The position numbers were made by a program, and so were the translations under genes. From a virus, in the IMG/VR virus record IMGVR_UViG_3300024518_001342, positions 4,043 through 68,042 of that record: a stretch of 64,000 nt of DNA. One strand, written 5' to 3'. Below the pieces are notes generated by a model. The model did no database searches, was not told the origin of the DNA, and worked only from the letters and a program-made list of their open reading frames with translations. How positions within the stretch are numbered: the stretch's first letter is position 1; every line of letters starts with the position of its first letter. Shown here in pieces: positions 1-64,000 of this stretch.

Positions 1-1572
1 ATTACCTCCACCATTACATGACATATTCAATAGTGCTGCTCGAAAGGATGCAACATCCACCAGTGAAGGTTGCGAGCGCAATTCATAACGTGCTGATGAA
101 TTGGTTTGGTACTGGCCGGGAAATGAAACAAGAGCAAATCTGTGCTCAGTGTTTTGAAACTGTGAAATGTATTGTGTTATTCCTTGTGTTAGTGCTGCGA
201 TAAACGGGCACATTGAACCAGAAATGTCTATCACAAAAACCATATCAACTTTGGCGTGAGGATTTAAATCTTCGTCGATTGCCCCATCGCAATCATTATC
301 CAAATGATCACAAATTTCGAGTTGTGGAGATACAGCGCCAATACAATCAGACCACACGCCTAGTGTGCAAGAACTAGTTCCAACGCGACATTCGCCAATT
401 CCAGCAGTCGCAGTATTTCCACAGGTCATTCCCATTCCGTCTATAGTACCATCACAATCATCATCCCAGTTGTTGCATGTTTCTGGTGTTATGTTATAGA
501 AATAGCATGGACCCCATGCACCATACTCATCGCACAACTCAACTCCAACACCACAATTAACAGGCGTATTTGTAACAGGATCAAGTATATTTTGATTACA
601 TGTGCGAGCTTGACCAAGCACACAACTGCACCCCTCGTCAACTACACCATCGCAATCATTATCAATCATATCACAAAGTTCTGCCGTGGGCTGGACTGCA
701 TCGCAATTTACCCACGCACCACTTGAACATTCCTCAACGCCGGAGCCACAGGCACTAGCACATCTGCGTATCAACCCTTCATCCACTGCGCCATCACAGT
801 CGTTGTCCGCACCATCGCAGGTTTCGGCTTCGGGATAGATCGCATCAATACATTTTGATTCTCCGCTATCACACAGCACTCTTCCAAATGCACAAATTCC
901 TACTGCTTGAGATGGTCCGCAAGTTGTTCGCCTTATATCATCAACTGTCCCGTTACAGTCATCGTCAATTTCGTTACATGTTTCCGCAGTGGGAAGTGTT
1001 TGATTATTGCACGGGCCCCAACTACCATCAATACAAAATTGCTGCCCTTGTTGGCATATTGAATCTCCACCGAATACAGCCAGCGTCGGACCTCGCCAAC
1101 AACTTAAAGGCGCGAGGGCTTCGTCGATCTCATCGTTACAATCATTGTCACGCCCATCGCAAACTTCTGTTGCTGTTGGATTTACTGATTTTCGTAAATC
1201 GTCACAATCGCCACCGCAGGAAGTATAGCCATCGTTGTCAAAATCAAATCCTTCATCAACCTCTCCATCACAATCATTATCTAAATCGTCGCAGATTTCT
1301 TCAGCGGGAGAAACAAAGCCCGCACAAGTTTCCACGCCTTCGTCGTCACACTCAATTGTTCCAAATTGGCAAACGCCTGTTTTATAAATATCATGATCTT
1401 TGAGGTTGTCGGCTAAAATGACTGTGCCGTTGTTGGTGATACCGCAGGGTCGGTTGAGATGGCAAACTTTGGCTATACCACTGCCGTCATCGCAAGACGA
1501 GCACCCTTGAAGAATGGTCGCTACCGCGATGGAAAATAGAAAAACTTTGTAATAGGAAAACTTAATCCCCAC
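1..1572 (-). CDS. Cys-rich repeat (MopE-like putative metal-binding motif) lipoprotein with VWA domain; 3' end runs off the window
   Basis: Not in the ORF track because it is open at the window edge. Manual translation from GTG at 1572: MGIKFSYYKVFLFSIAVATILQGC (lipobox-like), then 7 copies of ExC[DN]xxD[ND]DC[DN]xxxD (e.g. EICDDLDNDCDGEVDEG, ETCDGADNDCDGAVDEG), then VFVIDISGSM (VWA MIDAS DxSxS). Confidence 0.8.
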   Translation of the reverse strand, partial: MGIKFSYYKVFLFSIAVATILQGCSSCDDGSGIAKVCHLNRPCGITNNGTVILADNLKDHDIYKTGVCQFGTIECDDEGVETCAGFVSPAEEICDDLDNDCDGEVDEGFDFDNDGYTSCGGDCDDLRKSVNPTATEVCDGRDNDCNDEIDEALAPLSCWRGPTLAVFGGDSICQQGQQFCIDGSWGPCNNQTLPTAETCNEIDDDCNGTVDDIRRTTCGPSQAVGICAFGRVLCDSGESKCIDAIYPEAETCDGADNDCDGAVDEGLIRRCASACGSGVEECSSGAWVNCDAVQPTAELCDMIDNDCDGVVDEGCSCVLGQARTCNQNILDPVTNTPVNCGVGVELCDEYGAWGPCYFYNITPETCNNWDDDCDGTIDGMGMTCGNTATAGIGECRVGTSSCTLGVWSDCIGAVSPQLEICDHLDNDCDGAIDEDLNPHAKVDMVFVIDISGSMCPFIAALTQGITQYISQFQNTEHRFALVSFPGQYQTNSSARYELRSQPSLVDVASFRAALLNMSCNGGGN

Positions 1573-1621
1573 ACTATACTTATATCATATAAAAGGAAAA
1601 GGATAAAGTATTTTTATCTGC

Positions 1622-1993
1622 TTACCCGAAACTTGAACCGCATCCACAGGTTTTAGTAGCATTAGGATTGATAAACTTAAAGCCCATTCCCATCAAACTG
1701 GTTACATAATCTATGGTAGTTCCCTCAAGGTGCATCGCAGACATGGGGTCTAGATAGACAACAAGTCCATCAAAATTCATAATAAAATCATTTTCTTTTG
1801 ATCCAGTAAAGTCTAGAACGTAAGAAAGTCCAGCGCATCCCCCGCCGCGCACCATAACACGCAAGTTTTCTCCTGGCTCTAAGGGCTCAGACACAATAGC
1901 CTCTTTAGCCGCCTGAATCGCTTCATTAGTAAAAGATAGCGGCAACTCCTCATCATCGTCAAATTCTGTAAATTCTATTTCTTGGGTTTGCAT
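1622..1993 (-). CDS. iscA: Iron-sulfur cluster assembly A-type carrier (IscA/HesB family)
   Basis: GGGCAGLSY and C-terminal NPNATKTCGCGSSF signature with three Cys. Confidence 0.93.
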   Translation of the reverse strand: MQTQEIEFTEFDDDEELPLSFTNEAIQAAKEAIVSEPLEPGENLRVMVRGGGCAGLSYVLDFTGSKENDFIMNFDGLVVYLDPMSAMHLEGTTIDYVTSLMGMGFKFINPNATKTCGCGSSFG

Positions 1994-2364
1994 TTATATC
2001 TCCAATCTGCAATAGCCGCTTTGATCGCATCTTCGGCGAGAACAGAGCAGTGGACTTTTACTGGGGGGAGCGATAGTTCTTCGACGATTTCTTTATTCGT
2101 GATCTTTTCTGCTTCTTCGACCGTTTTGGATTTGACCCACATAGTAATAAGAGAGGAACTAGCAATAGCAGAGCCACACCCAAAAGTTTTAAACTTAGCA
2201 TCTTCGATTATCCCTTGGTCATTTACTTTAATTTGAAGGCGCATTACATCGCCACACGAGGGGGCACCAACCAAGCCGGTTCCAACATCAGGGGCATCTT
2301 TATCTAAGGTGCCCACATTTTGTGGGTTCTCAAAATGTTCTATTACTTCTTTTGTATAAGCCAT
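1975..2364 (-). CDS. iscU: Fe-S cluster scaffold protein IscU
   Basis: GAPSCGDVM, KTFGCGSAIASSS and LPPVKVHCS motifs. Confidence 0.95.
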   Translation of the reverse strand: MAYTKEVIEHFENPQNVGTLDKDAPDVGTGLVGAPSCGDVMRLQIKVNDQGIIEDAKFKTFGCGSAIASSSLITMWVKSKTVEEAEKITNKEIVEELSLPPVKVHCSVLAEDAIKAAIADWRYKCKPKK

Positions 2365-2371
2365 CTTTATA

Positions 2372-2401
2372 ATTATAGCCTATCTCATAAAAAGAAGTCA
2401 A
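2372..2401 (-). promoter_or_regulatory. sigma70-type promoter upstream of iscU
   Basis: Minus strand TTGACT-N18-TATAAT; -10 box ends 7 nt before the ATG; no Shine-Dalgarno. Confidence 0.65.
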
Positions 2402-2457
2402 GTGTTTTATTTTTTAGATTTTATTCTAACCCGCACGGGGTTACTATCGAAAGCCAC

Positions 2458-2751
2458 TCATTCTTCAAGTTGAGATTCGCTAAAATATCTTTTATCATCA
2501 AGCTGTTTGATCAATTCGATTTCTTGAATCAATGCGCCCAACTCTGTCTGGTATTGTTCCCCTTCAGGTGTTTGTGGTTGCCAAGCTTCAAATAAATCCT
2601 GAAACTTATCAAGGATAAAAGCTTTCACTGTACCGACTGCTTGTCGTGAACCACTTCCCGATGGCTCGCCATACTGTGTTTGAGGAGTCCGAGAGATTTC
2701 CTCAAGTTCCTCTTTAATAATTTGTTTTAGTTTTTGTTTTGTAATTTTCAT
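2458..2751 (-). CDS. Hypothetical protein with MKITKQKLKQIIKEE N-terminal leader (putative head-associated protein)
   Basis: ORF track; ATGA overlap with the upstream array gene; amphipathic leader ending I-K-E. Confidence 0.7.
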   Translation of the reverse strand: MKITKQKLKQIIKEELEEISRTPQTQYGEPSGSGSRQAVGTVKAFILDKFQDLFEAWQPQTPEGEQYQTELGALIQEIELIKQLDDKRYFSESQLEE

Positions 2752-3368
2752 ATGTATAGTTTTCCTTGTTGTTTTAGTTTATCAGTCATTTCTGAATTGT
2801 TCTTGCGGTATAGCATAGAGGTAGGTTTGTGATTCCACTCGCCGCCACCTTTCTCAGCCCACTTGATAGAAGATAATTGAGTGCAGTTGTCTTCATCCTC
2901 GGGTGTTAAACTATTTTCCAAATCGTCAAGCTGAACTTTCTCAACATCATCGCGTTGGTCCATATATCTTTTCCAAACCGCATAAGCATCTTCGCTTACC
3001 CCGTGGCGATCCGATACTAGACCACCCCCATTTTTGGTTGCGTACTCCATCGCTACATCATATAACATCGGACCCCAACCAGAACTTGCGCCGGTTGAAG
3101 AAACTTCAAATGCACCCATACAATCAAAGCCTTTGTTGTCTTTTCCATAAGGACGAATATACACAAAACCGTAAAACCATCCCCATTTGTCCCGCATCTT
3201 GTCCATATCTTTACGAACGTCTTCGCCAGTTTCTTCATCTACAAACATAAAAACAATATCACCGCCACCTTTGTCTTCGATTCTTACTTGAACGCCATCA
3301 GGTAAATCGGTGGGTTGTTTCATTCCTTCGTTAAGATAGTTGCGCCAGTTTTCAAATAAGAGTTTCAC
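2748..3368 (-). CDS. Leader-array protein 1: GNAT-fold acetyltransferase-like
   Basis: Leader MKLLFENWRNYLNE (GTG start); GWGPMLYDVAMEYA...LVSD...SEDAYAVW resembles GNAT motifs A/B. Confidence 0.6.
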   Translation of the reverse strand: MKLLFENWRNYLNEGMKQPTDLPDGVQVRIEDKGGGDIVFMFVDEETGEDVRKDMDKMRDKWGWFYGFVYIRPYGKDNKGFDCMGAFEVSSTGASSGWGPMLYDVAMEYATKNGGGLVSDRHGVSEDAYAVWKRYMDQRDDVEKVQLDDLENSLTPEDEDNCTQLSSIKWAEKGGGEWNHKPTSMLYRKNNSEMTDKLKQQGKLYI

Positions 3369-4057
3369 CGACCCATCTCCTGTATCATTGTCTTTATTGC
3401 CCCGTTCAAGCGGTTTCCTAATGTTTGTAAGTCTTTATTTCTGTAAGCATTTAATTCTGGTGGGACTTGTTTTGTTTCTTCCCAGTTCTCAACACTTTTT
3501 AATAAACTCTCAGATAAAGAAATTAATAATTGATAAGTTAATCTGCCAACTGCCATTACTTGTGGTGGAAAATCTGGTTCGGTTGCCTCAACCTTATCTA
3601 ATCGTGCTAGTTTATCCTGTGCGTTTTCAATAAGTTTTGGTGCTTTCTCTCGTATGTCGGCAACCATTTTTTCATTTGCTTCTCTAATTCGGTCTTGGAA
3701 CTGAGGCTTGTATTGTTCGATGTCATTGATTTGCCGTGTATAAACCTCGCGTTGGTATTCTTTGAGTGCTTTCATGATGATTCCGATTTCTTCTGTTAGG
3801 TGTTCAGTTTCCCCATAAACCATTCCTTCCCATTCGGTCTTGTCCATGTCTCCTGCCAAGGAGCCAATGCGTTTTCCAAGCGATCCCAAAATACAATGTG
3901 CTGCTTCTGCTATGTTTGATGCCGCCACTTCATATTCGGTCGTGGCAAGAAAAGCACCACCCGAAGGTATTCCGCCATAAATCCCGCCGCGAATAGGACA
4001 GCCCATACCTTCTTCTTCGTTAAGATAGTTGCGCCAGTTTTCAAATAAGAGTTTCAT
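3365..4057 (-). CDS. Leader-array protein 2: helical hypothetical protein
   Basis: Leader MKLLFENWRNYLNE; no recognisable domain. Confidence 0.75.
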   Translation of the reverse strand: MKLLFENWRNYLNEEEGMGCPIRGGIYGGIPSGGAFLATTEYEVAASNIAEAAHCILGSLGKRIGSLAGDMDKTEWEGMVYGETEHLTEEIGIIMKALKEYQREVYTRQINDIEQYKPQFQDRIREANEKMVADIREKAPKLIENAQDKLARLDKVEATEPDFPPQVMAVGRLTYQLLISLSESLLKSVENWEETKQVPPELNAYRNKDLQTLGNRLNGAIKTMIQEMGR

Positions 4058-4060
4058 AAA

Positions 4061-4681
4061 TTATTTTGGTGCGGCGAGCATATCCTTTAGGCTTGGCCAA
4101 AATGTGGCAGCTAAATAAGCTTTCACTTCACCAGCCTTCACTGCTGCAAGGAGCGATTCAAAACCCGCGAAAGCGGTGTCGCCTGACTTTGCGGCTGATG
4201 CAGCACCGACTCCTGAATATATCATTAGAAAAGCGATCAAGAGGTGAAACAATAAATCAGTAGCTTGTTTTGCTTTGGTTTCATCTTTAATTCTCAAAAC
4301 CTTCTCGACAAAAAACCTAATAGGCTTGTGAAATAGGTGATGAAACTTATCTGCATAATGATTAATCTTTTCTGCTACTTTTTCAATGCCTAGATCTTTT
4401 CCTGTCCAACCTTTCACGGCGTTCCCAAATACTTTCGCAATACCTGTGAAAAGTTTCACAATCGCGGGGGCAGCAAGAGTAACACCAAGCGCAAACAAGA
4501 CGCCTTCATCAAGCTGTTGTTCTGCTTCTATTTCTTGCGCGATCTCCTCCGTAGTATCACCCACATCATCGCCAAAAAGTCCAGCGATCTTTCCAAAAGT
4601 CTTTTCTAAAAAGCGATCAAACGCTTCTTCTTCTTCGGCTTCGTTAATATAACCTCGCCATTGTTCCATTAAAAGTTTCAT
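4061..4681 (-). CDS. Leader-array protein 3: putative membrane protein
   Basis: Leader MKLLMEQWRGYINE; hydrophobic segments GVLFALGVTLAAPAIVKLF and LLFHLLIAFLMIYSGVGAA; internal LDE just before the first segment. Confidence 0.7.
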   Translation of the reverse strand: MKLLMEQWRGYINEAEEEEAFDRFLEKTFGKIAGLFGDDVGDTTEEIAQEIEAEQQLDEGVLFALGVTLAAPAIVKLFTGIAKVFGNAVKGWTGKDLGIEKVAEKINHYADKFHHLFHKPIRFFVEKVLRIKDETKAKQATDLLFHLLIAFLMIYSGVGAASAAKSGDTAFAGFESLLAAVKAGEVKAYLAATFWPSLKDMLAAPK

Positions 4682-4685
4682 AATA

Positions 4686-4988
4686 TCAACGATAAAATCT
4701 CCTCTTTCTCTTATAGTCCCGAATAATGTCTCCTAAAACTTCGTCGTCGATGGCTTGAAATTTATCCCAAGGGATTTCTTGGTTTGCCCTTACGGTTTCA
4801 ATAGATAAGTCTTCGGGATTTAAGCTTCCCTGTTTAACTAAATCATCAATCTCATCGGCAAGCTGTCGTTGGACCTTCGCCTTGTCCATAGCACCTCCGT
4901 ATCCTGCGGGTGTGTCTGGTTCATCCGGTATACCTCCGTAATAAGCTTCCTTTAAATACTTCCGCCAACTTTCAAATAAAATTTTCAC
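4686..4988 (-). CDS. Leader-array protein 4: hypothetical
   Basis: Leader MKILFESWRKYLKE. Confidence 0.75.
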   Translation of the reverse strand: MKILFESWRKYLKEAYYGGIPDEPDTPAGYGGAMDKAKVQRQLADEIDDLVKQGSLNPEDLSIETVRANQEIPWDKFQAIDDEVLGDIIRDYKRKRRFYR

Positions 4989-5587
4989 CTGTCTCTTACC
5001 TCCGTGTGACCCACCTTTGTAATTAGTCCCGCTGGTGCTGCGGGTTTCTTTTCGGATGTGCCATCTGCTTTAATAACTTTGAATGGCGCGACAACATAAC
5101 CTTCTGGGTTCACCCGCTTCACCATATATGAATTTCGCCTTTTAGTTCCTATCTTGATTACGTGTTTGATGAGCGCATTTTTGGCTTTGTTGATCACTCT
5201 ATAAACTTGCTTGCTCCGTCCAATAATAAATTCATCACCTTGATCTAATGCTGCTAAAGCATCACCATCGGGATCGCTTTCCTCATCCTCAACATCAAAA
5301 CCAAATCCTTCCATGCCCGGTGGTAATCCGCTTCCCTGTTCGTCAAGTTTTTCTTTTTCTGCGTCCAAAGTCTTCTTGCTCTTTTTATTATCTGGTAAGT
5401 GTTTTTCTATTCTAAATTTTAGTATAGGTTTTCCGTTGACTGTAGGTTGACCGAGTTCATCCTTGCCGATTTCTTTAACAGTCATGCGTTTGTTTTTATA
5501 CTTGCCGCCAAGAATAACATCGCCGACTTCAACATCCACATCGATGTTTTCGGTAAACTTGCGCCAGTTTTCAAATAGGTTCTTCAT
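4985..5587 (-). CDS. Leader-array protein 5: hypothetical, possible SH3/KOW-like beta domains
   Basis: Start re-called from 5632 to the ATG at 5587 (MKNLFENWRKFTE), directly after the upstream gene's stop; VEVGDVILGG and QGDEFII segments. Confidence 0.7.
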   Translation of the reverse strand: MKNLFENWRKFTENIDVDVEVGDVILGGKYKNKRMTVKEIGKDELGQPTVNGKPILKFRIEKHLPDNKKSKKTLDAEKEKLDEQGSGLPPGMEGFGFDVEDEESDPDGDALAALDQGDEFIIGRSKQVYRVINKAKNALIKHVIKIGTKRRNSYMVKRVNPEGYVVAPFKVIKADGTSEKKPAAPAGLITKVGHTEVRDR

Positions 5588-5589
5588 AA

Positions 5590-6621
5590 TTATACCGCTG
5601 CGTTTTTCATTTCCCTTTTTCTTTTTTGCCATTTGTTTCTGGCAGCATTAAAAGTTCCCATGTCTGTTATAATTACTTTTTTATATTTCTTTTGGAGATC
5701 ATATTTTTCAATAGCTGCCATAATCTTATCCATCTTACCGATTTCGTATCTAAGTTCGCGCTTTTCGGCTGGTGTGAGGTCGCCGTGCTTCATTTTGTTA
5801 AATATCTTTTTGGTCTTTACGGCGGGTCCACCAATATAAAGAGCAGACGAATGTGGAACGTTCATAACGTTGGTGTCCACGACCCATTCGTTTTCCGCCT
5901 TAAACATTTTCGCTGCGTTGACTATCCCTGTATAAAGGATGAGCCGCATAAAACCTTTGGAGATATATTTACCTAACTCGTCTTGCTTCCACGAATCGGC
6001 TTTCTTAAGTTGGTCTTGGAGAGCCGGAAATAACAAATCAACCAGGTCTTGCAGACTATTTATGCGATCTAGGTTGGCATACAATTCTTGGGCGATAGGA
6101 GTTTTTACATCCCACTCCCTAAGAAAGTTTTGCATCGTGACCATGGCTTGGTTATCCACCTTCTCGCGTGTGACTTGCCACATCGTCTCGCCGATGTCAG
6201 CAGAATCAAAAATATTTCCGATTACGCGCTCTGCGTGTTGTTCGTCGCCTTGATTCTTTTCCGTCAAGCGATAAAATGCTTTTAGTCCGTCTTGCGCTAG
6301 GAAATCAGGATTATCATATTCTATTTTTACAATAGAATCGTTTATCTCGGCAAAATCTTTGCCGTCCATTACAATGGTTGCGTCTCTAATGTTGCCGTGC
6401 ATTTGCATAAAATTGGAGGGATTATCAGCAAAGCCAACGATGTCTGAGCTAGAAGCTCCGGGTGTCTTGATGACTTTATTATCTCCCAAATCTTTCATAA
6501 TATCCGGTCGGTAATCGTCATCAAAATAGATGGAGATATAAAACTTCTTCGGCATAGATACATCCGAAACATTTTCGAGTTCTTCAAGATACTCGCGCCA
6601 GTTTTCCATCAAGAGTTTCAT
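5590..6621 (-). CDS. Leader-array protein 6: hypothetical, possible ART-like fold
   Basis: Leader MKLLMENWREYLEE; late ENEWVV motif reminiscent of ART ExE (weak). Confidence 0.7.
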   Translation of the reverse strand: MKLLMENWREYLEELENVSDVSMPKKFYISIYFDDDYRPDIMKDLGDNKVIKTPGASSSDIVGFADNPSNFMQMHGNIRDATIVMDGKDFAEINDSIVKIEYDNPDFLAQDGLKAFYRLTEKNQGDEQHAERVIGNIFDSADIGETMWQVTREKVDNQAMVTMQNFLREWDVKTPIAQELYANLDRINSLQDLVDLLFPALQDQLKKADSWKQDELGKYISKGFMRLILYTGIVNAAKMFKAENEWVVDTNVMNVPHSSALYIGGPAVKTKKIFNKMKHGDLTPAEKRELRYEIGKMDKIMAAIEKYDLQKKYKKVIITDMGTFNAARNKWQKRKREMKNAAV

Positions 6622-6983
6622 TTCTTTTTTATCAACTCTTTTTTAATCACCTTAATGTTTTCGGGCTCCAAGATAATCCAGTTGTCGTCAAGTCTAACAC
6701 TATCGAAACCAAGCCCATCTAATTCACCAAGAGAGTATTTATCATATTCATCCCATCCTGCTACTTTTCCCGGCTTTAGTTCCGCAGTCATCAACCACTT
6801 TGTTGATACGGCCCCACTCTCGCCACGCAAGATTTTATCCCTGTCTTCGTTGAACCAAAAAACTCCTTGAGCTGAAAACTGTTTGTCAAAATCTCTAATG
6901 GGCACAGAACTTCCGTGGTAAGCGGTGACAATTTCATCTTCTTCTCGGAGATGCTTGCGCCAGTTTTCGAATAGGATCTTCAC
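6618..6983 (-). CDS. Leader-array protein 7: ADP-ribosyltransferase-like (ART-PolyVal-like) domain
   Basis: Leader MKILFENWRKHLRE; AYHGS..F D..GVFWF and GFDSV...WIILEPENIK pattern. Confidence 0.6.
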   Translation of the reverse strand: MKILFENWRKHLREEDEIVTAYHGSSVPIRDFDKQFSAQGVFWFNEDRDKILRGESGAVSTKWLMTAELKPGKVAGWDEYDKYSLGELDGLGFDSVRLDDNWIILEPENIKVIKKELIKKK

Positions 6984-7327
6984 GACTGTACCTCTATGGA
7001 ATCTAACTGGGCTTGAGTAACTTTGATTTCTCCATCTTCGTTGGGGTTGCCGCTTATCACGTCGGATGGATTGTAGGTGTAAACTAAAAGTGCATCCTGC
7101 TTATCGGTCATTCCGGCATAATAATCAAGAACAAAGTCTTTTGTTGTACCCAGAAACATTCCATTGGCTGGTGACTCTATCGTTCCAATTTCAGCGCGAT
7201 ATTCCAAATCTGGGTTTTGAAGACTGAAAAGTTTATCATCCTCATAAGCAACAATCTTATAGCCGCTACGGGTGGGCGTATCATCTTCGGTCAAATAATT
7301 GCGCCAGTTTTCAAACAAAAGTCTCAT
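6980..7327 (-). CDS. Leader-array protein 8: hypothetical, possible degenerate ART fold
   Basis: Leader MRLLFENWRNYLTE; GYK...GMFLGT...GEIKV. Confidence 0.65.
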   Translation of the reverse strand: MRLLFENWRNYLTEDDTPTRSGYKIVAYEDDKLFSLQNPDLEYRAEIGTIESPANGMFLGTTKDFVLDYYAGMTDKQDALLVYTYNPSDVISGNPNEDGEIKVTQAQLDSIEVQS

Positions 7328-7965
7328 GGCTGAACCACATTCACTCCTTTGGGTCGGCCTAATAAAATCTTCATATGTTTCGTTTCACATTTACCAAGAG
7401 TGCGACAATACCAGCCGGTATGATTCGGATATTTTCCATCGGGGTGTGGTCCGATCCATTCTATTTCTTTTCCTAAAACTTTTCGCACGTCTTCTTCGTT
7501 ATCAACGAATGGAACATTATGATACTTGATCATTACGTGAGCAATCGCATCCGACAACTCACCGTAGTTTCCTTCTGTATTTAATAATTCAGCAGTCTTT
7601 TCTTTGTATGCTCTTATTCCTTCTGATCCACCATCGGAGGCACCAACAGTCATTTTAATTCCTGCTGGTTTTGTTTTTGCACCTCTCACTGCATCGGGCT
7701 CGGGGTCTGCATCAACATCAACTGCCGTCCACTTATCATAATCCGAAGGCATATCGCTCGCAGATCGAATATCAACATTTCCACCAATCTTTGCGTAAGA
7801 TTTTTCAATCATATCATAGATTTCATCGGTGATATCAATATTGTCTGGATCGTTTTCTAGTTCGTCGGTGGGGAGATCAACCCACTTATTCTTTTTGCCG
7901 TCGCTATAATCAGCAAACACCTTTTCGTCTAAATATTTTCGCCAACCTTCAAATAATAACTTCAT
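7324..7965 (-). CDS. Leader-array protein 9: hypothetical
   Basis: Leader MKLLFEGWRKYLDE at ATG 7965, with GAGG SD; an in-frame upstream ATG at 8037 is an alternative start. Confidence 0.7.
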   Translation of the reverse strand: MKLLFEGWRKYLDEKVFADYSDGKKNKWVDLPTDELENDPDNIDITDEIYDMIEKSYAKIGGNVDIRSASDMPSDYDKWTAVDVDADPEPDAVRGAKTKPAGIKMTVGASDGGSEGIRAYKEKTAELLNTEGNYGELSDAIAHVMIKYHNVPFVDNEEDVRKVLGKEIEWIGPHPDGKYPNHTGWYCRTLGKCETKHMKILLGRPKGVNVVQP

Positions 7966-8041
7966 CGTTTTCCCTCGGTCTTTTTCATTTTGAATCTCCG
8001 CACTAAGAAGTTGTTCTAATGAAAACTTATCTACCATATAC

Positions 8042-8049
8042 TAAATAGT
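8042..8049 (-). promoter_or_regulatory. ACTATTTA putative late-promoter motif
   Basis: Intergenic; same octamer lies upstream of capsid, neck and sheath operons. Confidence 0.6.
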
Positions 8050-8052
8050 TTC

Positions 8053-8886
8053 TTAAAATGTCTCTTGCTCTACCTCTTTGATTACAGCAGCAGGTAAGTT
8101 CTTTTTAGCGTAACCAATAATAGATTGACGGTAATCGTTTGTGAAGAAATCTATTACTTCATCTTTGGTATATTGAATTTCATCCTTGGCGAGTTCTTTG
8201 GGATGGGCATAAAAATTAATAAATTCTCCAATAGAATCGTCTAACTTCGCTGAGAAAGGAACTTTAGACATTTTCGCTCGCTTGTAAGTTCCACGAGCGT
8301 ATGCTTCAATTTCAGACGGATCAAGGTAATAAAGACCAAGAGCATCAATGGAGGCTAATCCACCTTGAAACGCTTTCTTTTGTTGTTTTCCGGCTTTTTT
8401 TAATACGTCGATAGATTGTCCACCGTGTGTAAGTTCGTGAACCGTGGTATCTTTCATCTTTTCTATGAGTTCGGACATGTCACCTATTCTAAACTCATCT
8501 GAAAGAGACACCTTGACGGCTACGATACGATCACGCACCATTTCACCATCAGAATCACCATCAGAAGTCATCGTCTGCCCACTGACACTAAACTTTTTGC
8601 CTTCTCCAAAAGCAGCGGAAGGTTCAACTCGTAATTGAAAAGTTATTTTCTTGATACCCTCCTCCTCTAGAGATTTTGGAAGGCCACCAAAGTATTTGTT
8701 ATCATATGCAACGCTCTCAAGTGGATGTTTTATGGACCCAAAACGGGGTTTAATGCGGGGCTCCCCTTTGTTGGCGCTCAAGTGATCTTTAATCTTATTC
8801 ACGATATTTCTTACCATCGTTGTTGCTTCGCCTTCAAACTTGGCTTCTTTTAGCACTTTCCGCCAGTTTTCAAATAAGAGTTTCAT
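8053..8886 (-). CDS. Leader-array protein 10: zincin-like metallopeptidase
   Basis: Leader MKLLFENWRKVLKE; HELTH (HExxH) plus downstream EIEAY (third-ligand E). Confidence 0.7.
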   Translation of the reverse strand: MKLLFENWRKVLKEAKFEGEATTMVRNIVNKIKDHLSANKGEPRIKPRFGSIKHPLESVAYDNKYFGGLPKSLEEEGIKKITFQLRVEPSAAFGEGKKFSVSGQTMTSDGDSDGEMVRDRIVAVKVSLSDEFRIGDMSELIEKMKDTTVHELTHGGQSIDVLKKAGKQQKKAFQGGLASIDALGLYYLDPSEIEAYARGTYKRAKMSKVPFSAKLDDSIGEFINFYAHPKELAKDEIQYTKDEVIDFFTNDYRQSIIGYAKKNLPAAVIKEVEQETF

Positions 8887-9203
8887 TAAAATGTCTCCTG
8901 CTCTCCGTCTTCATAAGTTATAATTGTTTTGTTGGAAGGGTGAGGATTAATATGAACCTTAATAAAATCGTCCATTGAATCAAAGATCGCAATTCCTCCG
9001 CGTGGTGGTGGATAGAGCCAATGAATGATAGCTTGTCCACTCGCCAATTTAGCGCCCTCAATGACAACACCCGCGCCGGAAACACCAGTTTGATCCTCAT
9101 CACGATAAACTGTGAAAGTTCGAATACCTCTTGGTGCCAATGATGAAGGAGGGCTAGGCTTTAGTTCTTCTAATGCCTCCGCGTGTTTCTTTTTTGTGGT
9201 CAA
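8886..9203 (-). CDS. Phage hypothetical protein (no leader)
   Basis: ORF track; RDEDQTGVSGAGVVIEG motif; the only gene inside the array without the leader. Confidence 0.7.
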   Translation of the reverse strand: MTTKKKHAEALEELKPSPPSSLAPRGIRTFTVYRDEDQTGVSGAGVVIEGAKLASGQAIIHWLYPPPRGGIAIFDSMDDFIKVHINPHPSNKTIITYEDGEQETF

Positions 9204-9205
9204 AA

Positions 9206-9907
9206 CTAACTTCCCCCTGCACCGGGGGGTGCCGAACCTTTATAGTTAGACTTGAGTTGCTTCCAGCCTGGGAGTTTTGTTTGTGCGTTTTTCTTTTTGG
9301 TTGGAGTGATGACTTGATTTATTTCTTTGTTTGCTCGCTGGGAGGTTATGGGATAATCGTTTTCGTCTAGTTCTTCTTCTTCCTCGGTTTCTTTCTTGGC
9401 ACCAAAAAATATTATATTGTCACCCGCGATACGAAACTCAAAATTAGCAGGAAGATTCTTTTTTAAGAAGCGCAAATACATTTTAGTGCGGGCAGTTTGA
9501 CCTTTGCTGCCAGTTTCCCCGCCTTTATCAATCCCTTCAAATACAAAACGCAAAATCCCCCGATTCAATTCAGGATTTGAAATAAAATCATTAACAATAG
9601 CAACGATGGTAGACATAATCCGCAAAGGGTGCCCTTCCCCTGTCTGCTTCATAGAACGATTAGCTTCAAAGTCCAAGCTCCATATGGGTACTTCTCGTTT
9701 AACATATTCGCTATCTTCCCAAGTTGTGCCTGTTTTGAAAAATACTTGATAGTCACTTCCATCTTCGCCGTTTGGATCATCAGACGACACAAAATTATAT
9801 TCTACTTCGTCTTCGTCATTAGAGCCAAGTTCCCAGTCAAAAGGTTCTGCGCTTGCGTCACCAATCTCTTTAAGATAGTTGCGCCAACTTTCAATCAATA
9901 GTTTCAT
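9206..9907 (-). CDS. Leader-array protein 11: hypothetical
   Basis: Leader MKLLIESWRNYLKE; TGEG..LRIMSTI...RTKMY core; acidic linker with LDE. Confidence 0.7.
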   Translation of the reverse strand: MKLLIESWRNYLKEIGDASAEPFDWELGSNDEDEVEYNFVSSDDPNGEDGSDYQVFFKTGTTWEDSEYVKREVPIWSLDFEANRSMKQTGEGHPLRIMSTIVAIVNDFISNPELNRGILRFVFEGIDKGGETGSKGQTARTKMYLRFLKKNLPANFEFRIAGDNIIFFGAKKETEEEEELDENDYPITSQRANKEINQVITPTKKKNAQTKLPGWKQLKSNYKGSAPPGAGGS

Positions 9908-10517
9908 CTTTTACCAACTCCTTGTTTACAATCGTGTATCCTTGGACTTCGCCTATGTTGATAAAATCAAACTGATCCAGGATAACCATTTTCTGTGGGC
10001 AATTCGTTTTGTTATTAAGATAGAAGCAAGAAATCTGTCCTACAATTTCGCTAAACAATGCCGGGACAGCCACCGGAGGAACCATTTTGACATGAGCATT
10101 GTATGCTTTTATTTCCCCACCATAGGAAAAAGGAACTTTCCTTTGGACGTGTCCGCCAAAGTCGTGAACAGTTCTAAATTTAGCATTTGTTTCGGCGTCA
10201 AAAATTGGATGTTCTGCGTCAGCCGTAGAAATTAACAATACTCCTTCTTCTTGCACTTGCTTAATCATTTGTTTAGAAGACTTATAGGGATGGTAATCAA
10301 CAAACTCAACATCAACAACGCCAACCACTCTTTCAAAGAACTTATTGACCCACTCTCCTAGTGCCTCATAACTGGCCTTGGCTCCTGGTTGTTCCATCGG
10401 GGCATCTATATATGCCTGACCAACTAATTGACGATAGAGATCCCATCCGTTCTCACCAGGCTTGAGCATTAATTTCTCGTTGATATACCCGCGCCAGTTT
10501 TCAAATAAGAGTTTCAT
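9891..10517 (-). CDS. Leader-array protein 12: putative metal-binding enzyme
   Basis: Leader MKLLFENWRGYINE; FRTVHDFGGH...GEIKAYNAH cluster of His/Asp/Glu. Confidence 0.65.
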   Translation of the reverse strand: MKLLFENWRGYINEKLMLKPGENGWDLYRQLVGQAYIDAPMEQPGAKASYEALGEWVNKFFERVVGVVDVEFVDYHPYKSSKQMIKQVQEEGVLLISTADAEHPIFDAETNAKFRTVHDFGGHVQRKVPFSYGGEIKAYNAHVKMVPPVAVPALFSEIVGQISCFYLNNKTNCPQKMVILDQFDFINIGEVQGYTIVNKELVKDETID

Positions 10518-11218
10518 AGTTCTCCTATTTGTTCTGGTGAAATAATTTTTACATCAGGTCTGTTCATTTTTCTATGAACAATTTTCTGAAGGTAGTTGTG
10601 GGATATTTCAGGAGCGATGATGGCAGTTATTTTCCAGTTATCCACAAACGCTTCATTCCAATTGCTCTCCTTCACAATACGAGGCTTCCAATCTTCTTCA
10701 TCAAAAACAAAAATTCTATCCACATAATCCACGCACCGATAAGAAATTCCTACACCCTTGTTTGCGCCTGAAGACTTAGTTCTCTCTGGATTAGCTAAAG
10801 TATAATCCACCCCTGCACCACTCATAACATCATTCATGTCATTAGCCAACAAAGTGATATGACCATCTACTACAAATCCATAATCTCCCCAGGTCGAGGC
10901 TGTTACCTCTCCCGGCAAGTATGCCGCACAACTTAACTCGTCTTTGCTGGAACCCCTTAGCAGTCTAGCACTCCCCATTCTATCTGTCCAGTGAATTGTT
11001 ATGAGACTGTCCAAGAAAGCACGATCAGCGTATTTATTATATGTTTTTTTAATTCCGCGTCCGGTTTTGATAACTTCAGGATAAGGATTGTCTAAGTTGG
11101 CTACAGGATTCCGCCTCCGATCAAATCCGCCCATCTTGCACAAGGCTTTCGCAAATTCTTCACGAGTGTTGTCATCTTCCTTCAGGAATTTACGCCAGTT
11201 TTCAATTAAGATCTTCAC
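10514..11218 (-). CDS. Leader-array protein 13: hypothetical, possible ART-like fold
   Basis: GTG at 11218 preceded by GGAGG gives MKILIENWRKFLKE; the track start at 11287 adds 23 aa; TIHW...LSC...WNEAFV pattern. Confidence 0.65.
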   Translation of the reverse strand: MKILIENWRKFLKEDDNTREEFAKALCKMGGFDRRRNPVANLDNPYPEVIKTGRGIKKTYNKYADRAFLDSLITIHWTDRMGSARLLRGSSKDELSCAAYLPGEVTASTWGDYGFVVDGHITLLANDMNDVMSGAGVDYTLANPERTKSSGANKGVGISYRCVDYVDRIFVFDEEDWKPRIVKESNWNEAFVDNWKITAIIAPEISHNYLQKIVHRKMNRPDVKIISPEQIGEL

Positions 11219-11273
11219 CTGTTTTGATCCTCCGATTACTTGTTCCAAGTCTTCATCGGTAAGTTCTCCGTCA

Positions 11274-11498
11274 TCATTTTCCATCACTCTTGAGGTATTG
11301 GATTAATTCTTTTTTTTGAGAGGTAGTCAAAGTGTGGCTCAAGATTTCCTTAACACTAGTAAAAGGAGATTCTATAAAAGTTTTTCTATCAACATCACAG
11401 TATGGACAATTCATAAAGATTCCTTTTCTTACCCCACCCAGACACAACGAACACTGCACTTTTATATAGAGCGCAAGTTCATCGCTGTCGTCGCTCAC
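11274..11498 (-). CDS. Small Zn-finger protein (CxxC...CxxC)
   Basis: CSLCLGG...CPYCD; ACTATTTA 5 nt upstream. Confidence 0.6.
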   Translation of the reverse strand: MSDDSDELALYIKVQCSLCLGGVRKGIFMNCPYCDVDRKTFIESPFTSVKEILSHTLTTSQKKELIQYLKSDGK

Positions 11499-11503
11499 TT
11501 ATA

Positions 11504-11511
11504 TAAATAGT
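11504..11511 (-). promoter_or_regulatory. ACTATTTA putative late-promoter motif heading the leader array
   Basis: Intergenic, just downstream of the hsp20 terminator. Confidence 0.6.
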
Positions 11512-11534
11512 ATCAAAACAAACCTTAATGGTAT

Positions 11535-11566
11535 AAAAAAAGGGCATCTTGCAAGCAAGACACCCT
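11535..11566 (-). terminator. Rho-independent terminator after hsp20
   Basis: Minus strand AGGGTGTCTTGC-TT-GCAAGATGCCCT followed by a T run. Confidence 0.75.
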
Positions 11567-11599
11567 GATTCTACTCTACCTATGATCGTTGAGCGTAGA

Positions 11600-12007
11600 T
11601 TACTTAATCTTAATTTGTCGTGGCTTGGTGGCTTCACTCTTTGGGAGTGTTACCACAAGGACACCACTTTTATAAGACGCGCAAATATTTTCAACATCGC
11701 AACCGTTCGGAAGTTCATAACTTTTTGAATATTTAGTTGCGTAAGCGTAGTGATCTTTTTTGTCACCCACATCGTAACTCACAGTTAATACCGAATTTTC
11801 AAGTGCGATGTTAAAATCTTTCTTTTCCAATCCTGGTGCCGCTAGAGATATTTCATAATCTTCTTTATTCTCGCGAACGTTCGGAGCGTGTCGATCCCGT
11901 GATTGTTTTACCAGCGGGGATTTATAAATCTCGCTCCACCCATTAAACATTTCATCCAAAATGTTTAGTCCATAATTGTTGTTGTCTCTAAATGTCAATG
12001 CAGTCAT
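11600..12007 (-). CDS. Small heat-shock protein (Hsp20/alpha-crystallin)
   Basis: NVRENKEDYEISLAAPGLEKKDF...ASYKSGVLVVTLPK and C-terminal IKI; start re-called to ATG 12007 behind AAGGAGG. Confidence 0.9.
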   Translation of the reverse strand: MTALTFRDNNNYGLNILDEMFNGWSEIYKSPLVKQSRDRHAPNVRENKEDYEISLAAPGLEKKDFNIALENSVLTVSYDVGDKKDHYAYATKYSKSYELPNGCDVENICASYKSGVLVVTLPKSEATKPRQIKIK

Positions 12008-12065
12008 TCTTGCATCCTCCTTGTGCATATTAAAAGCACGGCTTGGTTAGCGTCAAGTAAAAAAA

Positions 12066-12335
12066 TCACCCTAAAAGTAATTTTTTGGCGAATTTGATTT
12101 TTTCATTAATAATTTGTGGAGTGCCAACCGCAATCATAGACCCACCATGAGATAAGAAAATCTCTACAAATTGATGATCGGGGTTCAAGCCCTCGGGCAA
12201 TTTGTTTTGATGAAGCAACATGATATATTGATCACTGGGGTTTACTGAAACAATGTGATTTGGATTTAAGGATGTTTCGCGCAAATAAAATTCATCATTT
12301 TGATTTGCTCGGACAACTTGAGTTAATTTAATCAT
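12066..12335 (-). CDS. Hypothetical protein, weak FlbD-like resemblance
   Basis: MIKLT...LNPNHIVSV pattern. Confidence 0.5.
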   Translation of the reverse strand: MIKLTQVVRANQNDEFYLRETSLNPNHIVSVNPSDQYIMLLHQNKLPEGLNPDHQFVEIFLSHGGSMIAVGTPQIINEKIKFAKKLLLG

Positions 12336-12705
12336 TTGTGTTTTCTGCTCCCTCTACTGCTAAAATGTCTTGGGGTGAAACTTCTTGCGTCCCTTGTGGA
12401 ATGGCTGAAGTATGAAAATCTTCTTCTGGTTTTATTCCCAATTTAATATTGGTGTCGGCTTTCACATAGCCACCTAAAATTGAGGCGTAGTCTAATAGCT
12501 TTTGATCTATCTTGGCTAATCTAATTCTGGTTTCATCCATCATCACTAATGTTTCTGTAATGTTCCCATCATTAATGGATAAGATCGCATCGTTCAGGTT
12601 TATTTCGAGATGAGGAAGATCATTTTCTTTTATGTTCCCCAGTAATTCATATACCGTTGTGGGGATGTCTTCGAGTTCGCATTGATATGCTATTGTTACT
12701 TTCAT
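12328..12705 (-). CDS. Hypothetical protein
   Basis: ORF track; in operon context. Confidence 0.65.
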   Translation of the reverse strand: MKVTIAYQCELEDIPTTVYELLGNIKENDLPHLEINLNDAILSINDGNITETLVMMDETRIRLAKIDQKLLDYASILGGYVKADTNIKLGIKPEEDFHTSAIPQGTQEVSPQDILAVEGAENTND

Positions 12706-13425
12706 TTAACAGGAGGCTCCTTTTTTATTTGGTTTCATTAAGTGTCTTTGCTCTACGCTAATGGGGTTGCTATGTCCCATTGGCAAAATAATATAACCTT
12801 TGCCCCCTTTAACAGCGGACAAGGTATTCGCCTCGGTGCTTATCACAAAGCATAAACGATTTGCAAATTCGCGCAACCTACAATAAGCGGAGTCACGACC
12901 AAAAGTAGATCGCAGTTGGACCATCGAGCCCTTTACAAACTTTGGCAGATCGCGAGCGTTGCTCATTACATTTTGGGCGTATTTGTTGGTGGACATTTTG
13001 ATATATTTATGACGCGGTGGAATATATTCTTCGTCATTAATAATGTGTGAAGCCATGTTCGTCCAATAGCCCGCGTTAAGATAATAGCGAGCAAGCAACT
13101 TTGCATCCTCGCGGTAATTCGCGTTGTATTCTTCGGTCCACCCCTTGAGTTTTTCTTTTTCGCCGGGAGAATATCGACTCTCAACCTTTTCAAATGAGGA
13201 AAGTTGGCCCGCAGTTAAGAAGCCATTTTTATCGTGCCATTCTTTAAGAGAGGTCACAAAAGATTTAGTTGAGGCATTTAGATTCTCTTTTAGAATCTTG
13301 TCTAGGCGAGTGCCCAAATTAGGATCGGTCTTTTTTTCCTTGCGAGCATGATGATCGTGAACCGAATTGGTTCGCGGGTTTGCATAAAATCGTTGTCTAG
13401 CGTAAATTTGATTTGTTCCAGTCAT
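12706..13425 (-). CDS. Hypothetical protein
   Basis: Start re-called to ATG 13425 with AGGAGG SD; TTGACT-N17-TAGTAT promoter-like sequence upstream. Confidence 0.7.
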   Translation of the reverse strand: MTGTNQIYARQRFYANPRTNSVHDHHARKEKKTDPNLGTRLDKILKENLNASTKSFVTSLKEWHDKNGFLTAGQLSSFEKVESRYSPGEKEKLKGWTEEYNANYREDAKLLARYYLNAGYWTNMASHIINDEEYIPPRHKYIKMSTNKYAQNVMSNARDLPKFVKGSMVQLRSTFGRDSAYCRLREFANRLCFVISTEANTLSAVKGGKGYIILPMGHSNPISVEQRHLMKPNKKGASC

Positions 13426-13520
13426 AAAGCCTCCTACCAACTTATGTTTTAATACTACCATAGTTAAATATATGAGTCAAGAACTTTGTTTAATAAGGGT
13501 TTTCGTGGTAGGATAAACCA

Positions 13521-13814
13521 CTATTGAAGGAGACTGATTATATAAGCGCCCACGGAACCAACCAACACAGAAAGAATGAGCCATGTAATTTTATCGCCTC
13601 TTTTCTTTTCTTCCTCAACTACACGCAAGCGAGCATAAAGGCCTTTGTCTGGATTATAAACGGCTTCTTTAATTTTAGATACATCGGCACTCATCGTTGT
13701 TTGACTATTATTAATAATTTCAATAGCAGATAAGAGTTTTTCTTCAAGTGAGGTTATACGGGTGCATAATTCATAAACTTTGACTTCGCTGGGGGATGGG
13801 CTTTTCTCGGGCAT
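13521..13814 (-). CDS. Coiled-coil protein with C-terminal TM helix (possible holin/membrane protein)
   Basis: C-terminal ITWLILSVLVGSVGAYIISLL; ACTATTTA 4 nt upstream (13819-13826). Confidence 0.6.
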   Translation of the reverse strand: MPEKSPSPSEVKVYELCTRITSLEEKLLSAIEIINNSQTTMSADVSKIKEAVYNPDKGLYARLRVVEEEKKRGDKITWLILSVLVGSVGAYIISLLQ

Positions 13815-13832
13815 ACTCTAAATAGTGGTCAG

Positions 13833-15407
13833 TTATGGCTTTTGCTCCACAATTCCCACATCAGTAGTCAATAATGTTGATGCCGCCGATGCTGCGTTTT
13901 GGAGAGCGCATCGAGTAACCTTGAATGGATCAATAATACCATAAGTAAACATATTTACTATTTCCCCTGTAGAAATATCCAAGCCAGATTCAGGGTTCGT
14001 ATGATTTTCTACCTTCTCTAAATAAATATCGGGAGACAACCCGGCATTGGAAACCATTTTCCTGAATGGTTCTTTAATTGCTTGCTTTATAATGTCCACT
14101 CCAATTTGTTGTTCGTGTGTTTCAACTTCCACCTCGATCTTATTTGCTACTCGCAACAAAGGCGCGGAGCCACCAGCCATGATGCCTTCTTGCTGTGCTG
14201 AATGGACTGCTTCCAGAGCATCTTCAACTCTGTGTTTCTTTTCCATCATTTCTATTTCAGTGATACCACCTACCTTAATAACAGCAATAGCTGACGCAAG
14301 GCGCGTTATTCTTTCTTGTATCTTTTCACATATATTAAGACTAGATTCTTTTTCAATCTCCTCCTTTAATAACTCAATTCTTTTCTCAACTTCTTCGTCG
14401 TCTTGGTTGCCCCCAACAATAATGGTCGCTCTCTTGTCCGACTCAATACTTTGGGCAGTGCCAAAGTGTGGTAGTTTGATGTCCTTGAGATGAAGTCCGC
14501 TTTCTCGTGATATAAAAGTTGCTCCCGTTGAAATGGCTAAATCAGCTAATATATTTCTCCTCTCCTCGCCATAGCGCGGTGCTTTGATTCCAGCTACTCG
14601 CATAGATCCTTTCATGGAATTCATAATCATAGCAGCAAGAGCCTGACCTGAAATGTCTTCTGCAATAATAATAAACGCTCGACCATCTCGTGCCGCGATC
14701 TCTAGTGACGGCAGGATATCATCAATGGTTGTAATATTTTTATCTGTTACCAAAATTAAACAATCTTCGTGCTTCATTAGTCCGCGACGTTCATCAGTTA
14801 TGAATGCGTTAGCCAACAACCCCGAATCAAATTGGAAACCTTCGGTCAACTCTAAAGAAGTTTCATTGGACTTTGCTTCTTTGATTGTTATTGCTCCACC
14901 TTTACCGACTTGATCAACTGCATTAGCAATCAGTTTTCCAATTCCCTTATCACCATTCGCAGAAATCGTGGCTACTTGTTCAATTTCTTCTTTTGTAGAA
15001 ACCGGACGAGAGTGCTCTCTTAGTTCAGTCACAATCGCATCCACAGCCAAATCAATTCCGCGTTTCAATTCTATAGGAGAAGCACCCGTAACCAAATGCG
15101 TCTGTGCTTTCTGAAGAATCGCCCTAGCCAAAACTGTTGCCGTGGTGGTTCCATCCCCTGCGGTGGAGTTAGTTACTTCACTGGCTTGCTTAATAACTTG
15201 AGCCCCTAGATCCTCAAAGGGATCTTGGAATTCAACAAACCGCGCAACCGTCACACCATCCTTTGTAATAAGGGGTCGTTGATTGTGGTTCTTTAATATT
15301 ACATTCCTGCCACGAGGACCAAGAGTTGCGCCAACCGCGTCGGCTAACTTATCCACACCATTCATTATGGCTTCGTTTAGTTTTCTTCCTGATTTATAGT
15401 GTTTCAT
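13833..15407 (-). CDS. groEL: Chaperonin GroEL
   Basis: TLGPRGRNV, ITKDGVTVA and AGDGTTTATVLA motifs; no C-terminal GGM tail. Confidence 0.95.
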   Translation of the reverse strand: MKHYKSGRKLNEAIMNGVDKLADAVGATLGPRGRNVILKNHNQRPLITKDGVTVARFVEFQDPFEDLGAQVIKQASEVTNSTAGDGTTTATVLARAILQKAQTHLVTGASPIELKRGIDLAVDAIVTELREHSRPVSTKEEIEQVATISANGDKGIGKLIANAVDQVGKGGAITIKEAKSNETSLELTEGFQFDSGLLANAFITDERRGLMKHEDCLILVTDKNITTIDDILPSLEIAARDGRAFIIIAEDISGQALAAMIMNSMKGSMRVAGIKAPRYGEERRNILADLAISTGATFISRESGLHLKDIKLPHFGTAQSIESDKRATIIVGGNQDDEEVEKRIELLKEEIEKESSLNICEKIQERITRLASAIAVIKVGGITEIEMMEKKHRVEDALEAVHSAQQEGIMAGGSAPLLRVANKIEVEVETHEQQIGVDIIKQAIKEPFRKMVSNAGLSPDIYLEKVENHTNPESGLDISTGEIVNMFTYGIIDPFKVTRCALQNAASAASTLLTTDVGIVEQKP

Positions 15408-15433
15408 TTGACATGATTCTCCTTAGAAGGACA

Positions 15434-16720
15434 TTATATCTCTAAAAAATTCCCCTGTGTAATATTTTTTTCTACTAGCTGTTGGTAACTGGCTCCGGTC
15501 ACTGACAACAAACGTTTGCGAGATTCATGAATGTTATCGTCCATAATATCCACACCAAATGTTGTTTGAAGTGCTTCCTCGGGCGTTGAGCCTTTGCTCA
15601 TTTTGTGCTTCACAATTTCCACCAAAAAATTACCATTTCCGCAACAAGGCTCTAAGAACTTCTTTTTCTTTCCCCAATCACTTTCTGGTAGCTTTCCGAG
15701 CATTTGTCTAATTTTAGCGGGCGGGGTAAAAACTTCTCCCAAATTCTCCACTCGCTCTTTTGTCTTGGTTTTAGATTTCTTCTGTTTAGTTTTAGATTTC
15801 TTCTGTTTAGTTGTGATGGGCGGTGAAAAATAATTATTAATGTAGTCTACGTGGTGCTTGCTCAATCCATATTGCCCACACAACTCCTCAAGCGAATAGG
15901 ATGCGTCACGCAGTATGTTGGGGAGAGACTTGAACACCTTCTCATTTCCAAACCCTGACCACCGGCCGGTGGCAAAAATATATTTAAATAAATTAGAAGA
16001 TAAGTTGTGCAAAAGGTGCCTTCCTTCTTCCTCGTTCTCCACAGTTACATAATAACACATATCGGTCCCACCATGAATACCCAGATCCAGAAAAGGGTGA
16101 GTATACCCACTTCGAGTCCACATTACCTTGGGCTGCGCGGCGAATGATTGCCGCCTTGAGGAATACCACACTTGCCTATTGGTGTGAAAAACTGGATTAA
16201 TGTGGTCCGGTAACATAAACCGCTTGCTCAAAGAATTTCCCTTCTTCAATATAATGTTGTGACAAGTAACGTAGTCATACTTGACATCCAACTTTTCACT
16301 CGGCTCAAATATTACTTTTTTATGAATCTCATAAGCCTCTTGACATAAGTCATTTGGCAAGTAAAAAGTATCATCGTCAAAAGATATTCCAAAGGAACTT
16401 GAATTTTTTGTAACCGTAGAAGAAAAAGACCGATCTGGTGTATTTTCAATTAGATAATCACTAAACGTTGAGCCAATATCGGGAAAAGAAGTGCCGGTGT
16501 CAAGATCCACATAATGAACCTTATATTTCTTAAAGTATTTTAGAATCTTGCTACTGGGACTGCACCAGCTTTGGGGAGTTATCCACAGTAATTTTCCCCC
16601 CTCGTTTAAGGAGCCCATCGCTTTCTTAGTAAAGTCTATCCACACCTTATGTGGGGTGGTATTTCGTTTTTGCCGATCCTGAAAAGGAGGGTTACTAGCA
16701 ATAACATCGAAAGTCTTCAT
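15434..16720 (-). CDS. N6-adenine DNA methyltransferase with permuted motif order
   Basis: NPPF (motif IV) at the N-terminus; GEVFTP (X), FLEPCCGNGNF (I), GVDI (II) and GNFL (III) at the C-terminus. Confidence 0.85.
   Translation of the reverse strand: MKTFDVIASNPPFQDRQKRNTTPHKVWIDFTKKAMGSLNEGGKLLWITPQSWCSPSSKILKYFKKYKVHYVDLDTGTSFPDIGSTFSDYLIENTPDRSFSSTVTKNSSSFGISFDDDTFYLPNDLCQEAYEIHKKVIFEPSEKLDVKYDYVTCHNIILKKGNSLSKRFMLPDHINPVFHTNRQVWYSSRRQSFAAQPKVMWTRSGYTHPFLDLGIHGGTDMCYYVTVENEEEGRHLLHNLSSNLFKYIFATGRWSGFGNEKVFKSLPNILRDASYSLEELCGQYGLSKHHVDYINNYFSPPITTKQKKSKTKQKKSKTKTKERVENLGEVFTPPAKIRQMLGKLPESDWGKKKKFLEPCCGNGNFLVEIVKHKMSKGSTPEEALQTTFGVDIMDDNIHESRKRLLSVTGASYQQLVEKNITQGNFLEI
15768..15809. repeat. 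Perfect 21-nt tandem duplication encoding (TKQKKSK)2
   Basis: gttttagatttcttctgttta x2. Confidence 0.9.
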
Positions 16721-16725
16721 AGGCT

Positions 16726-17859
16726 CTAAAGAATCCCTGCGGCGGCAAAATCAACATAAGTGTTGGTGGAAGTTGAAATTTCTCTACTTTTCGTAGGACG
16801 ACGTTGGCGGTACTCTATATACATCTTATCTTTTTTCGAATACCTCCCTTCCTGGTTGTTGGTTGGCAAGTGGTAGGCACCATTTCGATTAAGAGTAAAG
16901 GGAATTAATACACCCAACCTCACGTTCTTCGAGGAATCTACAAGGTCAAACTTCAGGCTTTTCTTGTGGCGCTCATACTTGACGGTGGTTCCTTTATCCA
17001 TAATGACTGAGCGAAGTTTTTGGATTGGCGAGCTTGTAAAACTATTGACCATTCGTTTCTTGTCCATAAACAAAATTTCCTCCCTACCATCAAAACAGCC
17101 AATCATCTCTATCATGCGCTTTTTAATTTGAGCGTTAGTGAAGCAATTAAGAATTTTTATCGTGTGGTCGATGCCCTCACTACCCCAAACCGCACAATCA
17201 TTCCGCCATTGTTCAGAGATTTTATCGGTCCACCACGCATACTCGGGATCTCTAGTATACCTTGCCTTTAGCTTCTCTTGAATCTTGTCGAGAGCCCAGA
17301 AAAAAGGAAGTAGCTCGGGCATCCCAAGATTTTTAATTTCTTCATCACGAGCTGGTCCTGGACAGCCCCGAAATACTTCTCCCGATGGAGTAAGAAAGGT
17401 TCCCACGCCATGCGCCTGGAAAAGAAAATTCATCGGGAACGAATTAAATGTACCACTGCACAATTGGGGCTTTCCAATTCCACCCTGACCAGCGTATGCT
17501 TTAAGGGAAACAGATCTTTCATCTTCTTGATCTCCCTCAATCTTTACCACAAAGTCCCCCTTTTTCTTTTCATTTCTATATTGCGCCTCCACATCGATAA
17601 AATCAAATTTGCAACGCGGATAAGTCTCTTTAAGATCCTCATAAAACTGAGGCATATGAAGGTCGTAAATATCCAAATACTTTTTAAACTCGCTGCTCGT
17701 GGTTCTCAAGCCCCTATCACTACAATACTTTTTATACTCGCGCAGCTTGTGTTGTGCATCTTCGTTAATGGCTAGTTTATCATGTTGTGCAAAGTCCGTA
17801 AGTTTCCAAACGGCTAACTTCTCACAAGCATCTTGAATATAATGTTTTTCGGTGTCCAT
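16726..17859 (-). CDS. Putative type II restriction endonuclease (PD-(D/E)xK-like)
   Basis: KGDFVV...SVSLKAY catalytic-like pattern; lies 5 nt upstream of the MTase. Confidence 0.5.
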   Translation of the reverse strand: MDTEKHYIQDACEKLAVWKLTDFAQHDKLAINEDAQHKLREYKKYCSDRGLRTTSSEFKKYLDIYDLHMPQFYEDLKETYPRCKFDFIDVEAQYRNEKKKGDFVVKIEGDQEDERSVSLKAYAGQGGIGKPQLCSGTFNSFPMNFLFQAHGVGTFLTPSGEVFRGCPGPARDEEIKNLGMPELLPFFWALDKIQEKLKARYTRDPEYAWWTDKISEQWRNDCAVWGSEGIDHTIKILNCFTNAQIKKRMIEMIGCFDGREEILFMDKKRMVNSFTSSPIQKLRSVIMDKGTTVKYERHKKSLKFDLVDSSKNVRLGVLIPFTLNRNGAYHLPTNNQEGRYSKKDKMYIEYRQRRPTKSREISTSTNTYVDFAAAGIL

Positions 17860-17862
17860 GGT

Positions 17863-18798
17863 TTACTCTCCTCTCTCTCTAGGATAGGCTAACTCTAGCA
17901 CCCCTGGATTGTGTTTGTCAAATAGTTTTTTCAATTTCTTTGTTTCTTTCTTAGTCCGCCCAAGAATATATATATATTTATGTTTTGTTGGCGACTTCCG
18001 TTTGCTGCACCGTTCCTGGTGTGCCTTACGTTCTTGTTTTAATTGTTTAGAAATGTCTTCTGGGATTGTTTTCCAATTTACTTTGCGATAGTTTTTCTTT
18101 TTGCCCACCATTTTATACCACTCGGGTTGCCATTCAATTCCTAATTTTTTTGCATAGCGCACAATCTGACTTCGGTCAGCAAAGCCACTGCTACCAAACC
18201 ATCCACGCTTGGGATTGTCCGGGTCAAGGTATTGACTTCCAGCACCAAATTTCTGCCCTAAATAGATAAAATTACACGCTTGATAGATTGTTCCTAGTTC
18301 CTTTGCCTCGGGATCTGAATAGGCTGAAAATGCCCTAAATTCAGTGTTTTTTACCATATACTTAATGGACTTGGTTATGAGCCAAGAAGCCAGATTTTTG
18401 GGAGCCCACGAGATACAGGCTCCTCGGCTTATTAATTTTTCTTTATTTTTATTTTCTTCGCCCAAAATGTTAGAAAATGAATTGGGGGTTGCCATGATGA
18501 TAACCCCGGCTAATGCGTCATTCTTTTTTAGTCGTGCTGTGAAGCGATGCGTTAGCCAGATTGGAAGTTTGCCAAGCCATTCGTGTCGTTCGATAAATTG
18601 TTTAATTTCGTCGCACTGTTCTTTGTTGGTCTTATCAACATAAGAAAACTCGAAGTCTTCAATTCTTAAATTATTATATTCTTCCTGGGTAAGTTCGGCT
18701 TCTTGGAGATCTTTTATTAAGTTTTGTTGCCGGATCTCGTATTGCCAACAATGATTCTTTTTGTAATCTTTAAATCTATCGTAAACTTCTTGCTTCAT
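17863..18798 (-). CDS. Mom-like (GNAT) adenine modification enzyme
   Basis: FIERHEWLG, ISRGAC and AYSDPEAKELGTIYQACNFIYLG match the Mu Mom family pattern. Confidence 0.75.
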   Translation of the reverse strand: MKQEVYDRFKDYKKNHCWQYEIRQQNLIKDLQEAELTQEEYNNLRIEDFEFSYVDKTNKEQCDEIKQFIERHEWLGKLPIWLTHRFTARLKKNDALAGVIIMATPNSFSNILGEENKNKEKLISRGACISWAPKNLASWLITKSIKYMVKNTEFRAFSAYSDPEAKELGTIYQACNFIYLGQKFGAGSQYLDPDNPKRGWFGSSGFADRSQIVRYAKKLGIEWQPEWYKMVGKKKNYRKVNWKTIPEDISKQLKQERKAHQERCSKRKSPTKHKYIYILGRTKKETKKLKKLFDKHNPGVLELAYPRERGE

Positions 18799-20045
18799 TC
18801 TTCGCTCATGAGATTTTCTATCATCTCAGTGAGCATGTTATATGAAAGGGGAGTGGTTGTCAAGTGTTCTTTTTGTTGCTCGGGTTCTTTTTCCGAAGGT
18901 GGAACAAACACCGCAGAACCTAATTCCACCATCATTTTATATTCTTTTCCGGGGCGGATTTTTGTACGAAGTTGAAAGACGCGATCTCGATCATAATCCG
19001 ATTTTTCACCTTCAGGAACGTTCAAAAAATAAAAAATAGGATCACCATTATCTTGTGTTCCTTCCTCAACTGTTAGCGTACCCTTATCATCCCGAATTTG
19101 ATCAAGCCTGTCTTTGGTGATTTCAATAACTTTATTAGCTTTTACGTCTATAATATCTACCTTGTCTTCCCCGTAAGTGTTGTGATTAATAAACTGATAT
19201 GCTTTTTTCGTAAACTCTGGGCTATCATCAGTAGCCATTAACTCATCTCCAAAGTCACGAAACATTTGACGGACAAGCTTTGGACTTAATCCTTGCTTCT
19301 TGACAGCACCTTGATAACCCTTCATCTTGCCCTTAAATCCTGAAAAGTTCCATGCTTCAGCAATTTCAGACAAAGATTTTAACACTCCACGATTGGAAAC
19401 AGTTTTGGAATCCGATTTCAAAGACCAATCAATTTCTTCAACGGGATCAAGATCCGCGTCTTTCAATTCTTCTTCTGTTCCTTCAGAAGCTTTGATTGTA
19501 AGTTTAACATCGCCTTTAAGTTTTCCCCCAGAACCTTCCCCGGCCACCCCGTCAGCAATCACATGGAACTCAACAACTTCTTTTTTGGTGTTGTTGAGTA
19601 TCTCATCTCTCATTTTCATAATTTTTTTAACAGCTTCTTTATCAGCAAGTTGAGCAAAAATCGCATTTGTTTTTTTAGAAATAGACGGTACTTCTTGCAT
19701 CCATTTACCAAAAGACATTCCGGTAGTTTTAACAGACTTCAAGCGTAAGGTAAGTTTAACAATGAAGTGATCGGGGTCGCCCCCCATCTTAATGGCGACT
19801 ACTTGTTTGCTGAAACGTTGGGAAGGATCAACTGATTTTTGAAGTTGAGTAAACTTTGCTTTAAATTTATCATCAATTTTGCCATAAGCAATATAAAGTG
19901 CTAACGCTATAGCAAACAACCCTTCAGCAATATCTCCCTCGTTTTTATTAAATTCAGGCATTTCTTCCTTTACCGCTTCCGTTACCGCTTCCGTAAGCAT
20001 CTTGTAAGATAATGACTTTATTATCTCGTTCTTTTTCTTTTTCAT
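18795..20045 (-). CDS. Hypothetical protein, possible PD-(D/E)xK nuclease fold with terminal LTE helices
   Basis: GDIAEG...KGDVKL...WSLK; related LSYKMLTEA and LSYNMLTEM motifs at the two ends. Confidence 0.5.
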   Translation of the reverse strand: MKKKKNEIIKSLSYKMLTEAVTEAVKEEMPEFNKNEGDIAEGLFAIALALYIAYGKIDDKFKAKFTQLQKSVDPSQRFSKQVVAIKMGGDPDHFIVKLTLRLKSVKTTGMSFGKWMQEVPSISKKTNAIFAQLADKEAVKKIMKMRDEILNNTKKEVVEFHVIADGVAGEGSGGKLKGDVKLTIKASEGTEEELKDADLDPVEEIDWSLKSDSKTVSNRGVLKSLSEIAEAWNFSGFKGKMKGYQGAVKKQGLSPKLVRQMFRDFGDELMATDDSPEFTKKAYQFINHNTYGEDKVDIIDVKANKVIEITKDRLDQIRDDKGTLTVEEGTQDNGDPIFYFLNVPEGEKSDYDRDRVFQLRTKIRPGKEYKMMVELGSAVFVPPSEKEPEQQKEHLTTTPLSYNMLTEMIENLMSEE

Positions 20046-20815
20046 TGTTTTAATACCTCATCCAATTTTAGTCCCGCGCAATCAATCTTTCGTTTTGTAA
20101 TGTGATAATGGCTTACCACACCTTTAAACTTTGCGTTCTTTGCGTCACTATAAATAGTTTCTACTAATTGATTATTCCCCATCGGCGCAACAAGGGGAAT
20201 ATCATAAATTTTATTGAGTGTTTTCGCCAAAGCTTTGAAGGCTTCAATCTGAACTGGATAGAATCCTAAGTGTGGCTCAAGCGTCTTGCCGTGGACCTTG
20301 GCATCCTTTACTAATGGGCGCATCCCAAAGCCTCGCGTGATATAAGATTCGCGATATTTAGGATAATAGGCATTAGAGATTTCAACGCCAATGCTGGTAT
20401 TATTAACCTTACGACTTCCTGCGTGAAAGGCAATATCGTTGGTGTCCATTATTTGATAAATGGTTCCGTCATTATCAATCAAAAAATGAACTGATAGTTT
20501 TCGTTTCGATAAGACCTTGAAGCAGGACGCAGAGGATAGACACACATCCCAATGAGCCACAAACATTGTTGGCTTGCGCTTTGCTGGTGCTGTCCTATAA
20601 CAATTGCTCGGGAGTTCCATTCCATCTTCTGTGCGGAAGTTCTTTACTTTATCCCATTCAATATGCCACAACTGACCATTAGCAATAATGCCGGTTAGTT
20701 TTTTAGCTTTGGGTGGTTCATAAAATTCTATCTCTGTCGCCTTGCGTCGGTAGACTGAATCTAAATCAACTGAGCCGTTCTTAAATAGAGAACAAATTGG
20801 CTCATACCACTTCAT
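20042..20815 (-). CDS. N-acetylmuramoyl-L-alanine amidase (Amidase_2), endolysin candidate
   Basis: VAHWD, SVHFLIDNDGTIYQ, AFHAG, SIGVEI, VSH and KIDC zinc-amidase motifs. Confidence 0.85.
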   Translation of the reverse strand: MKWYEPICSLFKNGSVDLDSVYRRKATEIEFYEPPKAKKLTGIIANGQLWHIEWDKVKNFRTEDGMELPSNCYRTAPAKRKPTMFVAHWDVCLSSASCFKVLSKRKLSVHFLIDNDGTIYQIMDTNDIAFHAGSRKVNNTSIGVEISNAYYPKYRESYITRGFGMRPLVKDAKVHGKTLEPHLGFYPVQIEAFKALAKTLNKIYDIPLVAPMGNNQLVETIYSDAKNAKFKGVVSHYHITKRKIDCAGLKLDEVLKQ

Positions 20816-21443
20816 CAGCTATGCCCCACTTTACAGCTTGCTCCGCATTAAAGTATGTGTCTGTCTTTTTTCTGAATATTGCTTTAAGTTCCTTGAGGCT
20901 TAGTTTTGTTTCCTCAAGGAGTGCGCTTGTTAGTTGTTGCTGATACCATCGTACTTCGCGAATATCTGTTTCTAGTTCTTTGATAGAACCAAAGTGACCA
21001 CCTTGAACGGAGTGCATCATCAGCCTACAATTCTTTCCAACCTTGCGTTTGCCGGGTGTTCCCCCTGCTAAAAGTAAAATACCAGCAGACATAATCTTTC
21101 CTACGCCAAATGTTTCTATGTCGCAATCCCTTCTAACCAATCGCATACAATCATAGATAGCAAACATGTCCTGAACGTGGCCACCCTCGGTGGAAACAAG
21201 AAGCTCAATAGGATCGCAAGGTTCATCAGGATTTTCCTTTTTGGATTGCTCATCGCAGATTTTATCATGCAAAATTTGAAGGGCTTGAATTGCCTCTCTC
21301 CCTTGATCTTCGTTAATCTCTCCATAGATGGCGAACGATCTTAAGTAAGAGTCTCCGCCCAAATCGGGAAACATTAATACTTGGGGTTCATCCTTGTCTT
21401 CAGTGTCTTCGGCTTCGCCAGGTGCTTCTTCATTGGTCGTCAT
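20802..21443 (-). CDS. clpP: ClpP-family serine protease
   Basis: STEGG, IMSAG (Ser), LMMH (His) and DTYFNAEQAVKWGIADEV. Confidence 0.85.
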   Translation of the reverse strand: MTTNEEAPGEAEDTEDKDEPQVLMFPDLGGDSYLRSFAIYGEINEDQGREAIQALQILHDKICDEQSKKENPDEPCDPIELLVSTEGGHVQDMFAIYDCMRLVRRDCDIETFGVGKIMSAGILLLAGGTPGKRKVGKNCRLMMHSVQGGHFGSIKELETDIREVRWYQQQLTSALLEETKLSLKELKAIFRKKTDTYFNAEQAVKWGIADEVV

Positions 21444-21843
21444 TATTTGCTTCCTTGTGTCTGTCTTCTTGATAAATATCAGTCAAAACTCTCATGGCGC
21501 TTTTCCAATCAAAAACTTCAAGTTGCCACTTGTAGTCTTCGGGATAGTGTTCCTTAAAAAGTTGTATGGTTTCTTTTTTCCAATCATCAAACTCGTTGTC
21601 TAACTCATTACGTTTAAGTTTAGCAAGTTCTGAATCTAATGTCAAGGCAATTGATCGCTGATATAGTTGATCCATAAAAGAAACTTTATAGACGATGGTG
21701 CCCATAAGTTTGAGGCACTGATCACCAACCTTGCGAACTAGGTGTGCGGTTGCGGACCATCCAGAACGGAAAGTCAAAAATGATTTGATAATGTAACCAA
21801 TAAAAAAACCAATAACCAACAAGGCGAAGTTTGCGTCTTCCAT
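21430..21843 (-). CDS. Hypothetical protein with N-terminal TM anchor
   Basis: FALLVIGFFIGYII; TTTACT-N17-TATAAT promoter directly upstream. Confidence 0.65.
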   Translation of the reverse strand: MEDANFALLVIGFFIGYIIKSFLTFRSGWSATAHLVRKVGDQCLKLMGTIVYKVSFMDQLYQRSIALTLDSELAKLKRNELDNEFDDWKKETIQLFKEHYPEDYKWQLEVFDWKSAMRVLTDIYQEDRHKEANNDDQ

Positions 21844-21851
21844 TAGTTATT

Positions 21852-21880
21852 ATTATACACAATCACTCAGTAAAAGTAAA
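21852..21880 (-). promoter_or_regulatory. sigma70-type promoter (extended -10)
   Basis: Minus strand TTTACT-N17-TATAAT with TG; ATG 8 nt downstream; no SD. Confidence 0.55.
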
Positions 21881-21969
21881 ATTATTGTGAGAGATAAAAG
21901 TATCCCAATGTGAAAGCCCGCAGAAAATATGGCTATTTTTTCAGGCATAAGCCGTTCGGATTGTAAGCT

Positions 21970-22743
21970 CTACTTCTTTTGTAATCGGGCAAAAATACGG
22001 TCGGCAATTTTATTAATTTTCGCCTCTTGCAGTCGCGCTCGTTTTTCTTTGCGGAGTCGTGCGATAACTCGTTTGCGAACTGCTTCGTTGAGCTTCTTAT
22101 CGTCAATAACTTCAATGCCAAGTTTGGCGAGTGCTTCTTCTAGCTCCTCAATTTCTTCTTCGCCTTCGATTTCAACTTCTTCTTCGCCACCAACATCACT
22201 CATTTCAACTTCAGCTTCGGCGTCAACAACTTCTTCACCACCTTCGAGTGCGCCACTTGCTTCTAGTTGTGCTGCGAGATCGACAATTGCTTGTGCAGCT
22301 TCGGGAGTAATTTCGGCATCGCCTCCTGATGCTTCCGCATCAAGTTCTGCGCCTTCTTCGTCTGCGATGTCATCTTCTGCGCCAAGCTCATCTCCCATAG
22401 CATCAATTTCTTCTTCTTCGTGTTCGTCTTCCGCAAAAAGATTTTCGTTTGTACTTGATTCTTGTCCGTCTGCCTTTGGTCTGTAACCAGGAGATTTTGC
22501 TTTTGGACCTTTTTCTGGCTTGTCTTCTTCACCCTTGCCTGGTGTGCCGTATGCGTCTTTCTTGTAGCCGTCTTCACCTGGCTCGTCTTTTTGACCCTTC
22601 TTGGTTGTCCTTCCCTTTGCATCACCTGTGCCATAATCTTCTGCAAAGAATGATTCACTTAACTCGGGAATATCAGCAAGCCTCATCATCCTGCGGACGG
22701 TTGCCTCATTCAATAGAGATTTTGATTTCTTGTTTTTTGCCAT
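21970..22743 (-). CDS. Acidic putative prohead core/internal protein
   Basis: Very Glu-rich; LLNEATVRRMMRLA, KLNEAV and RLQEA motifs resemble the scaffold; AAGGAG SD; ACTATTTA at 22783-22790. Confidence 0.55.
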   Translation of the reverse strand: MAKNKKSKSLLNEATVRRMMRLADIPELSESFFAEDYGTGDAKGRTTKKGQKDEPGEDGYKKDAYGTPGKGEEDKPEKGPKAKSPGYRPKADGQESSTNENLFAEDEHEEEEIDAMGDELGAEDDIADEEGAELDAEASGGDAEITPEAAQAIVDLAAQLEASGALEGGEEVVDAEAEVEMSDVGGEEEVEIEGEEEIEELEEALAKLGIEVIDDKKLNEAVRKRVIARLRKEKRARLQEAKINKIADRIFARLQKK

Positions 22744-22868
22744 TTTGCGATTGTCTCCTTAAAACTTAATCGGTTTATACAATAAATAGTGCCTAAAGAC
22801 ACAAAAAACCATATTATAGTATCTTTAGTTTGGTGAGTGGTGAGGGGGTCTTAATTTACACTTTGTTT

Positions 22869-23123
22869 TTATTCCTCGTCGCTCAACTCCTCACGAAATT
22901 GGGGGTGAGTTTTTGACACCCTGGCTAACGCCTTGTTCTCAATCTGCTTGACCCTGGAAGCAGTTAGTTTTAGTCTATCTCCAATTTTTGTTAAAGTCAG
23001 GCTGCCTTCTTTCTGAACTGTTATTTCTACACAGTTAAGATCCTGGGGATAATCCATCCACAAGCGACATTCTTTTACCTGGCAACACTTCTTTTCCTTT
23101 TGGCACTTGGTATAACATTTCAT
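22869..23123 (-). CDS. Small Cys-rich protein with sigma70 region-4 HTH
   Basis: LTLTKIGDRLKLTASRVKQIENKALARV matches sigma region 4.2; six N-terminal Cys. Confidence 0.75.
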   Translation of the reverse strand: MKCYTKCQKEKKCCQVKECRLWMDYPQDLNCVEITVQKEGSLTLTKIGDRLKLTASRVKQIENKALARVSKTHPQFREELSDEE

Positions 23124-23479
23124 AAATCCGGGTGCTCCTGTTCTAGCATATCAAAAATATTTTCTACTTCATCATCTTCCAGGGCAAAAGTGTTTTTAGT
23201 TTGTTTCATCTCTACTAGATTCTTTTCTACCTTCTTTAATTGCGCCTTGCTTTGAACTTTAGTATCCCCTTTCATCTTCGCTATAAAGTTCATAAAGTCC
23301 TCATCCCTATTGATGTATCCGTCTATCATTCCACGCAAAAATTTGGCTTGGGTAAGACTATCATACTGAAGCTGAACCTTGAACTTGGCTTTGTCGTTTG
23401 CTGGAATGGTAAAGATTATCTTTTTAGTCTTCTCGATCATTATCTTTCCATTGTTTTGATGGTAGGACCGCTGACCCAA
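23120..23479 (-). CDS. Hypothetical protein
   Basis: ORF track; real start probably MIEKTKK at 23440. Confidence 0.6.
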   Translation of the reverse strand: MGQRSYHQNNGKIMIEKTKKIIFTIPANDKAKFKVQLQYDSLTQAKFLRGMIDGYINRDEDFMNFIAKMKGDTKVQSKAQLKKVEKNLVEMKQTKNTFALEDDEVENIFDMLEQEHPDL

Positions 23480-23928
23480 CGGAATTTTCCCATATCGAAC
23501 ACAACCAACGCAGAAGGGAATGGGGCTGAATTTTGTTTATCGTTTCCGTTTGTGAACTTCAGCCGACCCTTAATAAAGTAAATAGCGTTTGCTTCCATCA
23601 CATAATCGTGCCAATACTTAGTGTCGGTACGGGAAGGGATCAGCATAACCACAGTCGCATTGTTCTGAGTTGATTCCTCATAAGATTTCTTTACCCACTT
23701 ACTTATGTCTCCATAAGGAGGGTTGACAAAGACAACCTCGTTTTCCCAACTCTGCGAAAGGCCATCGTCTTCCCTGGTATAATACTTCTCACACTTAGCA
23801 GTGGTAGGAGTGCTACACGGGTCAAGGGTAAACTTAAATTTTTTGTTTAACTTAGCAAAGAATTCAGGCGGGGTTCCCCACTCATTAGTCTTTGAGCTAA
23901 ACATCGTCTTTTGTGTTTGTATATCCAT
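23440..23928 (-). CDS. Phage DNA N6-adenine methyltransferase (Dam-like family)
   Basis: EWGTP, FTLDPC, DGLSQSW, VFVNPPY, LIPSRTDT and GRLKF motifs. Confidence 0.88.
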   Translation of the reverse strand: MDIQTQKTMFSSKTNEWGTPPEFFAKLNKKFKFTLDPCSTPTTAKCEKYYTREDDGLSQSWENEVVFVNPPYGDISKWVKKSYEESTQNNATVVMLIPSRTDTKYWHDYVMEANAIYFIKGRLKFTNGNDKQNSAPFPSALVVFDMGKFRWVSGPTIKTMER

Positions 23929-24274
23929 CTTTTATTTCCTTTATCAAATTGTTTGCACGGTCCCAACATTCGGGACAGTAAAGCCGAACTGTATCTTCTT
24001 TAACAATAACGCTCCAACTCATTACCATCTCTTTATTCTTTTTATCGAAGTCCTTCTGGCACACCAAGCATTCTTCACCTAACTTGTTAAAGAGCCCCAC
24101 TTTTTCTTGGAGATCTTTCTTGGCTTCTTTTTCTTGTTTCCGTTTTAGTTTCTTCTTTAGACTAGACACTTTTTTCTTCTTTCTTGTCCGTAGATCCCAA
24201 TGCGCCGTCTCCTCTCTCAGAAATAGTAATCGGATACCAATCGTAAAGATCTCCACTCGCAGTTTCAAGCGCAC
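23897..24274 (-). CDS. Hypothetical Zn-ribbon protein
   Basis: CLVC...YCPEC; real start probably the GTG at VSSLKKK, overlapping the dUTPase end. Confidence 0.6.
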   Translation of the reverse strand: MRLKLRVEIFTIGIRLLFLREETAHWDLRTRKKKKVSSLKKKLKRKQEKEAKKDLQEKVGLFNKLGEECLVCQKDFDKKNKEMVMSWSVIVKEDTVRLYCPECWDRANNLIKEIKDGYTNTKDDV

Positions 24275-24662
24275 GGAAATGAACCACCGGAGTCATTACC
24301 GCTTGGGCAATCTTCGTTTGGGGTTCAATGATTTGTGTCTCCGTTCCAATATTGTGCAGATTTACAAACACTTCACCATCGTATCCCGAATCAACAACAC
24401 ACGCGCCAACGATCAAAGATCGCTTTGCTGCAATTCCTGAACGGTTTTTGATCTCAAGCATATACCCATGAGGTACGCCGAAGCGATAGCCTGTGGACAA
24501 GACTGCACACTTACCAGGCTCAATCGTTACACTGTCTTGGTTTGGGCTCGGTAACAATCCTTGTGGTTCGGGGTTAAAATATAAATCCAACCCCGCATCA
24601 CTTGGGTTTGCTCTTTCTGGTGGGTGGACATCCTTTCTTAATCTTGTATATTCAATAATCAT
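24162..24662 (-). CDS. dut: Trimeric dUTPase
   Basis: AGLDL, RSG, VVDSGYDGE, KIAQ and RGDGALGST motifs. Confidence 0.93.
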   Translation of the reverse strand: MIIEYTRLRKDVHPPERANPSDAGLDLYFNPEPQGLLPSPNQDSVTIEPGKCAVLSTGYRFGVPHGYMLEIKNRSGIAAKRSLIVGACVVDSGYDGEVFVNLHNIGTETQIIEPQTKIAQAVMTPVVHFRALETASGDLYDWYPITISERGDGALGSTDKKEEKSV

Positions 24663-25040
24663 TTATCTTTCCTTTGAGGCACTTGCCTCACTTCTAAAAC
24701 TCAACCAAGAACGAACCAAGTCTCCTCGGCCCGGACCTTGCGAGTGTGTGTTGTACCACATAACTTTCCATCCTATCTCCTCGTAGTCGGTCAAGATGGA
24801 GGAGTCTTTATGTAAAATATCTGTCCACTCTGAAGGGACATCAATTTCCAGACCCTTGGGCTTGCGAGTTTCTGCCAATTTACTTCTCAGTCGTTCATTG
24901 ATGGTGCGCCTGATTGTTCTTTTCAAGACATGTCTCATCTTGATTGTATTTCCTTCTGGTGGATTTAGGTCTTCAATCAGCACCTCATATTCATTCTTCA
25001 TTAAAAATAACACCTCTCGCACATGAAAATTAAGATCCAT
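24663..25040 (-). CDS. Hypothetical protein
   Basis: ORF track; start probably MKNEY. Confidence 0.55.
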   Translation of the reverse strand: MDLNFHVREVLFLMKNEYEVLIEDLNPPEGNTIKMRHVLKRTIRRTINERLRSKLAETRKPKGLEIDVPSEWTDILHKDSSILTDYEEIGWKVMWYNTHSQGPGRGDLVRSWLSFRSEASASKER

Positions 25041-25231
25041 CCTCCTGACATTGGATCTTTTACTATATCAAATTCTTTAACCTTTTTGTGCTCCCGACCT
25101 AATTTATTAGCGTGAAATACTCCGCGCTCAAGCAAGTATTCGGAGATACTTCCTTCTGCTTCAGCTTCCGCCTCATCAGATCCAATAATTAATCTATACA
25201 CCTCTAGTGTGTGTTCTTCTTGTGTAAACAT
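25001..25231 (-). CDS. Hypothetical protein
   Basis: ORF track; tightly packed after dnaE. Confidence 0.55.
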   Translation of the reverse strand: MFTQEEHTLEVYRLIIGSDEAEAEAEGSISEYLLERGVFHANKLGREHKKVKEFDIVKDPMSGGWILIFMCERCYF

Positions 25232-25234
25232 TTT

Positions 25235-28200
25235 TTACCCCACTAATATAAAATTATGCTTAACAGAGCGAGTCGAAAAACCCCACTGGTCATCATAATC
25301 TAGTTTTGTTATATATGGTCGGTTCAGATGAACCTTGTCTTCAGATCTCACATTCCAGCACTTAATGTCCGTGCTTTGACAAGTATCGTCAATCACATTT
25401 ATAATCCAAAAGTCCCGACCATTCTTTGTTTGCCTGACGGTTACGCTTCTTGGGATAAGCCAACACAACCCCAGGTCTTTATCAAATTGTGCGATGGGAG
25501 GAACGCAGTTGTGTTCTATTCGTTCGCGTACCTTTTTGTCCATAACTAACTCAAACGGAAAGATTCCCGTAAGAGAAACAACATTCTCAATTCGTTCTTC
25601 TTCTGTAAAATCTATCTCACCACAATACTTGGTTATATTATCCTCAAGTCTCTTTTTGTTCTTTGGTCGATCACTTACGGTTGAAAGCCATAAGTGCTTA
25701 CAATGTTTAAAGCGATCATCTGCAATAGAATCACAAGCACCGGACCTCACCAGAACATCCAAAGCCTTTTTATTTAATTTAGAATAGCTGACGTTCTCGT
25801 TGAATAGAAAATCCTCTACATGTTTAAAGGGTCGGTTCTGTAAAATCTGATCCATAGCCTTTTCGCCAAGGCCTTTGATGGAAGTAAGAGGCTGAACCAG
25901 TTGACCATCTGTGGAAATATCCCACGATCTTCCTGAAGTATTTATTTCAACTTCTTGGATGTCATAGCCCAAATTCTTTACTACATTGATGGCTCGCTCT
26001 TTTCTGCCCTCGGGTTCTTTATTCAAGAACGCCACACACCATTCAGCCGGATAGTAATTTAGAAGCCAAGCGCACTGGTAAGATAGTATACTATAACCGA
26101 CAGCATGGGACTTATTAAAACCATAACCACTAAAATACTCAAAAGTGTTCCAAAGGTCTTCTGCTTGTTTTTTGCTAATTCCCTTTTCTGAACATCCTGC
26201 CACGAACTTAGTATGAATTCTAGTCTTTTCCTCTGCACCTTTTCCTGTTCCTTTCTTTGTTAATAGTTTGCGTAAAAGATTACCCTCGTCCAAGGAAATG
26301 TCTTTTCCCAGTCGGTGGGCAAGCAAAGCAATCTGCTCTTGGAAAATCAAAAACCCATAAGTTTCTTCCGTCACTTCTTGTATGATTGGGTGAGGATATT
26401 TTATGTATTGTGGACTTTCTTTTGCCTCTACATAATCTCTATCGACCTTTGCGCCTAACGGTCCTGGTCTAAAGATGGAAGTGATCGCCGCGATATCGAC
26501 CAAACTTGTTGGCTTGGCTTTTTTACAAAAGCCCTGTGCTCCTGGTTCTGTGAATTGAAAGACACCAGCCCATTTACCTTTATGGAAAATGTTTTTATAA
26601 ATATCCTGATTATCAAAGTCTAGTTTATCAGGATGCAAGTGCTCATCATAGAAATTCTTAATCTCTACAAACGAGGGATCTGTAATCCCTTTGTGCCTCT
26701 CTAGAACTTTGCCAATGGCATCTTCAATCATTCTAAGAGTGCTCAAGCCAAGAATGTCAAATTTGATAAAGCCCATTGGTTCAAGATGCCTGACGTTTTG
26801 TCCTTCGGTCCAAGGTGTTTGTCTTACTCCACCACTATAGATCAAGGGCATATATTTATTTAAGTTCTCTCCGACTACAAGACCACCGGCATGGCGCGAA
26901 CAAGATCTAACCTGTCCAACTAGAGTGCGGACATGTGTTTCTACTTCGGGATAATCTCTAAGGAATTGTTGCAGCGTCGTGCTATACTTCATCACTTCAT
27001 CAAAAGTCGGAGCGTAGACACCTGTCTTTATACCATGATCCCTTTTGGCTGGTCCTATGGATTCGCCAACCATTTTGCTTGTAACTTTATTGACTTCTTG
27101 AAAGGGCACTTTATAAAGTTTAGAAATGTCTTTTATGAGTGACCGTAGTTGTAGCGTGTTCCAGTTAGAGATCGGAACTACATTATCTTCGCCCCATTCC
27201 TTGACTAACATTTCCTTCAACACAAACGGATCTGACACATCATAATCAATGTCTGGATAATCTGTTGCGTCTGCTCTCAAGAACCTAGAAAATAATAGCC
27301 CATACTTAATAGGATCTACTTGTGTAATGCCCAAAGCATACGCAACCAATGATCCACCGGCTGAACCTCGCGATGGTCCCGTTAACTGTGTTGCTGTAGC
27401 TTTGTCAGCAATCGCTTTCATTGTTAAAAAATATCTGCTAAAGCCGCGATCTTTGATTACCTCTAGTTCATGCTTGAGGCGATCAAGATATTCTTGACTG
27501 TGTTTGGTTTGCGATTGCAAGCCATTGGATGCAGCAACACTCAATGCGGTATCTTCATCTAGTCCATCGGGTATAACAAAAGATGGGAGCCTAACTGTAT
27601 TGTCTGGATAAAACTTTTCAATTCTGTTGTGAGCTATATCATAAGTTCGCTCAATAGATTCCATAATCAGATCGTCATCATATTTCTCACCCAACTCTGA
27701 CGAATACTTTTTATAGGATTCCCACATTTGATCTCCGTTTTTAGGATATAGTTCGTGAGGAACCTGCTCTAGTGATTCTGGCATGTCGCCATGAAATGCC
27801 GCCAAGCCTGGGTGGAGTCTCTTATATAATTCACGATCTTTCCACACTTCGGGATTGTAAAAGTGGCTGTCGCAAGTGGAAATGAGTTCCACTCCATATT
27901 CTTTTGCAACCTGAATAACAAAATGATTAAGATTGTGTTGGTCTTGATCGCTCCACCACTGAAGTTCACCATACCATCTATCTCCCAAAATACCTAACAT
28001 ATTCTCGGTTGTTGTTCGCATAGCCTCTAGTATCTTTTCATCACCGTCATCTTTATTTTTCCAATAATCTGTAGCATAAACTCCACCTAAACACGCACTA
28101 GATGCGATGACGCCCTCGCCATGTTCGCGGAGCATTTCTAAATCAATTCTTGGGAACCGATAAAAGTTTCCTGGCTTATAAGATTGAGACACCAACTTGA

Positions 28201-28630
28201 ATATATTATTTAATCCAGTTTGGTTTTGGGCTAGAAGAACCAAGTGAGAGCGACGATTGATTCCGTCTTTAACTTTCTTTGAAGACACTTCGTTTTCTAC
28301 AGCAAACCCAGTATTGGCTTTTTCTTTTTTTCTTTTCTTATCCGCTTTTGCTTCTTCGTTGAGAACTTCCCATTCTTTAATCGAGGGGATGAAATATGCC
28401 TCACACCCATAAATCGGTTTAAAGTTCTTGCCTTCTTTTTCCATTGACTTGGCATGAAGAACCTGATAGGCTAGTCCATTACAATTGCCATGATCCGTAA
28501 GGGCAAGCGCATCCATCCCGTTTTCATAGGCAAAGTCCATATGTTGCTGCGGGTAGCCGATGGCATCGAAAGGCGAACCAGCAGTGGAATGGGCGTGAAG
28601 ACCGACAAAAGGTATGGAGGACTTATTCAT
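25235..28630 (-). CDS. dnaE: DNA polymerase III alpha subunit (family C)
   Basis: PHP motifs LHAHS, LTDHG, CDSH; RGSAGGSL, PDIDYD, KFDILGL, YGFNKSHA; start re-called to ATG 28630. Confidence 0.95.
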   Translation of the reverse strand: MNKSSIPFVGLHAHSTAGSPFDAIGYPQQHMDFAYENGMDALALTDHGNCNGLAYQVLHAKSMEKEGKNFKPIYGCEAYFIPSIKEWEVLNEEAKADKKRKKEKANTGFAVENEVSSKKVKDGINRRSHLVLLAQNQTGLNNIFKLVSQSYKPGNFYRFPRIDLEMLREHGEGVIASSACLGGVYATDYWKNKDDGDEKILEAMRTTTENMLGILGDRWYGELQWWSDQDQHNLNHFVIQVAKEYGVELISTCDSHFYNPEVWKDRELYKRLHPGLAAFHGDMPESLEQVPHELYPKNGDQMWESYKKYSSELGEKYDDDLIMESIERTYDIAHNRIEKFYPDNTVRLPSFVIPDGLDEDTALSVAASNGLQSQTKHSQEYLDRLKHELEVIKDRGFSRYFLTMKAIADKATATQLTGPSRGSAGGSLVAYALGITQVDPIKYGLLFSRFLRADATDYPDIDYDVSDPFVLKEMLVKEWGEDNVVPISNWNTLQLRSLIKDISKLYKVPFQEVNKVTSKMVGESIGPAKRDHGIKTGVYAPTFDEVMKYSTTLQQFLRDYPEVETHVRTLVGQVRSCSRHAGGLVVGENLNKYMPLIYSGGVRQTPWTEGQNVRHLEPMGFIKFDILGLSTLRMIEDAIGKVLERHKGITDPSFVEIKNFYDEHLHPDKLDFDNQDIYKNIFHKGKWAGVFQFTEPGAQGFCKKAKPTSLVDIAAITSIFRPGPLGAKVDRDYVEAKESPQYIKYPHPIIQEVTEETYGFLIFQEQIALLAHRLGKDISLDEGNLLRKLLTKKGTGKGAEEKTRIHTKFVAGCSEKGISKKQAEDLWNTFEYFSGYGFNKSHAVGYSILSYQCAWLLNYYPAEWCVAFLNKEPEGRKERAINVVKNLGYDIQEVEINTSGRSWDISTDGQLVQPLTSIKGLGEKAMDQILQNRPFKHVEDFLFNENVSYSKLNKKALDVLVRSGACDSIADDRFKHCKHLWLSTVSDRPKNKKRLEDNITKYCGEIDFTEEERIENVVSLTGIFPFELVMDKKVRERIEHNCVPPIAQFDKDLGLCWLIPRSVTVRQTKNGRDFWIINVIDDTCQSTDIKCWNVRSEDKVHLNRPYITKLDYDDQWGFSTRSVKHNFILVG

Positions 28631-28637
28631 ATTTACA

Positions 28638-28666
28638 ATGATATAGGAATAATAAAAGGTTGTCAA
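28638..28666 (-). promoter_or_regulatory. sigma70-type promoter of dnaE
   Basis: Minus strand TTGACA-N17-TATCAT; ATG 7 nt downstream; no SD. Confidence 0.75.
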
Positions 28667-28688
28667 GGTATTTTTTCCACCACCTCCA

Positions 28689-28696
28689 ACTATTTA
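28689..28696 (+). promoter_or_regulatory. ACTATTTA putative late-promoter motif (plus strand)
   Basis: Lies on the plus strand upstream of the only plus-strand gene, so it follows gene orientation. Confidence 0.65.
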
Positions 28697-28733
28697 GGGG
28701 TGAATATTTATTTAAAGTATGGGAGTATATTAG

Positions 28734-29870
28734 ATGGCAGGATTTAATGAAGGAAGAAGTGTACCAGGAGGTTTCGGTGTATCAGGATCGTCGGGCTCCG
28801 TACAATTCAAACAAGGTGCAACTTTTGGTGGTGATAATGAATTCCATTACAACCCCGACACAGATACCTTAACCATTACGGGCACTGTATCTGCCAGTGC
28901 GTTTCTCGGTGATGGCTCTGGCTTGACTGGGGTGGGTGGCGGCTCACCTGGAACTCCTCTAAACTCTATTCAGTTTAATGATGCCTCAAGTTTTGGTGGA
29001 GATGCGGATCTTACTTGGACTACAAATAAACTTGCTCTAACTGGTGCGATGAATTTATCTGGATCTACCGCAGTTGGCACAAGTCCCTTTACAGTCGTAG
29101 GAGCAAGTGGAGTCGATAATGGTGGTCCTGTAATATTTACAAAAAACACCAGTTCTTTTGGTGATGATTGGGAATCGCCAATCTCTGGTACATTCATCAT
29201 TTCTGATGATATAGGTGCATCTGGTGTTGGTTATAATGGGGCAGCAGTAATGTATGTTCACTCGCGAGATAGTTTAGCCGCTATTGGATTTAAAAATGAA
29301 GACACATTGGTAGGTGGGGAGCAATCAAACAGGGTTACAAGCACAGCCGTTAAAGGTGTATGGCTTGGTCTTCAAGGAAACATTCTACAACTTCAAAATA
29401 ACATTGGAGACACAATTATACGAGCAGGAGATGTTGGTGTCGGTGGAGAAAACGAAATCATAGTTAGTCGTTATGGCACCACGATTGGCAATCATGTGGA
29501 CGATGTTCACCAAGTTTCAGGAACATTGGATGTTTCGGGATCTGTTAAAGCAAATATGATGTCCACCACTGTATTGACAGAAACCATCAATACAGATACA
29601 GAAGCCGATTGTAGTTCTTATAATGTTTTTAAATATACCATAGATGCCACCCTTGATATAACCGGAAGCAATCCAGTTGCAGGTGCCTCTTATTTATTTA
29701 TTTTGACTCAGGGTGCGGGCGCACCTTATACAGTAAATTGGGATGGTTTTAAATGGCCTAACGGGGGGACGCTTCCCGTTCTTTCTACTGGCGCTGGCGA
29801 GATTGATGTTGTTTCAGGAATTTCAGATGGAACATTTATTTATGCCGACATTACTAAAAACTTTATCTAG
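28734..29870 (+). CDS. Putative virion structural / tail-fibre-like protein
   Basis: Gly/Ser/Thr-rich; repeated GSVQF...FGGD and NSIQFN...FGGD; VSASAFLGDGSGLTG; C-terminal fibre-like WPNGGTLPVLST..DVVS domain. Confidence 0.65.
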   Translation: MAGFNEGRSVPGGFGVSGSSGSVQFKQGATFGGDNEFHYNPDTDTLTITGTVSASAFLGDGSGLTGVGGGSPGTPLNSIQFNDASSFGGDADLTWTTNKLALTGAMNLSGSTAVGTSPFTVVGASGVDNGGPVIFTKNTSSFGDDWESPISGTFIISDDIGASGVGYNGAAVMYVHSRDSLAAIGFKNEDTLVGGEQSNRVTSTAVKGVWLGLQGNILQLQNNIGDTIIRAGDVGVGGENEIIVSRYGTTIGNHVDDVHQVSGTLDVSGSVKANMMSTTVLTETINTDTEADCSSYNVFKYTIDATLDITGSNPVAGASYLFILTQGAGAPYTVNWDGFKWPNGGTLPVLSTGAGEIDVVSGISDGTFIYADITKNFI

Positions 29871-29887
29871 GAGTAATAAGTCTCTGG

Positions 29888-30448
29888 CTAAATCAAATAG
29901 CCAACGATGCCAGCCAAGACAATTGTAAAAGAAATCAACACAGGAACCCAAGGATTCTTTTTTTCTAATTCGTTTGTGAGCAATTGAATATTTGTTTTAT
30001 GCTGAATTAAGATTGTTTCTATTTTCTTAAACTGTTTGTTGATCGCCGCATAGTCAACTTCAACTTGAGCTTCTTTAAGTTCCTCGAATTTTAAATCGAG
30101 AAGATTCGTTGCTTCTGTTAAGGCTCGGTGAGCCCCTAATGATAAAAGGGCTTGGTTATCCTGAAGGCACTCAATCTTCTCTTTTAGATTTTCTAAAGGT
30201 CGGGCAGACAGTTCGAGTGATTCCTCAACACACGTCACGATATCAGTGGTTGTCTCTCGTGAAGTGACACCAACTCGCTCTTTTAGTTCTTTGAGATCTT
30301 CGCTAAATTGATTGTTGTGTTCTTTTAGTTCATCAAAACTTTTCTTTAGTGTGTCGAAAATTTCCTGACTATCATTATCTTTAGGTTTTTCTACTGAAGG
30401 TTTGCGCGTCTGTTTTTTAAAGTCTCGTTCAAATCCACCTAACGGCAT
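29888..30448 (-). CDS. Coiled-coil protein with C-terminal TM helix
   Basis: Heptad-rich; WVPVLISFTIVLAGIVGYLI. Confidence 0.65.
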   Translation of the reverse strand: MPLGGFERDFKKQTRKPSVEKPKDNDSQEIFDTLKKSFDELKEHNNQFSEDLKELKERVGVTSRETTTDIVTCVEESLELSARPLENLKEKIECLQDNQALLSLGAHRALTEATNLLDLKFEELKEAQVEVDYAAINKQFKKIETILIQHKTNIQLLTNELEKKNPWVPVLISFTIVLAGIVGYLI

Positions 30449-30855
30449 TATCCAACCCCAATAGAGCCGGACCAGTTTCCAACAAGTTCACCAGATCCGA
30501 TACTTGTTTCACCAGCAATTACTGAAGCCGTGGCGTTCAAAACGCTTGCAACGTCGTCCACTCTCAAAAAAACAGCATTCACTCTCCAATCCGCAGAAAA
30601 AGATTCATCTTGCTCAAGAATAAAATAATTAGAAGCAGCAATTCCCAGTTCAGAAAACCCAACGCGCATCTTTACATTGGTTGCCGTAGGATCAATTGTA
30701 TTTTTAACCGTTATAAATTTAGTAACAGATGGGAAAGAGATTTGAACTACAGCCCCACCAGCCGGTACATTGATTGAAGAAGATAAATACGGCCGACTGC
30801 TTGCTTGATAAGCCCCCACACTTCCTAATCCGTCACGATATTTATAATTTGCCAT
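30448..30855 (-). CDS. Hypothetical beta-rich protein, probably structural
   Basis: GAGGAG SD; ACTATTTA at 30877-30884. Confidence 0.65.
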   Translation of the reverse strand: MANYKYRDGLGSVGAYQASSRPYLSSSINVPAGGAVVQISFPSVTKFITVKNTIDPTATNVKMRVGFSELGIAASNYFILEQDESFSADWRVNAVFLRVDDVASVLNATASVIAGETSIGSGELVGNWSGSIGVG

Positions 30856-30884
30856 ATTTGTTACTCCTCACCCCTATAAATAGT

Positions 30885-31820
30885 TTATTCTTCACCATCT
30901 AGTCCAATTTTCTTCCACGTTCGGTACTTCAGCATATCTGATTTAGGTCGTTTCATTTTTTTTCTTTCCTCCGAGGCTAAATATTTACAATAACCTTCCC
31001 ATGTGCTTATGTCATAATACCATTCCATCTCAATCCAAGTGGTTGGTTTTTGAGTATCAATGGCTTCAAAAATATCTTTGAGATCAAAATATCTTCCTGA
31101 GTGTCTTTCTGCAAACGGTAGTTTGTTGATGGGATATTTTCCATCTCTCAGTGGAGAGTTAGGATCAAATTCTCCTGTAGCTTTTTTCCAGAACAATTGT
31201 GAAAATCTTGTCACTTCACTTGCATCAAATGCAAAACCAATATATTCGTTATCGATCACTGAATTACCTTCTGGTGTGGTTAGCAAAAAGTTTCCTGGTC
31301 TGGATATTGTTTCTCTCCATTTGCGTATGTGTTGTGATGGAAACACTCCATAAGAAAACGCTACATAATATTTATCTGGTGTTACCCATTTAGATAATTG
31401 ATAGCAAGTTTTGTGAGCCACTTTTGCGCCGTAGATAATGCTCCACACCAATGATTCTTTTTTCCTCTGATCTTTGGGGTGTATCTCAACATAATAAATA
31501 GGAATTGCTTTTTTACTTTCACTTGGGAAGGTGTCAAACTTTCTTCCAATCCAAGCAGGATCTTCAACCATCTCTCCTAGTCTGTGTTTTATTAGTGGTT
31601 GCATTTTAGAATCGCATACAATCCAAATAGTTTCGCACCCTGCGGTGGCGCATTCCAACACGGCTCGCTCGACTGCTAAAAAGTTTTGTGCTATGGGTTG
31701 AAGGCAATCGTGCCAAGGTAAATTATAATCCAAACGCTGCCCGGACACAGGAACAATGCCAGCAAGATGAAACGAATTAATGTTAACGATGTTTTCTTCA
31801 CTGGAATATTCTTGCGACAT
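30885..31820 (-). CDS. Nucleotidyltransferase-like protein (sugar-NTP transferase/GT-A fold, divergent)
   Basis: LAGIVPVSG...LQPI...AGCETIWIV...WYYDISTWEGY parallels RmlA/GalU architecture. Confidence 0.55.
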   Translation of the reverse strand: MSQEYSSEENIVNINSFHLAGIVPVSGQRLDYNLPWHDCLQPIAQNFLAVERAVLECATAGCETIWIVCDSKMQPLIKHRLGEMVEDPAWIGRKFDTFPSESKKAIPIYYVEIHPKDQRKKESLVWSIIYGAKVAHKTCYQLSKWVTPDKYYVAFSYGVFPSQHIRKWRETISRPGNFLLTTPEGNSVIDNEYIGFAFDASEVTRFSQLFWKKATGEFDPNSPLRDGKYPINKLPFAERHSGRYFDLKDIFEAIDTQKPTTWIEMEWYYDISTWEGYCKYLASEERKKMKRPKSDMLKYRTWKKIGLDGEE

Positions 31821-32700
31821 AAGATTCTACTAATGGATTTTTATTTATTATATCATCAAACGAATCAACATTAAATTTTAATGTATCTGTTGAATCGTAA
31901 AGTGTTTTACCGAGGGGCTGGATCTCTCGAATAGAGTTCTCTATCCTTACCGCATAATATTTATAACGACTTTTGTTTAGCATGTCGCGGCCATTCCTTG
32001 CCCCGCGAATGCCAGCACCCTTCATCATCTTGAGTGTTTTGAAGCGAGCATTGATATCAGAATAATCAAAAGAGTTGAGTTGCTTCTCTGTAAGACAAGA
32101 AATAGATACAGCATCTTTATACACTTGGTTGCCGTCAACTCTATCGGTGGGATAGAAAAGTATTTCACTAACGAATTCTGTGTTATCTTGTATATAATCG
32201 TATTCATGTTTCATTCCGCTTCGTACATCAAACCAATCATAAACTTTATATTTCTTTTCTGGAAGTTGTGCGGGGGTTGGCAAACCAGAAACTCCGTCGT
32301 CGGTAAAGATAATCAACTCCTCAAAGTTTATCTTTGCCATGCGAGCTTTGTGAGTAAAGACTTTAAGTTCTTTATCCCCTACCTTAATTGAAGATGCTTT
32401 ATCCGCTACAGGGTTTAGTCCAGATAGAGTTAAGTAAAAATATAGTTTTTCCCATAATATATCTTTGTAGCTTCCAATAACTTTATGTGAAGTTGGGCTC
32501 ACCAGAGTGTGGGAATTATTTTCTAAGCCAAAGAAAGATAAATCTTGCTCGGCACTAAAATGATCAAAGCGGTGGGGAGGATCTATATTTACATAAACAA
32601 AAGGAACATTGTTTAAAAAAGAATAAAGAAGGGCATTGAGAGAGGAGCCAATTACAATCTTTTCATACTTGAAGCTGATGTCCCGAATGGTAGAGTGCAT
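31798..32700 (-). CDS. Hypothetical protein with degenerate Rossmann-like N-terminus
   Basis: KIVIGSSLNALLYS resembles a dinucleotide-binding beta-alpha-beta but lacks the full GxGxxG. Confidence 0.5.
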   Translation of the reverse strand: MHSTIRDISFKYEKIVIGSSLNALLYSFLNNVPFVYVNIDPPHRFDHFSAEQDLSFFGLENNSHTLVSPTSHKVIGSYKDILWEKLYFYLTLSGLNPVADKASSIKVGDKELKVFTHKARMAKINFEELIIFTDDGVSGLPTPAQLPEKKYKVYDWFDVRSGMKHEYDYIQDNTEFVSEILFYPTDRVDGNQVYKDAVSISCLTEKQLNSFDYSDINARFKTLKMMKGAGIRGARNGRDMLNKSRYKYYAVRIENSIREIQPLGKTLYDSTDTLKFNVDSFDDIINKNPLVESYVARIFQ

Positions 32701-32710
32701 GTAGGTTGTA

Positions 32711-33520
32711 TTATTCTGACAACGGCAACTGCACTTGATGAGGGAAATGAGGCGCGTTAGATTTGGAACCCTTGGCTCTGTTATCCTCCTTCTTCATCAG
32801 TTCTCCATTGGCTAAAGTGGTAGGGCCGCCGTCGTCAACTGATATCATATGATCACCTTCATATTTGCCCATATATAAATCCAACACAGGAATGTTGGCA
32901 CCAGTGCGATCCCTCGCATCTTGAAGGGTGTAGAGCTTTTTCTTGTCTTCAAAAGTATAAGTATCTTGATGAGTGCGACGGCGCTTTACGATACCAGCCT
33001 TCTCAAGATCAGGAAGCTCTAGCTTTAGTGCCTCCCCAAACACATACCTAATTTTATTATAAAAAACGGCGTTCTGGGCTCTCGACATCCAATTCGTGTA
33101 AGCCTTCTCCTGTTCTTCTCCTGTTGCTACGGTGTCTGATACAGTGGTGAAATAGGCATCTTGCTCTAAAAACCAAGTATAAAAACCCTGGGCGTCAGAT
33201 ATCGCATAGCCACATTCTTCCTCAAGATAACCGATTACATCACCCAAAGCCAAAAATTGACTTGGGGTGAGCATTTTCTTTTGCTTTCCTACTGCGGCCG
33301 CTATAGCGGTCATCTCACGAAGGATGTTTTTTACTTTCGCTTTTACAGAAGCATCGAGATCGGTTTCTTCTTCATACATTTTGTCAAGCCCTTGCCACTT
33401 GAGGGTACTCGAAAAGTTACTCTTTATTTTCAAGCACATCCTGGCTACCAGTTCTTCGTGATGCCGCTGATCAAGTTTGGCGTTACTAGCAAATAGATTT
33501 TCAAATAATCGATAACTCAT
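32711..33520 (-). CDS. HNH-domain protein (C-terminal half of a GmrSD/DUF262-like nuclease)
   Basis: EGDHMISVDDGGPTTLANG...DNRAKG HNH motif. Confidence 0.7.
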   Translation of the reverse strand: MSYRLFENLFASNAKLDQRHHEELVARMCLKIKSNFSSTLKWQGLDKMYEEETDLDASVKAKVKNILREMTAIAAAVGKQKKMLTPSQFLALGDVIGYLEEECGYAISDAQGFYTWFLEQDAYFTTVSDTVATGEEQEKAYTNWMSRAQNAVFYNKIRYVFGEALKLELPDLEKAGIVKRRRTHQDTYTFEDKKKLYTLQDARDRTGANIPVLDLYMGKYEGDHMISVDDGGPTTLANGELMKKEDNRAKGSKSNAPHFPHQVQLPLSE

Positions 33521-34121
33521 TTTCTTCCTTTCCTACGTTAGCTATATCGCGAATAAATGCCGACAACAATGTTGGCATCGCTTGACGATGTTCTTGTTTG
33601 TTTAGTTTTTCCGACATATTGAGGTGTCGAAAAAGATGACACATATCCCTATATGAAATCCGTCGCAAAGTAACCACTGTGATCTTCTCTTTATAGAGAA
33701 TGTCTTTTTGCTGGTGGCGATCAAAATCATCTAATGTTTTAGTGACTCTGGTGCCGGGTTCGCATAGTTTCATCTTCTTTCGTAGGAAGTTATAAATCGA
33801 ACTTGAGGTGTTGTGCCCGTCAATATTGATGAATTTTTTCCCCGCCTTTTGTGCTTTTAAAAAATATGCTTCCGAGTCTTTATCTCCTATTTCGCGAGCA
33901 AACCTTAAACACTCATTGACATCGGCACGAACAATTATATTGCAAGTGCGCCCTGCTAAAAAACTCCCCATATAGAATTCTGACTGTTCAAGTGACCAGC
34001 CAGATCCTTGTTCTATCCCCCCTCGTCTTTGAAACGAAGGATCTAAAAGGGTATCTAAGTATTCTTCAGCCAAAGAATCAAGCGCATATTTTTCTGGCTT
34101 GGGATCATAGGCTTCTAGCAT
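33501..34121 (-). CDS. DUF262/ParB-like domain protein (N-terminal half)
   Basis: FQRR...W, NIDGHN, and LFRHLNMSEKLNKQEHR resemble the DUF262 QR / DGQQR / FxxxN...LxxxE motifs. Confidence 0.65.
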   Translation of the reverse strand: MLEAYDPKPEKYALDSLAEEYLDTLLDPSFQRRGGIEQGSGWSLEQSEFYMGSFLAGRTCNIIVRADVNECLRFAREIGDKDSEAYFLKAQKAGKKFINIDGHNTSSSIYNFLRKKMKLCEPGTRVTKTLDDFDRHQQKDILYKEKITVVTLRRISYRDMCHLFRHLNMSEKLNKQEHRQAMPTLLSAFIRDIANVGKEENELSII

Positions 34122-34177
34122 TGTTGTAATTTCTTAATCATGTCTCTAGAGTATCATCTTTAATATCGCATTTCAAG

Positions 34178-34498
34178 CTAAATCGACAGAGAACCCAATT
34201 TTTTTTGGATCTGTTCAGCCATCTTTAAATTAAGAAGTGTGACCTCTTTCATTTCCACCATAATGAATTCACGGTTTTCATCATAAGCACCTTCAGTCAT
34301 TATACGAATACCTTCTGAGCGAGCACACATTTTTACAAAATCATCGTGAATAAAAGAAATCATTTCTTGCTTTATTGGATCATCTCCGCACAACGCGGTG
34401 GCTTCAGCCAACTTTGCGCTTGCATCTAAATAATCTGTAGTTATCTGTATGAAACTATTCTCAAACATTTCCATCATTTCTTGTTCTTTATCTTCCAC
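34178..34498 (-). CDS. Hypothetical protein
   Basis: ORF track. Confidence 0.6.
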   Translation of the reverse strand: MEDKEQEMMEMFENSFIQITTDYLDASAKLAEATALCGDDPIKQEMISFIHDDFVKMCARSEGIRIMTEGAYDENREFIMVEMKEVTLLNLKMAEQIQKKLGSLSI

Positions 34499-34499
34499 A

Positions 34500-35246
34500 T
34501 TAACCTCGAATTTTACTTTCAGCCAATTTAAGATAGTATTGTTTTTTCATCGCTTCTGTTTTTGATTTAGGTCGGAAGGCACTCCACTTATCATACATTT
34601 CTTTAAATTGAGTTTTCTTATTATCAATCATAGACCAATATTCGGCTTCGGCATCTTCAACGACACCGAGTTCTGTATATCCCTTGTCACCACCAGCCCA
34701 AACGTCTTTGATAGGTTCTCCGGTATTAGTGTAGAGGCGAATAGAATATTCTTCTGGATTGTCTAGATCTGGACCTCCATAAAGAAATGAATCTTGTTCA
34801 TAATCCGCCGCTAGAGTCCGCGCTGTGTCAAAAAGACTTTTTCCGCTTGGGGGTACATCACCTCTCGGTTCTTCATAAGCTAAAACAGAATATTCTTCTA
34901 CCACCTCACCTTCTGCTCCACCTTCTTTGTACCCGCTTCGGCGCATATCTACCCAAGGGAACCCAGACGCTTTAAGACGTGCTTTGAGCATATCTTGGTT
35001 GTCATTATTTTGGGCGCGTTGGGCATCTTGTTCTGCTGGTGATAAATCTTTATCTACGCCGCGAAATGCGGTCAGCATGGCAAACGGAACATTTTTATTC
35101 TCAATTTTATCCTTTACTCGTGATAAAGCAGTTTCGTTAAGTTGCTGTTTTGTTGGCTTCTCTAGCACTAGAGAGCCGTGGTCCGATAACGCATCGGTAG
35201 CCTCCGCAATCATTTTTTTTAAATCTGTTAAAGTTATTTTTTTCAT
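34500..35246 (-). CDS. Phage protein (DUF3293-like) with MKKITLTDLKKMIAE leader
   Basis: LNETALSRV..FAMLTAFR..N..L...GY.E..EEYS..YEQDSFL pattern; second-class leader. Confidence 0.55.
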   Translation of the reverse strand: MKKITLTDLKKMIAEATDALSDHGSLVLEKPTKQQLNETALSRVKDKIENKNVPFAMLTAFRGVDKDLSPAEQDAQRAQNNDNQDMLKARLKASGFPWVDMRRSGYKEGGAEGEVVEEYSVLAYEEPRGDVPPSGKSLFDTARTLAADYEQDSFLYGGPDLDNPEEYSIRLYTNTGEPIKDVWAGGDKGYTELGVVEDAEAEYWSMIDNKKTQFKEMYDKWSAFRPKSKTEAMKKQYYLKLAESKIRG

Positions 35247-35255
35247 ATTTATTCC

Positions 35256-35621
35256 TTATTCATCAATCACGCCGACAACATAATTTTGATGAATGATGTT
35301 AAACGTGTTATCCTCAATTTTTATTTCTTCGATCATGGACTTATCTACAACCAGCGAAGCATTTCCGCTATTCTTTGCAGAGGTGGTAAATACGTCGTCC
35401 ATCGTTCCTCTTTGTGTTGCCCAAGTGGGCTGATCGGGATTAAGATCTCTTAAGAACAAATCGCAATCTTTCGCCGCGCAGACAAACTTAACTAAACCGT
35501 ATCTTTCCTGTTCGCCGAGGCTAGCGCCATCAGGAATCAGAACAGGGCTCAAATCTGGTTTTTTTACCTGCGGTATTTTTTGGACAAGTAAATGTTTGTT
35601 AAACGGCTTGAACTTACACAC
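35256..35621 (-). CDS. groES: Co-chaperonin GroES/gp31-like
   Basis: FKPFNKHLLV...VLIPD...IIHQNYVVGVI fits the Cpn10 pattern. Confidence 0.65.
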   Translation of the reverse strand: MCKFKPFNKHLLVQKIPQVKKPDLSPVLIPDGASLGEQERYGLVKFVCAAKDCDLFLRDLNPDQPTWATQRGTMDDVFTTSAKNSGNASLVVDKSMIEEIKIEDNTFNIIHQNYVVGVIDE

Positions 35622-35874
35622 CGGGCATTTCCTTCTTTACGATTTCCATAAAAGTGCCTAGGTCGTCTAAATCTACCTTTGTCTTCACAGCGTTATAGGC
35701 TTTTTTGACTAATGAAATCTCATTATTAGTAAGCCATTGGTTTTCAATATATTCCGTGCGCAAGTCCTTACGCTGATCTTGAAAGGGCTGGATTGCTCCG
35801 TCGATGGCGCGATAAGATTTGATGAGATCTGTTACGCGCTTTTTCTTTTCTTCTGTAATCGTTATTGTTGCCAT
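35614..35874 (-). CDS. Small helical protein, possibly DNA-binding (DsbA/GapR-like)
   Basis: Coiled-coil followed by RKDLRTEY; weak resemblance only. Confidence 0.45.
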   Translation of the reverse strand: MATITITEEKKKRVTDLIKSYRAIDGAIQPFQDQRKDLRTEYIENQWLTNNEISLVKKAYNAVKTKVDLDDLGTFMEIVKKEMPGV

Positions 35875-35891
35875 TTTATTTCCTTTTGTGT

Positions 35892-37754
35892 TTAGATAAA
35901 TTTAACTTCACATGCGCCACCGGCACATGCTACTTCACCAGACAAATTAGTATTGTCATCCACTTCTATAATCTTGGTTAAGTCAATCTCCTTTAATGAA
36001 TCGATCATACTATTATATGTAGCCTCATCACAGTCTTCAAATGGTGCCTGGACATAGTTCCCGCCGCTAAACGGAAGAACAGATAGTCCATTATAAAATT
36101 CACGATTCTTCCACATCCATTCGCCCACCTCATCCCATTCATGATCTTTGATAGAAACTGTAGCACTAATGTTATGGGTATTGTTTCCTGAATTGTGACC
36201 CGGACGAATCCATTTCTCTGAAAATCCTTTCACTCGTTGCAAGAGTTGTAGGGCCGTTTCATCACGTAAGATTGCACCTTCGGGGGCTTTTTGAGGGACC
36301 GAAATCACGGCTGTGTCGTGTGGTCTGAAATATTCATCCTCTACTAACTCTGGATGATTGGCTGACAGGTAATGATAAATATCTTCGTTCTTTCCTACAC
36401 GCAAGCGACGAATATAATAATCACTATGCCATGCGTGTATCCCACTAGAACAGCCAAGCACAATAGAAGAAGTTCCGGCTGGCTTGATGGTGGTTACTCT
36501 TGCGGCGGATCGAATACCAATCAACTCGGCAACTTTTTTGTTTTCCTCTACTGCAATTTGTGCAGCTTCTTCAAGATCAAATTCCTGTACTTTGCCAGAG
36601 CCGACGCCGGTCATACTCACTCCAACTAATGCTTCGCGCTCGGTGGTGCGTTGCCAAACAGATCTCAAATAATGAAACTGTGTATATCCAGCCTGAAGTG
36701 TTCCCAAGAAAGATGCGGCTCGCACTCGCTCATTTAGATCTTCTTGACTGGTTACATCGGAAACATTTACTTCACATAAGTTACAGAACTGAAAAGGTCG
36801 TAAGGCGATTTCACAGCACGGGTTAGTTCCCCAATCCTTATCATTAGTAAAATAAATTCCTGGTTCTCCTGAGTTAGAAAGCTGAATGCGTTGCCATAGT
36901 TCTTTAAAAAATTTCTTTCGTATGCGATGTCTTACGAGAGAGGCACTGTTGTTCGCTCTCGCCCGTTGGGGATTTGTTTCCCACCAACTACCAGACTTAC
37001 AAGAAATCATTTCTTTATCGTCCGCTGAAAACAAACTAATAAGAGCAGCCCTTCGGATACCACCAGCAAGAACTGCATCAGCGATGTGGCAAACAATATC
37101 ATGGACTTCAATCGGCTCCAATTGATCACCGTCGTTCTTTTCGTTTAAGATGCCCTTGAGTTGACGAATACAAGTCTTTAACGGTTCGGGACCAGGAGCT
37201 TTGCCACCAGAAGTTACAAGCTTTGCACCCTTGGATCTAATATCGCTAAAGTCAAAATCTATTGTGGAGGTTCCCTCAAAATAAGAGCGCATCAATACTT
37301 TAACAGCATCAGCCCATCCCTCGATAGAGTCACCAACTAAAAAACGGCGCTTACGATCTTCTCGGGGCTTGCGGATCTCTGGTAGCTTTTCTACATGATG
37401 TTTTTGTACTGAAAAGCCAACACCAGTTCCGCCTAAAAGCAAAAAAAGAATTTCACTAAAAGCTCGCCAATCATCGACAGGCAAATAGCCACAGTTATAA
37501 ATACGGTTAGGGCTAATTTCAATTGACTTCCCCGCGAACTGCATTGAACGCATAGAGGGAAGAACCTTCCTGTCTTCCACATATTTGTATGCCGCATCTA
37601 TTTCTCCATTAAGCATCGTATATTTTTTCCGATGCATTTCTTTATTTCTTCCAACAAGTTCCTTCCAGTTTTCTCTACGATTTTTTTCCTCCATATGTTT
37701 CGCATATTTCATAAAGACAGTTATGTCTGATAAGATCTTGCTTGAAATGTCCAT
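35892..37754 (-). CDS. nrdJ: Class II (B12-dependent) ribonucleotide reductase
   Basis: VLPSMR, GTGVGFS, GGIRRAA, GEPG, TNPCCEI, TTIKPAGT and C-terminal ACAGGAC; no beta subunit gene in the window. Confidence 0.9.
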   Translation of the reverse strand: MDISSKILSDITVFMKYAKHMEEKNRRENWKELVGRNKEMHRKKYTMLNGEIDAAYKYVEDRKVLPSMRSMQFAGKSIEISPNRIYNCGYLPVDDWRAFSEILFLLLGGTGVGFSVQKHHVEKLPEIRKPREDRKRRFLVGDSIEGWADAVKVLMRSYFEGTSTIDFDFSDIRSKGAKLVTSGGKAPGPEPLKTCIRQLKGILNEKNDGDQLEPIEVHDIVCHIADAVLAGGIRRAALISLFSADDKEMISCKSGSWWETNPQRARANNSASLVRHRIRKKFFKELWQRIQLSNSGEPGIYFTNDKDWGTNPCCEIALRPFQFCNLCEVNVSDVTSQEDLNERVRAASFLGTLQAGYTQFHYLRSVWQRTTEREALVGVSMTGVGSGKVQEFDLEEAAQIAVEENKKVAELIGIRSAARVTTIKPAGTSSIVLGCSSGIHAWHSDYYIRRLRVGKNEDIYHYLSANHPELVEDEYFRPHDTAVISVPQKAPEGAILRDETALQLLQRVKGFSEKWIRPGHNSGNNTHNISATVSIKDHEWDEVGEWMWKNREFYNGLSVLPFSGGNYVQAPFEDCDEATYNSMIDSLKEIDLTKIIEVDDNTNLSGEVACAGGACEVKFI

Positions 37755-37756
37755 TT

Positions 37757-39133
37757 TTAATTCGTCCCCTTTATTAGTTTTTTGTATTTGTCTAGCATAA
37801 ATTTAACTTGTTCTTCATTTGAAAGTGCCGGTGATGATGCCGCATCATTTTCATATTTACCCAACACCTTAATATCGACATTTGCGGGGTCCATAAAGAT
37901 AGAGAACACCAAGCCGTCAGCACCATTTCTATTCTTGGCAATATAAATTCTTCCACCATTTGTTTGCTTATCCTCTGATGTTCTTGAAACAGAAAAGATA
38001 AAGTCCGCGATGAAGCATTTATTGAAAGCCTCAGATATTGCTTGCATGGTGATAATTTCTTGGTTGAGCCCTGTTCGGTTAGTTTGAGAAGCTGTCCACC
38101 CAACACAATTATTTTCTTGCATAAGTGCGCGGAGGTCTTCATAGATCGTTTCTAGTTCTTCTCTCTTTTCTTTACGCGCAGACAATGTGCGTAACAGATC
38201 CGCATAATCAACAATAATCATGTCTGGAATAGTGCCTTGTTGTTTAAGTTTTTCCAGATGAGCGCGAATTGTATTGGTGGTAGCTGTTTTCGTGGGATAC
38301 TCTTTTATAATCAAGCTTCCATCTAAACCATCTAAAGTTTTCTTGATGTCCACTTTACGATCCTTGACTTCGTTCAAGCGAATTCCTGTGATACATGAAT
38401 CATAACGACCAGCGATGACAGTATCACCCAACTCAAGCGTGTAATGCACCACGGTCATTCCGGCTTTCACGGCAGTCGCGCCAAGATGAACTAAGACCAT
38501 TGACTTTCCCACACCAGTAGGAGCGATTACGACACCCAATTCTTTGCGACCACCACCACCCCCGGTGATCTGATCTACTTTTTCCCATCCCGTCGTGATT
38601 GTTTCGCGGGTACTAAGTTCAAATCTTTTTTCAAAATCTTTGATATAATCGTAACCAAAATCTGCATTTGCACCAGCCTTCAACGCATCATTTATGAGTA
38701 CAGAAATCTCATCAAAAGAGCATTTTTGGAGGAGTGTAGATGATTTTATCATCGCCTCTCGTAACTTCTGCTTGCGGCAGAATTCCAAAGCAGTGTCTTT
38801 GACAAATTCCGCCTCACGCAAGATCGTAATATCTGATAAGACGTGTGCAAAATATTCTCTTATTTGCTTCTGAAGCGTTTCGTTCTCATCTTCTATTTGA
38901 GATCTAATAATGGTCTTCATTATTTCAGTGGATGGCTGTGATCCATATTTTGTTTTGTAGTTAAATATTTTTTGAACAAAAACTTGCAGATGTTTGAATT
39001 CTAAAAACTCAACATCCAATACTTCTACCATCCGATCAGCAAAGACGCGATCATCTAATATAAGAAAGGCTAGTTTTTCCTGAAAGGATTTACCATATTT
39101 TGAGAAAGAAGGCGTGTCGGTTTTTAAATTCAT
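37757..39133 (-). CDS. Replicative DNA helicase (DnaB/T4 gp41-like)
   Basis: Walker A APTGVGKS; YTLEL, IIVDYADLL, WTASQTNR and KNRNG. Confidence 0.9.
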   Translation of the reverse strand: MNLKTDTPSFSKYGKSFQEKLAFLILDDRVFADRMVEVLDVEFLEFKHLQVFVQKIFNYKTKYGSQPSTEIMKTIIRSQIEDENETLQKQIREYFAHVLSDITILREAEFVKDTALEFCRKQKLREAMIKSSTLLQKCSFDEISVLINDALKAGANADFGYDYIKDFEKRFELSTRETITTGWEKVDQITGGGGGRKELGVVIAPTGVGKSMVLVHLGATAVKAGMTVVHYTLELGDTVIAGRYDSCITGIRLNEVKDRKVDIKKTLDGLDGSLIIKEYPTKTATTNTIRAHLEKLKQQGTIPDMIIVDYADLLRTLSARKEKREELETIYEDLRALMQENNCVGWTASQTNRTGLNQEIITMQAISEAFNKCFIADFIFSVSRTSEDKQTNGGRIYIAKNRNGADGLVFSIFMDPANVDIKVLGKYENDAASSPALSNEEQVKFMLDKYKKLIKGTN

Positions 39134-39162
39134 TATAAGTCTCGATTCCTGAATATTCTGTA

Positions 39163-39191
39163 AGTTTATAAGAGTGGTTCAAAAGTGTCAA
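39163..39191 (-). promoter_or_regulatory. sigma70-type promoter upstream of the helicase
   Basis: Minus strand TTGACA-N17-TAAACT. Confidence 0.55.
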
Positions 39192-39197
39192 GTCTTA

Positions 39198-40181
39198 TTA
39201 AGTGCCACGGAGTAAATAGTCTCGGTGGTCCGCAAGAAACGATCTAAATTTCTGAAATAATGGATTCCAGTTGTATTCATGTATGCCATCAGTCGCCATC
39301 ATTTTTAACACTTCGGTTCTATTGAGGGTAGGGACAAACTGTTCCACTGTGTCTTTTATATGTAGTGAATTTTTAACAGAAATGGAGGGAGAATAAAGTT
39401 GCATTAATTTATAATTTAGTTCCACCTTTTTCTTCTCCTTTAAAATATCTTTATATAATTTGAGCCCAGTCTCGTCACTTCTGCAATACTTGAACACCTC
39501 GTCGGGAGTATAAGATTTTTCTTCCCGCAAGAAACTTAATTTTTTAGATATTGTCTTCATGCCCGCTCCCTTTATGCCCGGTAAGTTATCAGACTTGTCA
39601 CCATCAATGGCTCGGGCAAGCGCGAAATTGTTAGGATGAATATCAAACTCCTCAAGGATTCGATTCTTGTTTAAGAAGATGTCCTTGATCGGTTTATACA
39701 CCAGCGTCTTGTCGTCACACAGTTGATAAAAATCTTTGTCCATAGACACAATAATCTTTATTTCTTCTTTGAGTGAAGGCATATGACAAATGTATCCTAT
39801 CACATCATCAGCCTCAATGTCTTCTACCATCAATTGTGCGACGGGCATCTTGTTAAGGTACTCAATGGTGCGCTTCATTTGATCATAACGATTTTGTGTT
39901 TCTTCTAGAGCGTCCATACCGCTATAAGCTCGGTTTAGATTGAGCGGCTTGCGTCCTTCTTTGTATTGCTTCGCCAAGGTTCTGCGCTTTGCGCTGCCAC
40001 CTCCACCATCCCAAACAACAATTATCTTATCTGGATTTATCTCTCGTGCTGTCTTTTGTAAGGACATCAAGAAACCTTTCGTTCCACCAATGGGTGATCC
40101 CGTCGCACTAATGCTAGGGTTCATAACATAGTTGCGAATGAATGTATTCATCGCGTCAATGATTAAGATTTTATTCGCCAT
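39198..40181 (-). CDS. 5'-3' exonuclease (PolI N-terminal/T4 RNase H-like)
   Basis: ILIIDAMN, VWDG, YKEGR, EADDVI, SMDKDFYQL and GDKSDNLPGIKGAG. Confidence 0.92.
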   Translation of the reverse strand: MANKILIIDAMNTFIRNYVMNPSISATGSPIGGTKGFLMSLQKTAREINPDKIIVVWDGGGGSAKRRTLAKQYKEGRKPLNLNRAYSGMDALEETQNRYDQMKRTIEYLNKMPVAQLMVEDIEADDVIGYICHMPSLKEEIKIIVSMDKDFYQLCDDKTLVYKPIKDIFLNKNRILEEFDIHPNNFALARAIDGDKSDNLPGIKGAGMKTISKKLSFLREEKSYTPDEVFKYCRSDETGLKLYKDILKEKKKVELNYKLMQLYSPSISVKNSLHIKDTVEQFVPTLNRTEVLKMMATDGIHEYNWNPLFQKFRSFLADHRDYLLRGT

Positions 40182-40564
40182 CGCGCTTCGACCTTGTTGA
40201 AATTATCGGGGAAATGCTTCTTTAGAAACCTAAGCATCTGACCCGTGTTACGACTCACTGCTTGTACGTTAAGAGCAGAGTTCTCTGTATTATAAGAAAA
40301 AACCATCTGTTTGTTGAGAGTGAGGAAGGAGCCATCCATAAAATATAGCCTGATCATACTATGCTTGTCCCATAAATTTGGCGCAAATGGGCCGGGACAC
40401 AATTCTTTCACCTTATTTAGTAGATCTTTCTTCTCCTTCATTTCACGCCAAACTTCTTGCTCTACTCTGCGCGTGTTATGTTCAAGGAGAGCATCCGTTT
40501 TCTCTATCCGTCGTTGCTTGGTTCTGTCATCGAGAACAAATTTTGCCCAACTAGGAATGGTCAT
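40163..40564 (-). CDS. Hypothetical protein
   Basis: ORF track; overlaps both neighbours. Confidence 0.6.
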   Translation of the reverse strand: MTIPSWAKFVLDDRTKQRRIEKTDALLEHNTRRVEQEVWREMKEKKDLLNKVKELCPGPFAPNLWDKHSMIRLYFMDGSFLTLNKQMVFSYNTENSALNVQAVSRNTGQMLRFLKKHFPDNFNKVEARWRIKS

Positions 40565-41687
40565 TTTGCTTTACCCCCTCAACATCATCACCATAAAAGT
40601 CTTCTGACTTGCCGGTCTTGGTTTCAAATTTACGAATGACTTCTTCATCCATAATCTTATAAACAAGTTTGGCAAACTTTTCGTCGGTCTGCATTAGCTT
40701 AGGGAAGGTTGCGCCTTGGAATTTCTTATCGTATCCATCAAGCGTAAACCACGCTCCACTATTCTTTAACTTGTCCGATGTTTTGATCGCAGTCAACAAG
40801 GATTCATCATTGAGGATACCAACATCCTCGCCTCCCCATAGAATTTTAAAGTTACAGATGCGACCCTGTGTTCCAAACTTGGATTTCTCTAGCTTGGCTT
40901 TCACTTCGCTGCCGATTCTGAACCCTGCTTCATCTTCTACAAAGGTCTTCTTTCCTTTTAGACCCGTGAGCCATATTCTTAATGAATAGGCATAAATCAT
41001 AGCCTTGCCACCAGGAGTAAACCAAGGTTGTGAAAGCATCATCATTGGGTTAGTGACATTGATATTTGTTTTAAGTTGGTTCAACACCAACAAGGTTGAT
41101 TGTGTTCTAGACAAGGACACCACCAATTTCTTCATACCCAAAGATAGGACACGAGGCATTTGTGCCATAGAAGATTGGGGATTGAAATCCTTTTCCAGAT
41201 CCGCACGACATGGAGTCATCGCGAGTGAGTCAATAATAAATAAGAAACGAGTGTCGGGATCACCAGCCATAACGGTTTCCATTGATTCCAATACCTGCTC
41301 AATATCATCAGGCTGGATTATGATAACACTATCCTCGCCATCTACAGTGCAACCAAGTTTCTCTAAAAACTCTTTGCTCATTGTAGATTCAGAATCAAAG
41401 TAGAGAACTTTAATATTCTTCTTCTGTGCTTCCCTCGCTACTTGTCCTGCCATATAAGACTTGCCTGAACTTTCTAAGCCAGCGATCTCGGTGCAGCGAC
41501 CAACTGGGATACCTGCGAGTTGACCACGACAGGTAATGGAGTCGAGCCATCGTGAGCCTGTGGAGATCCAATCCTTTACATCAGCCGGATTCTCTTGATC
41601 GCCAGTAAACGCAATTGTTCTTCCCGCTTTTTTATTTATTAGTTTTAAAATATCTTTCGATGATAAGTTTCCGTTGCTCATAATCAT
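40551..41687 (-). CDS. recA: RecA/UvsX recombinase
   Basis: ISTGS, GLESSGKS, YFDSE, IIDSLA, LNQLK and TPGGKA; start re-called behind GGAGAGG. Confidence 0.9.
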   Translation of the reverse strand: MIMSNGNLSSKDILKLINKKAGRTIAFTGDQENPADVKDWISTGSRWLDSITCRGQLAGIPVGRCTEIAGLESSGKSYMAGQVAREAQKKNIKVLYFDSESTMSKEFLEKLGCTVDGEDSVIIIQPDDIEQVLESMETVMAGDPDTRFLFIIDSLAMTPCRADLEKDFNPQSSMAQMPRVLSLGMKKLVVSLSRTQSTLLVLNQLKTNINVTNPMMMLSQPWFTPGGKAMIYAYSLRIWLTGLKGKKTFVEDEAGFRIGSEVKAKLEKSKFGTQGRICNFKILWGGEDVGILNDESLLTAIKTSDKLKNSGAWFTLDGYDKKFQGATFPKLMQTDEKFAKLVYKIMDEEVIRKFETKTGKSEDFYGDDVEGVKQNDHS

Positions 41688-41700
41688 GCCCTCTCCTACA

Positions 41701-41760
41701 AAAAAGAAAGCCCCGTGGCTCGATGAACAAACCAATAAACAAAAAAGTCACGGGGCTTTC
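41701..41760 (-). terminator. Terminator-like hairpin after the SSB gene
   Basis: GAAAGCCCCGTG inverted repeat with a long loop, followed by a T run on the minus strand. Confidence 0.6.
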
Positions 41761-41782
41761 AAAACCACTTAGGTTTTTTTAA

Positions 41783-42514
41783 CTACGCTGATAATTCCCG
41801 AATGGCATCATCAACGCCGGAGGGTGCGGTGGCGCTAACAGCTTCCATCGTCCCGCCCGAAGGATCAAGATACGATTCCAAAATCGCCTGAACTTCAGCA
41901 GTGCTTTTCTTAGCAAACAAAGCATCAATATCAGGAATTGAATCCAAAAGAGATTTGATCTCTCCTTTAGGAGCAAGCGCAGATGACTTGCGTTTTGGAA
42001 CCAAATTGGTCTGCGGAAATGCACCCTTAGTTTTCGGCAAAGTGTAAGTCAATGTAAAATCAACTCCCGTCTGTACCTCAGTGATATCACCGTAATCAGG
42101 ATTCAAGACATAACCAAGCAACGCTTCGTAAATTGTCTTTCCGTAACCCCAGATGCGAACACCCGCTTCTTCTTCACCACGCACAATTACGGGTGAGAAA
42201 AATCTCTGACGAACAAAAAGGCTCTTTGCCATTTTTTTGCTCTCATCAGTTCCCTCTTGCCATAGTTGTGAAGCGAATTCACAAACCGGACAACCGTCAC
42301 CAAACTGCCGCTTGGGACACAACACACCACCACGAACATTATCACCTAAGTTATAATGAAAGTGGAAAACCTTGAACGGATCTCCATCCTCAGTTGGTAC
42401 AAGTCGAATCTCTTGATCCCCCTCGGTTGGTCGCCAAAAAGCATTATCGCTTTTCTTTCCACCCGATTCGGATTCCTGTAGTTTCGCTCGCATCTTTGCT
42501 AAATCTAATGCCAT
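41783..42514 (-). CDS. Single-stranded DNA-binding protein (T4 gp32-like)
   Basis: FWRP..G...IRLVP, FHFHY, CPVCE, DYGDITE..G.DF; acidic tail; adjacent to RecA. Confidence 0.8.
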   Translation of the reverse strand: MALDLAKMRAKLQESESGGKKSDNAFWRPTEGDQEIRLVPTEDGDPFKVFHFHYNLGDNVRGGVLCPKRQFGDGCPVCEFASQLWQEGTDESKKMAKSLFVRQRFFSPVIVRGEEEAGVRIWGYGKTIYEALLGYVLNPDYGDITEVQTGVDFTLTYTLPKTKGAFPQTNLVPKRKSSALAPKGEIKSLLDSIPDIDALFAKKSTAEVQAILESYLDPSGGTMEAVSATAPSGVDDAIRELSA

Positions 42515-42528
42515 TTTATTTTATCTCC

Positions 42529-43404
42529 TTAAGGTGAGGTCGGCAAATCTTCCGACCCCCCAATTGTTTTTGTTTGCCCTTGAATGGCTGAAGTATGCGC
42601 GACACAATAAATGTAATCTTCATCATAATCAGTTTCAAAGATTCCGTATGAAACCCGCACATCGGCTTCCATTTTTCTCTTAAGAGAATTCTTTATCTCT
42701 CCGAACAAATTGTTTTCTGTTTCCAGTTTCATCTTGTTACAAGCATAATAGTATACCCGATCACTCACGTTGTCAAGAGAAAAAAACATCTTATCTACAT
42801 TTTTTTTTGGTTCCACAAATCCAATAGTAGAAATGCGGGTTCCAATAGGTAAAGAAGAAAAGGTGTCGGTTACTGAAGGGATATGATTGAATACATTAAT
42901 CATATGTAATGAAGACACAATCGCTTCATTAAGATTAATATAGTGATTCTTGAGCGACGTAGGAGGTATTGCTTTTTCTACTAAAACATTGTCCACAAGA
43001 TAGAGGCGATCAAAAATACCAGACCTAGCATACTCTTGCAAAACATTGAAGACCAAGTTATTAATTAACTTTCCCTCGGCTGCTAAAAAATCTTCTTCGG
43101 GCTTTATATATAGCACACTAATGTTGCAGTGCCGAAGGGATTCTAAAAGCGATAGTGATGCAAGTGAAGATTTCCCACCACCACCAACAACGAATAGAAT
43201 ATCGCCACTCACTCCTTCAAAAAATTTAGACGCATCGGGGCAGTTCTTTTCATAATCTTCAATGTTTTGACCCTCTTTTAAACTAAACGTATTCGCACTA
43301 GGCGACAAGCCTATGTCTATTTTATATGCCTTATATTGAGAATATTCACCAAAGCTATCTGCGATGGCGCAACCTGCTTTGCCTAGTCCGATTACTGTAT
43401 CCAT
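42529..43404 (-). CDS. Tubulin/FtsZ-like GTPase (divergent)
   Basis: VIGLGKAGCAIAD (T1 loop), VGGGGKSS at the signature position, LVDN and NLNEAI. Confidence 0.7.
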   Translation of the reverse strand: MDTVIGLGKAGCAIADSFGEYSQYKAYKIDIGLSPSANTFSLKEGQNIEDYEKNCPDASKFFEGVSGDILFVVGGGGKSSLASLSLLESLRHCNISVLYIKPEEDFLAAEGKLINNLVFNVLQEYARSGIFDRLYLVDNVLVEKAIPPTSLKNHYINLNEAIVSSLHMINVFNHIPSVTDTFSSLPIGTRISTIGFVEPKKNVDKMFFSLDNVSDRVYYYACNKMKLETENNLFGEIKNSLKRKMEADVRVSYGIFETDYDEDYIYCVAHTSAIQGQTKTIGGSEDLPTSP

Positions 43405-43581
43405 TTACTTCTCTTTGGTTTCGCCGTATGATACCAGTTCAAACGCGGGGCTATTGCGATATCGCCCAACATGATTGGAAACCTTCTCGTTGAGCACAAT
43501 CATTATTGCTTCTGGATCAGTGCTCACTAATGTAACTTCTTCGCCGTTTTCTATATAAACTAATTTATATTTCTTGCTCAT
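43405..43581 (-). CDS. Hypothetical protein
   Basis: Start re-called to MSKKY (ATGA overlap with the upstream gene). Confidence 0.5.
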   Translation of the reverse strand: MSKKYKLVYIENGEEVTLVSTDPEAIMIVLNEKVSNHVGRYRNSPAFELVSYGETKEK

Positions 43582-43886
43582 TCCGAAACCTCTTGTAAAA
43601 CATAACGCCTCCAAAATCCTCCGCGTTTGCGGTTTTTGATAATCCGTGCCCCTTCAAGATCCCATTTATTTATTTCAGCAATTGATAAAAGAACTTCCTG
43701 AATGTCCGCCAGTTCTTCTACGCATGGCTCCTCAAGAAACTCTTGAACTTCTTCTGTGAGTTTGTCCTTGAGTCGTTGTTGGTAGTCGTCATTCACGGCT
43801 ACATAGATTTTACATTTCTTTCCCTGATCATTAATAATCTGTGGGATCTTATCTCTCACAAGTTTGTTATATTTTTTAGTTGTCAT
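43578..43886 (-). CDS. MazG-like nucleotide pyrophosphohydrolase (PRA-PH family)
   Basis: YNKLVRDKIPQII...KLTEEVQEF...EELADIQEV. Confidence 0.85.
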   Translation of the reverse strand: MTTKKYNKLVRDKIPQIINDQGKKCKIYVAVNDDYQQRLKDKLTEEVQEFLEEPCVEELADIQEVLLSIAEINKWDLEGARIIKNRKRGGFWRRYVLQEVSE

Positions 43887-45085
43887 CTAAACCTCTTTAA
43901 ATTTCCAAAGTGTGTTCCAAGGCTGGTGTTCACTTTAAACTTTCCTAAATCCGTATCACCGAATTCTTTAATTATATCATCGATAAGATCTTTGTCTTCC
44001 CGATGAAAGTCAATTACCATGCTATCGTGAATGAGCCCCATTGTAAAGGACTTTTTATTTTCTAATAATTTATTTACTGCGATTGCTCTCCTTAAGAATG
44101 TATCCGAAGTGGTGCTTTGTATAACTGCATTGAGAGCATGGAACTCATCGGCTATAATCTTTCGACCAAACGGATTGGTGACGACGCTTCCGTCCCAATA
44201 TTTATTTAATACTTTTCTTTTGTCATAGTGTTTTTCTACTTGGGGAATGCCCAAAGAAGCACCCAAAGGACCATAGAGCCATCCAAAGATTTTGCGCTTA
44301 ATATCATCACGGCTCAACTTGTGATCCGATAACCTATTAAAAATTGATCCATGCCAATCATGTATGTCTTGCTGTGGTTGCTCTTGATCGTTCAGCGCAA
44401 GAAGACAGCGCAACTCCGCCGCATTAAAATCCAATTCGATAAACCAAGTATTCGTTGGCTTAACCACTCGCCGGTAATCTTTACTCATTGTAAGTAAAGG
44501 AAAAGAATTTTTGTGTGTGGTTAAGCGGCCAGTAATCGTACCGAACATATTGTAGTCAATAAATGGTCTTACCGCATTTAGCTTGGAATAAAAACTTCTA
44601 GTTTTAGTTTCGTGAAGTTTGTCAACAATTTCCTTGGGCTCAATTAATAATTTATGATCTCGGATATCAGTTAATAATTCCGACAACTCAACTAAAAAAT
44701 TATAGTCTTCTGGTTCCGGGGTAGTAGACAATACATGCTTTGTTATTTGACTCTTGAGGTTAAAATATTCAATTACAAAACTGTGTGGAACTAAATCATA
44801 AAAACATTCCTCATCCAGTTCGCAAAAACCAGTCTGGAAAGATTTAATATAAGCCGAGTATTTTTTCTTAATGGTGGACCATTCTTTTTTTAATTCATCG
44901 GGGCAACACTCGTCAAGGGTTTTTGATTGAGCGTACAGGGATGCATATTTAATATCATAGCCCTTTAGGGTTGAATGATATGCCCAAGTCTTTCTTAATT
45001 TATCATAATCAGGTTGAGTAATGATTTCGTTTTCCGAATATATGTTTTGGCATTTTTGTTTCTGATCAATTATTTCGAAAAGCAC
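43883..45085 (-). CDS. Family A DNA polymerase catalytic domain (no exonuclease domains)
   Basis: TITGRL; motif A LDFNAAELR; motif B KRKIFGWLYG; NAVIQST; motif C IHDS. Confidence 0.8.
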   Translation of the reverse strand: MLFEIIDQKQKCQNIYSENEIITQPDYDKLRKTWAYHSTLKGYDIKYASLYAQSKTLDECCPDELKKEWSTIKKKYSAYIKSFQTGFCELDEECFYDLVPHSFVIEYFNLKSQITKHVLSTTPEPEDYNFLVELSELLTDIRDHKLLIEPKEIVDKLHETKTRSFYSKLNAVRPFIDYNMFGTITGRLTTHKNSFPLLTMSKDYRRVVKPTNTWFIELDFNAAELRCLLALNDQEQPQQDIHDWHGSIFNRLSDHKLSRDDIKRKIFGWLYGPLGASLGIPQVEKHYDKRKVLNKYWDGSVVTNPFGRKIIADEFHALNAVIQSTTSDTFLRRAIAVNKLLENKKSFTMGLIHDSMVIDFHREDKDLIDDIIKEFGDTDLGKFKVNTSLGTHFGNLKRFR

Positions 45086-45095
45086 TCCAACCTCT

Positions 45096-46346
45096 TTAGA
45101 ATAATCTAAACAACTGTGTCGTTACAGTATTTAAAAAATCGAAGTTAATCTTACCAGCACTTTCTGGGTTAGTCAAGGGTAAAAATTTAAATTCTTTATT
45201 CCTCACTCTGCGATTAATATAGGCTAGTGCTTTGCTATAATTTTGAAATTTATAAAGCTGGCTTGCCGTTCGAAAAAGTCGGTCAAAGGTTACTTGCCTC
45301 CAAGGTCGGTTCATTTCTTTTCCGCGAATAAATAAATAATACTTGAGCCAATAAAGATCATTAAACTCAATGGGCGATACCACATCCACTAAAATTCTTT
45401 TGTGGATCATTGTGGATAGGGCGTTCTGTCTATTGGACGAATCTTTTACTACCCTCACTTCTGGACGATTAGAAGCATAGGAATTATAAAATTCAACCAA
45501 GTATCCTTTTAGTGTCTCGATGTCTGTTTTGTAGGTTGGGGCATAAGCCACACGGAAAACATTGTTAAGGGTCAAGCCGTAATTCCGCATATAGTTTTGC
45601 ATAGCCACAGATCCTAAATCCGCAACGATTCGCCATGGCGCGTTCTTGTCAATAAGAAATCCAAATTGTTGGGCAGCTTTAGTAAAGAATGTGAAATTTT
45701 TATCTTGAATAAATTTATCATACTTGACAGCATCATCATCGTTTTGTTCAACCGCAAGATCAAGCATCAGCCCGCAAGCCAGTGGAGTTCCATAGCGTGA
45801 AGAAATAAACGCAGTTTTTGTAAATACAAACTTGGGAGTGATGCGCGAAATGAATCCCGAAAAAACTCTAAGGAATGAGGCAAAGTTCGTCACCTTGTTG
45901 TCAATGGCTTTGTCTGCCATAAAGCCTTCAAAAAAAGCATCGTAAGCAATTTGCATATAATTATCAAATTCTATGTCCAGTGAAGTCCAGCCACGATGGG
46001 GTTGAAGATCATAATATTCAGTATCTTCTGTTTCGATCCTATTCTGGAATCCTGCTTGGCCCATGTAGTTTCTTAAATCCGCGAAAGCATCAGCCACAAA
46101 GTTCATCACAAAAAGTTCTTCGTTATTGGTCGATGGAACTTGCGACAAGAAGGATGGATTAACCGCGATGGGATTTCCAAGAGAATCTACCTTGCCATAA
46201 TCTTGGCTCACATACCATAGATCAATGGGCTGAACATCATAAACCTGTCCGGGATATGTTTGGGTTTTATAGAGTTCTCTATTATAAAATAAGCCGTAAG
46301 AAGCAAACTTATTACTAGCAACTGATTTATTCCAAGGTATAGCCAT
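45096..46346 (-). CDS. Hypothetical protein (end of baseplate operon)
   Basis: Long ORF downstream of the hub gene. Confidence 0.65.
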   Translation of the reverse strand: MAIPWNKSVASNKFASYGLFYNRELYKTQTYPGQVYDVQPIDLWYVSQDYGKVDSLGNPIAVNPSFLSQVPSTNNEELFVMNFVADAFADLRNYMGQAGFQNRIETEDTEYYDLQPHRGWTSLDIEFDNYMQIAYDAFFEGFMADKAIDNKVTNFASFLRVFSGFISRITPKFVFTKTAFISSRYGTPLACGLMLDLAVEQNDDDAVKYDKFIQDKNFTFFTKAAQQFGFLIDKNAPWRIVADLGSVAMQNYMRNYGLTLNNVFRVAYAPTYKTDIETLKGYLVEFYNSYASNRPEVRVVKDSSNRQNALSTMIHKRILVDVVSPIEFNDLYWLKYYLFIRGKEMNRPWRQVTFDRLFRTASQLYKFQNYSKALAYINRRVRNKEFKFLPLTNPESAGKINFDFLNTVTTQLFRLF

Positions 46347-46369
46347 TGTTTATTTCTTCCATTTTTATG

Positions 46370-48937
46370 TTAGCGATACTTCGATATTCCCGTGTTGGGT
46401 GGGGTTTTGGGTTTTGGCTTTACTGTAGGATCACTTATTTTTTTATCTCCGTTATCTATTCCGGGAGCGGCTTTGTCTCTTGGTGATTGATCTTCTGTTA
46501 TTGTATCCGCTTTTTTATTTTTCTCGTTACCTAAGCCTTGCAAAATAGTGGTGAGTGATGTCTCAAATTTTCCAGACTCAATTGAGCTTTGAACCTTGAC
46601 GACATTGTAATAGCCACCCACGCCTAGTCTCTGTGCCATTGAATTAGGTTGATTAAGTCCGCCAATACCAAGACCCTTTGGATCAAGGTAGAGCGTCGTT
46701 CCATTAGTAAATAAAGTGTTCCCATATAAAGTGAGATCAGCATTATATTTATTGCTGAATAATAAATTCCCTACGGCTCCCCCTGAGTCTACTGTCTTTT
46801 GAATATTGGCTTCTCGTTGACCAGGCATATCCTGTCGCTTAAAGGATACACTTTTTAATATGCCGCGATCAGCGCCGAGCTGTAAGTGCAAAATGCTATT
46901 TTTTTGGTCGGCTTTATAATCTCCTTTCCATTTATAATTTGTTCCTCCCACTGGGTAGACAAATAAGTAATTTCTAGATTGGGCACTGTTGCCGGTCCAC
47001 TTAACTTTCCCACCCACACCATTAAAGATACCACTTCGAACTTTATTCACTCCCCCGGCCGGGAATGGTTGATCAGGATCACCATACGAGGGAAGCGTCA
47101 GCACTTGGGTATTAACTTTTGTGCGGGCTTCGGGAGCCATTTTTCCAAAACAAAGTGGTGATAAAGAACCTACTAGAAGTTCGGCAATTATGTCCTTCAC
47201 AAATTGACGAATATTATAGGTTTTCTTTTCGGGCTTGATAACTTTATCTAAAAAGAAAGATTGGAAATATTCCCACGATATGGGAAAGTCAGCCACATTA
47301 ACGTTTTGATATTTTTTAGATTCGAAATCATATATTTTTAATTGCCCCACCATGAATCGCCATATCATGTCGGCTCTATCCCCCTCATCAACTTGATTTT
47401 TCCTTACGATCCCAAAGGCGGCTTCTAAAAGATCCCCCATATAAATATAATTGAAAACACGATCAGAAGGATCTTTAGCCTCGGTAATGGTGTCCTGTAT
47501 ATTTTCCGCTGCATCGGCAAGCTGTTCTTTGCGATTATCAATGGTCACAATTGTCTTATACCATGGTTGCTCGACTGGGCGGGATGCTGCGTCAGCCAAC
47601 TCTGCTTGCATACTTGTGGCACTACTAGGTGGGCTAGTTGTTTGGTTGGGGCTAAAGTCAGGATTAAATAATCGCAGCTCTTTAATAATTTCTCGACGTT
47701 GAGTTTGTAACTGCTCAGAAGTAAGACTTCTGTTTTGATATAATTTATTAAGTTTCCCATATGCTTCCATTTCTTTGGGGGTGAGCTTGATTGAAAAAAA
47801 TCTTTTTTGTTTGACGATAGCCGTAAGAAGGCTTTGATATTTTTTGAGGCGAGCAGACTGCTCTAAATCAGCAAGCAGAGCTTTTTGCTCTGTAAGTTTC
47901 TCTTGGGTATTCTCTATAATGGTCTGGGCACCACTCAAGTCCGCGCTCGCATTGAACGCGGATTCTAATTTGAAATCATCACTGAAAGGATTCCAAGTGG
48001 TATTCTTCGATTTTGTTTCCGCTTCGCTCTCTACTTTTTTAGCTTCGTTTAGGTTCGCTTCTAAACTTTTAATCTTTGCTTCAATTTTTTTATTTTCATT
48101 GTTCTGTGATCGTCCCAAATAAAATAAATCAGATTTAGGAGAAAACATTCCAGCTTCCAGCGATGCCATAAACTCAATAGAAAGCTCTATGGTTCCGTCC
48201 TCGTTGATAGACAATTCGTGGCTCGTTAAATTAAGATATAAACTTATTTGTGACGCCTCGATTGCTGACTTTAATTCTTTGATCTTAGAGCCCCATATTT
48301 CTGGTGTTGTATGGAATGATGAAGGCACAACCCAGCCCACATCGGCACGAATACGATTGTGCTTATTATCATATTCGGGATTTTCCTTGGTCTTCTTGCG
48401 ACCAGCAGGACAAATCAATTCATCAAACGATAAACCGTTTCTACTTTTAACGAATAGTGATTGCATCGAGGGACAACTCAAGACCAGGCTGGCTTTAAAA
48501 GACAAACCTTGGTTGGCTGGATTTGTCCCTAGATCTTCCCAGGTAAAACTCTTGAGCCCCACCGCTATCGGCTTAGTAGATGGATTGATATTGAAATCTT
48601 GATACTTGCTATAAGTGGTTTTCGTGCCTGATGCCCCAAGGTTTTCTATAGAGGTGTAATCATCAAAATAAAATTCTTTATCAGTGCCGTTGGCATATGA
48701 CTTATATAGACGGATCTTGGGAACCAAATTAGACATTTGGGCAGTTGTAAGTTCATTTAAAGCAAATCCATCTTTCTTATTTAGGAGCTTGTTGATAACC
48801 TCAGAGGGTTCTTCATTGATTTTTACAAAATTTTCGTAGCCCTGGTCTTTATTGTGGGCTGTAAAGTTCTTATAGAAATCTAATAAAAAACACTGCGGTG
48901 AAAACCGCTTTGGATTTTCTTCTTCGTCATCAGCCAT
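46370..48937 (-). CDS. Baseplate hub-like protein
   Basis: Position after the LysM/gp53-like gene; C-terminal YNADLTLYGN...GGYYNVVKVQSSIESGKFETSL typical of gp27/VgrG-like hubs. Confidence 0.6.
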   Translation of the reverse strand: MADDEEENPKRFSPQCFLLDFYKNFTAHNKDQGYENFVKINEEPSEVINKLLNKKDGFALNELTTAQMSNLVPKIRLYKSYANGTDKEFYFDDYTSIENLGASGTKTTYSKYQDFNINPSTKPIAVGLKSFTWEDLGTNPANQGLSFKASLVLSCPSMQSLFVKSRNGLSFDELICPAGRKKTKENPEYDNKHNRIRADVGWVVPSSFHTTPEIWGSKIKELKSAIEASQISLYLNLTSHELSINEDGTIELSIEFMASLEAGMFSPKSDLFYLGRSQNNENKKIEAKIKSLEANLNEAKKVESEAETKSKNTTWNPFSDDFKLESAFNASADLSGAQTIIENTQEKLTEQKALLADLEQSARLKKYQSLLTAIVKQKRFFSIKLTPKEMEAYGKLNKLYQNRSLTSEQLQTQRREIIKELRLFNPDFSPNQTTSPPSSATSMQAELADAASRPVEQPWYKTIVTIDNRKEQLADAAENIQDTITEAKDPSDRVFNYIYMGDLLEAAFGIVRKNQVDEGDRADMIWRFMVGQLKIYDFESKKYQNVNVADFPISWEYFQSFFLDKVIKPEKKTYNIRQFVKDIIAELLVGSLSPLCFGKMAPEARTKVNTQVLTLPSYGDPDQPFPAGGVNKVRSGIFNGVGGKVKWTGNSAQSRNYLFVYPVGGTNYKWKGDYKADQKNSILHLQLGADRGILKSVSFKRQDMPGQREANIQKTVDSGGAVGNLLFSNKYNADLTLYGNTLFTNGTTLYLDPKGLGIGGLNQPNSMAQRLGVGGYYNVVKVQSSIESGKFETSLTTILQGLGNEKNKKADTITEDQSPRDKAAPGIDNGDKKISDPTVKPKPKTPPNTGISKYR

Positions 48938-48939
48938 GA

Positions 48940-49278
48940 CTACACTCCTAACATTCTAAGTATTTTATCTAAGGGCAGTGGGATCTGAAGTGTGTCTCCG
49001 ATTTGAACTTGGGCTTCTGTTGGTGTCTGATTATACCACGCGATGACCCACCACAAAGTAGAGTCACCATAATATTTATAAGCCAACTTGTAAAATCGAT
49101 CTCCCAAGGACCAAGTGTGTCCCACTAGCTCTAACTCGCTCACCTCTTGTGCGGTAGGATGAATAAGATTGGGTGAAAAGTATTGTCTTATAAATCGAAC
49201 ACCCTTTTCTTTTAGGATCAATTCATATTGTTCAAGATCGTTTATACCGATTGAGGTTCCAGCATATCGTGAAGTCAT
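48940..49278 (-). CDS. LysM/gp53-like baseplate wedge protein
   Basis: GDRFYKLAYKYYGDSTLWWVIAWYN...GDTLQIP. Confidence 0.8.
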   Translation of the reverse strand: MTSRYAGTSIGINDLEQYELILKEKGVRFIRQYFSPNLIHPTAQEVSELELVGHTWSLGDRFYKLAYKYYGDSTLWWVIAWYNQTPTEAQVQIGDTLQIPLPLDKILRMLGV

Positions 49279-50126
49279 TACGAATTATCTCCCATTTTTT
49301 TGGATGCCGCGATATCATTTCGCATAACATAAGATTGGTCGTTAGGGGCGTTAGCCAAGTCAGTTGCAAAGACATTAACAGAGCCATTAGCATTATTGAT
49401 TGTAGTGGGAGGATTTCCAGGCGCAACGTTTACGGGAGGTTTTGCCCCAGATTTCACGCCATATGGAAACGCATCAAATGGAGGTGGTGTTTTGGCTCCT
49501 TTGTTGGAGTTTTTCCACCCTAGTTTATGTTGATGAAGAACAGTGAAGTCAGCACTAAACTTTAAAGTCTTTGGAAACAGCTTGTGGTTATCAACGCCGG
49601 TCATCCCCCCGCCAAGAGAAGTAGGCTGGAAGAATCCTATATCCAAATCTGGTTCAAAAGTAAATCCTGCGATTGTTCCGAGCAACCCCGCAGATTGAGC
49701 ATTCCCGCTGTTTGCTTCGGGAGCACTAGAGTCTTGGATAAGATTTAAAAATTTGATCTTAAACATAGGTGGAGATTTCATTAGTGTAGCTCCGCCGTCG
49801 CCATCCTCGTATTCTGGATATAACATTTTGAGAAGCAACGAGGCTTTACGCATGTTATCTTTTGCTTCCTCAAAGGAAGACGCCGGTACATCCCAACCTA
49901 ATGAAATTTTTCTGCTAGTGCTTTTAAAGGTCTGGATAGGGTCCATTCGACCAAACACTGTTTCTGAATTCCAATCGGAGGTATACTGATCGCTGAAGGC
50001 TGTGACATATGCTTTGAACTTAACACTGTTTTTAGTGGGTACATGATAAATATCAATATATTGATCCAGCCGATTGGCGAGTCCATTGGTTTGTGGATCT
50101 CCGTTTTTAAATAATTCTTTTGTCAT
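49278..50126 (-). CDS. Tail tube initiator/baseplate protein (gp48/gp54-like)
   Basis: FKAYVTAFSDQYTSDWNSETVFGRMDPI..F..T.RKISL; follows the tape measure gene. Confidence 0.65.
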   Translation of the reverse strand: MTKELFKNGDPQTNGLANRLDQYIDIYHVPTKNSVKFKAYVTAFSDQYTSDWNSETVFGRMDPIQTFKSTSRKISLGWDVPASSFEEAKDNMRKASLLLKMLYPEYEDGDGGATLMKSPPMFKIKFLNLIQDSSAPEANSGNAQSAGLLGTIAGFTFEPDLDIGFFQPTSLGGGMTGVDNHKLFPKTLKFSADFTVLHQHKLGWKNSNKGAKTPPPFDAFPYGVKSGAKPPVNVAPGNPPTTINNANGSVNVFATDLANAPNDQSYVMRNDIAASKKMGDNS

Positions 50127-50152
50127 AATCTATTATAAACCTTCTTGGATAA

Positions 50153-52903
50153 TTATCCCAACTTATTTAAATCTTGCTCCTTTTCAAATATGTTAACAAC
50201 TGCTCTCGCAAAAACATCCTTATTTAATTTCAATACGATTTCTCTATTACCGCTGTCACCACCGGCACTAGCGGCCGTGCCTGTAATATTGTTGGTGGTC
50301 GTTGTGGTTCCGCCACCGCCAGCAGGGGATGGCGCGAAAGCTTGTGCCATGGTAGTAAGAGCTTGCGCGGCGTCGGGCTCTCTAGCAATCGCAACTATAG
50401 TCTCTCTAGTTTCTAACATCGCTTTACCAAATGCAACCGCACTGTCTAAGGTGATCGAGCCTAATCCTTGTGCCATGTCTGCGACAGCCCGCAATTCATC
50501 GGTCTTGATAAAGGACAGTGCTATCGCCAAAGCAAGGATTCCCAAAGTTAATATCGCCAGCACATCAATAATAGGCAACATAACAAAAGATAATAATCCC
50601 AAACTACCAAAGGCAATTGTCAACATTCCCACGGCGAGGGCTGCGGTTATAAGACTTGCGCCTATCCCCGCTAGAATAACAAACTGAGGAACCATAATAG
50701 AAAGACCATATGCTGCGAGCGCGATGCCTATACCCATCATCAAGAAAGCCGCGCCGAAAGCAAGCATACCTGCGACGGCAGTTGGTCCACCACCACTCAA
50801 CATAAAAAAGGCGATGGCTACCATCGCGCCAAGAAATAGTAAAAGACCAAGAGTTGCAGCGATCAATTGTTCGCCAGTCAATGCCGCGAAAGATTTAACA
50901 AATTCCGCAAGACCAAGAGCGGCGATGGCAATACCTCCGCCGACCATCAACATCGCAGCACCAAAAGCCAAAAAGCCTTTTGCGTTTCTCTTGAGAATTG
51001 CCCCCAGCTTTGCAAGAAACTTTAAAAAACCCCCACCAGTGTTTTGAGTTTTCTTATTTTGGTCTGCTGCTTTCTTTTCTGCTTCAGTTAGTTCTTCAGT
51101 TGATTTCTTCAGCAACTTATTCATTATGAGTTCTTTTTTACTATCAGCAGTCTTGAGTGCAGCCCAAAAGGATTTTATTTTATCAAGCGTAATGGCGATA
51201 CCTGACAGCACGTTAAAGGCGGCTTGGGCTTTAGAAGCAATAAACATGATTGATACTAGAGCGAGCATAGTGGGGATAAAAGCTCCTTGAAAAAATTGAT
51301 CCGTTGCCATAATAACATCCAATAACCAATGCACTGTATTAATAACAGGAGTCATCGCCACCGCGAATCTCTCCATAATTATCTTAACCTTTTCTGATGC
51401 GGTCGATGCGCTGGCAGCTTGCTTCGCCAATTCTTTATCCGCCAAAGCCATTTTCTCCGCAGCACCAGCAGCGTTTTCCATTTGTTGTGCTGTGGTTCCA
51501 AAAAGTTTTCCAGCTTCATTGACATCACTGATGCCCGCAGCGGCAGCTACCGTTTGTTTCTCAAATTTGTTCATGGACTCCCACGACTTTCCAGATGCCG
51601 CGACAGATTGTTGAAGTATTTTAATACGCTCGTCTTCACTCGCAGTTAAGAGTTCGATGCTATTGAGTTGAGTTCCTAAAACCGCATTAAGTTTTCCGGC
51701 TGCTTCAGCCGCACCCTCAAAAGTATCAAATTGATTAGCAATTCCAAGTAAGGCTCCCATCTCAATTCCAGTTGCTTTGGATTGGGCTGCAAGTTTTCTA
51801 AATATTTGAACACCGGCTTCGCCGTGAGCAGATAGAACAGGGGCAGCGGAAGCAAAGTCAGCAGCCATCTTTTGTTGTGAAACACCCAAGGCTTGCGCCG
51901 TGGCTGCAATTTCTTTTGTTGCTTTGTCCGCTTCTTTCGCATTCATACCCATTGACTTTGTGAGGATATCTAAATTACCTGCGCTGGTTTGGGCGTCAAC
52001 GCCTAACTTATTCATTATAGCTGTAGTATTTGTTAGGACTTGCTGATCAGCTTTGTTCATTGTATTGAACGAAGACATACCAGAGTGCAACGCCAAGATT
52101 GATTGTTGAGCGTCTTTCATCGAAACACCGGCAGCGACAGTTTGATCGGTGGTGTTCGCCATAAGACCACCATATTGTTCTAGGGATGCACCAGCTTTAG
52201 CAAGGTCTGCGCGGAAGTTGTCCATACTAAGGAATGCCGCCATAGAGGATTCTTTGACTTTCGCAAATAATCCTGCCATTACATTTGCGGGTTTGAGGGC
52301 AGTCGCCAAGCCTTTGCCAATGTTGGATATGACCCCTTCCATTCCCCCGGTATGTTCGGAGGCTAGAAGTAATTGACCGACGAAGCCTTTGGAAGCGTCC
52401 ACAGAACCAAGAAGACCAGAAACGGTATCTGCCACTTTTCCTTCTACTGCGTCATATGCCTCCGCTTGATCTTGATGAAGTTTTAGTTTTTCGCGCTCTA
52501 ACTTAAGTTCGTCTTGGAGTTCCTTCTTGCGATTTATTATTTGATCTTCTGTTTGCTTGCCCAGTTTAACTGATTCCACAAGAGCTATAAGTTCAGCTTC
52601 TTTGAGTTTTACTATTGATTCTTGTTGGGCTATAAGGGTGTCTTGTAAACCTTCGCGATCACCATCCAGTTGGGCGATCTTTTCCATAATCGCGTGGTTT
52701 TGTGTAGCGTTCTCAAGTTCTTTTTCGGCTAGTTCAAGTCGATCTGTGGCTGACTTATTGATCTCGTCTGATAGAGATAAAATCTTTTCTTTGAGGGCTT
52801 TGGTGCCTTCGTCTTTCTCTAAGCCCTTCTTTTTGAGTTTTTCATACTCTAGGGTGAGCCTATTTAGTTCTTTTTGTTGTGTGACTTTGTTGTCGTTAGC
52901 CAT
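50153..52903 (-). CDS. Tail tape measure protein
   Basis: 916 aa, Ala-rich helical with hydrophobic C-terminal segments; canonical position after tube and chaperones. Confidence 0.8.
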   Translation of the reverse strand: MANDNKVTQQKELNRLTLEYEKLKKKGLEKDEGTKALKEKILSLSDEINKSATDRLELAEKELENATQNHAIMEKIAQLDGDREGLQDTLIAQQESIVKLKEAELIALVESVKLGKQTEDQIINRKKELQDELKLEREKLKLHQDQAEAYDAVEGKVADTVSGLLGSVDASKGFVGQLLLASEHTGGMEGVISNIGKGLATALKPANVMAGLFAKVKESSMAAFLSMDNFRADLAKAGASLEQYGGLMANTTDQTVAAGVSMKDAQQSILALHSGMSSFNTMNKADQQVLTNTTAIMNKLGVDAQTSAGNLDILTKSMGMNAKEADKATKEIAATAQALGVSQQKMAADFASAAPVLSAHGEAGVQIFRKLAAQSKATGIEMGALLGIANQFDTFEGAAEAAGKLNAVLGTQLNSIELLTASEDERIKILQQSVAASGKSWESMNKFEKQTVAAAAGISDVNEAGKLFGTTAQQMENAAGAAEKMALADKELAKQAASASTASEKVKIIMERFAVAMTPVINTVHWLLDVIMATDQFFQGAFIPTMLALVSIMFIASKAQAAFNVLSGIAITLDKIKSFWAALKTADSKKELIMNKLLKKSTEELTEAEKKAADQNKKTQNTGGGFLKFLAKLGAILKRNAKGFLAFGAAMLMVGGGIAIAALGLAEFVKSFAALTGEQLIAATLGLLLFLGAMVAIAFFMLSGGGPTAVAGMLAFGAAFLMMGIGIALAAYGLSIMVPQFVILAGIGASLITAALAVGMLTIAFGSLGLLSFVMLPIIDVLAILTLGILALAIALSFIKTDELRAVADMAQGLGSITLDSAVAFGKAMLETRETIVAIAREPDAAQALTTMAQAFAPSPAGGGGTTTTTNNITGTAASAGGDSGNREIVLKLNKDVFARAVVNIFEKEQDLNKLG

Positions 52904-52946
52904 AACTCAATACCCCCTTTGATGAAATTAAAAATACAAATACACT

Positions 52947-53279
52947 TTATTTAAACGGCCAAGGTATTCCAGTTTGTCGTGTAAAGTTTGTTGCCGCTTT
53001 ATTGAGTTGCGACTTGCTGCGATAGGTGTGAGGATTATCCAAGCCAAATTTCATAGCTTGCTCCATATATTTCTTTTCTTTACCAATTGTGTCGGTGAAG
53101 TGTTTTATTTGACTTCGGCTTCCTCTAACGCTTACGGGCATTGAACCCCCGCCAAACATACTTTTGAGAATAGACTTTATTCCAAATCCCATCATCTTGA
53201 GCCAACTCTCATCAAGCTCATTTCCTTTTGATAAATCTATAACAATTTCTGATATTTCTTCTTCGTTTAGCTCGCCCAT
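52947..53279 (-). CDS. Hypothetical late protein
   Basis: Start re-called to ATG 53279 with GGAGG SD; ACTATTTA at 53310-53317. Confidence 0.65.
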   Translation of the reverse strand: MGELNEEEISEIVIDLSKGNELDESWLKMMGFGIKSILKSMFGGGSMPVSVRGSRSQIKHFTDTIGKEKKYMEQAMKFGLDNPHTYRSKSQLNKAATNFTRQTGIPWPFK

Positions 53280-53330
53280 AATAAACCCCTCCGTAACCTT
53301 ATGTAGTAATAAATAGTGTAAAAAACAAAT

Positions 53331-53365
53331 AAAAAGCCCCCGCATAACAACTATGCAGAGGCTTT
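53331..53365 (-). terminator. Rho-independent terminator
   Basis: Minus strand AAAGCCTCTGCATAG..TTATGCGGGGGCTTT followed by a T-rich tract. Confidence 0.7.
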
Positions 53366-53374
53366 ATCAATCTC

Positions 53375-53585
53375 TTATCTTCGAGAGCCGGATTTCGCTT
53401 TGCGTTCGGCTGCATCGTATTGCTTTTTCTCGTCCTCAAATTGCTTCTGAAGTCTTTTTATAAACCACAAACGCAATCCAATCGGCAAACTATATGCTTC
53501 AATGAATGACCAACCTCCATGATATTTAAGCATGAAGAATTGCTCATAAACATTTTCCATATAGTTATTCGTTAGGCCAAAAAAA
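53375..53585 (-). CDS. Tail/baseplate assembly chaperone C-terminal part (gp51-like), possibly reached by frameshift
   Basis: YEQFFMLKYHGGWSFIEAYSLPIGLRLWF; frame overlaps the T7 run at the end of the upstream gene. Confidence 0.6.
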
Positions 53586-54419
53586 GCTGACCGAAAAGGG
53601 CATGTCAAGAGATGTGTCAACGCCGCACGATTCGCATCCATATACATGTTTCATATCAACATTGGGAACAACTCTATTATAAGCCGCTCTTAGGAACTTG
53701 GAATCTAGTGCGGGCATTTGATCAATAAATCTCTCAACCACCGCCCGGTCTGCTTCTCCGTTAAGAGAAACAATTAAAGTCTTGACTAATTCAGTCAGTG
53801 TATTTTCTGGAAGGTTATGTTTCTTCCGTTTGGCTGAAGTTGCTTCAAGCCTCTTTTCGTCTTTGCCTGTCACCAATCTACATTGGGCGATGACCTTTGT
53901 TTTAGGCAAAGTAATATTAAATGTTCCATCTGGTGAAATCTTTATATCTTCATAGGGCTCTGCTAAACCTTTTTCAAGAATTGCATTTAGATCAAACTCA
54001 TTCTCTGCTGTGTTTCCACAGGATGGACACGTTACATTTGTTTTATATTCAGGACCATAGCCGCTAATGCGAGACGCAATAATAATAGCGTTTTTATCTC
54101 CTACAAATAAATCCTCAACTTTAATATTTTTATCTACCAAAATGTTTGCTAACATTCGGTCTACTGCAATACCTTTCTTGAGTAATGTTTTAGAAGTTAG
54201 AATATCTTCGTCCTTTGCCGTCATGTAACGAATTTCTACAGTGTCTTGATTAAATAGTGGATGCCCTTCAGGATAAAACTTACCCTGTGTTGGGAGATCC
54301 ACAAATTCTGTGGGAGTTACAAATTGTAAAGGGGAATTATTTCCACTGGTTGTTGCCGAAATTGGCGGAGCTTGTCCTTCATCTATAATACCGAGTCGTT
54401 CCTCGTTATTTCGTGACAT
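53565..54419 (-). CDS. Baseplate hub/tail assembly chaperone (T4 gp26-like)
   Basis: VDLPTQGKFYP, MTAKDEDIL, RISGYG, CPSCG, CESCG; ends FFWP. Confidence 0.75.
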   Translation of the reverse strand: MSRNNEERLGIIDEGQAPPISATTSGNNSPLQFVTPTEFVDLPTQGKFYPEGHPLFNQDTVEIRYMTAKDEDILTSKTLLKKGIAVDRMLANILVDKNIKVEDLFVGDKNAIIIASRISGYGPEYKTNVTCPSCGNTAENEFDLNAILEKGLAEPYEDIKISPDGTFNITLPKTKVIAQCRLVTGKDEKRLEATSAKRKKHNLPENTLTELVKTLIVSLNGEADRAVVERFIDQMPALDSKFLRAAYNRVVPNVDMKHVYGCESCGVDTSLDMPFSVSFFWPNE

Positions 54420-54448
54420 ATATACCTCTCATATGTTATGTTAAAATT

Positions 54449-55042
54449 CTAGAATCCTAGAATATCTTTAAGTCCTTTGCTATTGGTTCCACCGGAGCTA
54501 CGAAGCGATGCATTATCATATCGAAGTGATACCTCAACGTTTAGCATGTCTTCGCTATCATAATCCAGTTCGCCAAACTTCACATCCTTGAACCAAGCAT
54601 TGTTCAATGTCCAAACTTCGCGTTCGTCTCCATCAGAATCAAGTTGAACAATCTCAACCTGTCCCATCGCAGCAGTTGCACTCTTTTTTGAAATCGTGCC
54701 CAAATTAGGGCCAGGACCGTCCGGGTTCGCAGGGAGCGTATATCCCATTTGCTTAAAGAGTTCGACCATGGCTACTGTACCATCAGCCATCCCTAGGGTG
54801 TCCACAATGGTGAAAGCAACTTCGTTCCACTGAACCTTGCCAGGAAAATAAAATGAATGGTTCAAATATTTGTGTTCGCTTTCAGTTACGGTGAAAGCTG
54901 GCTTAGTTACCTTTTTTACAAGAAACTGTTTGATGCCAAACGTTTCGGTTCCCGCTACCCGTAAAACAAACTTAAATCCTCGTTTCGGTTCTAGAGCTGG
55001 ATTTTGCCAAAAATCTGTTCCGCCTCCTATTGTTCCTGCCAT
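54449..55042 (-). CDS. Tail tube protein (gp19-like)
   Basis: EPKR.F.F, KVTKP, PGKVQW, WTLNNAW..V.FGELDY; follows the sheath. Confidence 0.85.
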   Translation of the reverse strand: MAGTIGGGTDFWQNPALEPKRGFKFVLRVAGTETFGIKQFLVKKVTKPAFTVTESEHKYLNHSFYFPGKVQWNEVAFTIVDTLGMADGTVAMVELFKQMGYTLPANPDGPGPNLGTISKKSATAAMGQVEIVQLDSDGDEREVWTLNNAWFKDVKFGELDYDSEDMLNVEVSLRYDNASLRSSGGTNSKGLKDILGF

Positions 55043-55087
55043 TTATCTAATTCTCCTTACTTTTCTAATTAGTATCATTATTTAGTT

Positions 55088-57985
55088 TTAGTCCTCAAAT
55101 GAGGCTCCTGCGTTAGTAATCACAAAGTCAATTGCGATAAACTCGATTGCCCTTGCTGGTTTCAAGAAAATCTTCGCATACATGATATTTCTATCAATGA
55201 GATCCGGGGTTGTAGTGGTTGTATCTAATACTACCTTATACGCTTCCAGTCCCAATCGTTGCTTGATGCTTTCCAAAAATGGATTTGCTTGACCTGTAAA
55301 TCTTGCCCACGTTTGTGAAACATTTTGGTCAAACAATAACCTTGCAGCCATCTTAGAAATTTCTTTCTTGACGTGAATCATCAGGCGACGTACATTTACT
55401 CTATCCAAAGCGGACGGAGTTACTTGAAGCGTCTTCTGTCCAAAAATTACAATTCCTTCCGCTGGGAAAGTCGCAATAGGATTGATGTTTGCTTCATACA
55501 AAGTATCTCGGTCACTAGAGTTTAGACGCTCTGTCAGACCCACCACTGGAAGCCCAGCATCACCATCAGTCAGCCCACCTCTTGTGAAGCCCGCTGGTGC
55601 AAACCAAATTTCAGAGGTTTGCTGTGCGCTAGAATATGTTCCAATTGCCGCAATCGAAGGCGGAGCATAAAATAGTTGGGAAGATTGTTCATCTCTCAAC
55701 TGTACCCAAGGATAATAGGTTGCCCCATAACTTGAGTTTATTCCTCGCGCTTTTAGTGCCTTGATTGTCGCTGTGATTGAGCCACGATTTTGTGGAACAC
55801 CATTCGTGATTGTTGGTAGGTCACATTCCTCTGGAACATAACCGCCCTCTAACTCGAATACCGCCAAGCTATCAGCACGACCTTCGCAGGTGCTCAACAA
55901 GTGTGAAGTCAATCCAGGGCAATAATTGCCAGGGACAGCCATCAAGTTGGAGTCAACCAACTCTGGGTCTGCGGCTGAATCAATAGCCATTTTCACAGAG
56001 TTGTAAGCATAATTTGTTTCTGCATCTGCGTTATCAATACACACTTGCGAATTGAAAGGATTTGACTCCACAATATTTTCGCCATCAAACCCACCGAAGA
56101 ACGGTAGAGTGAAGCGATCAAAGCCTTCAGTCAAAACAGTTTGCCAGGACTTGTCGGGAAGTGTAGAAATTGCTGTTCCAGCCACATGACATCCTGGTTC
56201 CCACTTTGCGTTAGTCTCCGTTGCGTCAAGCCACTCTAGCTCATCCAAAGTAAATACGTTTGGAACAAAGTTGCCATCGTACAGCAAACTAGCTGTTTGA
56301 TATGTGGTTGTATCTCCATATGCGTCAATATCACTTGGGAAAGGGCGCACTACATCAATGTTCGATTCATCATAAGTATTATAAGAACCAGAGCGACCCG
56401 TGGTATATCCAAAGTAAGCGTCACCAGGACTTGCCGGTGAACCTTGCTTGCTTGTGGAACGGAATTGAATCTGCGGATAATGTATTGATCCAGTGAAGCC
56501 ATCTAAACCGTCCGTCCAAATTGCGCCACCGCCCAAACTTCCGAGTCTTTTAGAAATCGTAGGGCCGCCGACCGCATAAGCGTTTTGGCTAGTGATTGCA
56601 CCCTGTAAGGTGCCTGAGTTGAATGTCCACCGATCCCAAGTGGGTGGAGCATCAAAACCAAATGGAATCAATGCTTCGTTTATCATCGCGTTGGTCACAT
56701 TCTCAGCCATCTCCACATAGACATAACTTGAGTTATTGGTATAGGTTCCATATTCTCTGTAGCGAGAATTTGTAGAATCCCAAATCGTATATCTATCACC
56801 AATCTTCCGCGCAACATAGTTGGGCGAAGTGGGATTTAGATTACAAGGAGCAAACCGTTCCACAAATTGTGGCGCGTTATCGTTGTCGTCTGCTTTACGC
56901 ACCTCAACTGTAAATGTTCCATAAGGGTCGGCTAGTGATGTCGGCGCAGCAACATCAGAAATCGAAATTTTAAAGTTTTGACTTTCCCAAGCACCAGCGT
57001 TCAGGCTTTTTATCTTAAAGAGCCGCTGTACCTTGTTGGTATTCTGTGGTTCGAAAGAGGCGTTATCGCCCAAATATTGTGAAAGAATCCAACCAGTCTC
57101 GGCAGGATTTGCGCCTCTCAATTGAGTATTTTGGCTAGGGGCATCTGCGTCTAGGTTTGCCAAGCGGACAATCATCGCGCATTGGGAAATTCCATCACCC
57201 ATTGGGTTGAGTCTAGAAACCATCCCATCGTATGTCTCGCCCAAGAAATATGTGGCTTCACTTCCCTTGACAGCAGAAATTCTAGAATTTGTAGTCGTAG
57301 GATTTGTGTTGAAGACATTTCGAATATATTTCTGCGAGTTAGGATCAAAGTTAAAGTTGATAGTATCAAGAACACCATCGGCTCCTGCACTATCTACAAT
57401 TTGGGCTTGGAGTTCAAAGCTTGTTCCACGGGTTCTAATAAGACCGCATGTTCCGCTTGTATTTGTCCCGCCGATGCCGTCGCCGCGAAGAATAACAGTA
57501 GAGCCAGTACAATAAAAAACAGCCGCCAGGGTTCCGGTTGTAGGGGAGGCGGAAGATGTCTCAAAAAGAAACAATCCATAATTACCACCGGCAGTTATAT
57601 CGGTGGAATCGTCACCGATTTTCCATCCAGCCGCGCCTAGTGCTTGAGTTGCGCCAGCACCAGCATTTTCTTCACCCAATAAGCGAACAAAAGTCAAAGG
57701 AGAGCTACTTCGCAAATAGGCTTGAGCCGCATACACACCATATGAAGGAGCCATCTGATTTCCGTTTCTCCAAATATCATTGGTATCTTTTCCGGGCCAA
57801 GGCATCCCGAAGGTGCTTACAAAGTCAGAAAAAGAATTGACCAGGACGGGTCGCATCGCTGGACCTCGTTGTGCGCGTCCGATGATAACTGGACCGCTTC
57901 CTACACCTTCATTTGGGAGTTGAGAATTATCTATCTCTGCTACTTGAACTCCTGGTGATACGAATTTAAATTTATTGATGGGCAT
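55088..57985 (-). CDS. Tail sheath protein (gp18-like)
   Basis: FVSPGVQVAEID, YYPWV, WFAPAGFTRG, INPIATF, GQKTLQ, RVNVRRL and PARAIEFI. Confidence 0.95.
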   Translation of the reverse strand: MPINKFKFVSPGVQVAEIDNSQLPNEGVGSGPVIIGRAQRGPAMRPVLVNSFSDFVSTFGMPWPGKDTNDIWRNGNQMAPSYGVYAAQAYLRSSSPLTFVRLLGEENAGAGATQALGAAGWKIGDDSTDITAGGNYGLFLFETSSASPTTGTLAAVFYCTGSTVILRGDGIGGTNTSGTCGLIRTRGTSFELQAQIVDSAGADGVLDTINFNFDPNSQKYIRNVFNTNPTTTNSRISAVKGSEATYFLGETYDGMVSRLNPMGDGISQCAMIVRLANLDADAPSQNTQLRGANPAETGWILSQYLGDNASFEPQNTNKVQRLFKIKSLNAGAWESQNFKISISDVAAPTSLADPYGTFTVEVRKADDNDNAPQFVERFAPCNLNPTSPNYVARKIGDRYTIWDSTNSRYREYGTYTNNSSYVYVEMAENVTNAMINEALIPFGFDAPPTWDRWTFNSGTLQGAITSQNAYAVGGPTISKRLGSLGGGAIWTDGLDGFTGSIHYPQIQFRSTSKQGSPASPGDAYFGYTTGRSGSYNTYDESNIDVVRPFPSDIDAYGDTTTYQTASLLYDGNFVPNVFTLDELEWLDATETNAKWEPGCHVAGTAISTLPDKSWQTVLTEGFDRFTLPFFGGFDGENIVESNPFNSQVCIDNADAETNYAYNSVKMAIDSAADPELVDSNLMAVPGNYCPGLTSHLLSTCEGRADSLAVFELEGGYVPEECDLPTITNGVPQNRGSITATIKALKARGINSSYGATYYPWVQLRDEQSSQLFYAPPSIAAIGTYSSAQQTSEIWFAPAGFTRGGLTDGDAGLPVVGLTERLNSSDRDTLYEANINPIATFPAEGIVIFGQKTLQVTPSALDRVNVRRLMIHVKKEISKMAARLLFDQNVSQTWARFTGQANPFLESIKQRLGLEAYKVVLDTTTTTPDLIDRNIMYAKIFLKPARAIEFIAIDFVITNAGASFED

Positions 57986-58029
57986 TTATGGTTTTCTCCT
58001 TGTATGAATAAATACTTTTTAATCTCTAA

Positions 58030-58037
58030 TAAATAGT
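58030..58037 (-). promoter_or_regulatory. ACTATTTA putative late-promoter motif
   Basis: Intergenic, upstream of the sheath gene. Confidence 0.65.
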
Positions 58038-58066
58038 AAGTAGGGCAACGAATCGCACAGGAAATG

Positions 58067-58930
58067 TTATTGTCTATACTTTCCATTGAGCCACGGTGGG
58101 ACATCACCGAAAATAACTCTCTCTCTTGGGGTCTGAAGATCTACGGCATTTTCGCGAATGGCGATCTTGGGTGTTTCTTGATTTTTTCCCGAACCAATAA
58201 TATATCCTAAAGTTTTTATATTGACTGCCGAAATATATTGTCGTCGATCTTCGGCAAGATTTGAAACATTGTTCTGTGTTCCAAAGTCTGCATCAATAAA
58301 GCACTCATAATTATAGCCATCTTTTTTAGCAATAAAATAATTTATTCCACCTGGATTTGAGGCAAATGGTTCCAGTATCTCATTCATTTGTTGTTGATAC
58401 TCTGCTTGGATTGTTACCGTATACATCATTGTGAGATAAACTGGCATAGGAATAGTCAACGTCTCATAGACAACCTTTTTATTCTTAGCATCACTAGGAA
58501 AATTTTGCTGTCCACCAGTTGGCTTCACCACTCCATTGACACCAAACTGCTTTGCTGAAGATGCGTTGAGAAAGTTTTGTGTTTTGTCGCCTTTAATGCG
58601 ACGGGCAATTGTAATGGAGCCGCCTTTAGGATTTCCGATGGGATCAATGTTCCCATAGTAGACCCCCTTAAAACCAGGGTCTTTAGCCACTGATTTTCTT
58701 TCAATGGTTATAAGTGGAAACGAAACCAAACCAGATTTTGTTCTTATTCTCTCTGATCGCTGTCCCGATCTTTCACCGAGAACCCAAATCACAGGAACTT
58801 TTTTCCAACCCTCATTAGTCGTACAGTGAACATCCATCACTTCGTTGAGCCATTCAAAAAGAGCAAAATCTATTGTCTCCAATGATGAAGGCTTGAAGGG
58901 GAGTTCTGGTTTTATGTCATAGGTATCCAT
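58067..58930 (-). CDS. Tail terminator/sheath stabiliser (gp15-like)
   Basis: KVPVIW..GER, PLITI and P.PV...Y.V; synteny. Confidence 0.7.
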   Translation of the reverse strand: MDTYDIKPELPFKPSSLETIDFALFEWLNEVMDVHCTTNEGWKKVPVIWVLGERSGQRSERIRTKSGLVSFPLITIERKSVAKDPGFKGVYYGNIDPIGNPKGGSITIARRIKGDKTQNFLNASSAKQFGVNGVVKPTGGQQNFPSDAKNKKVVYETLTIPMPVYLTMMYTVTIQAEYQQQMNEILEPFASNPGGINYFIAKKDGYNYECFIDADFGTQNNVSNLAEDRRQYISAVNIKTLGYIIGSGKNQETPKIAIRENAVDLQTPRERVIFGDVPPWLNGKYRQ

Positions 58931-58932
58931 TT

Positions 58933-59427
58933 TTATTTTGCGTTAAACACTCCTGATCTTGCTTGGATGCACATGGCTGAAATCTCAACCTTATAAGGTA
59001 TTTGTCCAAAAAGGGCGCGTGGTTGACCAAGTGTTACTATTTCATATAGAATTCCACCATATAATACAAAATCCCCCTCTTGCACATAAAGATTTTGATC
59101 CTCGGTCAATCTTCTTTTGTGAAAATGAATTTGAATAGTAGACTGTCGATCAACGCCATAGTCCACTGAAGTTGTTTCTGATCCATTCCAATCAATAAGT
59201 GCCATTACTCGAATTGGGGGCAAGAAAGTTTTTTCTATAGCTTCATTATAAAGAGGATGAAAATTTGTGTACTCCATGCTAATGGGATAATACACGATAG
59301 TTTGACCAATGACCCGTTCAATGAGTTCATCATTGACTTGTTTGACTAAATCTCTTTCTGGTCGCCCAAGGAACAGCGGTGGTGGTGGTGCATCCGGCCG
59401 TGACCATTTATCTTTTTCATCAGCCAT
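58933..59427 (-). CDS. Head closure/neck protein (gp14-like)
   Basis: ELIE..IGQTIVYY..LYNEA..K.F...EGDFV; synteny. Confidence 0.7.
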   Translation of the reverse strand: MADEKDKWSRPDAPPPPLFLGRPERDLVKQVNDELIERVIGQTIVYYPISMEYTNFHPLYNEAIEKTFLPPIRVMALIDWNGSETTSVDYGVDRQSTIQIHFHKRRLTEDQNLYVQEGDFVLYGGILYEIVTLGQPRALFGQIPYKVEISAMCIQARSGVFNAK

Positions 59428-59431
59428 TTAT

Positions 59432-60712
59432 TTACCCTGTATAAATCCCCATTGGGACATGAGTCATTACTGCTTCTGCGTCCGCTGCCATTTCAGCATC
59501 ACCCTTAATGAGCGCACCATAAGTTAGTTTCTCTAATTGAGCCTTTAGTTCTTCTTTGAGTGCTTGTTGTTCTTCTTTCGCTTGGGACAAAAGCTCCGAA
59601 GCATTTAAGGTTATATCGTTGCCTGGAATTGGAATGGTTGCAAACTTGCCTCTTATTTGACCAAGCATTTCTTTCGCTATAGCAAGGGCATATTTTCTAA
59701 TCCATTGTTTACCTATGCTATTGATACTGTTATAGGGCAAGTTGGAAAACGGAAGGGTGTTCATATTGTTGATACCGTCCACACCAACTTTAGCGTTGGG
59801 ATCTTCCGTCCATGTGTCTTGCGGGATGCTAAAGTTAAACCACATTCTGCGAGGAGTGGAGCCACAATTGGGTTTGCCGGGTGGTGGGTATATTTTTAAA
59901 TAATTGTCTCGTAGCTCATAAGAATAATGACTTGCGCGTGTATAAAGATTTGTTTCAAATTCTTGTGCTTGTAATTTGTTCTGCCATGCGGGAACAATCT
60001 CGAAAGTGGAGTCGTCGGCATACATTCCATAAGAACTTAAATTTCCATAAACTCCGCCGCCAATATTCATGTATCCAAAGAATCGCCACATCGCAGCGGG
60101 GGATTTATAATAAACTCGTTCGATTCTTACTTTCTTATTTTGAACCAGATTATTCCAGACATTTCCAGCTTGTGAGTCTGCAACAATTTGCTGAAGGTTA
60201 TAGTCCTGGACTCCTCCCGTCACTGCAAAAGATGCCGAATACATACGAACATTATCGCCAAACCCTGCGGCTTGGGCTAGACCATTACCAATGCGTTCTG
60301 CATAAGTAAAGTCTAATTTAGGGAACTTTAAGGCAACAGACGTTCCATCAAGACTTTCAGAAAGTGGACCTGCTTTCAACTCACCATCTTGATCAAAAGT
60401 TCCAGTAGTTGCACCAAGAAAATCAGATAAAACATTCTCAGCTTGATGTGAATTGATGATTGAAGAATATTCTAAAACAGCTAATTCATAAGAGGTATAA
60501 ACATTTCCCGGCATCAATTCAATGTCTAATACATCTCCACCTAACATTTTATATGTAAAGGCAACTTGATCCACTGCACCGGAAATAAAATCAGGGGTGT
60601 CCAGATAAACACCATAAGGCAAATTGTCGGTTGTAACATCCGTCGCATTACCCGTACTGGGCAATATAACCTTGCTCATTTGACTTTTAGGGGTTAGTAT
60701 TGGAAGGGCCAT
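59432..60712 (-). CDS. Neck/head-tail adaptor protein (gp13-like)
   Basis: LGGDVLDIEL, WIRKYALAIAKEMLGQIRGKF and ITLNASELL. Confidence 0.8.
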   Translation of the reverse strand: MALPILTPKSQMSKVILPSTGNATDVTTDNLPYGVYLDTPDFISGAVDQVAFTYKMLGGDVLDIELMPGNVYTSYELAVLEYSSIINSHQAENVLSDFLGATTGTFDQDGELKAGPLSESLDGTSVALKFPKLDFTYAERIGNGLAQAAGFGDNVRMYSASFAVTGGVQDYNLQQIVADSQAGNVWNNLVQNKKVRIERVYYKSPAAMWRFFGYMNIGGGVYGNLSSYGMYADDSTFEIVPAWQNKLQAQEFETNLYTRASHYSYELRDNYLKIYPPPGKPNCGSTPRRMWFNFSIPQDTWTEDPNAKVGVDGINNMNTLPFSNLPYNSINSIGKQWIRKYALAIAKEMLGQIRGKFATIPIPGNDITLNASELLSQAKEEQQALKEELKAQLEKLTYGALIKGDAEMAADAEAVMTHVPMGIYTG

Positions 60713-60734
60713 AAACTATATATCTCCTGTATGG

Positions 60735-60742
60735 TAAATAGT
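60735..60742 (-). promoter_or_regulatory. ACTATTTA putative late-promoter motif
   Basis: Intergenic, upstream of the neck gene and just after the capsid terminator. Confidence 0.65.
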
Positions 60743-60760
60743 AATTTGTTAATAGAAAAC

Positions 60761-60805
60761 AAAAAGAAATGCTCCCGCCTCTCAAAAAGAAAGGGGGAGC
60801 ATTTC
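60761..60805 (-). terminator. Rho-independent terminator after the major capsid gene
   Basis: GAAATGCTCCC...GGGAGCATTTC inverted repeat followed by TTTTT on the minus strand. Confidence 0.75.
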
Positions 60806-60837
60806 AAACTTTGAGATAATCTCCTAACTAATAAATA

Positions 60838-62583
60838 TTAGCCGAAGAGATCTTCTACAACAACAAGACCATACATATCAGGTCTGACCATGTGCTTGCC
60901 ATATCGAGTCATTACACCCTTTCGTGGCGTAAAGTTCTCGGGGTCAAAGATGGTCGGAGTTGTTTGCAGTGGCACATAAGGCGCGTAAACATATCCAGAT
61001 TCAAGGAATCCGCTTCCTTTGCGACCAACTAGCAAGAGATTGCGTGGGAAGTATGGATCAACATACACATCCCATTTCTTGCTAATCGAGCCCGTCTTCA
61101 CGGCACCAGCAGTTCCGCGATTTTCATCTGCGGTTGTGTCAGCACGGAAGCCGTTGGTAAATTCAAGAATGTTCGCAACTTCAGGAGAAGTAACAATAAA
61201 GTTAGCTCCACCGCGAAGCGTCTTACGATGAATCTGTGCTGAAACGTCATTGACAGTCTCAAGCAAAGTCTCATACCATTCTGAAACAGTACCCGTGAAT
61301 GCTCCACCGGCTGCAACTGCACCCGTGTCGCGATTTACAAAGCGTCCGGGGCGTCGTGACCAATAGAAGGTAGAAGCAGTCGCGCCTTTGATAAGGTCTT
61401 CAAGGATTTCTTGATCAATTTCAAGAGCAATCGCTTCAGACAAAATCGAGGTAAGCTCAACTTCAGCATCCAAATTATGATAAGCATTGATGTCCTGCTG
61501 TAGTTCTGGTGTCCATTTAGCACGAAGCTTTTTAGTCATCGCGGTGATAGAAACACTATCAACCTTGATGTCGATTTCAGCAATCGCAGAACCAGAGTTA
61601 TCATCAGCACAAGGGTTATTGTTCCCTAGACCTTCCAAATCCCATTCAGGAGCACCAACAATGGCACCAGGAACGCCAGCGACTTGTTGGAAGTTATCAT
61701 TAATGACAAAGGATGTACTATTAATAGTCTTTAAAGCCGCGTCCGCAAGCGGACCAGTGGAGCCAGAGCAGACAACCAAAAGGTTGACTGGTGGAGCGCC
61801 CGCTGGATCTGCAAAATCTGGTGAAGTTAATCGACGAATTTGCAGATTACCACCATCAGTATTAAGAGGAGTTCCCCCGGCAGTCAAAACAATGGAAACA
61901 TCATCTTGAACGTTAAATTGTGCGGCGGTCAAGGTTGCAAAGCTGATAAGTCCAACCGCAAGAGAAGATCCAGAAAGGTCTGGGTCAAATCGTATCAGTC
62001 GATCTCCATCGTCAGAACGATCTCCATCAGTACCAGCAGTCCAGCCTCCCGCTTGATCGCGTCTCGCCACTGTAGAAACAGTAATAGCAACCGAACCAGT
62101 CGTTGCACCATAACCATTGTTAAGGTTATAGAAACTGTCTTCGCCGGATTCCGAGACACCACTGAGGTTTACACCATTGATAAGCTCGGCACCAACGACA
62201 CCACCACCATAGATAGAGTCACAAGCTTCATAGCCGAGTTTAGTATTTGCAGTTGTAAAGTCGAGGAAGAAAATAAGACCACTCGGCAAGCTCATAGGCT
62301 GAACCGAGACAAGCTCATTCGCTACCAATCCGCCGAATACACGACGAACGATTGGAAATGCAACTGCTGCAAATCCTTCAACATCACCACCAGCCATTGT
62401 GGAAGCTTCACGAAGAAGTTCCTTGGCTTGATTTTCTAGAAGACATGCCATACTATTTCTATTATGGTCGCCCTCAATTCCTTCTAAAAGTCCAGTGTTC
62501 TCCCATTTTGATAAGAGAGCATTGGCTTCACGCGAAAGATCACGATTAATGATTCCTTCGGTTAGTTTTTCAATAATACTCAT
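60838..62583 (-). CDS. Major capsid protein (T4 gp23-like)
   Basis: LLENQ, PIVRR, VSVQPM..PSGLIF, KLRAKWTPEL.QD..A.H.LDAE.EL and YAPYVPL...TRYG. Confidence 0.95.
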   Translation of the reverse strand: MSIIEKLTEGIINRDLSREANALLSKWENTGLLEGIEGDHNRNSMACLLENQAKELLREASTMAGGDVEGFAAVAFPIVRRVFGGLVANELVSVQPMSLPSGLIFFLDFTTANTKLGYEACDSIYGGGVVGAELINGVNLSGVSESGEDSFYNLNNGYGATTGSVAITVSTVARRDQAGGWTAGTDGDRSDDGDRLIRFDPDLSGSSLAVGLISFATLTAAQFNVQDDVSIVLTAGGTPLNTDGGNLQIRRLTSPDFADPAGAPPVNLLVVCSGSTGPLADAALKTINSTSFVINDNFQQVAGVPGAIVGAPEWDLEGLGNNNPCADDNSGSAIAEIDIKVDSVSITAMTKKLRAKWTPELQQDINAYHNLDAEVELTSILSEAIALEIDQEILEDLIKGATASTFYWSRRPGRFVNRDTGAVAAGGAFTGTVSEWYETLLETVNDVSAQIHRKTLRGGANFIVTSPEVANILEFTNGFRADTTADENRGTAGAVKTGSISKKWDVYVDPYFPRNLLLVGRKGSGFLESGYVYAPYVPLQTTPTIFDPENFTPRKGVMTRYGKHMVRPDMYGLVVVEDLFG

Positions 62584-62598
62584 TATTTTTTTTTCTCC

Positions 62599-63825
62599 TT
62601 AAATAATGCCCGCAAGTCGTTTCAGTCTATCGACTTGATTTTGACCAGCGGGTAGTTTTTCTTTATTTGATTTCAATATAAGCGGATTGTTTTTATTCAC
62701 TGCTTCGTTCAATGTCTTCGGAGCAGTTTTGCTCTTGGACGAAAGATTTTCATTCAATGTATCATAAACAATCTTGGCTTCTTCTACTGAACCAACTTTT
62801 GAAATTGCTTCGACAAGTTTTTCTTTTTGTCGCTCATTCAAGGAGTCGCTTTTCAGGATGCGATTCGTGTAGATTAATTTTGCGTTAGAAAAATTAACTT
62901 CTTCTAACTTCTTTGTTGCCTTTAGTGCAATACTCTTAAGATTATCAAAATCTTTTTTCTGCTTATTCAATTTAAGCTTCTGAGATTTATTTTGCTCTTG
63001 CAACTTCTTTAATGCTTGGCGCAATTGTTCTTGCTCCTCTGCAAATTCTGTGTCTTGTTCTTGCGCTAAAGCAATATCAAGACCTCGTTCGTTTTGTCCC
63101 ATAGTTGGGTGTGTATGAAAGATATCCCCGGAAGGAACATTCTTCATATCGACTACTAATGCCTCGACGATTTCATCAAGTAGTTCTTCGTCAAGTTCTT
63201 CGTTCTCATCAATTTCTTGTTCTCCTGAATCCTCAAAAATTTCAGGGGCGATTTTTTCAGCACCCTCGTTTTTGGGTTTGTCTTTCTTTTCTTCTTCTTT
63301 AGATTTTTTAATAGCTTTATCACGCGAGCCTTTCCATTCGGCTTTTTTCGATTCTACCTCACCATCGCCATCAAAATCTTTTTCAGCTTCTTCGTCATCT
63401 TCTTCCTCGTTCAGTGCTTGGGCAATTACCTCAAGAAGATTGTCGTCGTTTACCTCAAAGAGTTCTTCTTCATCGGCAGCAACATCGCCACCAAGATCCA
63501 TTTCTTCTTCGCTCTCTGCTGCTTGTGCCGCAGCAACAATCTGATCTAGATCAAGAACCATTGGCTCTTCTTCTTCGGGGCACGGACACATGTTCTCGCC
63601 ATCAGTGGCAGCAATCGGCATTTGATCGGCTATGCCGGGTTCAGCATCAAGACCTTCCTCGTCTTCCATACCAAACATATCTTCCTCTTGTTCTAAAAGG
63701 GATGTGACGGCTTCTTTGATTTCGCCTGAATACTTTTCGAGAACTTCTTGTTCTGCGTTTTTCATCGCCGCTTCTCGAAGTGCTTCGGCGTCAATGACGG
63801 CTTGGTCTAACATAGTTGATGACAT
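62599..63825 (-). CDS. Prohead core scaffolding protein (gp22-like)
   Basis: Acidic coiled-coil directly upstream of the capsid gene; many LxE sites; NAKLIY.N and terminal RLKRLAGII. Confidence 0.8.
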   Translation of the reverse strand: MSSTMLDQAVIDAEALREAAMKNAEQEVLEKYSGEIKEAVTSLLEQEEDMFGMEDEEGLDAEPGIADQMPIAATDGENMCPCPEEEEPMVLDLDQIVAAAQAAESEEEMDLGGDVAADEEELFEVNDDNLLEVIAQALNEEEDDEEAEKDFDGDGEVESKKAEWKGSRDKAIKKSKEEEKKDKPKNEGAEKIAPEIFEDSGEQEIDENEELDEELLDEIVEALVVDMKNVPSGDIFHTHPTMGQNERGLDIALAQEQDTEFAEEQEQLRQALKKLQEQNKSQKLKLNKQKKDFDNLKSIALKATKKLEEVNFSNAKLIYTNRILKSDSLNERQKEKLVEAISKVGSVEEAKIVYDTLNENLSSKSKTAPKTLNEAVNKNNPLILKSNKEKLPAGQNQVDRLKRLAGII

Positions 63826-63858
63826 TTATTTCTCCTAAAAAATTACAGTGGTCTTCAA

Positions 63859-63866
63859 TAAATAGT
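63859..63866 (-). promoter_or_regulatory. ACTATTTA putative late-promoter motif
   Basis: Intergenic, upstream of the scaffold-capsid operon. Confidence 0.65.
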
Positions 63867-64000
63867 CCGCACCTTTAGTAAAATGCTATAAATTACTTGG
63901 TTTGGATTATTCTACTATAGTGCGACCACCTTTGTCGTGCATTAATAATACTGGATAACCTTTCTCTCTATAACTTTGGATTTCTTTTTTGGTTTCTTCG

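What the first reader, a model, noticed from the sequence alone, without database searches (positions are those of the whole stretch)
2748..11218. Array of 13 unrelated genes sharing one N-terminal leader: candidate capsid-targeted effector system
Seen: 13 consecutive minus-strand genes (one leaderless gene interrupts them) begin with MKLLFENWRNYLNE (x2), MKLLMEQWRGYINE, MKILFESWRKYLKE, MKNLFENWRKFTE, MKLLMENWREYLEE, MKILFENWRKHLRE, MRLLFENWRNYLTE, MKLLFEGWRKYLDE, MKLLFENWRKVLKE, MKLLIESWRNYLKE, MKLLFENWRGYINE and (GTG)KILIENWRKFLKE. Similarity stops after the final Glu, and the bodies are unrelated. Many genes are coupled by 4-nt start/stop overlaps, and the array sits under the same ACTATTTA motif as the capsid genes. 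Known: T4 internal proteins carry a ~10-aa capsid-targeting sequence (MKTYQEFIAE) removed by the gp21 prohead protease, which cuts after L/I-x-E, and they are injected with the DNA. Inference: 12 of 13 leaders end in L/I-x-E, and the capsid (LLREA) and scaffold have the same sites. This looks like a distinct capsid-targeting tag that loads a large, variable set of effectors into the head for delivery at infection. The tag could also be useful for loading engineered cargo.
Basis: partly seen in the sequence, partly recalled or inferred. Interest (0 to 1): 0.92.

Follow-up and report, generated by a model that had tools for sequence, protein, structure and literature searches.

The report
Capsid-loading tag on phage gene array
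Thirteen neighbouring genes of an uncultured marine T4-like phage start with the same 14-residue peptide, which is most likely a longer version of phage T4's tag for loading proteins into the virus head and then cutting them free, here attached to a very large and varied set of enzymes.

Summary
Thirteen minus-strand genes (window 2748-11218) begin with M-K-L-L-F-E-N-W-R-x-Y-L-x-E and nothing else in the 68-kb contig does. Conservation is at the peptide level, since synonymous codons vary. The contig is a 37%-complete fragment of a distant T4-like myovirus.

The same leader heads at least 242 distinct proteins (112 body clusters) in IMG/VR, and 1,479 representative proteins among 1.84 billion. 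It is almost always at residue 1. It is essentially absent from 185,579 cellular genomes and from deposited phage genomes.

New evidence here:
- The tag shares the T4 capsid-targeting spacing: aromatic, x, x, aromatic, L/I, x, E.
- One cargo family carries this leader in some lineages and near-T4 leaders (MKTFKQFIFE, MKSFKQYITE) in others.
- A hydrophobic-x-Glu triplet abuts the cargo body whatever precedes it (58 of 65 and 63 of 64 distinct junctions in two families).
- All 11 related records at least 80% complete encode a gp21-type protease.
- The capsid protein has L-x-E|A at T4's cleavage position.
- AlphaFold2 leaves the leader detached from two confident bodies.

Packaging, cleavage and injection remain unobserved. 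This scan has already reported the same kind of array on other DNA. Verdict: a new variant of a known kind.

The parts
11504..11511 (-). ACTATTTA promoter-like motif at the head of the array
   Evidence: The same motif precedes the scaffold, sheath and neighbouring structural genes. Across the lineage it occurs 186 times on the leader-coding strand against 10 on the opposite strand in 1.0 Mb of related loci.
11274..11498 (-). 74-aa Cys-rich gene without leader, the first gene after the motif
   Evidence: No Pfam or PHROG family.
10514..11218 (-). Leader gene 14 (234 aa, GTG start, leader coded by 11177-11218); body unassigned
   Evidence: A GGAGGA Shine-Dalgarno sits 8-13 nt before the GTG. 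The frame is open up to 11287, but that start would overlap the upstream gene. No Pfam or PHROG family.
9891..10517 (-). Leader gene 13 (208 aa); body is a widespread viral family (phrog_3170) with no solved-fold match
   Evidence: The AlphaFold2 model has pLDDT 90.8 overall, with residues 1-14 under 50. No PDB match.
9206..9907 (-). Leader gene 12 (233 aa); body unassigned; ends in a basic tail plus SAPPGAGGS
8886..9203 (-). Leaderless gene that interrupts the array (105 aa, TTG start)
   Evidence: Matches phrog_7499, function unknown.
8053..8886 (-). Leader gene 10 (277 aa); body contains an H-E-x-x-H motif (possible zincin)
   Evidence: for the sequence. No Pfam or PHROG family. The ESM Atlas gives only viral clusters without a family. 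The nearest named clusters, LPD23 at 0.86 and SprT-like at 0.83, are leads only.
8042..8049 (-). Second ACTATTTA motif inside the array, 4 nt before an upstream in-frame ATG and 77 nt before the leader ATG at 7965
7324..7965 (-). Leader gene 9 (213 aa); body has a probable GNAT-like fold; the commonest cargo family
   Evidence: its cluster holds 27 of the 242 proteins. AlphaFold2 pLDDT 89.9. Foldseek top hits are all GNAT acetyltransferases, with E from 2.4e-3 and TM-scores of 0.41-0.56.
6980..7327 (-). Leader gene 8 (115 aa); body unassigned
6618..6983 (-). Leader gene 7 (121 aa, GTG start); body probably an ART-PolyVal-type ADP-ribosyltransferase
   Evidence: ESM Atlas score 0.95 to two viral clusters in which 67-73% of members carry PF18760. 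Pfam ART-PolyVal reaches only E 0.06.
5590..6621 (-). Leader gene 6 (343 aa); body unassigned
4985..5587 (-). Leader gene 5 (200 aa); its leader is one residue shorter (…W-R-K-F-T-E)
   Evidence: The body family also occurs as 84-aa leader proteins in other loci.
4686..4988 (-). Leader gene 4 (100 aa, GTG start); small acidic body
4061..4681 (-). Leader gene 3 (206 aa); body has two long hydrophobic stretches (possible membrane protein)
   Evidence: from reading the sequence. No family.
3365..4057 (-). Leader gene 2 (230 aa); body unassigned
2748..3368 (-). Leader gene 1 (206 aa, GTG start); distant relative of gene 9 (GNAT-like family)
2458..2751 (-). Downstream 97-aa gene coupled by a 4-nt overlap; no W-R core, but its first 14 residues end in I-K-E
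   Evidence: Membership of the array is not shown.
60838..62583 (-). gp23-type major capsid protein with L-L-R-E|A at residues 56-60, aligned with T4's maturation cleavage site
   Evidence: Pfam Gp23, E 8.2e-72. In the alignment with T4 gp23, T4's F-L-T-E ends at residue 65 and the window's L-L-R-E ends at residue 59, in the same columns.
62599..63825 (-). Scaffold-like (gp22-position) acidic protein with a conserved N-terminal A-L-[KR]-E|A
   Evidence: It lies just upstream of the capsid gene. Homologues occupy the same position in G001 and G002. No Pfam or PHROG family. The role is inferred from position and composition.

Best explanation
The 14-residue leader is an N-terminally extended form of the capsid targeting sequence (CTS) of T4-type phages.

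Proposed mechanism, by analogy with T4:
1. The amphipathic helix carries aromatic residues at positions 8 and 11. It docks each newly made cargo protein onto the scaffolding core of the prohead before the shell closes.
2. The gp21-type (Peptidase S77) prohead protease then cuts after the L/I-x-E at residues 12-14.
3. The short peptide leaves the head and the cargo stays inside with the DNA.
4. The cargo is probably expelled into the next host cell with the DNA.

The array is a late-expressed cassette locus. Unrelated genes gain head loading simply by carrying the tag. These include a GNAT-like protein, an ART-like protein and a possible metallopeptidase, with many unknowns.

Shown here: the anatomy of the array, its distribution, the motif correspondence to T4, the junction rule, and the presence of the head machinery in relatives.

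Inferred: docking, cutting, retention in the head and injection.
For: 1. The position is N-terminal. All 13 window copies start genes. In the profile search, 143 of the best 150 matches start at residue 1 and the other 7 start at residues 2-11.

2. The cargo is unrelated. The 242 distinct leader proteins fall into 112 body clusters, 70 of them singletons. There are 1,479 representative proteins at E <= 0.001 among 1.84 billion.

3. The residue spacing matches the tested T4 tag.
   - T4 ipII and ipIII start M-K-T-Y-Q-E-F-I-A-E (T4 record; PMC8442874 passage).
   - Targeting needs residues 4 and 7, and processing needs residues 8 and 10 (PMC9026906 passage).
   - The leader has W8, Y/F11, L/I12 and E14 in the same register.
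   - These positions were not part of my search pattern, yet Y/F11 occurs in 223 of 242, L/I/V/M12 in 223 of 242 and E14 in 194 of 242.

4. There is a bridge to T4.
   - The GNAT-like cargo family was found in 62 IMG/VR loci.
   - By an approximate regex count it carries this leader in 20 loci, a short W-K-x-F-I-x-E form in 4 and a T4-like form (M-K-S/T-F-x-x-F/Y-I/L-x-E) in 8.
   - Neighbouring genes in a locus share that locus's class.
   - L167 has five consecutive T4-like-tagged genes with unrelated bodies.

5. The junction rule holds in two families.
   - In the GNAT-like family, 58 of 65 distinct junctions have hydrophobic-x-E directly before the body. Four more are shifted by one residue.
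   - This includes bodies preceded by more than 100 residues of other sequence, or by a 24-residue insert.
   - In the second family (gene 13), 63 of 64 distinct prefixes end in [LIVM]-x-E at the body, although prefix length ranges from 14 to 35 residues.

6. The head machinery is present.
   - The capsid protein is gp23-type.
   - L-x-E|A is conserved at T4's cleavage column in the window and in 5 relatives.
   - Peptidase_S77 is found in 5 of 5 complete relatives and in 6 of 6 further records at least 80% complete.

7. The leader is detachable. In two confident AlphaFold2 models the leader has low confidence. Residues 1-10 average 49 in one model, and residues 1-14 are under 50 in the other. 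The bodies score 90 or more.

8. The array shares the ACTATTTA motif with the structural genes, both in the window and in complete relative G001.

9. The leader is restricted to phages. It gave 1 chance-level hit in 185,579 species genomes, a 32-aa ORF without the second half of the leader.

10. The leader is an amphipathic helix. Its hydrophobic moment is 0.549 against a shuffle mean of 0.287, and 3.8% of shuffles reach it.
Against: - No virion proteome, N-terminal sequence or expression timing exists for this lineage, so every functional step is by analogy.
- The contig has no S77 gene. That is uninformative rather than contrary, because the contig is 37% complete.
- Cargo is mostly acidic. 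That applies to 82% of the 242 bodies and to 9 of 11 array ORFs, against 60% of the other ORFs. T4 internal proteins are basic.
- Residue 15, the P1' position, is most often Glu (64 of 242). The capsid and scaffold sites have Ala there, so efficient cutting is not assured.
- Some cargo looks like housekeeping enzymes (guanylate kinase, CCA/poly-A polymerase family, DnaJ, NUDIX) or membrane proteins. Their value as packaged proteins is not obvious.
- ClpP and GroEL homologues are conserved in 5 of 5 complete relatives as well. Co-occurrence therefore cannot single out the S77 protease as the partner.
- That ACTATTTA is a late promoter is itself an inference.
Confidence: 0.65

Rival explanations
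1. The leader is an address or recognition tag for some other lineage-specific machine, not the head. Candidates are the phage ClpP homologue (timed degradation), the phage GroEL (folding), the membrane, or a replication compartment.
For: A ClpP homologue (window 20802-21443, Pfam CLP_protease E 1.2e-29) and GroEL (13833-15407) are conserved in 5 of 5 complete leader-bearing relatives. The leader is an amphipathic helix, a shape that also suits membrane or chaperone binding. Some cargo are ordinary metabolic enzymes.
Against: This reading does not explain why hydrophobic-x-Glu must abut the body at every prefix length, or after unrelated upstream domains. It does not explain why the same cargo carries near-T4 capsid tags in other lineages. 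It does not explain why the array shares its promoter-like motif with the head and tail genes.
Confidence: 0.13
2. The leader does load proteins into the prohead and is cut, but the cargo are assembly-phase core components. They are degraded or expelled before DNA packaging, so nothing is delivered to the host.
For: In T4 most core proteins (gp22, gp67, gp68) also carry short N-terminal L/I-x-E sites and are removed during maturation (PMC9026906 passages). The cargo here is mostly acidic, like the scaffold.
Against: The bodies are folded enzyme-like domains of more than a hundred unrelated families. That is hard to square with a structural role. The two modelled bodies show no further regularly placed L-x-E sites of the kind expected for degradation, though I did not test this systematically.
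Confidence: 0.12
3. The conserved stretch is kept for a nucleic-acid or gene-shuffling reason, and the peptide itself has no role. It could be a recombination site for cassette exchange, or a translation-initiation or coupling element.
For: Genes are tightly coupled, with six 4-nt overlaps. The first two leader DNAs are identical over the first 14 codons. Eight of 150 representative proteins carry a second, internal leader copy, as expected after cassette fusions.
Against: Invariant residues are encoded by up to six synonymous codons. Conservation stops exactly at Glu14 in the protein. Leader length varies while the peptide motif and junction are kept.
Confidence: 0.05

Closest known systems
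[quoted passage not shown]
   Same: - Both are N-terminal tags of 10-19 residues and amphipathic.
- Both have aromatic residues 6 and 3 positions before a terminal L/I-x-E.
- Both sit on otherwise unrelated proteins.
- Both occur in phages with a gp23-type capsid, an acidic scaffold and an S77 protease.
- Sources; passages in PMC9026906, PMC3012670 and PMC8442874.
   Different: - The leader has four extra N-terminal residues (M-K-L-L-F-E-N before the aromatic) and a W-R pair.
- It heads 13 genes in one array, and 1,479 representative proteins worldwide, against three in T4.
- The cargo is mostly acidic and often enzyme-sized (61-837 residues, median 215), not small and basic.
- Nothing has been tested experimentally.
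Variable internal-protein loci of T-even phages (different proteins behind a CTS-like start in T2, T6 and relatives)
   Same: A plastic locus in which the tag is the only conserved part. The cargo is read as arms-race proteins. [quoted passage not shown]
   Different: The scale differs (over a hundred cargo families), as do the lineage (uncultured marine, capsid protein under 60% identical to any deposited phage) and the leader class. I recall the primary T-even papers but did not see them.
Long N-terminal propeptides of ejection proteins in giant phages (SPN3US, phiKZ, 201phi2-1)
   Same: The propeptides are cut by a T4-related prohead protease at x-x-E sites and are thought to target proteins into the head. 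Paralogues share identical N-termini (PMC5694885 passages).
   Different: Those propeptides are mostly 80-130 residues long, the cleavage motif is A/S/G-x-E, and they are not a short portable tag shared by unrelated proteins.
Polyvalent proteins of phages and conjugative elements (source of the Pfam names ART-PolyVal and LPD23)
   Same: The domain repertoire is similar: ADP-ribosyltransferase, zincin-like, nuclease and kinase domains. These are thought to enter the cell with the DNA. ART-PolyVal appears among the cargo.
   Different: In polyvalent proteins the domains are strung into one giant protein. Here they are separate small genes, each with its own tag. My account of polyvalent proteins is recalled; only the Pfam names come from calls.
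Encapsulin cargo-loading peptides (recalled, not tested)
   Same: A short portable peptide loads unrelated enzymes into an HK97-fold shell.
   Different: These peptides are usually C-terminal, are not removed by a protease, bind the shell protein directly, and the system is cellular.

Membership tests
T4-type capsid targeting sequence (CTS) system | Short peptide (about 10-20 residues) at the extreme N-terminus | tested here: met
   All 13 of 13 window copies start genes. In the profile search, 143 of the best 150 hits start at residue 1.
T4-type capsid targeting sequence (CTS) system | Ends in the gp21-type cleavage motif L/I-x-E | tested here: met
   12 of 13 in the window. Among the 242 proteins, 190 have the first [LIVM]-x-E ending at residue 14, and 28 more at residue 15 or 16.
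T4-type capsid targeting sequence (CTS) system | Targeting residues: aromatic or hydrophobic side chains 6 and 3 positions before the Glu (T4 residues 4 and 7) | tested here: met
   W8 is invariant, although it was part of the search pattern. Y/F11 occurs in 223 of 242 and was not part of the pattern. The T4 sequence comes and the mutational data from a PMC9026906 passage. Only the sequence pattern was tested, not function.
T4-type capsid targeting sequence (CTS) system | The same tag on otherwise unrelated proteins | tested here: met
   112 body clusters among 242 proteins. No Pfam family is shared.
T4-type capsid targeting sequence (CTS) system | Genome encodes a gp21-type (Peptidase S77) prohead protease | tested here: inconclusive
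   None in this contig at E <= 1, but the contig is 37% complete. Present in 11 of 11 leader-bearing records at least 80% complete. Of the 49 records, 12 have it, and all 37 without it are under 70% complete.
T4-type capsid targeting sequence (CTS) system | gp23-type capsid protein and scaffold processed at the same motif | tested here: met
   Pfam Gp23. L-x-E|A lies in T4's cleavage column in 6 of 6 lineage capsid proteins. The scaffold-like protein has a conserved A-L-[KR]-E|A. Cleavage itself was not observed.
T4-type capsid targeting sequence (CTS) system | Tagged proteins are found inside virions with the tag removed | not testable with these tools
   No cultured member is known. tblastn of a 20-aa leader against 50,697 deposited phage records gave no real hit. 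No proteome is available.
T4 internal proteins (IPI-III) as a protein class | Small, highly basic, DNA-associated proteins | tested here: not met
   82% of the 242 bodies have a net negative charge, and their median length is 215 residues. The cargo is therefore not IP-like, although the tag is CTS-like.
ART-PolyVal ADP-ribosyltransferase (cargo of gene 6618-6983) | Significant match to PF18760 | tested here: inconclusive
   Pfam gives E 0.06 and 14.6 bits against a cut-off of 31.2. The ESM Atlas scores 0.95 to clusters in which 67-73% of members carry PF18760.
GNAT acetyltransferase fold (cargo of genes 7324-7965 and 2748-3368) | Structural match to solved GNAT enzymes | tested here: inconclusive
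   All top Foldseek hits are GNATs, but E values are 2.4e-3 and upward and TM-scores are 0.41-0.56. No Pfam match.

The most novel reading that the evidence does not exclude
A short, sequence-readable address label marks on the order of a thousand distinct proteins as head-packaged, host-injected enzymes in an abundant, uncultured group of marine T4-like phages. The label has diversified into classes, from the T4-like 10-mer to this 14-mer. Each class matches its own head machinery. The injected-protein arsenal of uncultured phages could then be read directly from metagenomes. Much of what is annotated as hypothetical 'accessory' genes would really be pre-loaded takeover and counter-defence enzymes.
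Probability: 0.4. Interest if true: 0.85.

Novelty: new variant of a known kind. Interest (0 to 1): 0.7.

Why it matters
If the reading is right, the proteins a phage brings into the cell with its DNA can be predicted from sequence alone for a whole uncultured marine lineage. These are the first actors of infection and are usually invisible to genomics.

The cargo list is then a catalogue of candidate host-takeover and anti-defence activities awaiting assay. It includes GNAT-like, ADP-ribosyltransferase-like, NUDIX, kinase, nuclease and metallopeptidase-like proteins, plus hundreds of unknowns.

It would also show that the T4 tag, known from three proteins of one model phage, is one member of an old and diversified tag family. 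The junction rule (hydrophobic-x-Glu right at the body) would give a practical way to find more members.

A defined 14-residue tag with a built-in release site would be a second, orthogonal tool for loading chosen proteins into phage heads.

Tried and rejected
What led nowhere or was inconclusive:

- Megablast of the array against deposited phages gave no match.
- Pfam and PHROGs on the 13 bodies gave no family, apart from phrog_3170 for gene 13 and a sub-threshold GH26 hit for gene 6.
- tblastn of a 20-aa leader against 50,697 phage records gave only one hit, at E = 9. tblastn of cargo 9 gave none. I therefore found no cultured carrier. A short query has limited power.
- The literature searches were 'LFENWR' (0 papers), 'capsid targeting sequence' alone (21 papers, all on T4, P1, SPN3US, P22 or vaccine platforms by title), and combinations. 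I found no description of this leader or of large CTS arrays in marine phages. The library lacks most subscription journals.
- I did not open any supplements. Cleavage-site tables there may bear on whether Glu is tolerated after the cut.
- Complex prediction with the scaffold-like protein (3-row alignment) and the first 40 residues of a leader protein (13-row alignment) returned 'no answer'. This is neither support nor evidence against.
- I tested whether cargo starting with a Y-H-G-S/T-like motif are ADP-ribosyltransferases. Pfam at E <= 1 on 10 such proteins gave only the weak ART-PolyVal hit for window gene 7.
- For cargo 13, Foldseek against the PDB gave a best E of 0.86, and VIA-align wide gave a best Z of 3.2. 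Scattered zincin-like rows are too weak to claim.
- Rhodococcus phage E3 gp205, labelled 'structural protein' in its record, shares a domain with cargo 13. It is an 858-aa protein next to a tail fibre gene. I could not find the proteome paper in the library, so I draw no virion evidence from it.
- Co-occurrence cannot discriminate between partners. GroEL and ClpP are as universal in the complete relatives as S77.
- PHROGs on ten G001 genes that follow ACTATTTA recognised only the tail sheath. The 'late promoter' reading therefore rests on sheath, scaffold and capsid neighbourhoods in two genomes.
- A DNA pattern for the short W-x-N-F-I-K-E leader variant found nothing in IMG/VR.
- I considered and rejected a shared folded N-terminal domain, because the AlphaFold2 models leave the leader detached. 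I rejected a secretion signal because the leader has no hydrophobic core. I rejected chance.

Full report
**What is there.** Between 2748 and 11218 the minus strand carries 13 genes whose products begin M/V-K-L-L-F-E-N-W-R-x-Y-L-x-E.
- One leaderless gene (8886-9203) interrupts them.
- A 74-aa Cys-rich gene (11274-11498) precedes them.
- A 97-aa gene (2458-2751) follows, joined by a 4-nt overlap.
- Six of the 12 junctions between array genes are 4-nt overlaps.
- Four starts are GTG, and each has a purine-rich Shine-Dalgarno.
- A six-frame scan finds no further copy in the window or in the whole 68,042-base contig.
- Similarity ends at Glu14. Residue 15 onward shows no preference beyond acidity.
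- Conservation is at the peptide level. In the window, L3, R9 and L12 use 4, 4 and 6 codons. Among 263 distinct leader DNAs from related loci each uses 6.

**What the contig is.** The window is bases 4043-68042 of a 68-kb viral record that CheckV rates 37% complete.
- It encodes a gp23-type capsid protein (Pfam Gp23, E 8.2e-72). The best deposited relatives are 38-52% identical over two thirds of its length: an uncultured 484-kb phage, Flavobacterium phage immuto, Microcystis phage Mel-JY01 and Rhodothermus RM378.
- An acidic scaffold-like gene lies just upstream of the capsid gene.
- It also encodes tail sheath, tail tube and baseplate hub, and GroEL, a ClpP homologue, a DNA polymerase, RNR, a DnaB-type helicase, UvsX and SSB.
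- It is therefore a distant T4-like myovirus.

**How widespread the leader is.**
- These loci hold 302 leader-type starts. Of these, 276 are complete ORFs of at least 50 aa with a start codon, and 242 are distinct proteins of 61-837 residues, median 215.
- After removing the first 18 residues they fall into 112 clusters at BLASTP E <= 1e-5, 70 of them singletons.
- A profile of 140 N-terminal 32-mers found 1,479 representative proteins (50%-identity clusters) at E <= 0.001 among 1.84 billion. Of the best 150, 143 match from residue 1 and the rest from residues 2-11. Thirty-two of those 150 are fragments under 60 aa.
- The same DNA pattern hit 1 place in 185,579 bacterial and archaeal species genomes. 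That hit is a 32-aa ORF in a soil MAG that lacks the second half of the leader.
- A 20-aa leader query found nothing real in 50,697 deposited phage genomes.
- The carriers form one lineage. CheckV completeness implies genomes of about 180-205 kb, and the capsid proteins of five complete records are 60-74% identical to the window's.

**Why I read it as a capsid-targeting, protease-released tag.**

*First, the pattern matches the one tag of this kind that has been tested.*
- T4 ipII and ipIII begin M-K-T-Y-Q-E-F-I-A-E, and ipI begins M-K-T-F-K-E-F…I-T-E (from the T4 record; PMC8442874 passage).
- A review of the T4 work states that residues 4 and 7 carry the targeting and residues 8 and 10 the processing. 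It also states that the first 10 residues suffice (PMC9026906 passages).
- Counting back from the Glu, the window's leader has W at -6, Y/F at -3, L/I at -2 and E at 0. This is the same register as T4's Y4, F7, I8 and E10.
- Positions 10-14 were not in my search pattern. Even so, Y/F11 occurs in 223 of 242, L/I/V/M12 in 223 of 242 and E14 in 194 of 242. The first [LIVM]-x-E ends at residue 14, 15 or 16 in 218 of 242.

*Second, there is a bridge between the two tags.*
- The commonest cargo (window genes 7324-7965 and 2748-3368, 27 of the 242 proteins) was traced to 62 IMG/VR loci.
- By an approximate pattern count it carries the 14-mer in 20 loci, a shortened M-N-K-K-W-K-N-F-I-N-E form in 4, and a T4-like 10-mer (M-K-S-F-K-Q-Y-I-T-E, M-K-T-F-K-Q-F-I-F-E) in 8.
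- In 13 more it lies behind a long open upstream part, 15 have other or no leader, and 2 lack a full ORF.
- Neighbouring genes in a locus carry that locus's own class. Locus L167 has five consecutive T4-like-tagged genes with unrelated bodies.
- Complete relative G001 mixes the 14-mer with shorter W-[KR]-x-F-L-x-E starts in one 8-kb locus.

*Third, the junction behaves like a cleavage site rather than the end of a docking helix.*
- In the GNAT-like family, 58 of 65 distinct junctions have hydrophobic-x-Glu immediately before the conserved start of the body.
- Four more have it shifted by one residue, one has a one-residue spacer, and two have an 8-residue acidic spacer.
- This holds when the body follows a 24-residue insert (…G-L-Q-E|) or more than 100 residues of other sequence (…N-L-N-E|, …P-L-S-E|, …D-L-S-E|).
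- In the second family (window gene 9891-10517; 120 homologues, of which 13 lack the N-terminal part), 63 of 64 distinct prefixes end in [LIVM]-x-E right at the body. Prefix lengths are 14 (31 prefixes), 15 (16), 16 (5), 19 (3) and up to 35 residues.
- Eight of the best 150 profile hits carry a second, internal leader copy without the initial M-K, as if two cassettes had fused into a cleavable polyprotein.

*Fourth, the machinery is there.*
- The capsid protein has L-L-R-E|A ending at residue 59. It aligns with T4's F-L-T-E|A, which ends at residue 65. T4's gp23 propeptide is 65 residues (PMC9026906).
- The site is conserved in all five relatives.
- The scaffold-like protein starts with a conserved …A-L-[KR]-E|A. 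T4's own core proteins gp21, gp22, gp24, gp67 and gp68 show the same short N-terminal L/I-x-E.
- Peptidase_S77 is absent from this fragment. It is present in 5 of 5 complete relatives and in 12 of 49 further records. That includes all 6 that are at least 80% complete, and the 37 without it are all under 70% complete.

*Fifth, the leader is not part of the fold.* AlphaFold2 models of genes 9 and 13 are confident (pLDDT 89.9 and 90.8). Residues 1-10 average 49 in the first, and residues 1-14 are under 50 in the second. In both the leader is drawn as a short detached helix. It is amphipathic.

*Sixth, regulation.*
- ACTATTTA is over-represented in the window: 14 occurrences against 2.85 expected, 12 of them on the gene strand.
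- It lies just upstream of the scaffold, sheath and neighbouring structural genes, and twice in the array.
- In 1.0 Mb of related loci it occurs 186 times on the leader-coding strand, against 10 on the other strand and 44 expected. For 104 of 302 leader genes a copy lies within 3 kb upstream.
- In G001 it precedes the scaffold, the sheath and the leader loci.
- That it is a late promoter is my inference.

**What the cargo is.** Most of it is unknown.
- Among 106 cluster representatives, Pfam found NUDIX (2 representatives) and single cases of DUF192, poly-A/CCA polymerase, TMEM65, DnaJ, guanylate kinase, HD, RNase T, protein kinase, GNAT, HNH, ART-PolyVal and others. In all 28 families were matched, and most representatives matched none.
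- In the window, genes 9 and 1 are probably GNAT-like. Gene 7 is probably an ART-PolyVal-type ADP-ribosyltransferase. Gene 10 has an H-E-x-x-H motif (leads only). Gene 3 has hydrophobic stretches.
- Gene 13 belongs to a large viral family with a confident model but no solved-fold match.
- This mix of enzymes fits proteins meant to act at the very start of infection, as T4's packaged Alt and IPI do (PMC9026906, PMC3012670 passages). That role is not shown.

**What speaks against, and what remains open.**
- No step of the mechanism has been observed.
- The bodies are mostly acidic: 82% overall, and 9 of 11 array ORFs against 60% of the window's other ORFs. T4's internal proteins are basic.
- The residue after the proposed cut is most often Glu (64 of 242), whereas the capsid and scaffold sites have Ala.
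- ClpP and GroEL are as universal in the lineage as S77.
- A fold of the scaffold-like protein with the leader gave no answer.

**Comparison and novelty.**
- The idea that T-even internal proteins are a diverse set sharing only a targeting sequence is in print, as is the idea that this may be a general way for T4-like phages to load proteins (PMC3012670, PMC9026906 passages).
- My searches found no description of this 14-residue class, its lineage, its scale, the link between classes through shared cargo, or the junction rule.
- This scan has already reported arrays of the same kind on other DNA. Examples are e1-6086933 and e1-5367008 for 14-residue tags in marine T4-like phages, and e1-5729554 for L-x-E-linked polyproteins. 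Those are unchecked notes and I did not use them as evidence.
- I rate the finding a new variant of a known kind. My confidence is 0.65 for the tag-and-cut mechanism, and lower (about 0.4-0.5) for delivery of active enzymes into the host.

Noticed in passing
window 9206-9907 (C-terminus); also L089, L104 and protein P0031: Unrelated leader proteins end in the same tail: a run of basic residues followed by S-A-P-P-G-A-G-G-S/T. It occurs in 3 of the 242 leader proteins plus one homologue of another family. It may be a second portable signal or a C-terminal processing site.
   Followed up: partly
window 11219-11287: The frame of leader gene 14 is open 23 codons upstream of its GTG and reads …E-L-T-D-E-D-L-E-Q-V-I-G-G-S…. 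Nearly the same peptide precedes the leader of a gene-13 homologue from another contig (P0050). It resembles a double-glycine-type leader from memory, but the G-G codons are also the Shine-Dalgarno GGAGGA. It could be conserved DNA rather than protein.
   Followed up: partly
proteins P0162-P0165, P0175, P0193, P0230, P0303: Eight of the best 150 profile hits carry a second, internal copy of the leader without its M-K (…L-F-E-N-W-R-x-Y-L-x-E…). This looks like two cassettes fused into one polyprotein with an internal release site.
   Followed up: partly
window 2458-2751: The 97-aa gene coupled to the last leader gene by a 4-nt overlap has no W-R core. Its first 14 residues are a basic amphipathic stretch ending in I-K-E, so it may be a differently tagged cargo.
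   Followed up: no
window 20802-21443 and 13833-15407: A ClpP homologue (Pfam CLP_protease, E 1.2e-29) and a GroEL are encoded by the phage. Both are conserved in 5 of 5 complete relatives, alongside the S77 prohead protease, and some relatives have a second, weaker ClpP-like match.
   Followed up: partly
window 8042, 11504, 13819, 22783, 28689(+), 30877, 53310, 58030, 60735, 63859; G001 in 19 places: ACTATTTA behaves as a strand-specific promoter-like element across the lineage, with 186 copies on the gene strand against 10 on the other in 1.0 Mb. It is unlike the T4 late-promoter box as I recall it.
   Followed up: partly
window about 39150-39200, minus strand: Just before the DnaB-type helicase gene there is a TTGACA, then 17 bases, then TATAAA, seen in the printout. 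It is a candidate host-type early promoter, in contrast to the ACTATTTA sites.
   Followed up: no
window 9891-10517: The body of leader gene 13 has a confident AlphaFold2 model (pLDDT 90.8) with invariant His, Asp and Glu residues, yet no convincing solved-structure match (Foldseek best E 0.86, VIA best Z 3.2). The domain also sits inside large proteins of actinophages that are annotated variously as structural protein, lysin or glycosylase.
   Followed up: partly
G001 94610-95488 (locus L135): In complete relative G001, a lone gene starting M-R-R-D-L-F-Y-E-N-W-R-N-F-L-L-K-E sits directly after an ACTATTTA site, about 85 kb from the main leader locus. Tagged genes are therefore not confined to arrays.
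   Followed up: no
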